This document shows, in pieces, positions 1 to 64,000 of a DNA stretch of 64,000 nucleotides. The translations under genes and the position numbers were made by a program. Numbering within the stretch: position 1 is the first letter of the stretch; every line of letters begins with the position of its first letter. Below the pieces are notes generated by a model that worked only from the letters and a program-made list of their open reading frames with translations, searched no databases and was not told where the DNA came from. The DNA comes from Utricularia gibba. Its lineage: Eukaryota; Plantae; Magnoliophyta. Location: NCBI GenBank assembly GCA_002189035.1, contig NEEC01000004.1, positions 4,092,001 to 4,156,000 of the forward strand, given 5' to 3'.

Positions 1-2047
1 TCAAGAATGAGTGTGTGGATACGGGAAGCTTGCAAAGCTGGAATTTCTGTCATTTGCTCACAGAAACGGAAATCTCCAGTATGTAGCACAGGCTGGTAAA
101 CGTGAAAAGCTGTATCAATGCCAGAAACAAAATGCAAAGGCAAGAATTTGGAAAGCAGCTTTCACTGATTTTTTGACAGACCTTACCGTTAGGAGGCTCA
201 AACAGGATTATGATTGCACCAGGGCAGTGATTTGCATCGAAGCATGTTACATCGACTCCTGCAATGTTAATCTTTTGGTTGAGAGGTAGAACATGTATTC
301 TCTGCATTGGTATCCCGATTTTCAGATTAACTAGCTTCGCTGTGATTGAGGAACAGTACACCATCCCATGGCAGAAGGACTTGGTGAGGCCTTGATAATC
401 TATGGAGCAACAAAACAGTGAATGTTTAGTTACTGTCATTTCTTTGCATGAGTGAGAGTGACGAAGAGGTAATATCCTTAACATCAGAATACGAAACCAT
501 ACACAACCAAATAATGCAATTTCTGAGGTGTAATGGTAACAGACGTACGATCTAGATGAAAGTGAGACAGAAACCAGTGTGAGCAATCTCTTCTCAGATG
601 CTTAAAGGCGTCCTGCAAAAAGAACACATTATACCAGAAAAAAAAAAGGACAAATGGATCAGGTAGATGGAGACTATTGGCAGTCAAAGAGAGTAATTAG
701 ATCATGTTAATCGAAAGTTCACCACTCGAAATGGGGTCCCTGGAATACAACACCACGATGGGACATCCTTCTGCTTGCTGTTCCTTAAACAATCTCCTCT
801 TTGAGATCTCTTATTAGCGGGTTGTGGCTGACTTCTTACAGGATTATTTTTTCACTTGTCACAATGCACCGTTTTTTTGTCTCAAAGTTACAACCTGAAA
901 AGAAATCAGTTATCAGCTTGTTTCCTCCAGATTTTGCTTCACATGACGGTATTTTCGAAACTTCTGTCCTTGTTTCAACTTCTCGGGCGGTATCATTCCT
1001 CAAATCATACATAGCATGGAGAATTTTTTTTCTTGGACCAAGCGCTGTAATACCAAGAGTGCATAAATCCTTCAAAAACAAGTATAACAATAAATTTTTG
1101 TGCTATAGTTCTGATAAAACATAGGAAAAGATGCAGCACAGATACTATTTTTACAGTTCACAACACAGCATTGGAGCCTATATAATTAGCCTGAAGGAGG
1201 CAAACTTTAAACACATAGGAAACATCTGCAAAATGAAGAATCAGGATCTTAAAGTGGTACCCAAAAAAATGACACACATTCAAACCTCTTCAGTGAGCCA
1301 CTGCAATGCAACCATATCAATCTCATGAGTCGTGAAAACTTCTTCATATTTCGAAAGACCCAAATTGCGTAGCCACTCAGCGATCGGGGATGATTCCTTG
1401 ACATCTTCAGCCAAAGGGAAATCCACTACTTGCCCTTGGCAATGCTCCATTTTTTCATCATCATGATGTCTAACCTACAGGATTTAGCCAGTAAAATTTA
1501 GAGCCTAATCCCCTTCCAATTCTCCAATCAATTCCCAAGATTATGCATCAGAAACTCTAATCTCCATTTTCTATATTACGGAAATCGATATTACAACAGT
1601 ACAGATATTTCCACTAGCTGAAACCAAAGCGGAAGATGAAGATAAAACAATGAACCTCAAAACATGCCAAAGAAGAAATTGTAATTTTACAGTGCTTACA
1701 CCATCCAGACCCTCAAGTTTGTCAAGGCACTCATTACTGTGAGCCAGCCTTTCCTCCTCCATTAGACGAGAAATATCAGCCCCGCAAAGCGGACAACAAA
1801 TCAAGATACCGTTTTCACATTCCTGATCGCCCCTTGAATCCCCGTCTCCCATTTGATCCACATTGTCGCACAGCCTGAGCAACTCATCAAGACCTTCATC
1901 GCCTAAATTTTCACCATCCTCCTCTTCTACCCCCTTCACATTGAACACATCCATGGCCGGCTCAATCGAATCCAACCCACAATCCCAATCCGCTTCCCCA
2001 TCATCCGGGACAAAATTCCCCTCTATAGAATGAGTGAATTTCTCCAT
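1..2047 (-). CDS. SNM1: SAM-domain DNA cross-link repair protein SNM1/PSO2 family (metallo-beta-lactamase nuclease), 3' end outside window; apparent -1 frameshift at 847-852
   Basis: Spliced manually. ATG at 2047; UBZ-like CPLC...AHSNECLD; SAM domain (EWLRNLGLSKYEEVF...|DLCTLGITALGPRKKIL); WCCIPGTPFRV|DAFKHL..HWFLSHFHLD|HYQGL (His codon split across GT-AG intron); FDANHCPG; AVLHTGDFRF. Resembles Arabidopsis At2g45700 (recalled). Confidence 0.92.
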
Positions 2048-2337
2048 TTTCGGCTTGCGCAATGGTTGCTCTCAGAATGCCCCAAAATGGCGGCAGCCAC
2101 TCAATCAGCGCTTCGAGTTGCAGGAAGCTAAAAATTTGGGTTTTGGCGGGGCTTCGAGATTTCAACCCCAACCCGAAATCCAATCCGATATTGGATTGAT
2201 TATTTATTATATATATTTTTGTATATAAATTTATTGTAATCTATAAAAAATAATGTACGTTTATAAATAAATAAATATTATTCAAAATTAATAATATAAA
2301 CTTATTATTTAAATATCAATAAAGAGATAAATAATTA

Positions 2338-2648
2338 GGTGATGTTTGATAGTTGATTAAGATTTAAATTATATGATTTAAAATAAAAAACATATTTTAT
2401 AATTTTAGATTTTGGATTTATAATATATTTGATAAATAGATTTAGATGTGTTATACTTTATAATGAAAAATGTTTTTATTGCAATTTTAATGATTGTTTT
2501 AATATTTATTTTGAAATTAAGAAATAAAAAATAAATTGAAAATAAATATACGATTTAATAAAAATATACCATCTTTTCATTTTTCAATAATATGTATATA
2601 CAATTTTAAATTATTAATAAAACCTATATCCAATTACTAAACCCTCCT
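2338..2648. mobile_element. Tourist-like MITE remnant in F-box 3' flank, re-amplified with the array (copies near 6540-6855, 7210-7515, 8255-8560)
   Basis: Imperfect terminal inverted repeats AGGTGATGTTTGATAGTTG / CCAATTACTAAACCCTCCT around an AT-rich core; TSD-like TTA/TTG. Family assignment is by motif resemblance only. Confidence 0.4.
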
Positions 2649-2687
2649 TGTCTGTCCTCGAATGAATGTAATTCATGCCTCAATCCG

Positions 2688-4169
2688 CTATATCAATGAG
2701 AGCTCCTGTATTTCAATGGCGGACGATGCCTTCAAATGAACCCATTCAGGATACCCATCCCAGGGGACGTCATCGGCCTTGGCTTTGATGACAATCAGAC
2801 TCCGCAGCTGAGACGTCGAGATGGCACAAAAAAATCTCACCAGCAACAGGTGATCCGGAGTGAATTTCATTCCCGATATCCTCACGTGGGTCAAGTGTTT
2901 CAACCTGGCTGGAGACCTCAGAGCCTTCATTAGATGATCTTCATCTCTTTTCCTGTAACGCGGATGCCCACTCCAAATGCGCACTGGGCCTTCTTCAAAC
3001 TATCAAATGACAACATTAAGCAAACGATGTTAGACTCTCCGGTGTAACCAGGTTTCATCGGAAAAGTATTCGCTCACATCAATGGAGACTCTCTGGATCA
3101 TTGGGCATCACAGAGTGAAGATGAGGAAGGGCGCGTGACCGGAGCGAATGTCATATCCCAGAGGAACATGCAAATGAAATTCCTTGACATTCCAAAAGTA
3201 GTAGTCTTGGATCCCCAATCTGAGATCTTCTACAAATGCCTGCAAGTGGAGGAAAACAAGAGGTTATAGCGCCTTTGTCGTCATTAACACAGAACCCTGG
3301 AGACAGGCATGGCATACCCCAGTTGTGCGAAAAGGAAACCCTAGCACATATTTCGTGGCAGAGAAGATTCCGAGATCATGTACTAGGGAATGGCGATGCA
3401 TGACGCAGTCACGAAGTGTGTCATCGTCGCTCACCGATGACTCATATAAGAGAAGGGTGGCATCCACTTCATGGGAGAAGTGAAGCCGCTTCACAGAAGG
3501 AGCAATCATACCGACGGCGAAATACCAAAGACCACAATGCTCAAACACTATTTCCGTCAATTCCTACAAACCTCCCCCGTGAAGGTAAAGAGATTGTATA
3601 GCTTGACACCATTTGAGGTTCAAAACTCGTAATGACTTGCAACTACGTAAAATTTCATTGGCCAAATCCTGTACCAGGTGAATGCCCTCGAGCTTCAGCT
3701 CTTGCAAATTAAAAAGTGGGTTGGAGTTCATGGGCGGTAGCACAGGGATGCAGTTCGTCAAAGACAGGCTTCTCAATTTCTTCGAAACGGGGATGATTCC
3801 CAGATGAATGGGGATGGGCTCCTTCGACAGATGCAAGTCCAGACAAATTTCTTCAAAACCAATGCTGACAACTCTTGCTACCCAGGAATGCACAAGCTCC
3901 TCATTCCCTACTGCATTGAAACACAGTTCGAACCTATGAGCACCAACCCCAGAATGACTGAAGATAATATCACTGGCGATCGTCTTCATCAACTCGTCAT
4001 TGCGTAGCCTTGAGCGGAAGGCTTCATCCAAGGAAACATCATGACAGAACTTGTACGCATCCTTGAATCTCTTTGAAAACTTGAAGATTGCGTAGACCTT
4101 GGTTACCGGCAAAAGAGACAGAATTCTTTTGATAACATCATCGGGCATGTCCATAAACTTGCAATCCAT
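2688..4169 (-). pseudogene. F-box/LRR/FBD protein copy 1, two in-frame nonsense codons
   Basis: N-terminal F-box-like MPDDVIKRILSLLPVTKV; LRR-like LRSLSL/LQELKL/LRVLNL repeats; 3 exons. CAG>TAG at 3564-3566 and CGA>TGA at 3108-3110 relative to paralogues. Confidence 0.88.
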
Positions 4170-5269
4170 TATCCCTAAACAGCGAAACTTGATTCCTTCC
4201 CTAATACCTCTACAAGCAACTTTGCACGTTCAGTATATTAAAATGAACTCAATACAAAGTGAATGTACATATTAATAACAAACAATCTTACATTAATATT
4301 TTAAAGTAAAATAATAAAAAATATATAAAATTATAAATCACTAATAATCAATTATATTTAATATTTTTTAATATAATTTATATTTATTATTTACTTGAGG
4401 TTTATTGTGCTCACCCAACTCAAGTAATCCTTTGAACATAGCATAAGAGTATTTCTCATACGATATGGCTTAGATGGTTAAAATAGGTTTTATATTGATT
4501 TGAGTTTCCGTAAAAAAGAAAATAAAAATATTGAAAAGATGCATTCAACTTAGACAACAACATTAGATTGATCTAATATACAAATATTATCTACAATTAC
4601 AAAAAACATAAATTTAAACCAAATCAAACACCAGTTTAACTTGATAGTAAATATTAGAACATTCATTTTTATATTAGAATTTGAAAGTAAAATAATCAAT
4701 TATATAATAAATTACTTATTAGTGATCATTTAAATCTAATCTTTAATTATCGGATTCTGAATTTCAATAAAATAAAAATGAATTTATATTTCATAATTTT
4801 AAAAATATATTTTAAAATAAAAAATATGTTATATTGTAAAAAAATTAATTATTTTGTAATAATGTACATCTAAATGATTAAAACTTATGAAATGCTCAAA
4901 TTATCAAATATTTCAAAATAAGTTAATTAATCTTACCATTAATTAATTTTTTAAAGAAAACAAAGTACAATTAGTACCCTACCTAACCCCTAATGGCATT
5001 AGCTACTTAAAATATATAAATAATAGTTTACATAATACATTTGAACTCGTATACTTCAAAACCTTATAAATGAAAATTTAATGAAGAAATTAAATTAAAA
5101 TGGTACTATTAAAAAAAATATTGAAATATAAGATTAAATAAAATGATTTTATTTTGTTTTTGAGAATAAAAATACTCTAAAAATTGAAAATAAATGTGTG
5201 CATAATATAAAATAAGAATAAAAATATATAGCATGTGTTTATTTCAACACTCTCAAATCAAGTAGCCCA

Positions 5270-5382
5270 ATAACTAACCTTCAAACTATATTTATTTATT
5301 GGTACGAGTAACGTCTCTTCGCTTGGTGTCAATAGTATGGGGTGTGAGCATTTCACATTCCCCTTCAGCTATATTATATACT
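5270..5382 (-). promoter_or_regulatory. Putative TATA + non-coding first exon (short uORF) + 5'UTR intron donor of the F-box gene
   Basis: GC-richer island conserved in spacers 1, 3 and 4. TATATAATAT at 5371-5380; uORF MLTPHTIDTKRRDVTRTNK* at 5351-5292; donor AG|GTTAGT at 5278; acceptor-like TTTCGCTGTTTAG| just before each F-box ATG. Inference, no transcript data. Confidence 0.45.
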
Positions 5383-5973
5383 GAAAAATTAAATATTTAA
5401 TTATGAATTTAAATAAAATTGAATATAAAAAATATTAAAAACGTATTCAATTCCAAAAATCTGATGCTTGTTTTGAAAGTGTAGAATACACTAAATTGAC
5501 TTAATTTTTGAAAACATTGATAAAATAAAAATATATTTTAAAAATAAATTTAAAAAATCATGTTAATTTTGATTGCATCGATCTGAACACTCATATCAAA
5601 TTTTCTAAAATATTATACAATATATAATCAAAATCAAAAATTTGTATGTAATTTGGTCATCAATAATTTTGATTTTTTGATTATGAAATTCTTGGAATTA
5701 CGAATATTGGCCGTGGGTTCTAAGATCCAAAGGTGTAACATATAAATCTAATATTTAAATAAAAACAAATTATGGCTATATGGATTGTCACTTCTCTACA
5801 TCACATTCATCAAAATTCTTGTTTACGGAATCTATAATAATATTTTTAATTTTGATGAAATTTTATATTCCTGTTTTTTTTTTTTTTCAAAATTTCAGTT
5901 ATTTTCATAATCTGAAATTTCCCAAATTTCAAATAATGGACTAAAGATATGGGATCCAATGTTGTATTAAAAT

Positions 5974-6350
5974 TAAGGGTGATAATAGGATTAATATAAC
6001 CGAATTGATAACCGAATGGAACCGAATTAAATCAGTTCGGTTTCGAATTTATCCAATTATGCGATTAAAAACTAAAAGAATCGATTTTTTTTAAAAAAAA
6101 ATTAACAAGAGATGATTATTAAGATTAACTCAGATCTATAACTGAATAAATGTATAAATTAATAATTAAAATTAAATTACAAACAACAATACATAAAATT
6201 TATCAAATTATCTAAAAAAAATAATGAATTTGATAAATAACTAAATTAATTAATAACCGATTTATGTCAAATTTGACTAACCGAACCCGAACCTAATTTT
6301 TGGATTTCGATTCAATTCTATTTGAAACGATTCGATTAATCCTTTCACTC
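5974..6350. mobile_element. Decayed non-autonomous DNA transposon with AACCG/CGGTT subterminal repeats (also about 11413-11780, 15948-16280, 21994-22310)
   Basis: Degenerate TIRs GGGTGATAATAGGATTAAT / ATTAATCCTTTCACTC; clustered aaccgaa and ttcggtt/ttcgatt motifs at both ends. Present in all four spacers, so it predates the array expansion. Confidence 0.45.
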
Positions 6351-6479
6351 GATTGCTAACCGAATTTTGCTCATTGTTAATCAAGCTGGATGTGTATAGA
6401 ATCCTCAACAGTGGTCGGTGGCATTCTGATATGGAAATGAATCAAAAATCGCAGATTGAGAAACGCACCTACTCAAATA

Positions 6480-8115
6480 TATATTATTCAAAATTAATAA
6501 TATAAAATTATACTTTAAATATCGATAAAAATAAATAATTCGGTGATTTTTTATAATTGATTAAGATTTTAATTATATGATTTGAAATACAATATAATTG
6601 ATGATTATAAATTTCAAATATGTTTGATATATTATATTTTAGAATGAAGATATATTTTTTTGTAATTTTAAATGATTGGTTTTATATTTATTTTGTATTT
6701 AATTACTAAAAAAGATAAATTAAAAACAAATTTATTATTTAGTAAAGATATATTATCTTTTCAATTTTCGACAAAAATATTTATGCGATTTTAATTTATT
6801 TTAAATCATTTAAATAATAATTACTATAAATTGCATCAATTACTAGACTCTCCTTGTCCATCCTCGTCTAAGTTAGTCCATAAATGTACTTTCACACCAA
6901 AATATATTGTATTGCCCTCTTCTTACTCACAGATGATAGCTCTTGGATTTCATTGGTAGACGACCCCTTCAAATGAACCCATTCAGGATACCCATCCCAC
7001 TGGACATCATAGGCCTTGGCTTTGATGACAACTAGACTCAGAAGCTGGTACGTTGACATTATACTATATATATATATATATATTATATTTGTATATAAAA
7101 TTTTCAGTAATATATATATAAAATAATGTATGCTTATCAATAACAATATTATTCAAAAAAATTAATAATACAAACTCATCATTTATATATCAATAAAAAG
7201 ATAAATAATGAGGTGATGTTTGATAATTGATTAAGATTTAAATTATATGATTTAAAATAAAATATATTTTATGATTTAAGATTTAAAATATATTTGATAA
7301 ATGTATTTAGTTATGTTATAAGTTATAATATAAAAATGTTTTTATTGTAATTTTAAATGATTGATTTTATATTTATTTTGAAAGTAATTACTAAAAAGAT
7401 AAATTAAAAATAAATACACGATTTAATAAAGATATATCATATCTTCATTTTCGATAAACATATATATGTGATTTTAAATACCTAATCAATCATATATCCA
7501 ATTACTAAACTCTCTTTGTCTTCCCTCCTCCAACGTTGTACATAAATATAATTTCACACTTAAATCAGCTATATCGCCTTCGTCTTCCTCCGAGATGATA
7601 GCTTCTGAATTTCAATGGTGGATGATGCCTTCAAAGATAGGATGTCGACATAGCACAAAAAAAAAACAAAATATATTTGATAAATTGATTTAGTTATGTT
7701 ATATTACATAATACAAAAATGTTTTTATTGTAATTTTAAATAATCGGTTTTATATTTATTTTGAAATTAATTATTAAAAAAGATAAATTATAAATAAATA
7801 CACGATTTAATAAAGAAATACCATCTCTTCATTTTTCAATAAACATATATATACAATTTTAAATACTTAGTCAATCCTATATCTAATTACTAAACTCTTC
7901 TTGTACTGCCTCATCCAACGTTGTCCATAAATGTAATTTCATGCCTAAATCCACTGCATCCCCTTCGTGTTCCTGCTCCGAGATGATAGTTCCTGGATTT
8001 CAATGGTGGACAATGCCTTCAAATGAACCCATTCACGATACCCATGCCAGGGGACGTCATAGGCCTTGGCTTTGATGACAACCAGAATCCGAAGTTAGGA
8101 CGTCGACATGGCACA

Positions 8116-8178
<63 letters not shown>

Positions 8179-8600
8179 TTATAAATAACAATATTATTCA
8201 AAAAAATAATAATACAAACTCATCATTTCTATATCAATAAAAAGATAGATAATTAGATGATGTTTGATAATTGATTAAGATTTAAATTATATGATTTAAA
8301 ATAAAATATATTTTATGATTTAAGATTTAAAATATATTTCATAAATGGATTTAGTTGTGTTATATTACATAATACAAAAAAATTATTGTAATTTTAAATG
8401 ATCGGTTTTAGATTTATTTTGAAATTAATTATTAAAAAAGATAAATTAAAAATAAATATACGATTTAATAAAGATATACCATCTCTTCATTTTTCGATAA
8501 ACATATGTATGCGATTTTAAATAGTTAATAAAACCTATATCCAATTAATAAACTCTCCTTTTTCTTCCTAGTCCAACGTTGTACATAAATATAATTTCAC
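6480..8600 (-). repeat. Three tandem ~450-570 bp units of MITE flank + truncated F-box last-exon fragment (6892-7055, 7560-7655, 7947-8114)
   Basis: Fragments encode SLVVIKAK.YDV.WDGYPEWVHLK.SS..EIQELS or deleted versions of it; all stop at or next to gtcgacat.gcac + A-run. Confidence 0.88.
8115..8172. repeat. A19 + (TA)n microsatellite
   Basis: Directly visible; shorter (TA)n tracts at about 7062-7083 and 12079-12095. Confidence 0.95.
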
Positions 8601-8602
8601 AC

Positions 8603-10117
8603 CTAAATCAGCTGTATCGACTTCGTATTCCTGCTCCGAGATGATAGCTTCTGGATTTCAATGGTGGACGACGCCTTCAAATGAACCCATTCAGGATAGC
8701 CGTCCCAGGGGACGTCATAAGTCTTGGCTTTGATGACAACCAGACTCCGAAGCTTGGAAGTCGACATACCACAAAAAAATCTCACCAGCAGTAGGTGATC
8801 CGGAGTGAACTTCATTCCCGATATCCTCACGTGGGTCAAGTGTTTGAACATAGCTGTAGAATTAATGGCATTCATCACACGATCTTGGTCCCTTTTCCTG
8901 TAACGCGGATACCCAATCCAAATGCGCGATGGGCCTTCTTCAAACTGTCAAATGACAACATCAAACAAGCGATGTTAGACTCTCTGCCATGACCAGGTTT
9001 CATCAGAAAAGTCCTCACTCACATCCATTAAGACTCTCTGTATCATCGGGCATCGCAGAGTAAAGATGAGGAAGGGGGCGTGACCGGAATGAATGCCGCA
9101 TTCCAGAGGAACATGCAAATGAAATTCCTTCACATTCCAAAAGTAGTAGTCTTGGATCCCGAATCTCAGATCCTCTACAAACGCCTGCGAGTGGAGCAAA
9201 ACAGGAGGTTATAAAGCGTTTGTCGTCGTTAACACAGAATCCTAGAGATAGGAATTGCATACCCCAGTTGTGCGAAAGGGTAAGCCCAGCACATATTTCG
9301 TGGCAGCGAAGATTCCGAGATCATGTACCAGGGTATGGCGATGCATGATGCAGTAACGAAGTGTGTCACCGTCGCACACCGACGACTCATGTAGGAGAAG
9401 AGTGGCATCCACATCATGGGAGAAGTGAAGCCGCTTCACAGAAGGAGCAACCATACAAATAGCGAAATGCCAAAAACTACATTGGTCAAACACTATTTCC
9501 GTCAATCCCTTCAAATCTTCCCCATGAAAGTAAAGGGAATGCACGCTGACGCCGCAACATCGTCTGAGGTTCAAAACTCGCAATGACTTGCAACTGTGAA
9601 AAATATTGTCAGCCACATCTTGTACCAGGTGAATGCCCTCAAGTTTCAACTCCTGCAAATTCGCAAGTGGGTTGGAGTTGATGCTCGACAGCACAGGGAT
9701 GCAGTTCGTCAAAGAGAGGCTTCTCAATTTATTGGAAACGGGGATGATTTCAAGATGAAGGAGGATGAGCTCTATCGAATACAAGTCCAGACAAATTTCT
9801 TCGAAACCAAGGCTAGCAACTCTTGCTACCCAGGAATTCACAAGATCCTGATTCCCTCCTCCATCAAAACATAGTTCAAACCTACGAGCACCAACCCCAG
9901 AATGACTGAAGATAATATCACTGGTGATCTTCTCCATCAACTCGTCATTGCAAAGCCTTGAGCGGAAGGCTTCATCCAAGAAAACATCACGACAGAACTT
10001 GAAAGCATCCCCGAATCTCTTTGAAAACTTGGAGATTGCATAGACCTTGGTTACCGGCAAAAGAGACAGAATTCTTCCGATAACATCATCGGGCATGTCC
10101 ATAATCTTGTGATCCAT
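8603..10117 (-). CDS. F-box/LRR/FBD protein copy 2 (only copy with intact ORF, ~452 aa)
   Basis: Exons 10117-9263, 9184-9023 and 8944-8603; two phase-0 78-bp GT-AG introns; no stops; FBD-like C-terminus (KHLTHVRISGMKFTPDHLLLVRFF...LRSLVVIK). Confidence 0.85.
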
Positions 10118-12135
10118 TATCCCTAAACAGCAAAACTTGATTCCTTTGAGACAATCAAACAACTTTGCACGTTCAGTATATCAAAATGAGCTCAATACAA
10201 TGCTCCATTTAGTTTATTTATAATATGAAATATTATTAAAACAAATAATTTCATATTAATATATTAAAATAAAATAGTTAATTATATGATAAATTAAAGA
10301 TTATTAAAATTGATTAAATCTAATATTTTTAATATAATTCATATTTATTATGTATTTAAATTCAATATATTTATAACATTCTTTGGATCATTAATTTCAA
10401 AATGATATAAGAGAATTTTGCGTATGATATATTTAAATGTTCAATATAAGTTTCATATTAATCTGAGTTCCAATAAAAAAAAAACAAACAAACAAACAAT
10501 TGCATTGAACTTAGACATAAAACTAAATCAATCTATGACACAAGCATTAACTACAATCACAAAAAACCACAAATTTAAACGGGATGAAAGATTATTTCAA
10601 CTTGAGAGTCAATATTAGAAAAATAATCTCATATTGAAATTTAAAAATAAAATAATCAAATATATCATGAATAACTAGTATTATCTAATCGCTTCATGTG
10701 TACCCGTTAATTCCATTCGATTCTTAATTTCAACAAAAAAAATGAATTTATATTTTATAATTTCAAAATAAAAAATATGTTCTATTGTAAGACGTAATAG
10801 TGTACATTGACATGATTAAAAGTTATGAAATGTTCAAATTATCAAATATTTCAAAATAAGGTAATTAATGTTACGATTAATTAATTTTTATTTTAGGTAC
10901 AATTAGGACCCTACCAACTCCAAAGATATTATGCATTGACTTAATTTTTGAAAATATTAATAAAATAAAATTATATTTTAAAAATAAATTAAAAAAATTA
11001 TGTTAACTTTGATTGCATCGACCCAAACCTCCATATCAAATTTTGTAAAATATTATACCAATATATAGTCAAAATAAAAAATTTATATGTAATTGGTTGT
11101 CAATAATTTTGATTTTTTAATCATGAAATTCTCAGAATTACAAATATTGGCCGCAGGTTCTAAGATCCAAAATTTTAACATATAAATTCAATATTTAAAA
11201 TAAAAAAACAACTACGGGTATCTTGATTGTCACTTCTCTAGATTACATTCATAAAAATTCTCGTTTACAAAACCCTAATAATATTTTAAATTTTGATAAA
11301 ATTTCATATATTTCTGTTTTTTTTTTCAAAATTTTGATTTTTTTAATAATCTGAAATTTTCTGAATTTCAAATATTAAACTAAGGATGTGGGATCCAATG
11401 CTGTATTAAACTTAAGGGTGATTATTAGGATCAATACAATGGAAACGATAACCGAATGGAACAAAATTAAATCAGTTCGATTTCGAATTAATCAAATTAA
11501 TCGATTAAAAACTAAACAATTCGATTTTTTTAAAAAAATTGTTTAACCAGAGGTGATTATTATGATTAACCTAATGGCTTAAATGTATAAGATAATACGA
11601 AAAATTAAATTAAAAATAAAAATACAAAAAAAATATTGAATTATCTAAAAAATGGTTAATACAACAAGTAATTGAATTAACCAATAATCGATTTATGCCG
11701 AATTTCACTACTCAAATCAAACCCAATTTTTCGATTTCGATTCAGTTCTGTTTGAAATGATTCGGTTAATCCATTTTCTCGATTACTAACCGAGTTTTGC
11801 TCACTGCTAATCAAGCTTGATGTGTATAAAATCCTCAACGGTGGTCGGTGGCATTTTGCTATGGAAATGAACCAAAAATTGTAGGCATTGAAACGCATCT
11901 ACGCAAATATATATTATTCAAAATTAAGAATACAAACTTATACTTTAAATATCAATAAAAAGATAAACAATGATATGATGTTTGATAATTGATTAGGATT
12001 TTAACTATATGATTTGAAATAAAATATATGAATATAATAAAAATATACTATCTTTTCAATTTTCAATAAATAAATAAATATATATATATATATATAATTT
12101 TAAATTCTTAATAAAATCTATATCAAATTACTAAA

Positions 12136-12400
12136 TATATATCAAAAAAGAAACATGTTTGGAAGAAACGGAGCACAATTGCAGCGCTAAGCGAGTGATC
12201 CGTGAGACTAGGGCGAAACTGAGCAAAATTGACAAAATCAAGAAAATCAAAGTGCGAAAAAAAAACACACACACACACATCAAGCATTGGGCTTCAGCCA
12301 CGCAGAAGCCCAGTTAGTAAAGGTCCAAGTTCTAATGAAGTGGTTTTTTTTTTTTATTTCATGAAATCCTTTAATATTATTTTTATTTTTAATATTATTA
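12136..12400 (-). promoter_or_regulatory. Unique inserted promoter/5'UTR-like fragment
   Basis: Interrupts the repeated flank and has no homologue in the other units. Site II motifs TGGGCT (12288) and AGCCCA (12307), a (CA)n tract, then a pyrimidine-rich leader-like stretch on the minus strand. Confidence 0.35.
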
Positions 12401-12555
12401 GGATATATCAATTAATGTCAAATTTATATTCATGTGTTTTTATATATTAATTAATAAATATATACAATTTTAAATTATTAATAAATTCTATATCTAATTA
12501 CTAAACTCTTCTTGTACTGCCTCATCCAACTTTGTCCATAAATGTAATTTCATGC

Positions 12556-14066
12556 CTAAATCCACTGTATACCTTTCGTCTTCTTGCTATGATATGATAG
12601 CTCCTGGATTTCAATGCCGTACGATGCCTTCAACTGAACCCATTCAGGATACACATCCTAGGGGCGGTCATGGACCTTGGCTTTGATGACAACTAAATTC
12701 CGCAGCCGGGACGTCGAGATGGCACAAAAAAATCTCACCAGCAGCAGGTGATCCGGAGTGAATTTCATTCCGGATATCCTCACGTGGGTCAAGTGTTTCA
12801 ACCTGGGTGGAGAATTAATGGCCTTCATCACACGGTCTTCATCCCTTTTCCTGTAACGCGGATGCCCACTCCAAATGCGCGATGGGCCTTCTTCAAACTA
12901 TTAAATGACAACATCAAGCAATCGATGTTAGACTCTCTGCCATAACCAGGTTTCATCAGAAAATTCCTCACTCACATCCATTAAGACTCTCTGTATCATC
13001 GGGCATCGCAGAGTAAAGATGAGGAAGGGGGCGTGGCCGGAGTGAATGTCACATTCCAGAGGAACATGCAAATGAAATTCCTTCACATTCCAAAAGTAGT
13101 AGTCTTGGATCCCGAATCTCAGATCCTCTACAAACGCCTGCGAGTGGAGCAAAACAGGAGGTTATAAAGCGTTTGTCGTCGTTAACACAGAATCCTAGAG
13201 ATAGGAATTGCATACCCCAGTTGTGCGAAAGGGTAAGCCCAGCACATATTTCGTGGCAGCGAAGATTCCGAGATCATGTACCAGGGTATGGCGATGCATG
13301 ATGCAGTAACGAAGTGTGTCACCGTCGCACACCGACGACTCATGTAGGAGAAGAGTGGCATCCACATCATGGGAGAAGTGAAGCCGCTTCACAGAAGGAG
13401 CAATCACACCGACGGCGAAATACCAAAAACTACATTGGTCAAAAACTATTTCCGTCAATCCTTGCAAACCTTCTCCATGAAAATAAAGAGAATCTACAAC
13501 GTGACACCATCTGAGGTTCAGAACTCGTAATGACTTGCAACTGCGAAAAATTTGGTCGGCCAAATCCTATACCAAGTGAATGCACTCGAGCTTCAGCTCC
13601 TGCAAATTCACAAGTGGGTTGGGGTAGATCCTCGACAGCACAGGGATGCAGTTCGTCAAAGATAGGCTTCTCAATTTATTCGAAACGGGGATGATTCCAA
13701 GATGAAGGGAGATGGACTCCTTCGACGGATGCAAGTCCAGACAAATTTCTTCGAAACCAATGATGGCAACTCTTGCACCCAGGAATGAACAAGCTCCTCA
13801 CTCCCTGCTGCATCTAAACACAGTTCGAACCTATTAGCACCAACCCCAAAATGACTGAAGATAATATCATTGGTGATCTTCTCCATCAACTCGTCATTGC
13901 GAAGCCTTGAGCGGAAGGCGTCATCCAAGGAAACATCACGACAGAACTTGAAAGCATCCCCAAATCTCTTTGAAAACTTGGAGATTGCGTAGACCTTGGT
14001 TACCGGCAAAAGAGATAGAATTCTTCCGATAATATCGTCGGGCATGTCAATAATCTTGCCATCCAT
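12556..14066 (-). pseudogene. F-box/LRR/FBD protein copy 3, frameshift plus nonsense
   Basis: 1-bp deletion at about 13777 (HSWVARV > HSWVQEL; not a homopolymer) and TGG>TAG at 12658-12660 in exon 3. Confidence 0.88.
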
Positions 14067-14481
14067 TATCCCTAAACAGCAAAACTTGATTACTTCCCTG
14101 ATTCCTCTAGGCTTTGAGACAAACAATCAACTTTGCACATTTAGTATATCAAAATGTTTATTAATAGTATGAAATAGTATTAGATCAAATAATAACATAT
14201 TAATATATTAAAATATAATATTAAGGTATATAATAAATTACACATCATTAAAATTGATTAAATCTAATATTTTTTTAATTTAATTCACATTTCTTGTATA
14301 ATTAAATTCGCATGTACTCGTCTGATACATTGAATGCTTAATTTCAAAATGATATCATATAATTTTGCGTATGAGATATTTGGATGTTCAATATGAATTT
14401 CATATTAATCTGAGTTCTGAAAAAAAAAAAACAAACAAACAAATGCATTGTACTTAGACAAGAAATTAAATCAATGTATAA

Positions 14482-14542
14482 CAGTTGAACCCAAAACCAT
14501 AGTTAAACGGTTTAATGGGTTCAACCCGTTTTTAAAACACTG
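14482..14542. mobile_element. Truncated hAT-like MITE remnant specific to unit 3
   Basis: Ends in TTTTAAAACACTG (TIR-like); internal inverted repeat GTTGAACCCA/TGGGTTCAAC; absent at the homologous position in unit 2. Confidence 0.35.
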
Positions 14543-16386
14543 CCTACGATCACAAAAAATCACAAATTAAAACTGGATCAAAGATTACTTCCACTTGAGG
14601 AGGGGTATTAAAACAATAAATCTCATATCGAAATTTGAAATTAAAATAATTAAATATATATAAAAAAAATTATAAATAATTAATAATAAGTTGGATCTAA
14701 TCGTTTCACATGTGCTCGTCAAATACATTGGATTCTTAATTTCAACAAAAAAAATAAATTTATATTTATGATTTTAAAAATATATTTTAAAATAAAAACA
14801 TGTTCTATTGTAAAATAATTAACTATTCCGTAATAATGTACATTGACATGATTAAAAGTTATGAAATGATCAAATTATCATATATTTCAAAATAAGGTAA
14901 TTAATGTTACCATTAATTAATTTTTTTTTTTTAGAAAACAAGGTGCAGTTTGGACCCTACCGACCCCAATGACATTAGGCACTGAAAGTATATAAATAAT
15001 AGTTTACATAATATATTTGAACTCCCATCATTCAAAACCTTATAAATGAAAATTTACCGTAGAAATTAAATTAAAATGACACTATTAAAAAATGTTGAAA
15101 AATTAAATCGAATAAAATGATTCTATATTATTTTTTAGAATGAAAATATTCTAGAAAATGAAAATAAATGTGTGCATAATGAAAAATACGAATAAAAATA
15201 TATAATTTGTATTTATTTCAACACTCTTAAATCAAATAGGCCAATAACCAACCTTTAAATTGTATTTATTTCCTAATACGAGTAAAGCTCCTCGTTTGGT
15301 GTAACTAATACGGGGTGTGAGTATTCCCACATTCCCCTTGGGATATATTATATACTGAAAAATTAAATATTTAATTTTGAATTTAAATAAAATCAAAAAT
15401 AAAATACTAATAACGTTCTCAATTAACAAAATCAGATGCTTGCTTTGAAAGTACAGAATGCAATTCATTGACTTAATTTTTGAAAATATTAATAAAATAA
15501 AAATATATTTTAAAAATAAATGTAAAAAATTATGTTAATTTTGATTGCATCGACATAAACTCCCATATCAAATTTTCTAAAATATTATACTAATATATAA
15601 TCAAAATAAAAAATTTATATGTAATTGGTAGTCAATAATTTTGATTTTTCAATTATGAAATTTCTCGAATTTACAAATATTGGCCGCAGTTTCTAATATC
15701 CAAAATTATAAAATATAAATTCAATACTAAAAAAATATAAAAAACCATTATGGGTATCTTGATTGTCACTTCTCTAAATACATTCATAAAAATTCTTGTT
15801 TAGAATCCCTAATAATATTTTAAATTTTGATGAAATTTCATATATTTCTGTTTTTTTTTTTCAAAATTTCGATTTTTTTAATAATCTAAAATTTTCTGAA
15901 TTTCAAATATTGAACTAAGGATGTGGGATCCAATGCTGTATTAAACTTAAGGGTGATTATTAGGATTAATATAATCGAAATGATAACCAAATCAAACCAA
16001 ATTAAATCAATTCGACTTCGAATTAATCAAACAAATCGATTTTTTTTTCAAAAAAATTGTTTAACCAGAGATGATTATTAAGATTAACCTAACCGAATAA
16101 ATGTATCAGTTAATTACAAAAAATAAATTAAAAATAAAAATACAAAAAAATTATCGGATTATCTAAAAAAATTATTAATACAATAAATAATTGAATTAAC
16201 CAATAATCGATTTATATCACGCAGTTTTTTTATTTCGATTCAATTCTGTTTGGTGTAGTTTGGTTAATCAATTTTCTTGATTACTAACCGAATTTTCTCA
16301 ATGGTGGCATTGTGCAATAGAAATGAAACAATAGAAACCCACCTACTCAAATATATCCTTATGAATATGTATTGCAGTGTCAAAAG

Positions 16387-16800
16387 TCAAACCTTGTATT
16401 CACTAAAGAAACTTGACAAGAACCCAATCACACAGCACATTACCAAGAGTAGGGGCACAGCGATTCGTCGAAGTTCAAATCCTCCTGCGTTATCCAAATT
16501 CCTTGCATTTACGAGGGCATCCAGCAGTTCGATTCTCTCCGCCAGATCTGCGATCTCCTTCTGGAGACTTCTAGTGGATTCTGCGTGTGTCTTAGCGGTG
16601 ATACACCGTGAGAGTCTCTGGTTAACGTCCTCTACCTCCTGCTCCAGGCGTCCACATCTCCCATCCAGGTCCTGGGACTGTGGCTTCACATCTCCTGAGC
16701 GGGCGGAGAGACCACGTGCCGGTGATGAAGTATTGGAAAGTTTCTTAGACATTTTATGTACCATGAGACGTAGTGTGTCAATAGTATGGGGTGTGAGCAT
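16387..16800 (-). CDS. Chimeric ORF: F-box spacer island start fused to duplicated 3' half of the coiled-coil tail-anchored gene (137 aa, or 125 aa from ATG 16764)
   Basis: Open frame MLTPHTID|TLRLMVHKMSKKL...ELRRIAVPLLLVMCCVIGFLSSFFSEYKV*; colinear with the C-terminal part of 22447-23113; junction at about 16774-16781. Expression unproven. Confidence 0.5.
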   Translation of the reverse strand: MLTPHTIDTLRLMVHKMSKKLSNTSSPARGLSARSGDVKPQSQDLDGRCGRLEQEVEDVNQRLSRCITAKTHAESTRSLQKEIADLAERIELLDALVNARNLDNAGGFELRRIAVPLLLVMCCVIGFLSSFFSEYKV

Positions 16801-17204
16801 TCCACGTTTCACTTAGGGTATATTATATATTGAAAAAATTCAATATTTGATTTCGAATATCTAATATTAAAAACGTATTCAATTCAGAAAATCGGATGCT
16901 TGCTTTAAAATGAATAATATAATAAATTGACTTAATTTTTGAAAATGTTGAAAATAAAAATATATTTTTAAAATAAATTTAAAAAAACATGTTAGTTTTG
17001 ATTGCATCGACATGAATATCCATATCAAATTTTCTAAAATATTATACCAATATATAATTAAAATAAAAAATTTGTATGTAATTATGTCGTCAATAATTTT
17101 GATTTTTAGATCATGAAATTCTCTAAATTTAGAATATTGGCTGCAGGTTTTAAGATCCAAAGTTATAACATATAAATCCAATATTCAAAATAAAAACAAA
17201 TTAG

Positions 17205-18775
17205 ATGATAGAATGAGAAATTGGTAGATGCCACGTGGAAATAATTATAATAAGGTTACATAAATCAGCCAAATGATAGGATATCAAATTGGCTTTCACC
17301 TATGACAACCTATAACAGATGCACAGGCCTGCAGAAACTAGAACGAGGCAACGTCAGACCTCAAACCTTTCAATAGAATTTGAAAAGTAGCCCACTTGCA
17401 GAAATCCCAATGGATGGCGGTTACATTTAAGTCAAACTATATATGCGGCCACCATAATTGCCAAATTCATAAAAGTGCTAACATCCACATAAATCGGTCG
17501 AGAAAGTCTCTCCTATAAATAGGAGAATGTTTGAGGACCAATGGATCCGGCATTCTATGCAATCCTTGTAAACCTTTTAGTAGAAAAGCTGAGGGAAAGG
17601 TACTTTTCGTCTAAAGCAGCCGACTTATGAAAATATATGATTTGGAATAGAGATATTTCTTCTAGAATCTCATGAAAAAGATTGGAGATACCCTTAATTT
17701 GATTGGAAAAAATGAAAGTGGAAGCAAGAGAGAGGAGAGGACCGATAGTGAACAAGGAGGAGCAGTGAGCAAGGAAGATTGGAGGTTCTCCAATGAATGG
17801 CTTCGGTGGACTTCAGATCTACATTTCTCCACTAGATTTCCATCTAGAACTTTTATTTTCAGTAGATGTATGACTGCAAGCAACTGATGTACATTTTATT
17901 TCTATTTTCTGCACTTTCACTTCTATTGTTGAACTTGCTACTGTTACTTTCCACGTTTTCATGCTTTCTATTATGTTTCTGGTGCTTTGTTGTGAATAAA
18001 AAATCTCCTGTAGATTTTATTTCAACTTATGAACTTATTTATGTTTGATTTCTTCAGTCTTTAGTTCTTGAGTTTAAACCTATCAGTTCTCTAGAGTGAC
18101 ACAAACGTTAGATCCTGGTATAAAACCCAACCAAAATACCTTCACTTTATATTTTATATGCATCCCTATTATTTTATATGCTTCTTCACTATTACAACTT
18201 GTTCATTTCAGCTGTTGTTATTTTATATCTTACGTGCATGAGAGCAAACCTTCAGAAAACTCTCTTGTTTTCAGTAAATTGTGATCCACTTCAGGAAATT
18301 GCAGCTATTTCCTGTGGATTCGACGCTTGCTTATCATACTACATTAATTTTTGTGATTTTATAGTCGAATAGTTGGATTTATAAATTTCTTTTGATACGT
18401 TGTATGTGCTAGACCACGACATTTAGTAAACAAATTTAAACGTTCATCATTCATACCTGTCGAATAGAATAAAAAATAGTAATAGTAAAACAGAAAATGA
18501 AGTTGGGGGCAAGGCAATAGAGCTGAATCGTAAAGGTGTGAAGAAAGTGAGCTATTAAGGGATGAAGATGAAATCGAAGATTGCTTTCGAAATATGCAAA
18601 TGGAATTGGCAAATTGAAAGAAGGAAGAGGCTTGTCACTCACACCAAGGGCTCTTGACATCATTGGCTAGAGTAAGAATATATTCTTCAGGGACTGAATA
18701 TCAGGTGTGAACGAAGGAGATATTCAGTTAGCTAGATTCATGACCCATCTCGGATGTAAGAATGAGAAGGACACC
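17205..18775. mobile_element. LTR retrotransposon remnant (Ty3/Gypsy Athila-like LTR on + strand, followed by inverted internal-like fragment)
   Basis: Unique ~1.6 kb insertion. TGATAG start; palindromic TATA TCTCCTATAAATAGGAGA (17509-17526); U5-like CCTGTGGATTCGACGCTTG...AGTAAACA end near 18432. No intact TSD, PBS or ORF found. Confidence 0.45.
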
Positions 18776-18908
18776 TTCAAATGATAGCTCCTGGATTTCA
18801 ATGTATATATAATTTTAAATTCTTAATAAAACCTATATACAATTACCAAACCCTCCTTGTACTTCCTCGTCCAATCTTGTCCATAAATGTAATTCATGAC
18901 TAAATCCG

Positions 18909-20406
18909 CTATATCGCCTTAGTCTTACTGCTATGACATGATAGCTCCTGGATTTCAATGGCGGAGGACGCCTTCAAATGAACCCATTCAGGATACCCAT
19001 CCCAGGAGACGTCATGGGCTTTGGCTTTGATGACAACCAAACTCTGCAGCTGGGACGTCGACATGGCACAAAAAAATCTCACCAGCAGCAGGTGATCCGG
19101 AGTGATTTTCATTCCTGATATCCTCACGTGGGTCAAGTGTTTCAACCTGGCTGGATACCTCATAGCCGTGATCAGAAGATCTTCGTCCCTTTCCCTGTTA
19201 CTTTGTTGCCCACTCCATATGCGCGGTGGGCCTTCTTCAAACTGTCAAATGACAACATCAAGCAAGCAATGTTAGTCTCTCCGGTATAACCACATCGGAA
19301 AAGTACTCACTCCCAGCAATGGAGACTCTCTGGATCATCGGGCATCGGAGAGTAAAGATGAGGAAGGGGGCGTGGCCGGAGTGCATGCCGCATGCCAGAG
19401 GAACATGTAAATGAAATTCCTTCACATTCCAGAAGTAGTAGTCTTGGAACCCCAATCTTAGATACTCTACAAACGCCTGCGAGTGGAGGAAAACAAGAGG
19501 TTATAGCGCCTTCGTCGTCGTTAACACAGAATCCTGGAGACAGGAATTGCATACCCCAGTTGTGCGAAAAGGAAACCCCAGCACATATTTCGTAGCAGCG
19601 AAGATTCCGAGAACATGTACTAGGGAATGGCCATGCATGACACAATCACGAAGTGTGTCATCGTCGCTCACCGATGACTCATATAAGAGAAGGGTGGCAT
19701 CCACTTCATGGGAGAAGTGAAGCCGCTTCACAGAAGGAGCAATCACACCGACGGCGAAATACCAAAAACTACATTGGTCAAATACTATTTCCGTCAATCC
19801 CTGCAAACCTTCGCCGTGAAGGTAAAGAGATTGTATACCGTGACACCATCTGAGGTTCAGAACTCGTAATGACTTGCAACTGCGAAAAATTTGGTCGGCC
19901 AAATCCTGTACCAAGTGAAGGCACTCGAGCGTGAGCTCCTGCAAATTCACAAGTGGGTTGGGATAGATCCTCGGCAGCACAGGGATGCATTTCGTCAAAG
20001 ATAGTCTTCTCAATTTATTAGGAACGGGGATGATTCCAAGATGAAGGGGGATGGGCTCCTTCGACGGATGCAAGTCCAGACAAATTTCTTCGAAACCAAT
20101 GCTGGCAGCTCTTGCTACCCAGGAATGCACAAGATCTTGATTCCCAGCTGCATCGAAACACAGTTCGAACCTACGAGCACCAACACCAGAATGACTGAAG
20201 ATAATATCACTAGCGATCGTCTCCATCAACTCATCATTGCAAAGCCTTGAGCAGAAGGCTTCATCCAAGGAAACATCATGACAGAAATTGAAAGCATCCC
20301 CGAATCTCTTTGAAAACTTGGAGATTGCGTAAACCTTGGTTACTGGCAAAAGAGACAAAATTCTTCTGATAACATCATCAGGCATGTACATAATCTTGTG
20401 ATCCAT
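18909..20406 (-). pseudogene. F-box/LRR/FBD protein copy 4, exons open but intron-2 donor mutated GT>GG
   Basis: Exon 1 20406-19555, exon 2 19476-19315, exon 3 19241-18909. Expected donor at 19314 reads GGGAGT; the next GTGAGT (+4) shifts frame; intron retention gives a stop at 19258. Confidence 0.7.
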
Positions 20407-22446
20407 TATCCCTAGACAGAAAAACTTGATTATTTCCCCGATTCCTCTGAGACAAATAAACAACTTTACACGTTCAATATATCAAAATAAACTGAATACA
20501 ACAGCGCATGTATTATCAATATATCCTACTTAATATTATTAACCAAACACACCCTAAAGCTAAATATAAGGGTATTATAGCAAATAATATTCGAAATTAA
20601 TAAAATGAAATATATAAAAAATTATAAATCAATAATAATCGATTGAATATAATTTTTTAATGTTATATACTGGATTTTATGTGAACCCGTGTAACTCATT
20701 GTATCTTTAATTTCAAATAATATCAAATCATTTGTCTCGTGGCACATATTTGATCATCAAGATAAATTTTGTATTGATTTAAGTTTTAGTTAAAAAAACA
20801 TGAAAAAAGGAGATGTATTCTACTAAAGATAACAAATTAAATTAATCTATGATATAAAAATTAACTACAATCTGATATCATGATTTGAAATTGAAATATT
20901 CAATTATATAATAACTTGTAAATTGTTTGTAATCGATTTAATTTAATTTTTTTAATATGATTTATATTTTCTATATATTTGGGTTATTTATCTTAGGTAT
21001 CAGATTCTTAATTTTAATAAAAAAAAGAATTCATATTTTATAATTTTAAAAATATAAAATATATGTTCTATTTTAAAATAATTAATTATTTTGTAATAAT
21101 GTACATTGAAATGATTAAAACTTATGAAATGCTTAATTTTTTTAGAAACTTAGGTACAATTAGTACCGTACCAACCCCTAATGACTTTAGGCACTGATAA
21201 TATATAAATAATAGTTTTACATAATATATTTGAACTCCCATCCTTCAAAACCTTATAAATGAAAATTTAGCAAAGAAATTAAATTAAATGGTACTATTAA
21301 AAAAATGTTAAAATAATCACGAAAAATTCAAATAAAATGTTTCTATGTTATTTTTTAGCTTGAAAATATTCTACAAAAAGGAAAATAAATGTGTGCACAA
21401 TACCAACACTTTGAAATCAAATAATCTAATAACCAACCTTCACACTGTATTTATTTCTTGGTACGAGTAACGCCTATTCGCTTGGTGTCAATAGCAGGTG
21501 TGAGCATTTCAGGTTCACCTTAGGGTATATTATATACTGAAAAAATTTAATATTAAATTTTGAATTTAAATAAAATCGAATTCCAAATACTAGAAACATA
21601 TTCAATTCACATAATCGGATGCTTGCTTTGAAAGCACAAGACAATAAATTGATTTAATTTTTGAAAATATTGATAAAATAAAATTAAAATCATGTTAATT
21701 TTGATTGCACCTACCTGAACCCCAATATCATATTTCTAAAATATTATACCAATATATAATTAAAATAAAAAAATTTATACATAATTTGGTCGTCAATAAT
21801 TTTGACTTTTCGATCATGAATTTCGAATATTGGCCGCGGGTTCTACGGAATCCTCAATAATATTTTAAAATTTGATGAAATTTCATATTTCTGTTTTTTT
21901 TTTCGAAGTTTCTATTTTTGGGATCAAATTAATAATCTCAACCTAATTTCAAATATTGGACTAAAGATGTGGGATCCAATGTTATATTAAACTTAAGGGT
22001 GATTATTAGGATTAATATAATGGAATTGATAACCGAATCAAATCATATTAAATCAGGTCGGTTTCGAATTAATCAAGCGAATCGATTTTTTAAAAAAATT
22101 GTTTAACCAGAGGTTATTATTAAGACTAACCTAACCGAATAAATGTATAAGTTAATTACAAAAATTAATTTAAAAAATAAAAATACATAAAAGTTTTAGA
22201 ATTATCTTAAAAACAATTAATTTGATAAATAAAAAAAAATAACTAATAACCGATTTGTGTCATCAATTCAATTCGGTTTGATACGGTTTGGTTAATTGGC
22301 TTTCTCGATTTAAATGCTAATCAAACTCGATGTGTATAAAATCCTGAACGATGGCATTCTGCAATGGAAATGAACAAAAAATCGCAAGCAGAGAAACGAA
22401 TCCTAATCAAATATATCCTTCTGAATAGGTACTGCAATGTCAAAAG

Positions 22447-23487
22447 TCAAACCTTGTATTCACTAAAGAAATGTGATAAGAAACCAATCACACAGGACAT
22501 TACCAAGAGTAGGGGCACAACGATTCGTCGAAGTTCAAGTCGTCGTGGGTTATCCAAATTCCTTGCATAGTCGAGGCCATCTAACTGGTCGATTCTCCTC
22601 GTCAGATTTGCTATCTCCCTTTGGAGACTTGTAGTGGATGCTGCTTGTGTCCTGGGGCTGATACGCTGTGAGAGTCTCTGGTTAACGTCCTTTACCTCCT
22701 GCTCCAAGCGTTCACATCTCCCATCCAAGTCCTGGGACTGCGGCGTACATATCTTCTCCACATCTTCTAAGCGGGTGGAGAGACCATGTGCCAGGGATGA
22801 AGTATCGGAAAGTTTCTCAGACATTTCATTTACCCTGAGACGCAGTGTGCCAAGTTCAATTTCAAGGTGTTTGGGCACTTCAATCTTCAGATGACGGTTG
22901 AGGGAATCTACATTGTTACTCAACTGCTCAATCTGCTGGTTGCATTCGGTTATGTCGCTCCTTGATGCGTTGCAATGGAGGCGGAGACTTTTTTGTTCTT
23001 CTTTCAATGTTTCAAAAACCCGTTCTAGCTTCAGGATTCTGGCATATGAAACCAGCAAGCCAGCTTCCATCTCATATGGTATCAGATCATCAGTACATTC
23101 AAGGGATGGACTCCTGAAAATCAAAATATTGAGAAAAGAGAAATTCAACACCAAGAAAGACTCAAAAGAATGTTACCCGTCTGCTTCACACAGGTTCAAG
23201 GCCTTGGAACAGTAGTTCAGATATTTCTTCAACTCATCGAGTTTCGTAAGTGCAGTAAACACCCCTTCTTTCAAAAGACTGTTATTTTCACCCTTTAGAG
23301 TCACTTCTAGTTCTTCTGCAAAATGATTCAGAACATCAATCACAAGGCGCTTCTGTAGTAAAGCCTCTTCAAACTTCTCGATGGTCTCGCAGCATGATGC
23401 ATCCAATCTCAATAAGCGCCTGCCCTTCAAGAAATCCAATTCCTGGACGCAACACTCCAACTGGAGTGAGCCCATACGAGATGACAT
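22447..23487 (-). CDS. Unrecognised coiled-coil protein with C-terminal transmembrane anchor (~325 aa)
   Basis: Two exons (23487-23177, 23113-22447) joined in frame by a 63-bp GT-AG intron; heptad-rich helices; hydrophobic IVVPLLLVMSCVIGFLSHFF then SEYKV*. Start codon uncertain. Confidence 0.7.
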
Positions 23488-24852
23488 CCCCACCGTCCAA
23501 TCAAACCCAGAGCAAACAAGAGCGCAAAAACATGAATCAAGAATACCATCTCCAATTCAGCTAAAATCTTTATGGAAATAAAAACCCCCTCGTCGTCATC
23601 AGGAGAACGAAAAGGAACAAACAAACCAAGAATCAGAAACAACCGCACATCCATATTTATAGCATCACTCCAAATCGACATAACTAACAATAGATCAAGC
23701 AAGAAACAATACTCAGATTCAAGAAAAACGGAACAGCACCCTAAAGACACTGGGATTGCCGAGAAGTTTTGAGGCAGGAAGAGATGTTCACTCTTCAAAT
23801 TTTAGAAACGGGCGCTCATCGTAATCAACACACCGGTTTATGTAACTCGGTTCATTCTTCTCTTCAAATGTTGTAAAATCGAACTAAATTTATTACAAAG
23901 AATTTAGATTAAATCCTTTATAAATTTACGAAAAATATAATTTTAATTATTTTACTTATAAAAAAACAATTTCTTATTTTTAGTTATTGGTATTATTAAT
24001 CTTCATTTTTTAAGAAAATTATAAAAGTGATCTTTGTGTTTTAATGTTATCCTCACTGTAATAATTTGATATAAATAATTTATACTGTTTTAAATAATTG
24101 ACATTAGTAACATTTAATTGTTTAAAAATTAGATGAAATTAATTCTAAGTAACCATGTTTATTGTTTAATAATGATGATTAATTATATTTATTATTTAAA
24201 CAGAATTTCAGGGGTTAATTATATTCAATAAGTTTAATTTTGAAAACTAATTATACCCGGAATCTTTGGGGATCAATTTTTAATGAGGACGAAATATACA
24301 ATTTATGTTAAAAATGATGACAATTTTTGCTAAAATATCAAATACTGAATTTTAATATACAATTTTCTCATTCTTTTACATCAATTTTTATTTAAATTCA
24401 AATAAATTCAAGTTATTATTAAGATATATTATTTCACGCAAGATCATTTTTAACATACTTCAAATGAGTCCTTAGCATATAATTAGTAATTGTAAATTTT
24501 ATTAGGTATTTTTGCAAGAATAAAAACCTCATCAAAAATATATAAATTTTAAAAAGGAAATTAGGAAAACAGCCTTGTTGTTTTCCGCTCATGGGCGACA
24601 GTCCAGAAAGCCCAGTAGTTCTCTAACTGGGCTGGGCTTTGAGTCATTTACTTCATGCTTTCTGTTTCGTGGGCCGTAGCCCATTGGCGTGACATTTGTT
24701 TTATATTATAATATTGTTTTCTGAATGAATATGTGGATTTATTGTAATAAAAAAAGAGCATTTTGCATCTGAGTGGAGATTTAGCCGTCCGGCCCGGAGT
24801 CGGAGATCCAACCAGCGGAGCTTCTCTTCCACAACTCTCCGAATCTGCATAT

Positions 24853-27189
24853 ATGGGTAGCAAAGAAAGATGGTGCATGGTTACTGGTGGCAGGGGGTTT
24901 GCCGCGCGTCACCTGGTTGTAATGCTGATAAAAAACGGTGTGTATTCCGTGCGTATTGCTGATTTGGCGCCTTCCATCAAGCTGGAGGTGGATGAGGAAA
25001 ATGGGGTTCTGGGGGAAGCCTTGAAGTCTGGACGAGCACAATACATGGCAGCAGATCTTTGTGACAAAGCTCAAGTGCTCAAAGGTCAGTAGTGTGCGAT
25101 TTAGTTTCTGGAATTTTACAAGGTTTGGGCTCAGTCTCAAATGCTGTCAAATTCTATGTCATCGAGCCTAGCTAGGAGGATAGCTCACCCGATGTTATTC
25201 TTTGATTCGTTGTGCTATTTGGGTTGTGCTTTTTAATCGATGCTCCAAGATAAGCTCTAGTTTGATTCATAATGTAGACTTAGTTTGCTGGGCTCGAACT
25301 CTTTCTTGCATTAACTGTTAAATTAATCTCTACGACTATGCGTTTGTCATTTCAGCATGCCAAGGAGTTGAAGTTGTCTTCCATATGGCTGCTCCGGATT
25401 CCTCTATCAACAACCATCGGTTGCATTACTCTGTGAATGTGCAAGGTTTTGCGTTACAGACCAAAGAAAATTGTGAAAAGTGCTTCTTATTGTCTTCTAA
25501 CTGAGACTTTGATTTGAATCTTCCTACCCATGGCTCCTAGGAACACAAAACATTATAGATGCATGCATTGAACTTAAAGTAAAGCGGCTGATATATACAA
25601 GTTCCCCAAGTGCGGTTTTTGATGGAGTTCACGAAATACTGAATGGGAATGAATCATTGGAGTATCCTGCCAAGGTATATAATGTGTTTTCTTCTTTCCT
25701 TTGTCATTACGGATAATGTTTTAAGCTAAAGCTTAGCTTCTCTTTATCCGTATTGTAAAATGTGCCAGTGAGATTTTGATTCATCTGTCATCGTTATAAC
25801 CTATGTTTATATTTTTCTCTTCTGTTCATGCCTTATGCACACCAACTTCTCATTCCAGTGTTTAAAAACATAGGTATCTTATGGGTTGATCTTTTCAGCA
25901 CAATGATTTTTATTCAGCCACAAAAGCGGAAGGAGAGGCATTAGTTATGAAGTCAAATGGTTCAAATGGGCTCCTAACATGTTGCATCAGACCTAGCAGC
26001 ATCTTTGGCCCTGGCGATAAGTTGCTAGTTCCATCATTAGTTGATGCTGCAAGAGCTGGAAAATCAAAGGTGGATGATGATGGCCGCCTTTTCCAAACTT
26101 ATGGAATTACCTTTTACATTATGTTTTGTAACGATGCTGAACTATATTTAATCCATTTACATTCCTGTACTTGACATTCATGAATTAATGTCGTAGATAT
26201 TGTCTTTGTGTTGATATTCATGCTACTCAAAGTTTCTCTTTAATTTCATGTTGTTGAAAGCCCTCGTGTCTTATGTACTTTTTCTGGAATTCACAGTTCA
26301 TCATTGGAGATGGCAACAATTTTTATGATTTTACGTATGTTGAGAACGTTGCTCATGCCCATGTTTGTGCTGAGCGAGTTTTGGCATCAGAGGGAACAAC
26401 AGCAGAAAAAGCTTCTGGACAGGTGATTGTCTCTCTATCATGAAGTTCTCTTGAACATGAGGAATCTATACTTCTGATTTTCCATATCCATGCAGGCATA
26501 CTTCATCACAAACATGGAGCCAATAAAGTTTTGGGTGTTTATGGGTCTCATTCTCGAAGGTTTAGGCTATGAAAGGTAGGCTGCTACGCTCATTTGCTTT
26601 CTAATCTTGAATCCTGTCGATTTGTTGATTGATCCTTCAATAAATTAACCATATTCTAGACGCTGGAATATGCAAATTCATGGATCTTCACAACCCAATA
26701 TGATCTTGGTTTGCTTTAGGTTATGGATTCTGCCAAAAGTTTGCATATCATATGTGTGTATGACCCTCTGCAATATGCAGGCCCAGAATAAAGATCCCTG
26801 CATCTTTAATCATGCCAATAGCTTATTTAGTGGAGCTCATCTACAAAATCTTTGCGTACTTTGGTAAGAAAATGAAGGTTCCACAGTTGACACCTTCCAG
26901 AATTCGGCTTCTATCACGAAGTAGAACCTTTGATTGTTCAAAAGCAAATGCACTTCTTGGCTACGCGCCTGTTGTTCCCCTTCAGGTTCGCATGTGCCAC
27001 CAACCTATGATCCCTTGGCTAGATATTAATTTCGTCAAGCAAGCCGTTTGATGACTTTCTTGGAGTGTAATTTTTTTTTTCCCATTCTGATAAATATGTT
27101 CATATCTGCAGGAGGGCCTCAGGAGAACCATAGAATCATTCTCACACTTGAAGGCTGATGCTCAAACCGCATCCAAGAAACTGCAGTGA
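24853..27189 (+). CDS. 3BETAHSD/D: 3beta-hydroxysteroid dehydrogenase/C4-decarboxylase (sterol C4-demethylation), 8 exons
   Basis: TGGRGFAARH NAD-binding motif; YSATK catalytic YxxxK; RPSSIFGPGD; DFTYVENVAHAH; all exons join in frame; ends SKKLQ*. Confidence 0.95.
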
Positions 27190-27979
27190 ATCCACTGTGC
27201 ATTGAAGAACCTGCAGTGTGTTGCTTGTGATTTCTAGGGCTCTATGTGATGGTCGTTTGTTGAGGCTTCAGTCTGCAGGAATAATCCCAAACAAAGACCA
27301 TATTTTTTGCTTTTTTATATCCAATGGTGTGTGATGAGGCGTCAACCACAAATAATCTTACATTCTCATTTTATTGAAAATGACAGAAGTATTCTCTCAT
27401 TTGCATATTATTCACAGTTCTCTCAGAATACAAAATGATATTCTACTTGAGACTGGTTACATTGATCAAGATTTTGGTACCAAAGTTCCTATAGATTTGA
27501 TATTTTACAAAAGGAAAGTGAACTCTATATCTTTTCAAAGCATCATGAGATATGCAGAGTGATTTTGACAGAAAACACAAAAACAAAATCAAGTCAAAAT
27601 GGGACTCAGAAACTGAGGTCAAGTTGGAGTTGACAATGTTTACTGCAACAAGATTTTCTTGTTTGCAATTTTAAGGATTCACGGAAGAGGGTTGAAGCAA
27701 TATCTCTGTCCCATCTCATCTTTTTCTCCATCACTTTGATTTGATTTGATGGTTAAGATTGCAATCCAGTAAACAAAAGAAACCCCAGTTTTAAAAATTT
27801 CTCCACTTCAATTTCACCAAGCTTCTGCAACTCAAGTTACCCTAAAGAATATCCTGAGTTTTCCACAGCCCTCTACAGGAACCAAAAGATAACATGGTGA
27901 GGCTGTGGTTAAAAGTGAAAGCTGTGAACTTGTAAACCGATAATATTTTTTTAACAGTTGGGTCGTCCCAAAATCAAAT

Positions 27980-28031
27980 CCTTTTTTGCTGTGCCTTGAG
28001 AAAGTTCCTTGTCTGTCACTCCCATAATAGA
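27980..28031 (+). promoter_or_regulatory. Two one-mismatch CArG-like motifs in GLO promoter
   Basis: CCTTTTTTGC (27980) and CCATAATAGA (28022). B-class autoregulation through CArG boxes is established, but these are imperfect matches in AT-rich DNA. Confidence 0.3.
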
Positions 28032-28135
28032 AGAATGCCATTACATTAGCTTCCTAACGCATCATTCATACCTCCTCATCCACTCCTTTTTATTCTTCTC
28101 GTTTTTCACATCTTCTCCAGGAAGAAGCTGAAAAG

Positions 28136-29620
28136 ATGGGTAGGGGGAAGATTGAGATCAAGAGGATTGAAAATTCTAGCAACAGACAAGTGACTTACTC
28201 CAAAAGAAGAAATGGCATCATGAAGAAAGCTAAGGAAATAAGCGTTCTTTGCGATGCCAAAGTTTCTGTTATCATCTTTGCTAGCTCTGGGAAGATGCAC
28301 GAGTTCTGCAGCCCAACTACAACGTTTGTGTTCTTCTTTCCTTTATATTTTCTTCTTCTTCTTCTTTGGGTATCTTGGTTCTTGTTTTTTTACTTGAAAT
28401 TCCAATCTTTTTATTGTTTCTGATGCTGAAGATTGGTTGATGTGTTGGATCAGTACCATAAGCTTTCTGGGAAGAGGCTCTGGGATGCAAAGCATGAGGT
28501 ATATGTCAAAAGAAAACCAAACCCTAGAATTTTTTAAGAGAATTTACTGTACGGACATGAGGATGGAATATGTTGGAGAAAAATGTTTTCTTTAGCTTCT
28601 GGGAATCATTTAAAGGATGAAACTTTGGAAGATCCGTGTTGTATAGCTTCCTCTTCCAGCAGATCTGGATTTGACCTTTTTTTCTATCATTTCTGGGTAT
28701 TTTTGGTACTTTTTCTATCATATACATGCATGAGATGTTACATCTATGAACAGATCTGGCAAAAAAATGGCCCTCTCTCTTTCTTTCTATTTACTTGCAA
28801 AGCTCAGGAGTGAATACTGGAGTTTCTTAGCACTAGAAAAGCAAAAGCTCCATTGATTTTGTTTTGGTTCCTTTCTCCTTTCACTTGAGAAGCCTATGCT
28901 TCATGTCATGTTACTGACTGAAAACAGCATTTGGACAATGAAATCAATCGAGTCAAGAAGGAGAATGACAGCATGCAGATCGAGCTGAGGTTCTCATACC
29001 AGAGACTTCCCCTTTTTTTTCATCATGTTTTTATTCTTTGTGGCTCCCCTTTGTAGGCACATGAAGGGAGAGGATATCTCAACCTTGAACTACAAAGAGC
29101 TCATGGTTTTAGAGGACGCTCTAGAGAACGGCATGTCCGCTCTCAAGGCGAAACAGGTGCCTTCGCTTTTCCTCTCAAGCTATACTAACAGCTCCATGGC
29201 TGAATCTGAATTCTCTGTTGATGTTTGACAGATGGAGGTTGTGAGGATGATGAGGAAACATGTAACACAAACAAACTCTTCTCATTATTCTCTGTTATGG
29301 TGATTAAACTACTTTGCTGTGTAATTTGCTGACACGGGGTCCTGGCTTTCAGAATGAAATGATAGAGGAGGAGAATCAGAGTCTCCAGTTCAAGCTGGTA
29401 TTTGTTACAAGAGCCCTCTAGAATTTACAAACGCCATTCCTAGAAACTTGTGAATGTTTATGAATGTGGGCAGCGCCAACTGCAGCTGGAGCCCATGGAG
29501 GAGAACCTGATCGAGAACCAGGGGGTGTATGATCATCAAGCCATTGCGGACTACGAATCCCAGATGCCCTTCACCTTCCGCGTGCAGCCGATGCAGCCCA
29601 ATCTGCAGCAGCGTTTCTGA
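28136..29620 (+). CDS. GLO: B-class MIKC MADS-box protein GLOBOSA/PISTILLATA, 212 aa
   Basis: MADS box [27 protein letters not shown]; exons of 188/67/62/100/30/45/147 bp; LWDAKHE; C-terminal PI motif [18 protein letters not shown]. Confidence 0.97.
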
Positions 29621-31029
29621 GAACTCCGGACGCGCGCACGCTGCGACTGCTGTCGTCGTTATTACTAATACTGAGAACGAGCACTCTCGTGGCCTGAACT
29701 TGATTTGCTCGATCTGTTTTAGATGTTCTTCTGAACGCAAACGACAAGATGTTTCTTCATTTCATGCAACAAACGTAGGGGTTTCTTAACGCACCTTAAT
29801 CTAGAAACCACCAGTTTTTTACTTTCATTGATATAAAAATGGTTATTGTTTTTGCACGTATTAAAATTGAATAAATTCAATGAATTGTTCTTTTTTTAAA
29901 AAAAAAAAAAACTAACTAATTTTCATTTAAATTTATTATATCACTCGATATTTTATCATTGAGATTTATATAAAACTAATGATCTGTGGTTTAATTTGAA
30001 GTTGTATTTCAAATTATATAAAATAGAATCAATTTTAAAATTATATGAATAGAATTATTTTGAAATAATTTTCAAATATTCAATAAATTTAATAAATTTT
30101 TAAGTTAATCACAAAAGCTAAAATTTATGATGTTACTATAAAACAGTAAAAAATTAAAATCTTTAAAAATTATATAAAATTGATTCAAAAAATTATTGAA
30201 ACATAACATACCCTAATTGTCGTTCGCACATTCATATCTATCATATTTCGGATACTTAAGATCTTTAAATATATGTCTCAATTCCTGATGATCGAGATCT
30301 TTAGGGTCTAAATCTCTCTTAATATGACCACGGTATGTATTTTGATAATTTGAAAACTGATTTTAATCAAGGGACTGAAGGAATCCTGGAGCAGGTTGGG
30401 GTAGGTATTTAAACTCTGTTGGAAGGTTTCCTCTTTCATGTTCCAGAAACCCTTCCTTTCCGATGACGTACTTTCTGTTCCACCAAAAGACTACAAAGCA
30501 CCTCCCCTTCATAAAAATGAGAGCTTTTTTTCTTTCTTCTACGCTCCAAATTCCCTTCCTGTGGATCCTGCACCTTGTAAACTGAACCCAAAGGCTCTGG
30601 GTTATAGTTCTGTACGACGGAACCATACTTGAAACATGAAACAAAGCAAAGGGGCCTTGTGTTTCTAAAACCTGGTTGAAACCAAACCGAGAGCATTCGG
30701 TTATTGATGTGGATGATCGAATCATAGCTGAACACAAACAGAGTCTTGTTATAGTACTTGCGCCGCTGGCTCAAAGACAGACACACCAGACCGTGGGGTA
30801 AACGGGCAGAGTAATAAGTAAGCATCATAAGACTAGTGTAGTGCATGCTGGGCATTTGTTCTGCATGTTTATGTCTATGAAGTGTAAATTAACAGGTTCT
30901 TTATTTGGAGAATGTAATATGAATAGCCAGCTACAAGCACCAGAGACAGAGCCTTCAAATGGAAGACATGGTTTGGGGTTTTGAGATTCTGGTAACCTGT
31001 AGCGCAAAAACAAGATGATGATACCAGAG

Positions 31030-32196
31030 TCAAGGGAGGGTCCTCTGGTAAAGAGGCAACGCGCCAAGGGCTTCTCGTTCAGCTTGCTCTCTCTTAACCT
31101 GCAACGTCGAAGAAAAGGTATATGGATGTGCGGGGGAGAGATAAATCATGGTGTTTGTTGTTGTTTGACATCAATTTGCCTATAAGCTGGATTATCAATC
31201 CAATGATATGATCCCAGCCACCTGATTCCCTAAGAAGAGAGTGATTCTGAAAGCTTATGGCTTTCATGAAAAAACACGAGAACTTACCAGAGCCAGCATT
31301 GGCTGAAGGTAGGTCCTATATGGGGTCTGCAGAGCCTGTCAAAGAACAATGATTTTGTAAGTGCAACTAAAGAAACAATATGCAAAGAAAAATCCTAGCC
31401 GTCCATATCTGCAGATCACAACAGACGGCATTTGAATGAATGATGGTAAATCCATGCTAATGCTAGCACCCCATTATCCTGCAGGGTGGGAACTAATCAA
31501 AATTGAACAAAATCAGCTGACTTTGGTTACTTCGGGAATATCATCTCTGAGATACACTAAGAGAGCTAACAGCTACGTCTCCATGTTCAAGATGTTTACA
31601 GATGATATCATTCATGGTCAGCATGTATCGAGAATAAATGCCACAAGAATTCCCTATAGCAATTGTATCACACTTGATGTGAATTTTTATAAATGTCTTT
31701 CTATCCAATGAAAATCAGTGAACTCTTATTCTTTTCGCTTCCGCCCCACGTTGAGCAGGAGTTGCAAAATGAAAACTTTATCTAATCGCGTGAAATATCC
31801 ACGGATACGACAGCCAGTCATACCCAGAGCATGAAACAAAACATAAAAATTGAACGAATACCTGGAGATCTTCAGGAAGGTAGCTGTGCTTCATGGACAG
31901 GTCCATAGCCCGTTTAAGGCGCTGATTTCGCGCATCGACAACCTCCTTCGGAAGCCGACTCAGCGCCTCCTTGATGTCCAGTTCGTACATCGGGTCATAC
32001 AAATCATCAAGGCGAAGCCCTAATTTCCGGCATAAAGAACTCCTTCTATCATTCACAAATCGGCGAATGACAAAATCAATCTCACAAAAAGCACAATACC
32101 GTATTTCCGAAGGCGATTGGCGACTGCGTTCGAGTGAACTCTCGCCAGCGGATTGCGAGTTGGGTCGACGATCCATTTCGATGCGGAACCCCCCAT
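31030..32196 (-). CDS. QCR7: Cytochrome b-c1 complex subunit 7, 123 aa, 4 exons
   Basis: MGGSASKWIVDPTRNPLARVH...RLRKYG|LRLDDLYDP...ALSRLPKEVVDARNQRLKRAMDLSMKH..Q|ALQTPYRTYLQPMLAL|VKREQAEREALGALPLYQRTLP*. Confidence 0.96.
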
Positions 32197-32799
32197 TTTT
32201 TCACACTCTCAGAATTCTTTCACACCTCTGCGATTCCCAATCCACAAGTGACTTGTTCTCTATTTTTAATGTATATGTGAATAAATGACTTTAAGTATAT
32301 AAAATTTAATTAGCATATATTTTATATAATTATTTAAAATGTTAAATATATAAATTGTTTATTCATATCAATTTAAAATATTAAATATGATGACATCTCT
32401 ATTCTCTCGTCTCTAATATTGATACTTAATAAGTTATATAATTTTCATTAAATTTAATAATAAACATTTGATTTGTTTGAGTTTTTTAATAGTTTTTCAA
32501 TTTCAAATCCAATAATATATCATATGACACAATCTTCTATAAGAATTAGATTAATATGAGTATAATGATGATTATATATATATAATTAGAATAATTATAC
32601 TTACATACCAAATAACATAATTTTATTAAATTGATAAACCAACCTTCTACTTTTATATCAAACAATATCTAATAATTTTTTTGATTCATGGTGATGATCC
32701 TTGTATAAGAATTTATGATCATATTCATATCTCATGTTGATTTCAGTAAAGACACAATTTGCTGCCACTACCTCCTTTCAAACAATGCACATCGATCGA

Positions 32800-32890
32800 T
32801 CAGCGCTTCAATGCACTCCTGACGGTAGTCGTTTCATCCAGCATTTCAGAATAAGACACCTCCGGAGAAGACACCTTTCAAGGACATCAT
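32800..32890 (-). ncRNA. Candidate box C/D snoRNA-like motif set
   Basis: C ATGATGT, D' CTGA, C' TGGATGA and D CTGA in canonical order over 91 nt; weak terminal stem; no target recognised. Confidence 0.2.
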
Positions 32891-33532
32891 CGTCCTTGGC
32901 GTTCTGCATCCTGTTGGATCACAAGAGAACGGATCAAGGTCTGCATTAAACTAGTACGGTGACACTGCCCAGTTGAAATGGCCAACTTCTTCATACTCAT
33001 CTGGGCCAAGTTCTCTCTCCGCTGCATTCTGGGAAGAGCATGTTCCCGTAGCTCGCTGCCACTTACTTGGCCTTGTCATTCTGAGTAGCCAGCCCCAGAG
33101 CTAAGAATAAATCTAGTCTTTTCCCAGCCTGCAGGCTTTGCCATCGACAAATTATTCTTATGGGATCACAAGGAATTCAGTTCTCCATAACTTCGACGGA
33201 TTCCAACAGCTGTGTAAGCAAGTTTCTAACGTAAATTACAGGTCCGAAAGATTTATAGTGATGGCTTAAGAGTCCTTCATTAACCTGAATATGTCTTTTG
33301 TTGATGCTTGTACAATTACCGAGGCTACCTTAACGAATCCGAGCATACAAGATTATTTGAGTAGCGGGTAGACTAACGAACATCTCCTCATTAGGTTCAC
33401 CTCGGTATTTGCACAGGTATCAGTTAAAGTACGTACACAGGATCAATGAAAATACTCTAGGGCCAACCAATCTTACTTCACAAAGCATGCAAGTTTTTCG
33501 AAATATGGGAAACAAATACCTTACTGCAGTAG

Positions 33533-35512
33533 TCACCAGTAATCACCACACGAGCAACTCCCACCCTCAAAATGGTGGTACCGATTTGTATCCCTCACTA
33601 TGATCTGACGTGCAGTAATCTCAGAAATGAGCTTGATGGCAATGTGGCAATCATCACACACTCTAAGGTTTTTGGTGATCCTGATTGGTGTCCCGGGCTT
33701 AGTATTTATAAGAGCAAACACTATAGCCAACTTCTCACTGTGGACTATCAAGTGGTTTTCTTTGTCTTCCTCCTCAACATCGTGCAGTGTGTTGTCCATT
33801 TTCGGAAGATACCCCGCTGCTTTCATTTTGACAAGCAGCACATCCAGTTGTTCGTAGATGGTGTCTGACTGGGGGTGATACCTATCACCAGCAAGAAAAG
33901 TGTGTACCTGTCCATGGAGTTCAACATTGCTAAGGCCAGGTACTTTCTTGACTCCTTTCTTTTTCATGATCGAGCGGACTAGCATTACGTCTCTCCATCT
34001 CCCTCCTTTGGCATAGATATTTGATAATAGAACATAATAACCTGACTGCGTGGGAGCCAGCTCGAAGAGGTGATCTGCTGCTATAACCCCAATATCAATG
34101 TTGTTGTAGACATTACAAGCATTTAGCAGGGCCCCCCAAACCCTGTCGTTAGGTTCCATTGGCATCTCCTTTATGTGATGATATGCTTCCTCCACTCGAC
34201 CAGCACGCCCAAGGAGGTCAACCATGCACGTAAAGTGTTCTAACCTTGGAGCTATCCGATATTCTTCTGTCATTAATCTGTAGAATCTACGTCCTTCTGA
34301 CAACAGTCCAGCATGGCTGCAAGCTGATAGAATCGAAACGAAAGCTACAGAGTCTGGAACATGGCCTAATGCCAGCATCTTAGAGAACAAGTCGACAGCT
34401 TGGTCACCCTTACCACTCCTACCGTATGCCGACATCATCGAAGTCCATGAGATGACATCCTTGACCAGCATCTCCTCAAAGACCAGCCTAGCTTCCACTA
34501 AACATCCGCATTTAGCATACATGTCAATTAAGGCATTCTCAAGAGGCAAATTTGGATGCATTCTCTTCATCTTAGCATATTCATGAATACGTTTTCCCAA
34601 TGAAACAGCAGAGAGGTCACCACAAGCAGGAAGAATAGAAGCCAAAGTCATTTCATCGGGCTCAATCCCATAAGCTTCCATTTCTAAATAACTGCTGACT
34701 GCTTTTCCAGGCATGGAGTTATTAACGAATACTGCTATCATCACATTCCATGCCACTAACTCCTCTTTATCCATATTTGAGAAAATCTTTTCCACAAAGT
34801 TCACATTTTCTATGCTAGTGTGTGTGACAGCAGGTAAAAGGCTAGCCATTGATCCAGGATCAGGTTTCAAACCTGACAACTCCATTTCTTTACACACTTC
34901 TAGTGCTTTATCAAAATGCCCATTTTGAGCATAGCCCGCCACCATAGAATTCCATGAAATGATATCCCTACAAGGCATTTCATCTAGAACCTGTCTTGCA
35001 TCCATCAAATTGCCACACTTTCCATACATAGCAACAAGACCATTACCAGTAAATACAGTTAAATCAAGACCCATCTTCAGTGAAGGACAATGGACTTGCT
35101 TCCCAAACCTCAAATTACCTGATGCTGAGCAAGCTTTCAGAATGCAAGGCAACGTGTAGTGATCAGGTATAACACCACACATTAGCATATTTTTATACAT
35201 CAAAATAGCACCCATGTAAACGCGATTATTGACATAGCTTCTAATCATGACATTGCAGATAACCGTGTTTCTCTCAGGAGTTGTGTCAAACACCTTGCGA
35301 CAGATGTCTGGTTTCGCGCAGGCTGAGTATGCCCTCATTAACTTGACGGCAAGAGAAGTATCTTGGTAAAAACTTGGTTCACAGACAATCTTTAAATGAA
35401 CCTTTTCAAGGGTCTTGATGTCTGGATTACTGTCAAGTATCTGTATTATGCGTGCCAGGAACTGTAAGCTCTGTCTGGGAGCCAAATGAAGTTCCTTTGG
35501 AGCTCGTAACAT
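33533..35512 (-). CDS. PLS-class pentatricopeptide repeat protein, DYW subgroup (organellar C-to-U editing factor), 659 aa
   Basis: Intronless ORF with PPR repeats, E/E+ domains, HSEKLA...CDDCH zinc motif and terminal DYW; closely resembles Arabidopsis At3g49142/PCMP-H77 (recalled). Confidence 0.96.
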   Translation of the reverse strand: MLRAPKELHLAPRQSLQFLARIIQILDSNPDIKTLEKVHLKIVCEPSFYQDTSLAVKLMRAYSACAKPDICRKVFDTTPERNTVICNVMIRSYVNNRVYMGAILMYKNMLMCGVIPDHYTLPCILKACSASGNLRFGKQVHCPSLKMGLDLTVFTGNGLVAMYGKCGNLMDARQVLDEMPCRDIISWNSMVAGYAQNGHFDKALEVCKEMELSGLKPDPGSMASLLPAVTHTSIENVNFVEKIFSNMDKEELVAWNVMIAVFVNNSMPGKAVSSYLEMEAYGIEPDEMTLASILPACGDLSAVSLGKRIHEYAKMKRMHPNLPLENALIDMYAKCGCLVEARLVFEEMLVKDVISWTSMMSAYGRSGKGDQAVDLFSKMLALGHVPDSVAFVSILSACSHAGLLSEGRRFYRLMTEEYRIAPRLEHFTCMVDLLGRAGRVEEAYHHIKEMPMEPNDRVWGALLNACNVYNNIDIGVIAADHLFELAPTQSGYYVLLSNIYAKGGRWRDVMLVRSIMKKKGVKKVPGLSNVELHGQVHTFLAGDRYHPQSDTIYEQLDVLLVKMKAAGYLPKMDNTLHDVEEEDKENHLIVHSEKLAIVFALINTKPGTPIRITKNLRVCDDCHIAIKLISEITARQIIVRDTNRYHHFEGGSCSCGDYW

Positions 35513-36880
35513 CTTTCATCGTTTTCAAAGAAGAGAACCTGATGTAACACATGTAACTCTTCCTCTTCTAAACTAGTAATGCTCCATAAAACCCATCAAA
35601 GTCTCCTTCATATAACCTTCTAATGAATGCACCAGTGTTCTCTCTTGAAAGTGAGCAACATAACCTGAGTTTAGGATACATCGCTGTGGAATGTTAGATA
35701 CCACATGTGTCCCACAAGAGTGATAGTTCTTTGTGTAATGCCCCTTAAAAGAGCGTGTATCCTGCAGATAGAAGCAGCATTTTAGTTACATAGTAAGAAC
35801 ATAACAATTAATAGCGTCTTTCAACCCATTGCCAAATAGAAAAAACACCATGCTTCTTTAGTAGTATTTCATTCCGGACTTCCATCGAGCACCTGGCGCG
35901 CAATTACAACGAAAATATTTTAAAACCAACAGCCATCTGAACATACTCGCAGAGTGGCCGACGGCCGCTCCCCGGGAATAGACAGCTTGATCGTCAGCCG
36001 GCGTCGTAGTCGGACTGGCTGGAGACACGCTCGCAGGCCGCAGCAATAGAGATTGCAAACCGTTTGAAGCTCAAAGGTCTTTAATTGCATAATTCCTTAT
36101 TTCCAGTGAACCAATTTTTATTCCCAAAATTTAAAATAATAATGGATGGAATTTATAAATTCAGTATAAATAGTTTAATTTATAAATTTCAAAATTATGT
36201 TATAAATCATTAAATTTATTTTTAAAAAAAAAATTACTCTAAATTTATAAAATTACATATTTAACTTTTCATATTATCAAAACTAACTGGTTTTGATGAT
36301 AATATTATTATAATAATGCATTATACGAGACGCAATATAAAAATCATCATTTTAAATCATATGAAATATAAATACAATATAACCATCGTTACTTAAATTA
36401 TACGAAATACAAACACGATATAATCATAACAAAAATATCATTCAACTCACTGAAACTTTATACTTAAATATGAAGATTATTAACATGAAATTTTATTGAA
36501 TTTGAAATCAAAGCTAGTTCACAAAGTTATGTTATTTGTTTATTTTTTAAAAATCTTGAAAATCATTTAAATCTGTATTGCACAGTTATGATAACTCAAG
36601 TTATTTTTTTTTGTAATATTAAAATTTTAAAATTAAAATATTTATATTGATTTAAACTTCATTTGATTGCATCAGCCCTTTCTATAAACAGAATTGCTGG
36701 TCCACAGACCACATGACAGGAAATACTCGAAAATAAGTGAATCTAAAAATAGCAAGTCCATCCACCCACCCCTCTTCAACCTGCCTTGGAAGTTGGTCGC
36801 GTCTGTCAGTGACGGTGCTTCCTTTTCCTTCTCATGGAGAACCATGGATATGAATAGTATCATCGACTTCTCCTCGTTTT

Positions 36881-39800
36881 CTATGAAAACTTGTGTAACT
36901 GAAACCTCAATCTTCTCCGGCTGCTTTGCTCTAGCCATGGATGCAGATTCAGAATGTGTTCCGGCATAAAGTCATGCCTTGTTAGTATCCCCACCACTGG
37001 TACTCCCTGTAAGAAAGATCAGAACTCAGTGATAAACACAGTGAATTCAGATGAAAAGCGTGCATCTCTTCTCACCCTTGGGACCTTGGGAATCACAAGC
37101 AGATGCCTGAGACCAACTTCTCGAAAAAGCATCAGTGCTTTTGCCAGGGACATGCTCTCTACCACGGTGTAGGGTGATGTGTTTGTAAACGGATGCAAAT
37201 CTATGAACATCTCCAGTTCTTCTGAAGAGAACTCTATGTCTTCAATTTGATCATCATGGCCGAAACCCCCTTTGGAAAAGTTCTCTGCAGAGAACTGCAG
37301 CAATGCCTCAGATGGCGTAGGAGATTTTGAGAAAGCTTTCTTTTTCAAGAGCGTTATCAGGTGGGCTCGCAGGACTAAGCCGAATAGCATCGGAGATGAT
37401 GAAGACGGAGGCTCATCCACCACCGGAAACCCGTTATGCTTTGTGGTTGTGAGAACATGAACTATATTTCCAACCTTTTCAATGCCATGAAACACATGGA
37501 GTGGGCCTGAAACTACATCAGCAACTGTTAGTTTACTCAGATATGGTTCAGCACCAGTCTCCAAATAAGGGAAGCCCTTTGATGTCATGATCAGATCATA
37601 GATGTTTCCATCAAATATATCAGCCACAGTCTTGGAGATGAGAAGAACGAGCATCACAAGTGGGAGAAGCAGTAGATTGTTTGTCAACTCGAGAACAATT
37701 ACACACAGTGATACTGCTGACCTCATAGATCCTCCAAGAAGGGAAGCAGAACCAAGAACAGCGAAAAGGCCATGGTTCAAAGTCGAGATAGGCCCAACGC
37801 ACATTCCAAGCAGACGCCCATATGCAGCGCCAGTCACAATAAGTGGGACAAACAGGCCAACTGGCGCAACAATTCCATAACTGAATATGCTGAGGAGGAA
37901 GCATGTGGCAAAAAATATACACATTGATGAATGATGGAATTCTGAATCTGTTCCCTTGCTGAAAAGGTTCTTAATTGCATCATCATAGGTGTTGAAAAAG
38001 AGGCTTGCGAGATCATTATAATAACCAGGTGGGCATTGAAACTTCTTGTAATTTCCAGATCGTCCTATAGTTGGACAAGGCTCCAGGGTGTCCAAAGGGC
38101 ATGGGCGACATGTTGCTGCCCAAGGAAGTCCAAAGAGTAAACAAGATGTGAAGAAGGAAATGAGGCAAGCCAGCAGGATCTGGTAGGCTATGCCTTTCCT
38201 GAAAAAGGAAAAGGAAGAAGAATACCCAGAAGCTCTCTCAGCTTGTATATGGGGAGTATCTAAGAAAATACAAGTAGAACAAATAGAGAAGACAACTTAC
38301 TTATTGATCAATGCATAAATTCGAAGAGTCTTATTGAGTAAGAGATTGTATATACTGCCTAATAATCCCCAACAACTCCAAGAAGAATTACAGGAGGCAC
38401 ATCCCAGATGTGATAGGAAATATTTGCAGAGGAAACATCAAACATGATCAGACCACCTTTACCAAATAGGCCACATTGACCCCTCAAACAGACATCAATA
38501 AGAGCTCGAAGAACTATCGCAACAACAGCAGTTGTGAAGAAAGCTCTCCAAAGCAGTGCACTTCTCCACCTGAAACAGATTCACGGGATAAGTAGAGCAG
38601 GTGGTAATGGTAGTTGAACAGCAAAAAAAATAATAAGAGATTCCCTCATTTCAAAATGAAGACAAGAAAATAAAGCTAGCTACTTCAGCATCATTTCGTA
38701 CGGCATTCATGTTTCAAATATTTCATTTAAGATAATGCCAAAGTAAACTCTTGTCACAATCTGTGAAAGCCCGTATAACAAACATCTTTAATTGGATAAC
38801 TGGTTAATGTGAAGGTAATACCATGATGCCATTTCTTCAAAAGCAAACAGCAATCCACCAACTGGTGCACGAAAAGCAGCAGCTATTCCAGCTGCAGATC
38901 CACATGTTACAAGATCTCGCCTATCCCTATCATTTTTAAAAACTTCAAGATACTTGCAGTTAACCCTATACTTCTTTGTTCCTCCCTGACTTAAAATTGC
39001 AGCAATGCAAGAACCACTGTGGACCATTGGCCCTGCCTTCCCAATATTAAGAGATGATGATACAGCAAGCATGCTTCCAATTATCTGCATATTGAATCTA
39101 CCCTGGTGAAAAAACTTCGCTGCACAAATTGCTTCAAATTTTGTAGCGAAGGATAAACTGATTTCTTAAAACTATAAAATGTAAAAGGCAAAACCAAATC
39201 ATAATTTTTTTTTTTATCAGTCAGATGTATAACAAAATAATCAGCAGGTTTATAACAGAATACGTCCAACGAGAAGAAAAATATACCTTGACAAGTAGAG
39301 TCCTGAATGAAAATACTGAAGGCGCATCTACACCATTTAAGAATGCTTTAACCTCTGGTATACCTGAACCAGCTGCTTCAGGAGCCACCAAAGCAGTTAT
39401 TGAGACCGCAGACACTGTGAGGAAAAGATTTGACAAAGAAAACACGCCAAAGGCCGCATAAAACCTGCAAAAATATTTTCAAAATGTAAATATAAAAGCT
39501 TCCAAGCTATACGAGATGGGAGATACGCTAGAGGAGAGGAGCTCAGAATTAGAAATTGATAAATGCCTTAGAAGTGACTGATCCCATAACAGAAAGCTGA
39601 GCATAGATTGATATCTTGCAGAACCTTCATCCATCAACATAAAAAAGAAAAAAAGAAACAAAATATTGCAAAGAGTTCATACTATGACATCCCTAAACAC
39701 CACAACTGCGTAATTCCAGAAAACCTCCACATAATAGATAAACAAAAAGCATCTTAGGTAGAAGATGGAGATTCCTTACTTTCTAGCCAACATCATATTG

Positions 39801-40332
39801 GAGGTAATAACAAACTTCAAGCCAGCTATATTCTCAATTGCAAGGTTGGTGAAGAACCCAAGAAGGCCAACAGAGACTCCCACTAGAAAGCACAAAATCC
39901 ACTTCATGAATACATACTGCAATATCTCGCCACGTCCCCTACTCCTCCAATCTTGCTTGAAAAAGTCATTCTCAATTATCCTACGAATGGCACCAATCAA
40001 GTATATTCATACGCGATCGCAGTTGTTTAAGATTGTAAACACATCAAAATGCGAAATTGCATAACCCCTGCTGATTCAATATTAATACCCAATATCGAAC
40101 AACTCACCCCACACCCACACAATTCACTGTTTCCTTCCATAGAAAACAAAATAGAGTAATAAAAAAAAAAAACGAGTTAGTCTTCGCAGTAACTAAACAC
40201 TCACTCGTAATCGAGGCTCTCAATGGGGCAAGTGCTGGTGCCCACAATCGCGACTTGCGACGTCCTATTGGACTGGGAGCGGCGCAAGCTCAAGTGAGTC
40301 TCATACTGCGGCAGCAGCGGCTCCTCTGCCAT
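36881..40332 (-). CDS. CLCG: Chloride channel CLC-g type, 7 exons, with apparent -1 frameshift in a G-run at 38367-38370
   Basis: QVAIVG..CPIESLDYE; GSGIPE; GKAGPMVH; FRAPVGGLLFAFEE; GLFVP; CBS domains. As written, exon 5 reads ...LGVVGDY* (stop 38359); one extra G restores GVVGGLLGSIYN. Confidence 0.9.
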
Positions 40333-42927
40333 TTTCAGCGAAGTTTTCAAATGCCGGAACTGAATCTGATCCTTCGACCTGAAGAAGTCAGGCTGAAGCT
40401 TCCCATATATAGATGCGCGGACCTGGACTGCCAAGCCGGAACAAGCAGGGCCACGGGCACGTTCGTAGGCTATACCTGATAGAGGCTTTGACGGCAGTCA
40501 GCCGTCGGTCCCATTAAATATATATACTCTTTTGTGTTAAATATTTGGAAAATGTCTTTGATGGTATTTTGTGATCCCCGCTCATTAATTATAAATAAAA
40601 AAAATTCAATTTTTGTGGCGTGCTTTTTAAAGTTTAAATAATATTATATTTATTAAATATTTATAAATTACGTGTATTTTGGAGAATATTTCTACTAATA
40701 AACAAACGTATGGTTTTAAGAATAGATTTATTATTTATATAATAAATGGAATCGAATTATGGATTTTGAATTATATTTGATAAATATTTAAAAAAAAATC
40801 AATGATTTTTTAAATAATTTGAATTTCTTTTCGCATTTATTCATGGATTTTGATTGAACTCGATCCAATTGAATAATTTCAGTTACTCAAAATTGGCGAG
40901 GTTGCGTGGCCGCAAATCCAGAGGCATGGTGTTGGTTGCTTTGGTGACCTTTTTGACCTTTCCATGGCCCGCGCTCCTCGCGCAACCTCACAGTGTGACA
41001 CACGTGGTCGCAATTTATAACCAAGAGATAGATTTACAAACCGCATACACAGTAAATAAGTTTTACTAAATGCAGGCTCAAGCGTTGCTTCTCAGGTATG
41101 TTTAGGGATGTTGGTTAGTCTGTATCATTAATAACAGATTAAATGGATTAAGGTTAATCAGTTTCCATTTCTAATAAGAATCGACTAGAAATTTTTCTAT
41201 TTATATTTTAGATTTAAAATATTAATGATTTAAAATCTCAAATAACAAATTTGTATTGTCAATTTTAAATATATATGCATTTGTTTATAAAAATACATAT
41301 ATATATATATATATATTGCGTAATTAATCTTATATAAAAATTATTTACATAAAAATAATAAAATAATCAATTTAGATTCAAATACACATGATTTTAAAAA
41401 GATTAAATCTATATCCTAATCATTTATAATTGGTTATTACAATTTTATATCCGTATTTTTATGAATTGTTACGGATTTGGATTTACCGATTCGTAAATAG
41501 TTTCCACATTAACTGATTTTCGAAAAATACTCAATCCACGTACATCCGTACGGATGCCTACACTGTGTTGCACGAGGAGCCAAGGGATTGTACGAAGACA
41601 TCAAGACAAGCACATGCTTATTGTCCTGTACACGCTGGAAGTAGTGGGGAGTTAGGTTACGTAGGACCAGGAGTTAGCCATCTAATGCCGGGACATTCTA
41701 ATATTTAGAATGATGTTTTAAACTCTGTTTTTACCAAAAATAATTTTGTATATAACATTTCTTATTTCTGTTTATGTTTTTAACAAATTAGTTTTTTTTT
41801 GGATATGATTAAAAATAAATCAGAAATAAAAATAAAAAACAGCTAATTTTATTTCTCATTTTTATTTTTACCATTAGATTTTTGAAAATATCACATTTGA
41901 AAATTATTTTTCTATCTATTTCTAGAATTTTTTTTCACAACATGTTATTTATGTTTCTATTTCTTCAAAACTTTTATTTTTATTTTTTACTTTTTTAAAA
42001 GTAAAAACAACATTACAAACTTTTACATAACACTATTTAAATTGTTTCATAACATACCCATTGATCATTCCCCTCATAAAAATTTATATTCATTAATGAT
42101 TTTGAATTTCAAACCTATTTTGCCCGATCTAATATTCACTTTTCCCTTCAAAGTTTTATCATTGTAGAGAAATATGAACTGAAATTACATTCAAATATAT
42201 ATACTGAAGGAAAAAAAAACATGACATAAAAGATTTATCTAATATTATCTTAATAAAACATATATTCTAGGAAATATGCCTATTTGTCCAAAGATAAAGT
42301 GATGAATATAGTAATTACTTTATTCCATAATCTAAACATTTTTTTATTACAAAATATAACACATCTATCAAACACATTTTAAACCTAAAACCATAAAATA
42401 AATTTTATGTTAAACCATATCATCAAAATTTTAAATCACCTATCAACACACAACCTTACTGTTTTGTGATCTTTTGGAGGTATTTTACCAATTACTGTAA
42501 GGATTTTGTGCATTCATGGACTAAATTGTCTTCTCTATTTGCAGGAAACTGTTGAATATGAACAGATCACAAATGATACTACTGACTGCCCTCTAATTCT
42601 CTTAACTGGAATGTTTTTTTCTGTTGAATATTTTACATGTTTATCAGTTATCAAACATAACATTATCTTGAAATTTGAAAATTCTAGTATTGTATTGAAT
42701 GTAAACTTTTCATAATGAATATATGAGGAACTTGATAAAGGGAACAAGATGTTGAAGTTGAGGTTTTTTATCCTGTCTGTAAAACACTCGTACATGTATT
42801 TATGACTGCCTATAAAGGAGATGATTGATTGGATTCTAGTTTTAGTGTTCAGAAGGCTCAGCCGACAAGTAGCAGAATCAATAAGTAGACGCAGTACAAT
42901 TTTGAGGCAGATTCAGGAGAAGCTGTC

Positions 42928-44469
42928 TTAATGGCAGATGACTGAGACCTTGGGAACCTGGACAGGGAATTGGTGGATATCATCAGTCCATGGGTTTTTC
43001 TCCATGTCCGGGTTTACGTTCCTGACAGCTCTCCAGACAGCACTGTTGCATTTGAAGCCAGATCCAAATGCTATCTGCCAGATCCTGTCTCCCCTCTTGA
43101 TCCTCCCCTTGGCTTCTGAATACGCCAGCTCGTACCAGAGGGAGCTGCTCGATGTGTTGCCAAATCGATAGAGAGTCATCCTTGAAGGCTCCATCTGCCA
43201 TTCTGTGAGTTGAAGGTTCTTCTCTAGTTCATCAAGTACAGCTCGTCCACCTGCGTGGATGCAGAAATGCTCGAAAGCCAACTTGAAGTCAGGGATATAA
43301 GGTTTCAGCTTCATCTTGAGTAGCTTCTTCCCCATCAAGGTTGCAAAGAAAAGCAGTTGTTCAGACATGGGTAGCACAAGAGGGCCCAAAGTCGTGATAT
43401 TTGTCTTCAATGCATCTCCGGCCACAGCCATCAAATCTTTGGACAATGCAACTCCGATTTTGCCAGTGGAATCCTCCATTTGTGTGACGCAAGAGAAGCA
43501 TTTATCATCACCGCCTTTGTGGGTTCTCACGGTATGAACCAGACGGTACTTGGATCTCCGGCGGTCGGATCTTCTATTGGACAGAAGAATCGCAGAGCCT
43601 CCCATTCGAAAGAGACAGTTGGAAACAAGCATAGATCTTTCATTCCCAACATACCAATTCAGTGTAATATTCTCCATACTGAGTACCAGAGCATATGTGT
43701 TGGGATGAACCTGGAGAAGATCTTTAGCAAGATCTATTGAGATTAAACCAGCGCTGCAACCCATTCCACCAAGATTGTAACTTACAATATTCCCTCTGAG
43801 CTTATAATGGTTAGTGATCATGGCAGATAGAGAGGGTGTGGGATTGAAAAGGCTGCAATTCACAATCAGAATCCCAATATCTTTTGGCTTCAGAGAGGTT
43901 TTAGCAAGAAGATCATCAATGGCTCCAAACATAACCATCTCAGCTTCTTTTCTTGCTTCTGCCATAGATGGATTAGGAGGCACACGAAGAACTGCATCAG
44001 GAAGATAAGTGGAGTCACCAAGACCAGATCTTTCAAGAATTTTTCTCTGAAAAGAAAGATTTTCTTCACTAAATGATCCCATTAAGGATGATCTCTCCAT
44101 GAAAACCTGCCTAGTGCACTTTCTTTCATCATCTGGCTTGTAACAAGAAAAGTTCACGAGGTAAACATTTTTAGGCCTCGTCAGGGAATAAACAGTGGAT
44201 AAGAAGACTAGTAGAGTAGAGCAAACAATCACTGAGATTAGATTGAATTGGAGATGGTTCCAGAGAAGGTAAAGATCTTGTAAAGAAAATGTGGACACTT
44301 GAGCTGCAACAACCACAGCCAAAGGAGACAAAAACAGATACATTCCATGGGTTATGAGGTAATGATATCCCAGCTTCACATACTTCAATTTCACAGATTT
44401 TTTGAAATCAGGGAGTTTCTGTGAAGAAGATGCTGCAATAAGCGGCGTATCTGCGCCCGCTTCACTCAT
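42928..44469 (-). CDS. KCS11: 3-ketoacyl-CoA synthase, KCS11 type, 513 aa
   Basis: Intronless CDS; [27 protein letters not shown]; GMGCSAG catalytic Cys; FCIHAGG; FGNTSSSS; 72-bp 5'UTR intron at 44563-44492. Confidence 0.95.
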
Positions 44470-46189
44470 TTTCGCAACGACAACAGATATCTGGAGGAAC
44501 AACAGAAACCCACATCAAGAAAAGGCATCAACCCAGAAAGTCTGAAATCAAAACACCATTTACCTGTTCCTGGATCGAACAATGAATGAAGCTCACGATT
44601 TCAAACAAATTCCTAGAGAACACATCCACATCAAACAGTCATCATCACGACAGCCCATAACAGGCAAAGCAGCTGAGAAACAGGGTGAAAAAGACGAACC
44701 CGGAAAGGTGTTCTACTCGGAAAGATGACAGATCACGAGATGCTCGCCTTTTTCTCTTGGAAATCCCACATGAAGCCAATGGTGTGAAAGGAAAGAGGAC
44801 GGCAGGGGCCGCGACAACCAGAAAAACAAGGACGCGTTTGCTTGTCAAATGCCTATTCCCCTGGACGCCAATCGCAACAGCATGCTTGGCATCAATTGTG
44901 TGATCTCCGCTTTGAATATGCTTCCTTCTCTGCACTCGCAGTCAAATGTAATAAATTATAGATTTGAATTTTTTTTTTTAAAAAAACAAACATCCGACTT
45001 TTCCTTAATTGTTATATTCCCTCATTCTGTCATATTTTTATACTTTTATTCCTTTATTTTGAATAATGCACATAAAATCAAATATAAATAAAGATAGGTC
45101 AACTTGAACCAAATAGTGGTTGGAATTACAACCATAGAATTTGATTTAAAATTGAAACGATATTAGGGGAATGTTCTGTTTATGTAATTTACCAAAGTAA
45201 TTCTGTTTTATAATAAAAATAGAAATTTAAATTATATAATTAACTTTAAAAAGTATTAAATTTATTGAATCTTTATTTTAGCTATTAAATAAAAATTCAT
45301 TATAAAAATACTACTAATTTTATCTAATTCAAAAATATATTTATATCATAATACTTTATATTAAACCTTATAATATATATTTTATTTTACTAAATTTTAT
45401 ATTATAATATGAAACATTATTATAACCTTAAATTCATTTTATTCACGTAATCTTAAGTATAACTTCAAAATAGAACCATATTTAATTTTTTTTATTTCCA
45501 ATTGAAATTTTGACTTAAATAAAAAACACGAGTTCAAATTTCGAATTCGAATTTGATTTCATATTTTGAAGTCGGTTTTGGTCCAAATCCGAAGCACCTA
45601 CCAAACTTCTCGCGTTGACTATGAAAAATCTCAAATGCCAACTACGAGGGAAGCCAAAACACACGGCGCAGATGTCCGTGCAACACGTGCCCCTTGCATA
45701 CTTCTTTTTTTTTTAATAATTATTTATTTACCGGGGTAATAAATATCCGGTTCAGTGAGATCCGTATCATAGCAATGGGCCGTTTTCAGTAGAAGTGTTT
45801 GAGCCTCTAAACGGGTTTCACTATTGTTGATATTATTGGGCCGTATCTCAATCTGGGCCCAAAACAGCAACCTCCGAGAAGTTACTGAAATCTGTTTTTT
45901 TTTTTAAATTAAAATTCATTTTGCTCTAAAAAGCTAACATGAAGAGTGTTTTAATATCCAATTCAAACTGTACTACAATTGATCATGATTTTGAATTGAA
46001 ACATCTTTATAATGGGTTAAAATCATTGTAAATATATGAAAAAAAATAAAAATACTTATATAAATTTAATGTTTCCACATTTTATATTTTTTATTATTTT
46101 AAAAAATTATTAAATCAAACATAAAATCATCTATATGAAGTAATGGAATCTAAACTCTAATACAATCCCCCTTTCCTCTCAAAACATTA

Positions 46190-49100
46190 CATGAAAGTCA
46201 AATACGGCACATGTTTAATACTCTAAATAACGAGATGCCATACGGTAAGGTTAAGTTGACTTTAGGAGATAAAACAACTTACGCGGCGTATGAGTAAATA
46301 CGATGCTGCGTGAATACGTAATACGCTATTATGATAATACGATAGCAATTAAGTTGTAAAAAGGTAATACATAAATAATATATTAAATAATAAAATATTT
46401 TATAAATTCAAATTTTAATAATAAAATACATGTCAAAATAAATTAGTTCATGAATAAAAATATGGTAATAAGAGATAATGGATAATAAAAGTGAGAAACC
46501 CAAAATATTATTCCAATAAAAAATGATTTAATTTATTTTTTTTCAAAATTTTTAATAAAAAATTTGAAGCAATTTTTAATTTAAAAATCTAATAAAATTG
46601 TTTTATCACTACCACCATTTGAGAACCCACAACTTTGAACATGCATATAATGATGATGCAACCAACTTAGGTATGTATCATATGATGTATTTATATATTA
46701 TGTATGTGATAAATACTTAATACGATACATCTAAAATATTTTCCTAATATGTGCAATATACACAATAACAACTCATAATGGATGATTAAGTATGAGTATT
46801 TGGTATTCTACAATTTTCATATCGAATATCAAAATTTGTATAAATATCAATGTCATTTCTAATTTTCTATCAAAATATTAAATAAAAAACATTTCTATTC
46901 CATATTTATATATTATGTATTTAATAAGGGATTTTCATAATATGTACAACATAGACAACTAAAACTTATGATGGATAATTAAGGATGAGCATTTGGTGCT
47001 TGACAATTTCATATTGAATATCAAAATTCGTATAAATATCAATACCATTTATTATTCGTTATCAAAATATTAAAATAAAATCATAAGTGTACAATGAAAA
47101 AAGTCAAGTAACAAGAAAGAATTTCAAAAACATTGCTCAAATATAAATTTTGTGCAATAATATAAGAAACAATATGCTACATAAGAGCAAAAAAATCAAA
47201 TTTGTCTTCTTATTCAATAAGCAGATTTGTTCGAAAACCATAAAACAATTTTCATAACTATAGTGTATAGATGTACAATTTAATGAATTTAAATGTACAA
47301 TTTAAGTTGCACATCGTTGACATGTGTAACATGCAAAAATTCATGGTGTTTAGTTATTACATACATTAGGATTTAATGATCACAACTTAATCACATAGTT
47401 GATAATGTTATTATGATCTATATAACTAAGGGTGTGTTTGGTATGATAGTATAATAAATAACATATTTGAGTTATTGTATTTAGATCAATATGAATTATG
47501 ATTAAAATTAAAATTTGTGTAGTATACATGTATTGAAAATATATATTGAAAATATTAGAATTGATATATGTGTAAAAATAAAAACTTTATAAATTAGGTT
47601 GTTTAATAAAATACATCTAAAGGACAATTTTTGTAATATTTAATTCAAAATGTTTTAAATTAATTTTACAATATTTATGTATTTAACAAATCTAATAAAT
47701 ATATGTTGTTATCAACACATAGATATTTAAACAATTAAACTAACTCACTAAACACTAACTAAAAGTTTTATATTATGATATTTGAATTTAAAAAAACAGA
47801 AAAAGAAAATAACAAGCATTTGAATTAAACAACGAATGTGCGTGAATGTCTGCTTTGTGTTTTTAATCTATACTTAAAATTATATAAATTAAAATTAATT
47901 TTGAAATTATTTGAATAAAATTAATTTTAAAGTATAAAATTATTATGCAGAATAATATAAAACTATTATTATTATAAATTTGAATAAATTAAACAATTGT
48001 AGAATCCAATATAAATATATAAATATATTTTGTAGAATATTTATAAAATAAATAATATAAATATTTTAAATAATAGCTTATTTAATCTTTAAAATAAAGA
48101 TTCAAAAAATTTAATATTTTTTTAAGTTAATTATGAAACAAAAAATTCTAATTTTTATTTAGAATAAAATAAATATTGCAATATATAAAAATTAAATAAA
48201 ATCATTTAAATAAATTCAAAAAAGTGAACAAGCCCTAATTAAGGAAGAGTGAAGAAAATATTGAAAAGTGAAGATTAGATTAAGATTGAAATTCGTATAA
48301 TTTAATCTAAAAATTCCTCTAAAAATTAATAAAAAAAATCAAACCCAAAAACTATGGTATTTTTAAATATATGAATTTTTTGAATTCTCATCAAATAAAT
48401 GCCAAGCATTAATAAATTAAACATCACTTGTAATTCTAAATCACGAATATCGAATATAAAAATAAAAAATATATATATTTAATATCTTAAACTCAATTCT
48501 CACCTATATTCATTTCGTGATTTCCAAGAAGCGAAATATCTGTTTTTTTCTTAATTATTCTTATTCTCTAAAAAGTTAATAAACATGGAAGTCAAGTACC
48601 AGACATCATTAATGCTCTAAAAATCCAGGTGTATAAGTTAAGTTGACTTTAGACGTTAAAATTAAGGAAATGCTTTCTCTAATGAGAATTTTTTTAAAAA
48701 AAATAGTTAGAAAATAACTTTAAAGAAAAAAAGAATACATTTCCATTCTTTGTAATCTTATTTCAGAGATTTTATACTTCTTTGTTTTATGAAAAAGTTG
48801 AAAATAATATATTGAAAATCTTTGAAAACATGGTATAATTTTTTGAATCTTTAAAAGAAGAATAAATAAAAAGATTATGTATATTCAATTGAAATAAAAA
48901 ATACAATTTTCACCCAGTTAATAAGATTTTTTTTTTGGATTTATCATTACCTTGTCTATTAAATATTATTGTGAATTACATGAGTTTGTATCTAAACATC
49001 GGTATTTGATAATGATTTTGAAGTTTTCTTTTATGAGTAAATATTTATTTTTTAAAAAAAGAATAACTAAATATATATTAATTATACTTATAAGATAAGG

Positions 49101-51520
49101 GGTTTCAAGTAGTTTTAGTAAATCCTATTTAATAACTATTTTTCTTAAAAAATTGAGCTTGGGATAAATGTAAAAAGATGAGGGATTTTATTTAAAAATT
49201 ATATACTATACTTTTGTTTTAATTAATAATATTTTTAAAATTAATTAACTCTAAGTTTTTAGATCATCTTGTTTCTAATATCATTATAAAAAAAATTATT
49301 AAAGTTGAAAAAAGATATTTATCTATTGCATATCATTTATTCAACAAATTTGAAACAACATATAATGTAGATCCAATGTCGATTATAGAGAATGAAGATT
49401 TTATGAAAGATGAAGTTTTTATCAAATATAATTATTATGATTTGTAAATAATTTTGGAAAATGTAATAAGAAGGAAATAAAATTAAATGATAGATCATGA
49501 GGAAGTACAATCTTCTTGATACTAGAATTCATTTCGTTTTTTCCATTTATTATTATATCATATTTTACTCTAATTATTATGGGTAAATATTTATACAAGG
49601 AATAAACTAACATTTTATTGTGGTTAGAAATTGATCGAGTAGCAAATTGTCAATTTTTATAGGATAAATCAGTAATCAATTGATTTACTTGACTTAAAAT
49701 CAATTTTTGATTAGTTTAAATGTAATAAAAGTAGACAAAGATTTTTATGCAAAAACCATTGTGATGTTAAACCACAGAGTTTAGGAAACTTATTGGAGAA
49801 AAGATATCACCAGAAGAGCAAAGAAGAAAATTACAAGGATAGCTAAATGGGGATGACCCCCTTCTCATGAAATAAGGTCATATTTATATCTGTCAAAATT
49901 TGTTTGATATTATTAATTATCCCCATCTAATTGTATCTTGTTCTGAATTTATGTAAGTTGATGACCTTTTAGATTATCTTCAAATAGCTGAAAACTAACA
50001 CTATTTTTCTGGATGTGTAACCGATTTATTGAAAATTCTAAATCGATTTACTATCCGTGGGATGATTTACTACTTCAGCTCCTTTTAGTTTGATTTAGGT
50101 TATGTAGCCAATTTTTCCGGTGTGTTCTTTGACTTTAACTCTCATTGTTGGGTGTCATTTGATCTCTTTTTATCATTTTCCATTTTTGGTGTACGATGTT
50201 GATTTTTGGCACTATTAAAATGAAATAATCACTCAAAATATGAACCGAAACTTTATATTAACCTTGAAACAAAATATGTAGTTATAAATAGTATAAAAAT
50301 TCAAAGAAAAAATAGAATATCGAAATTCAATACATATTTAATACAAGACATATAAGATATTTTCATAATGCATATAACATAGATAACAACGACTCATAAT
50401 GGATGATTAAGGGTGAGCATTTGATGTTCGACAATTTCGTATTGAATATTCAAATTCATATAAATATCAATACCGTTTCTTATTCATTAACAAAAATCTT
50501 AAAATAAAATATACAAACTCAAGTATGAAGAAAGAATTTCGAAATCATTACTCGAATGCAAATGCTGCCCATAGTATAAGAAACAATATGCTACCAGATT
50601 TGTTTGAAAATCATTAATGAATTAAATTTCATTTGGGTTGATGTTTGACGACGCCTCAATTTACACTCAATATAAAGAATTTAATTCATAAGTTTCAAAA
50701 TTATGTCATATACCCCTAAACTTGTTTTTTTTGTAAATAGTTTGCTTTTGAATTTATGAAATTATATATTTAACTACTCATGTAACCGCTATAATAGTAA
50801 ATTATATGAGATGTGATATATCACTTATGAAACATGAATGTTATATAATTATCATCGCTTTAAATCATACAAGATAGATACAAATACAATATAATTTTAA
50901 CAAAAGCATCATTTGATTCATCAAGCTTTAAAGATGCGAAAAACATTCGTACAAAATTTTGTTGAGTTTGAAATTAAAACCAATTTATGGTATCATGAAT
51001 CGATTTGCTTTTTAAAGATTTTGAAAATCATATAGGTTTTCGTTACATGTTTTTGATAACTTGATATTACAATTTTCAAACTTGGGAATTACATTATTAA
51101 TATTAATTAAAACTTGATGTGCTATTTTTACAATTTTCTCATATCATCTGCAATTCTAATTACCGAATATCAAACATAAAAATAAAAAAAAATCGATAAG
51201 ATATTTGATATCTCAAACTCAATGCTCACCTCTAATCATGTCGTGATTTACAAGAACCTAAATATCTATTATTTATGAATTATTTTTATTCACCAATAAC
51301 TTAAGAAACGTGGAAGTCAAATATTAGGCATGCTTAATGCTCTAAAAAAACCAGGTGCGGAGATTAAGTTGACTTTAGACGATAAAATTAAGGAAATACT
51401 TTCTCTAATGGTAATTTTTTAAGAAAACACTAGTGAGAAAACAAATTTAAAGAAAAAATGATTCCCATTCTTTCTAATCTTATTTAGTACCTTTTAAATT
51501 TTTTTTCTTTTATGAAAAAT
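46190..51520. repeat. Old dispersed duplications upstream of ABCG: module A (46746-46885, 46930-47185, 50357-50600) and module B (46190-46275, 48420-48830, 51140-51520)
   Basis: Module A shares actcataatggatgattaag..gagcatttg..gaatatcaaaattc.tataaatatcaat; module B shares g.aagtcaa...taat.ctctaaa...ttaagttgacttt. Confidence 0.8.
47430..47755. mobile_element. Tourist-like MITE remnant
   Basis: TAA + GGGTGTGTTTGG left end; degenerate CTAAACAC + TAA right end; AT-rich core. Confidence 0.45.
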
Positions 51521-52605
51521 AATATATTTTATTTAGTAAATCCTATGTAATAACTAATTTTTCTTATAAATTTCTTATAAAATATCTAACTCTAACCTTT
51601 TGTTTCTTACTCAAGCATTCACCTAAAAAAATAAGCAAAAATAAAAGCAAAGTACACAATAACGTAAACACTTGTATTTCTTAATAAAAACACTGAGATG
51701 AACTTCTAATTGAATGATACTAATATAATAAATTAAAGCATAAAAATATATAGAAAAATGCATCCAACATTATCATAAAAAGAAAAATTATTATGAAGTA
51801 ATTTTGGGTTTATAATAAAATATTTTTTTATTAATTAATACAATTTTAGAGATAGAATGGTAAAATCCTATAGCAAGCTATCTTAAAAAAATAGAGTAAA
51901 TATTTGACTTTACTTAAATCATAATTAATATCTAATAGTTAACTATATCATCAAATGTTTTTTTTTAATTTGTAACAATAAAAATAGTAAGAAATATTTA
52001 TCCGTGAGTACAAATTTTAGATATCATCTAATTCATACAATTATTCAACAATAATTGTACCAATCTGTAATTATATTAATTTCCAGATGCTTAATTGGAC
52101 CTTACCTTCTTTTTTAGGGCATGGTATCTTTAAGAAGTTAGGGTGCACGTAAGAATCTGGTCATCTTGTTACCGTATACAATACAATAATCCAATTAAAT
52201 ATCACCCTATGGTGCATATGGGCAAAAACTGATGTCCTTTCACTAATTTTTTTTCAAATTAAAAACAATATTTGACTTTATTTATGCATTATTCCATAAA
52301 GCCGACAAAGTACTGTGTGCACGTTGAAAAGCAGTGTTTTAAAAATGAATTTTTTATAATAATTGATTCGAGTTCAATAATTTTTTAAATATATCTTAAA
52401 AATATTTTAAAAAATATATTTAGAGAGTAGAATGCACAATGGTGGAAGGGAAAGAGAGGACGCGATGGAGTTTCTTTTGTGTCCAAGTGTTAGTTCAAGT
52501 TTCGTGAAAAAATCTGCGTCAAACTGCTCTATAAAAACAGTAGGTTACTATACATGGAGACCCATTGGTTTGCAATCTCAAGGGGGTGAGTTGCTGGTTT
52601 TGGAA

Positions 52606-55600
52606 ATGAGGGATATTGATGAGGCTGGTTTGGAGGAGTTGCCCGCTGCCGTGGAAGAGGGTGTAGCAGCAGCACACAACAGAGAGAGAAATGATGTCGA
52701 AGAACTTGGGCTGCTGGAGAAGAGGAATCTCATGCACAGGTTGCTGGAAAACTCCTTGGAAGGCCATGCAAGCTTCTTGCTGAAGCAACAGCAAAGACTG
52801 CAAAGGTATGTAAAATGAAGCACGATGGTTGTGATGGATTTAGAGCTTGATCTCAGTGCAATGGATGTGATCAGGGTCGGCCTTGAACTCCCTTCAGTGG
52901 AGGTGAGGTTCAGCAGCTTGAATGTGGAAGTTGATGCTTATGTTGCGAGCAGAGCTCTACCAACAGTCTACAACTTCATGGTTAACAGCTTGGAGGTGGT
53001 GATCTAGTCTCACACAAGGTTGAACCTTCTTGAATGAGTCTTGAAATATTTTGTTTTGATTTTTCTGGAGTATTCGATAGGGTGCTCTGAGCAGTATACG
53101 GGTTTTAAAGAGCAGTAAGAAGCCATTCCCGATTCTGCAAGGTCTCAGTGGTGTTATCAAACCAGGCAGGTTGTATGAAAGGCCAATTCAACAATAACTA
53201 TCTGAGTTTTATTTGTTTGGTGACATGGTTTGCATTCATTGTGCAGAATGACCCTTTTGTTAGGTCCACCGGGCTCCGGCAAAACGACCCTTCTTTCAGT
53301 TTTGTCCGTTAAGCCTGATCCCAAGCTAAAGGTAAGTGGTAAAAGCAAAAGGAATGAAAAAAAAAACATGTAGATTACATGAACTTTCATCTTTTGTGTC
53401 AATAGGTGTCTGGAAGTGTGACATACAATGATCATGAGACGAAGGAATTGGAGTCTCGACGAACTTCGGCCTACATAAGTCAGCATGATGTTCATTTTGC
53501 ACAGATGACAGTCAGAGAAACTCTAGCATTTGCAGCAAGATGCCAAGGAGTTGGAACGCGTCATGGTTTGAAATATTTGTTTAGCATCATGTCATGTTTA
53601 TGTGTGTCTTACTAAACTTTTTTGCTGTATCAGAAATGCTTGTTGAATTGTTAAAACGAGAGAAGGAAGCAAACATCACACCAGATCCTGATATTGATGC
53701 CTACATGAAGGTTGTAAACTGGAGCTTCTTAATTTCCAACTTGACAGATGAGACGTCAGTTAACCCATTTTTGAATTTTCTCAGGCTGCATCTCGTGAAG
53801 GGGTGGAAGAAAGCATTCTGACCGATTATATAATTAAGGTACAACTACAAACTTTAAAAAAAAAAAAAGGCACTGTGCAACATGGTTGAAGTTCTTATTC
53901 AATCTGCTGTTCTTTTGCATTTGAAGATCTTGGGACTAGAATCATGTGCAGATACTTTAGTCGGGGATGAAATGAATCGGGGAATCTCCGGTGGACAACG
54001 AAGATTGCTCACCTTAGGTACTTTACTTCTGTTGAGGGAAGTACAGGTTCATGTTAATCAGAAACATTGAGCAGCAGTTTGAAACATTATTCAGGGGAAA
54101 TGATGGTTGGACCTGCAAGAGCCTTCTTCATGGATGAAATAACCAATGGTTTAGATAGCTCAAGAGCTTTCCAGGTTGTGAAAGCAATAAAGGAAATCAT
54201 TCATGTTCAACAAGGAACTGCACTAATATCACTCAATCAACCAACCCCAGAAATTTACGATTTATTTGATGACATAATCCTTCTTTCCGATGGAAAAATC
54301 GTGTATCAAGGTCCCTGTGGAACTGCAAGCGAGTTCTTTGAATCCATGGGATTCAAGTGTCCAGAACGGAAGGGGTTTGCAGATTTCTTGCAGGAGGTTA
54401 CATCCAAGGGAGATCAAAGGCAATACTGGTGCAACAAAGAGCAGCCTTATCAGTATGTTTCAGTAAACATGTTTTCAGAAGCATTTCTAAGTTCCCACAT
54501 TGGAAAGACACTTGAAAATGAACCTGTTAACAATAAAAGGACTCATCCCATGACTCTATCAACGAAACAGTACAGCATCAACAAAAGAGAGCTTTTAAAA
54601 GCTTGTGCAGCTAGGGAATACCTCCTGATGAAGAGGAGTTCATTTATCTACATATTCAACGTTATTAAGCTTATCATCTTGGGTACCATATTCATGACAG
54701 TGTTTTGGCGTGGTGAAATGCACAAGGATACAATACTAGACGGTATAGTCTACTTGGGAGCTTTGTATTGTTCTATGACGTTCGTCATGTTCAATGCACT
54801 GCAAGATTTTGTGATCAATATCTTGAGACTTCCGATGTTCTACAAGCAAAGAGACATGCTATTTTTTCCTGCATGGGCCTATGTACTAGCTCAATGGATT
54901 CTGAAACTGCCAGTAGCAATATATGAAACTACTATTTTGGTGAGTTTAACTTACTATTCGGTTGGATATGATCCAGCTCCAGAAAGGTACTCACCATCCG
55001 GTTCCTTTTCTTTTGAAAGATTGATCATTTTATGGATTCTTTTATTTTTCTATCACAGATTCCTTAAGCATTGGCTTGCAATGTTGCTTATAAGCCAAGT
55101 TTCTGGTGGGATGCTGCAGCTCATAGCAGCTTTGACTCGTGATTTGATCATTGGAAATACAGTTGGACCCTGTGTAGTTCTTACATTTCTTGTCACAAGT
55201 GGATTTATTCTCTCACGAGGTAATGAGATCATGAACTCCCATGAACATAGCCTATCATCGTTTTTGCTTCAACTTAATAACTTGAGCTCTACCTCTATCT
55301 TTTTCAGATGATATAAGGAAATGGTGGTACTGGGGATATTGGTCCTCTCCAAATATGTATGCACAAACTGCTATCTCAGTTAATGAGTTCCTTGGCAAAA
55401 GTTGGAGTCATGTAAGAACATTATCTATGGCTTTTTCAATATAAGATGATCACTAAGATATGCAAACTTTTAGGTTCCAAATAACTCCTCAGAATCACTA
55501 GGAGTATTAGTTTTGAAGTATCGAGGCATTTTCCCTGAAGCACATTGGTATTGGATTGGTGTAGCAGCACTTATTGGGTATACTTTGCTATCCAACTTTT

Positions 55601-58253
55601 TGGCAATTTTGGGTCTAACCTATCTCAACCGTAAGTATTCATTTATGTTGTGAAGAGTAAAGAAAGAAAATTTTCATGTTATTGTAGATCAAACATGGGA
55701 TTGGTTTCTTTGATGCAGCATTTTGGAGAAGATATGCAGTTTTATCACAAGAAAAGATGAACATTTTTGCTGAAGAAAATATGAATTCTGGTTAGTCCTC
55801 AGTATTAGCTTTGAAATGAGATTTGAAGCAATGCATCAGCAAGATACATTATAACTGTGTAGGAAGCATGCCTAATATTGATCCAAAGAGAAAGAGAGGA
55901 ATGATTCTACCATTTGAACCTCTTTGGATTACATTTGAGAAAATCCATTATGCAATAGATATGCCCAAGGTATTAAGAAAAATTTGTACAAACTTTTCTT
56001 TGTGTATGTCGGCTATGGCACTTCTCATATTGCTATCTACATAGGAACTCAAGAAGCTGGGAATTATGGGAGAAAGAATAGAACTTCTGAAAGATATAAA
56101 TGGAGCTTTTAGGCCAGGAGTTTTAACAGCAATCATGGGAGCCACAGGGACAGGAAAGACTACATTGCTTGATGTTTTGGCTGGAAGAAAAACCGGAGGA
56201 TATGTTCAAGGGACGATCAAAATATCTGGTTACCTCAAGAACCAAGAAACATTTGCTCGAATATCAGGCTATTGTGAGCAAACAAATATTCATACACCTC
56301 ATGTAACTGTGTATGAGTCTCTGCAATTCTCAGCATGGCTTCGTTTACCTCCAAATATTTCTGTTGAAACTAGAAAGGTATGTTTTCTCTTACAATAAAG
56401 CAGCTATACAGAAGTCAGATCATGCATGATTCAAAAGAAACTTTCAGATATTCATAGACGAGGTATTGGAACTTCTTGAGCTCACAACCATAAAAGATGC
56501 ATTGGTTGGTCTACCTGGTGTGAATGGTCTTTCTATTGAGCAACGAAAGCGTTTAACTACTGCAGTTGAGCTTGTGGCAAATCCATCTATTTTATTCATG
56601 GATGAGCCAACTTCAGGACTAGATGCTAGAGCAGCTGCAGTTGTGATGAGAACTGTGAGAAGTGTGGTGGAAACAGGACGAACAGCTGTGTGCACAATTC
56701 ATCAACCAAGCATTGATATATTCGACACATTTGATGAGGTTTGAAAAAAAATACTTATAGTTTAATTTTGTGTAACTGTTACTAATTTGCATTTCTATGA
56801 AAATTTCAGTTGCTTCTACTCAAAAGTGGAGGTGAAGAAATATATGTTGGCCCCTTAGGCAAGCACTCCTGTGAACTCATCAATTACTTCCAGGTGAAAG
56901 ATTGAATTATAGATTAAGAGTATGCAGAAACATCATAAAGCATTGTGATTCAATTTCAGGGCATACAAGGAGTTAATCAAATTAGATATGGTTATAATCC
57001 ATCTACATGGATGATGGAAATGACTTCGCCATCACATGAAAAAGCACTTGGAGTTGATTACGCACATATATACAAAAACTCTGAGCTCTATGAGAAAAAC
57101 AAGCAGCTCATCAAGCAACTAAGTGCACCACCACCAAATTCAAAAGAGCTCAACTTCCCAACAAGTTTTTCTCAATCATTTCAAACACAGTGCATTGCAT
57201 GTTTGTGGAAACAAACATTGTCGCATTGGAGAAATCCTCCTTATACTGCTGTAAATATGCTTTTCACATCAATGGTAACAATAATCATAGGAACTGCTTT
57301 TTGGGGTCTTGGCTCCCACAGGTTTGTTGGATTTCTCAACCACTATCCATAATTTATAAGTGACTATTTTATAACATGCAATTGAAGGTTGCAATCTTAT
57401 GCAGGAGTAGCCAACAAGATATTTTTAATGCTATAGGTGCAATGAGCATTGCAGTTCAATTCATTGGGCAACAAAATTCCATGACTGTTCAACCGGTTAT
57501 TGCAACTAATCGAATCGTCTACTATAGAGAAAGAGCAGCTGGATTATACTCAAGTTTACCCTATGCACTTGGACAGGTACCACACCATGTTAACATTTTA
57601 GAACATAGCAACCTTATAATCAAATCCTTAACAAAAGTGTCCATTTGCTGTTTTAACACTAGGCAGTTGCTGAACTCCCTTACATTCTAGTCCAAACCTT
57701 GGTATATGGAGTCTTGGTTTATTCCATGATTGGATTCGAATGGATGGTGCAAAAGTTCTTCTGGTTTTTCTTTTTCATGTTCCTCACATTTCTGTACTGC
57801 ACATTGTTGGGGATGATGGTAGTTGCAATGACTCCAAACCTGAGTATCTCAACCATTGTTCTGAGCTTCATTTACACCACATGGAGTCTCTTTTCTGGAT
57901 TCCTCATTCCAATAACGGTAAGAGCCATCAGTATATCATTCCTTCTCTTATTCCACCGAGGCATGGAAATGTGAAACATGACTTTTGTCCTACAGAGAAT
58001 TCCCAGATGGTGGAGATGGTATTATTACCTTGCCCCTTACAGTTGGACACTAAACGCATTAGTGTCATCACAATTTGGAGATGTTCAATCGGGACTTGAT
58101 TCTAATGAAACAGTGGCAGAGTTTGTGCATGACTACTTTGGGTTCAGACATGATTTTCTAGGGTACATCGGACTCATCATGGTCGGGGTGGTGCTAGTTT
58201 TTGGCATCGTGTTTGCATTCTCAATCAAGATCTTTAATTTCCAAAAAAGATAG
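52606..58253 (+). CDS. Full-size ABCG / pleiotropic drug resistance (PDR) transporter, 21 exons, divergent
   Basis: All 21 exons join in frame. [12 protein letters not shown]; GISGGQ; [12 protein letters not shown]; GATGTGKTT; [10 protein letters not shown]; [15 protein letters not shown]; ends FNFQKR*. Start at ATG 52606 chosen from TATA CTATAAAA near 52529. Confidence 0.93.
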
Positions 58254-58349
58254 AAACAACCATTATGCACTCCATAATTGATGCAGTGGTGTGACAATTC
58301 CTTCATCTTTTATGATTTTAATGAATATCATTTGGCATTACCAAGCAGG

Positions 58350-58639
58350 TGTTGGAAATATGGTATTAGAGAAGAGATATGGAATCTCATATTGTTAATT
58401 GAAGTTTATTTCAACTAGTTTATATGAGATAATACTTCATTAATCTTGATTAATTTAAAGATGCATGCACACAAAATTTAATTTGTTAGATTGAGTTGAG
58501 TTTGTAAAGGATCTTCAATACCCAAAAGTCTACTCACGCTAGCGGGGCTTCTAGCGCTCACGTGTGGGCAAGTCGAGCCCATGTTTTTTGTGTTAAGTCG
58601 ATTAGTGTGAGACGTTTATATATTCAATCGTATTCAACA
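58350..58639. mobile_element. Possible small solo-LTR/TRIM remnant
   Basis: TGTTG...CAACA termini around a GC-richer core; no convincing 5-bp TSD. Confidence 0.25.
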
Positions 58640-58852
58640 AATATCTGGATTCTTAGATCTTGTTCTAGATAGGTTCATGGAATCATGAGGAATCGAGAAA
58701 TTTTTTAGAATGATGTGTATACATATATGAGATTTTGTTCGTTTTTTTGGTGTTCGGTTTTCAATTTTCAACAGAGGGTCATTTCCAAATCCAAATATCT
58801 TAACTTTGTTTCATATATAATGAGATTGACCAATTTTTATCACACGAGTTTT

Positions 58853-58947
58853 TAAGCCACCCTGCCGGCAGCCGACCTTATTCAACATGTGCGGAGTTAG
58901 AACTTGGGTTGGTCAGACCGGACTTTGTCCTAACTGTGGGCTACGAG
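58853..58947 (-). mobile_element. Possible degenerate tRNA-derived SINE
   Basis: Minus strand has A-box-like GTAGCCCACAGTTAGG and B-box-like AAGTTCTAACTCC, followed by a short body and an A tail. Confidence 0.25.
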
Positions 58948-59183
58948 CTCCGAGAAAATTCATTCGCCCCGCGTGGACCTGTCCTAATGAGGCCGAGGGG
59001 GATTAATTAATGGCGTCATTAACAAGAGCAAAACCAAAGGAACAAGCTACAAGCTCCCAGGAGTGTTGCAAGACGGCAAGCAAGCCAAATATCTCTCTCT
59101 CGACTCAAACTTTTCAAACGCTTCTCCTCCGTCTCTGCATATATAGTTTTCGGGGACGCATTGATCCTTGACAGAACCAGGCC

Positions 59184-59588
59184 ATGGCTATTTCCTCCTT
59201 CTGCTCCCTCAATCTCCCTCCTCCCCCGGTTCCTTCTCAGATCACGGTCCATAGGACCACGCAGCTCCCATGGCGCGGCCGGTGTCTTGTAGGACTGATG
59301 TGCTGCGCGATCGTGGGGGCGGAGCCGGGGGGCTTTAGGGCGGCGGAAGACGGAGTGGCAGCAGCGATGGAGATGGAAGTGGCGGCTCCTAGGGTCGCCG
59401 AGAGGTGGAGCGAAAGGAGGGCGTGCCTCCCTTGGCGGATCAACTCCCTCGAGACGATCGTGCCCGAGAATCTACCGAGACCATCGGGGCGCCGCCGATG
59501 GGAGTTCACCAGCGTCCCCAAGGAAGCTCCTCCGATCGTGAAGGCGACGGCGGGGTCGCCGGAGGGCGGTAGCTGTTTCACTCTTTGA
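59184..59588 (+). CDS. CV: CHLOROPLAST VESICULATION protein, 134 aa
   Basis: Transit-peptide-like MAISSFCSLNLPP; hydrophobic segment; conserved RWSERRACLPWRINSLETIVPENLPRPSGRRR; terminal GSCFTL. Confidence 0.9.
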   Translation: MAISSFCSLNLPPPPVPSQITVHRTTQLPWRGRCLVGLMCCAIVGAEPGGFRAAEDGVAAAMEMEVAAPRVAERWSERRACLPWRINSLETIVPENLPRPSGRRRWEFTSVPKEAPPIVKATAGSPEGGSCFTL

Positions 59589-60367
59589 CCTCCTCAGTTG
59601 TTTCGATGATCGCAAAAGAAAGTACATAGCTGTGTCATTATTTGTAACAAAATTGCTTGGAGTAGTGCAACATAATACATGTTCACAGATCAATTTCAGA
59701 CTTCATGTTAGTGGTGATAGTACATCGTTCCAGTACGTGTAGTACAACACCAATCCTCCTCCATCAATAATACTTTTTTTTAATGATTAAAATTCCACCC
59801 AAGCCCTTTGATTAAAGGGAAAATTGATTTTCAAATTATGTGAAATTGAGAATGGAAACTAATGTTTAATATAAACCAATTTTATTAAATACTAATAAAG
59901 GTCAATTATATATATGATATTTAAATAAAAAATATTAAGTACCAAACATATATGATATATTCAATTTTAAAGATTAAACATATAACTAGGATATACAGAT
60001 ATTGTTGTTTGGATTTGTGGATTCATATATCTGAATAGGTCGATTTGTAATTTGAAAAATTATGAGTGCGTCAAAGTAATTTTAATTCATAATACTTAAA
60101 TTATTTTTTAAATATACTAATATAAGATAATTTTTAATTAAAATTGAATATTTACAAAAAAAACGAAAATTTTGAACTTTAAATGATGCATAACAATGGT
60201 AATCAATGGATAATGATCGAGCACTCTAAATGAAAATGAACAAAAATATGCAAAAATCAAGTGAATGAATTAGGATTTTGATTAGTTAATTAAATAAATA
60301 AATACTTATTATTAAAATTAATACTTAAAATATTAAAATGAAAAAAAAAACCTTCCATACCATGAAT

Positions 60368-60396
60368 CTGCACCGGGTGCACGGGAATAAGTTAAA
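60368..60396 (+). mobile_element. Possible degenerate Helitron 3' hairpin
   Basis: TGCACCGGGTGCACGGG hairpin at the end of an AT-rich tract, but no CTRR terminus. Confidence 0.2.
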
Positions 60397-60808
60397 TAAT
60401 GAAAATCAATTATATAACTAAATCTACAATTTTTACCAAATAATGAGGATTAAATTTGTGTATTATGATAAAAAAAAAAAAGAATAAGTACGTTCGGCGC
60501 CAAAATCCGTGTCTTAAACATGGCATTATGTAATGAGGAGGATACCAAGGGAAAAATGGCATACAAGAAGATACAAAGAGGAGGCACAATTACAGTGGTG
60601 CCATGTGGAGCAGAAAGCTAAAGAGAGGTGTTAGTTTTTTCCAGGCTGCAGCATTTATCTATCTCCGACGCACCCTTTTCCAGGGAACACGAAATGGTTC
60701 CATCAGACACAGATATTGCATTGTTTTTTCTAGCAGCAGGGGCCTTGTGGGTCATGTTTTCAGGAATCTGGTGCATGATCACAGACCGCGCTTGGAATGG
60801 GAGGCAAC

Positions 60809-62425
60809 TCAGGGTAGGATCAGGACAGGGGTGTTGCCGGCGACGGGCTGGAGACGGGCGGCGTTCTCCAAATGAGACCATACCTCGTTTCGTCTTTGCT
60901 CGGTCAAATGCTTGCGCTTCTCCTCGTCTCGGAACTCAGAAATGCAGGCTACGGCTAGCTCATCATCCATTTCTGCGAGCATCTTCTTCACATTTAGAGT
61001 TAGGTTGAGAACTGATTGGTTCCAGTGGTTTTGAGCATTCGCTTCCAGCGCTGGGAAGATCATTGGGAGGATGGCTCGCCGGTTTGGCACGATTAGATTC
61101 ACAACCTGGTCGTTGTTCCACAAGAACAATGCTCTTTCTGCCACCTGCATCAGAACAGACAATGTAGTCCATGGATTGTGTGAAAATCTGATGAAGATTT
61201 ACAGTATCTACACTCTAAAGAGCTGGATTTCATCAATCTCAGAATGTACTCTTTACCAGGTAAGCTATCAAGAGAGCAGAAGAGTTACCTGAAAATGGCG
61301 GCTAACTATGCAGTGGGCAATGCGTCTAAACAGAGGCACCATGACCTTTTGAAACTCGGACATGTCAATGACTTCGAGTATCTCCTCTAATTCACTCAAA
61401 AACATAACTTCCTTTTGACTATTTGTGATCGGCCAAAATTTCAACAGCCCGCTTATCACAACACTAGCCAACTTTGGATCCTTTTCAATGAATTGAGACA
61501 CACAATATGAGAGCTGCTGGAAGTAAACACCCAAGGACTTGGGTTTGTGAAGTGGAATTAGAGTCCTAGAAAGAAATAGCTTATGCTCCTCCTTCAAAGG
61601 CAAAGCAAATCCTGTTATCACACTCCCGAAGATTTCCAGAAATTCAGCGATACCATTATGCTTCTCTGTCTCAAACACAAATCTACAGAACACATTACTG
61701 ATACTTCTCCTGATAAAGGGCCTGTGAACCATAAACTTGCCATATATCCTGTGTAGAATCGCTTTCAGACAGTCCCTTTCCCTGGGATCCTCTGAATCGA
61801 ATAAATCAATGATTCTTAAGATAAACGAGTGATTGATATACTTCTTAGCAACCTTAGCTTCCAAGGAGGTTGATGTAACAATCTTGAGGAAGAAATCATA
61901 GACAATCTGCAAGTGTGGCCATGCCGGATCGAATGCTGGCTCATCATCGTTCTCATTTTCACTAGAGGATGAGGTAGCAGAGCGACTGTTGGGAGGAAAA
62001 ACACGAAACAGGTTAATGGAGCACATTTTGCAAGTTGCTACAATGGCACTCTCCGTTAGCTTCGGGGGATTCTGTGATACAAACTCAAGAAGCTCGAGCA
62101 ATGTGGCTCTTTTGAGCTCCTTTTCTTGGATGTCCTTCCCGGGATCACTAAAATCAAACAACACAGAGCACAGACTTAGCTTACTGATGAAAAGATTCAT
62201 CTTTTCTGAACATGGAACATCCTTGAACGCCAGCAACGGCTCAATTCCCGCAATCACACAAGTAGGGAAAACCGCTGCCGAAGGCCGTTTGGTAGCTGGA
62301 TTGGAAACATTCGTCCTGAGAGAACTAGGGGACAATGGAGCTGTGCCCGAAGTTGGGTTTCTCGGAGAATCTGGATCTGCCTTTTGAGACTTCCTCGGAA
62401 GTTTACCAAGAAATTGCTTCCACAT
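60809..62425 (-). CDS. Protein phosphatase 2A B' (B56) regulatory subunit, kappa/iota-like, 490 aa
   Basis: Exons 62425-61289 and 61144-60809; MWKQFLGKLPRKS; AWPHLQIVY; FDSEDPRERD; LLKFWP; HFQ|VAERALFLWNN. Confidence 0.96.
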
Positions 62426-62864
62426 TCTGATCCGTCACGCTACTTCGTCTAAATCTAACATGAACAAAAATCAAATCCGTCGATAATGACAGCAACTTTA
62501 GGGTTTCACGCAGCCCCAGTACCGATGAAATTGGGGATCTGGAGGAGGAAAAGAGTGAAAACAACCCAAACTGAGAATAACCCAATAAATCATCAAAAAG
62601 ACAGGATCTTTAAAGTTCCCCATTCAAAGAAAACAGTAAAAACTCACCAATTCATGCAGCAGCAATACATCCGACATCACCCACAAGGGGAAAAAGCGAG
62701 AAACAAACAATACTTGCAAGCACGAATCCAACAACTTGTATGACAGCAACAATCAATGCAGACGCTGCTCCACAGAGACGAGCGTTGGATGTCTCAAGCA
62801 GAAGCAGAGAAAAACGGTTCTAAATCTTTAAACAGCTGAAAGGGTTGTTGAAATTATTCCCCAC

Positions 62865-62981
62865 CTAGTCGTACCCCTCAAAAGGGACAGAAGCTGAAGC
62901 CCCACAAAAAAAGGGTCGAAAAGCCAGAAAACTGCAATCGCAGGTTGGAATCAAACACCCAACCCTTTCTCCCATCTCCAT
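62865..62981 (-). other. Candidate 38-aa upstream ORF in PP2A B' leader
   Basis: MEMGERVGCLIPTCDCSFLAFRPFFCGASASVPFEGYD*, preceded by a 13-aa uORF (MVGMRGFLELHGF*). TSS position is inferred. Confidence 0.35.
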
Positions 62982-64000
62982 AAACAAGGACAACCACCAC
63001 CACGTCTCAGAATCCGTGCAATTCAAGGAAGCCCCTCATCCCCACCATGGATGAGACGGACGCCAAGGAATTACAATACACGCATTCATATGTTTGCCCC
63101 TCCTTCTACCCTCTGTTCCCTAACCCACTAACGTCGTACTCGTTTTCTATTCACCGAGTGCAGGAAGAAAATTCACCGCGGCCAGGGAAACACTTTCACC
63201 CGGGGCAGTAACTACTCAAAATTACTATTTACTGCCGGAGTCACGTCAAGAAAACGTGCGCCCCCTCACGCCTTCATAAATCTGCTCCCAGCGTGCCTGC
63301 CATCGGATTCTATAGTTACGTCACTTCACAGTCCCAAAATTATTTATTTTTTGTCTTTATTTATTTAATATTCAACTTATTTTTAGTTTCGGAAAAATTG
63401 TATCTATTTAACAATTAAAAAAAATCGAATTTGCTCCAGATCCGATCTCATCGCTGCGCTTTATTCGAAAAATAAAATATCGCGTATCATAATTTGCGGA
63501 CGTGGGCGTTGTACGAATTCAATCAATAAAACAGCGACGTGACGCCCCCATTAAATTGAAATATAAATCATTTTTATTTTTAGACAAAAAAATCATAAAA
63601 ATTGAATAGTGCTGTTAAATGCATCCGGAACTCATTCTCATCTTTCATACATAATCTATACAATTATTCACGGATACATATATAAATTTATGCATACGTA
63701 TTCATTAATTTTTTATTAAAAATTTTAAAATATATATATAAAAATATATAAGTTTTATTATTTAAAAAATTCATTCAAATCTATAATTATAATTTTATTT
63801 TATTTCACTATTGGTTGTTTGGATTATATTTTTTTTATCGAGATTAAAATTATTTTATTCATTCATGTTAATATTGATATTTTTAGATATTAGAATTTTC
63901 TTTTAAATATTTACATATTGATTTATTACTTTATTACTAATAATTAAATTTAAAATTTATATTCAAGTGAATTATTTATTATCATATAGTATTTTTAATA

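Follow-up and report, generated by a model that had tools for sequence, protein, structure and literature searches.

A truncated coiled-coil gene copy in an F-box/LRR array of Utricularia gibba is probably an unselected by-product of tandem segmental duplication

The last 133 codons of a coiled-coil gene of Utricularia gibba occur a second time on the minus strand of contig NEEC01000004.1, behind a cut copy of an AT-rich element found in the spacers of an F-box/LRR gene array. We consider it probable that this fragment (16390–16776) is a truncated partial duplicate at the edge of a tandem segmental duplication within the array, and most likely an unselected by-product of it. All positions refer to the window, i.e., the whole analyzed stretch of 64,000 nucleotides (positions 4,092,001 to 4,156,000 of the contig). 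The first-pass annotation of the window had interpreted the locus as a newborn chimeric gene, in which an F-box promoter is fused to the 3' half of the coiled-coil gene. The chimeric structure of the locus stands, its supposed youth does not, and both the promoter and the function of the product remain putative. Its anatomy, its age, and its neutral substitution pattern are shown by the analysis.

The window is plant nuclear DNA, in which gene-sized blocks of ~40% G+C alternate with spacers of ~22% G+C. Its left third contains four F-box/LRR genes of the At1g61320/AtMIF1 type in a tandem array on the minus strand: G1 (approximately 2200–4169), G2 (approximately 6480–10162), G3 (12459–14066), and G4 (18930–20406, with the start codon at 20406). 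Pfam matches to PF23622 were obtained in the array genes with E-values of 2e-11, 2.8e-08, and 1e-09; matches to the F-box family PF00646 are weaker, and only G3 exceeds the cut-off, at 22.1 bits. Stops or frameshifts are present in two of the four copies: G1 carries a stop, and G3 is a pseudogene with a 1-nt deletion at ~13777 and an in-frame stop near 13567–13569. The first coding exon of G4 is intact. The array is a typical birth-and-death cluster. The spacers between its genes (4104–6376, 10052–11806, 14001–16303, and 20341–22350) are homologous, and comparison of the window with itself by blastn revealed that every F-box spacer holds an AT-rich region, hereafter the island (5326–5772, 10926–11206 in part, 15299–15733, and 21485–21845). 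The last of these, on the minus strand, is in the usual place, within the spacer between the 3' end of the full-length coiled-coil gene and G4.

This full-length gene, referred to as the parent, occupies 22447–23487 on the minus strand, upstream of the array in gene orientation. It consists of a first coding exon (23178–23487, ATG at 23487), a phase 2 intron with GT..AG ends (23116–23177), and a last exon (22447–23115) of 221 full codons and a stop, which encodes a coiled coil and a tail anchor. The protein ends with a hydrophobic anchor (Kyte-Doolittle 2.33), followed by a tail of 5–6 residues. Database searches were conducted with the parent exons one by one. A word search with exon 2 found no relatives; an exhaustive HMMER search of 1.84 billion representatives gave no parent relative at E ≤ 0.001; and ESM Atlas yielded a best score of 0.79 and no family. 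Six ORF forms of the copy and the parent were absent from the collection used for exact look-up, and Pfam reported only sub-threshold coiled-coil noise for both. A word search with exon 1 of G4 gave no match; since an F-box gene is also without matches, the proteins of this genome are probably absent from those collections. The parent is a candidate lineage-specific gene and as such has some interest of its own. Given that it lacks detectable relatives, the differences that separate copy and parent are not assignable to one lineage or the other.

The self-comparison of the window pairs 15803–16781 with 21848–22853, at 79% identity over 1037 alignment columns (blastn). At the protein level, residues 90–222 of parent exon 2 match 16776–16390 with 69% identity and an E-value of 2e-51 (tblastn). 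The first-pass annotation had described a duplicate of about the last 130 codons of the parent, complete with anchor, stop codon, and 3' flank, and this description is accurate: 133 parental codons are represented on the minus strand by 129 codons, with one 12-bp in-frame deletion. Alignment with the parent shows that the copy keeps the C-terminal hydrophobic anchor (IAVPLLLVMCCVIGFLSSF, with six residues after it), the stop codon (16387–16389), and the homologous 3' flank, i.e., ~580 bp (15803–16386, minus strand) that are 82% identical to 21848–22446, with 10 indel events. Relative to the full-length parent the copy is truncated, exon 1 and the first 89 codons of exon 2 being absent from it. 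Neither the 5' half nor any other remnant of the parent was found in the window by tblastn or blastn, and the fragment is the single one of its kind.

The open reading frame of the chimera extends over 16387–16812 on the minus strand, comprising 141 codons from a mechanically assigned GTG start. Two in-frame ATG codons, both listed in the first-pass annotation, lie within it. The one at 16800 comes from the island and would yield a product of 137 aa, and the one at 16764 would yield 125 aa; at the latter position the parent has AGG, which is a pairwise difference without an outgroup to give its direction. There is no stop in the copy, as had also been stated, and no frameshift, the 12-bp deletion being its only indel. 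The predicted product has a single hydrophobic segment, located at its C-terminus (best 19-residue window IAVPLLLVMCCVIGFLSSF, mean Kyte-Doolittle 2.5), and with the very short tail that follows it would fit the definition of a tail-anchored membrane protein.

In front of the fragment lies a fifth copy of the island (16775–17203, minus strand), which is AT-rich and cut at the junction. It had been annotated at 16782–17200, and its matches to the spacer islands, at 75–86% identity, bear this out: 83% with 5326–5772, 80% with 15299–15733, 75% with 21485–21845, and 86% with the partial island at 10926–11206. The junction is a 7-base stretch (16775–16781) that is common to the island and the parent exon with one mismatch. 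Perfect microhomology amounts to three bases (CAC, 16775–16777), so the microhomology joint proposed in the annotation is confirmed as three perfect bases within a 7-base near-match. The minus-strand sequences are TATTGACAC followed by CAAG in the island, CTTGGCACAC followed by TGCG in the parent, and TATTGACACACTACG in the chimera, which agrees with the island through TATTGACAC and with the parent from CACACT onward. The equivalent of the breakpoint in the last exon of the parent is at ~22853. As a result of the junction, a segment of F-box spacer stands in front of the parent 3' half, in the same orientation and in frame with it.

The present order on the minus strand is: parent, spacer with island, G4, segment U, island joined to the parent 3' half, spacer with island, G3, spacer with island, G2, and so on. 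Two paralogous segments are thus arranged head to tail, the upstream one including G4 and the other including G3 together with the truncated coiled-coil copy, and the novel junction between them is absent from other units. The ends of older units fall at the equivalent of 22416, 31 bp past the stop codon of the parent. Segment U (17204–18800), which separates the island copy from the 3' end of G4, is unique within the window. No gene or Pfam family was recognized in it (ORF listing over 17210–18900, Pfam on one of its ORFs), and Rfam gave nothing over 17210–24000.

We infer that a single duplication produced this arrangement. The ancestral order on the minus strand would have been the coiled-coil gene, a spacer with an island, an F-box gene, a spacer with an island, and the next F-box gene. 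A segment of ~6 kb, containing the island, the F-box gene, the spacer, and the 3' half of the coiled-coil gene, may then have been duplicated in tandem, its ends being in the middle of the last parent exon (the equivalent of 22853) and in the next island (the equivalent of 21485), with the island breakpoint ~45 nt past a TATA-like motif. The new junction would have been sealed via 3–7 bases of microhomology. The upstream duplicate would have kept the 5' half of the parent and remained the full-length gene, while the downstream duplicate (16390–16776) would have lost the N-terminal 190-odd codons and ended up behind the cut island. Since that event the fragment has most likely drifted, its protein sequence being free of selection and its reading frame open by chance.

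A head-to-tail tandem duplication predicts exactly the observed order of island and 3' half. The timing also fits one event that copied both genes, as the synonymous divergence of G3 and G4, which at 88% DNA identity are the closest F-box pair, is similar to that of the coiled-coil pair. The position of the older unit ends close to the parent stop codon and the lack of any other parent remnant in the window agree with it as well. Two features of the region are less straightforward. Segment U has no counterpart in the sister unit, and at least one further rearrangement is needed to account for it; and since all islands are 84–89% alike, the sister island predicted by the duplication is not singled out among them. 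The further rearrangement indicated by segment U is in keeping with an alternative in which a larger unit with the whole coiled-coil gene was duplicated first and then suffered a deletion of several kilobases. With its ends at GTGCCAA in the gene and at GTGTCAA in the island, this deletion would have taken away the gene's 5' half, so that the junction would be a deletion scar rather than a duplication breakpoint. Deletions as well as duplications are established to yield microhomology junctions, and the spacers have indeed experienced several deletions of hundreds of bases (e.g., 14985–15463 is absent from the 10052–11806 spacer). However, this scenario requires two events where one is enough, the postulated duplicate of the parent 5' half has left no trace elsewhere in the window, and the order that it should explain is already predicted by the tandem duplication. 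We consider the deletion scenario unlikely and prefer the single tandem duplication.

The age of the fragment was estimated by comparing it with the parent, and the G3/G4 pair served as a control of the same age. Divergence between copy and parent amounts to 13% in the coding part and 18% in the flank. Over 129 codons, dS is 0.149 and dN is 0.148 (12.5 synonymous and 39.5 non-synonymous differences), and the coiled-coil dS is bracketed by the values obtained for G3 and G4, namely, 0.143 for codons 98–283 (dN 0.061) and 0.26 for codons 1–95 (dN 0.099). The description of the locus as newborn is contradicted by these figures: the copy has dS of ~0.15, matching the 0.143 of G3 and G4, and the F-box gene of its own unit, G3, has since become a pseudogene.

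The same comparison is informative about selection. The dN/dS ratio of copy and parent, which is pairwise and not polarized, equals 0.99 (bootstrap 95% interval 0.51–2.35), and the differences are distributed over the three codon positions as 21/19/12, with no excess at third positions. For G3 and G4 the pooled ratio over 280 codons is 0.42 (bootstrap 95% interval 0.25–0.72), and the differences by codon position are 15/6/21 for codons 98–283 and 10/7/17 for codons 1–95, i.e., they show the third-position excess that is expected under constraint. In only 2.75% of bootstraps did the coiled-coil ratio not exceed the F-box ratio. A ratio near 1 had been named beforehand in the first-pass annotation as one of three signs against a functional gene, and the computed value is of this kind. 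The copy most likely evolves like unselected DNA. If the parent is under purifying selection, the ratio in the copy lineage would be above 1, possibly reflecting positive selection rather than decay.

The absence of stop codons had been offered as a sign of function. Counting against a mere by-product are the intact frame over 129 homologous codons, the two in-frame ATGs, the anchor, and the retained 3' flank of the parent. When the parental sequence was mutated at random in simulations that kept the observed transition/transversion ratio, however, the probability that no stop arises was 48% for 20 changes, 38% for 26 changes, and 16% for 52 changes. Read in antisense, this segment is open over 179 aa, exceeding the sense frame. 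Hence a chance of 0.16–0.48 deprives the missing stops of their value as evidence of function. A deficit of indels was considered as a possible sign of constraint and rejected. In the AT-rich flank there are 10 indels for 99 substitutions, whereas genic DNA of the same age, i.e., G3 versus G4, has 3 per 175 (1 per 58); the rate of about 1 per 10 is a property of AT-rich low-complexity DNA. At the genic rate, 52 coding differences should come with about one indel, and one in-frame indel was seen. Rough multiplication of the simulation and indel figures gives a modest joint neutral chance of an intact fragment, roughly 0.1–0.3. The open frame is plausible by chance and not remarkable.

As to the island, the evidence on whether it is the F-box promoter points both ways. 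A TATA-like motif, TATATAATATA (16819–16829, minus strand), does not vary among the four island copies aligned, and its first T precedes the ATG at 16800 by 29 nt. Downstream of this motif, the three complete units have a G+C-richer patch of ~70 nt and then a conserved donor-like site, AAG/GTTGGT, while an acceptor-like pyrimidine tract with AG (YAG) is found 40–60 nt before the F-box ATG in three of the four genes. Taken together, these elements suggest that the island would be an F-box promoter plus a non-coding first exon. On the other hand, the near end of the island at 21485–21845 is ~1.08 kb upstream of the G4 start codon at 20406. The island was also tried as a peak of conservation and rejected in this role, as three-way identity there is similar to that of the remaining spacer between 22240 and 21000. 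At 20% G+C, TATA-like strings are frequent, and some are found near the F-box ATG. If TATATAATATA is a TATA box, transcription would start at ~16794–16804, so that the ATG at 16800 would be either missing from the transcript or cap-proximal, and 16764 would be the working start codon.

These observations bear on the possibility that the locus is a functional young chimeric gene, with the island as its promoter, a transcription start ~30 nt after the TATA-like motif, translation from the ATG at 16764 or 16800, and a tail-anchored coiled-coil product of 125–137 aa that would pair or compete with the full-length parent. The dominant-negative or antidote-like role suggested for this product in the first-pass annotation is conjecture. 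The retained frame, start codons, anchor, and 3' flank agree with such a gene, as do the invariant TATATAATATA at a sensible distance from the ATGs and the donor-like and acceptor-like sites in the F-box units; moreover, about a third of Drosophila chimeras of this kind change expression (PMC5460883). We nevertheless find it improbable. The substitution pattern described above is that expected in the absence of selection, chance can leave the frame open, the island is distant from the F-box ATG and no better conserved than the surrounding spacer, unit 3 has ATA in place of the upstream ATG, and the F-box gene that was co-duplicated with the fragment, G3, is dead. The 137-aa product is helical in a single-sequence AlphaFold2 model, the confidence of which is low (pLDDT 56). 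Sampled words of 16250–17250 had a share of 0.00 in the seven listed runs of the same species, whose kind was guessed as RNA, which constitutes a weak negative.

A more specific version of this proposal holds that the captured island drives the 125-aa protein, which heterodimerizes with the orphan parent at the membrane and modulates it; rapid adaptive change on the branch of the copy would then be masked by the pairwise dN/dS of about 1, and the locus would exemplify a plant microprotein that arose in one step at the edge of a duplication. We regard this version as very unlikely, and the estimate for a functional microprotein of any sort is low to very low. The preferred reading remains the unselected by-product, whose lack of function we infer from the evidence as a whole.

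Three known systems offer a comparison. The locus resembles chimeric genes that arise from tandem duplication in being arranged head to tail, with breakpoints that would both fall inside transcription units and short microhomology at the joint, and in setting what may be the 5' region of one gene before the 3' part of another, with orientation preserved. It differs from them in its 5' partner, which supplies no coding exons and no more than a promoter with a few tens of non-coding bases, and in being old (dS ~0.15) rather than a segregating recent variant. Should the fragment prove to be expressed and under selection, it would provide a clean, fully reconstructible case of a plant gene born in one step at a tandem-duplication breakpoint, with the promoter taken from one gene and the interaction domain and membrane anchor from another.

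Microproteins, e.g., LITTLE ZIPPER, are short, truncated paralogues reduced to an interaction domain, and they titrate the larger proteins to which they are related. The predicted product is similar to them in that nothing but the coiled coil and the membrane anchor of its larger paralogue would be left. Its neutral divergence sets the fragment apart from known microproteins, which are conserved.

The third comparison is with unprocessed (duplicated) pseudogenes and gene fragments, which are common in the birth-and-death arrays of plant F-box families. The fragment is like them in being truncated relative to its parent, in having a dN/dS of about 1, and in belonging to an array with two of four F-box copies disabled; it is unlike them in having no stop or frameshift and in having gained possible start codons. 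The usual outcome of array expansion is partial duplicates that are readable for a long time without use, and because such unused duplicates can stay readable, an open frame by itself says little in favor of a gene. As it stands, the locus is most likely one more ordinary duplication product, with no sign of use and unusually easy to reconstruct.

The parent of the truncated copy carried by the chimeric ORF is a tail-anchored coiled-coil gene on the minus strand (22447-23487), comprising approximately 325 codons in two coding exons. The length of its open frame argues, at the level of sequence, that the gene is real. No relatives were detected by a word search, by a full HMMER scan against 1.84 billion representatives, or in the ESM Atlas, and the gene is a candidate for lineage-specific status. 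On the plus strand opposite the chimeric ORF (16387-16812, minus), an open frame of 179 aa extends from 16277 to 16816 and exceeds the sense ORF in length, indicating that open frames readily arise in this segment.

Between the 3' end of G4, one of the four F-box/LRR genes of the tandem array, and the extra copy of the AT-rich spacer island, segment U (17204-18800) stands in place of the usual part of the spacer, and it occurs only once within the window. Its start on the minus strand (18800-18779) repeats a string of about 20 nt from the last exon of G4 (18958-18937). The plus strand of the segment carries TATAAATA at approximately 17515, with a short ORF following it. No family was recognised in segment U by Rfam, or by Pfam applied to one of its ORFs.

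Within the array itself, the first coding exon is open in G2 and G4 and broken in the remaining two of the four copies, both on the minus strand: G3 (12459-14066) has lost 1 nt at about 13777 and carries a stop near 13567, and in G1 (3267-4169) a stop interrupts the frame at about codon 203. Internal repetition of the 3' part of G2 (repeat region 6481-8780) makes this gene far longer than its F-box/LRR paralogues, the repeat segments 6481-7059, 7146-7635, 7668-8121, and 8191-8779 being 75-88% alike.

Beyond the array, a highly AT-rich stretch (45212-51519; about 20% G+C) has direct and inverted repeats of its own, with 46924-47180 and 48423-48796 repeated directly at 50352-50594 and 51143-51519, respectively, and 45212-45451 inverted relative to 47906-48159. 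The remainder of the window contains ordinary plant genes, namely those for a PPR protein that carries E, E+, and DYW deaminase domains (33536-35512), an FAE1/KCS condensing enzyme (42931-44502), and a PP2A B56 regulatory subunit (61271-62425), as well as exons of a CLC chloride channel (37022-38095) and an ABC-2 type transporter (54067-55308).
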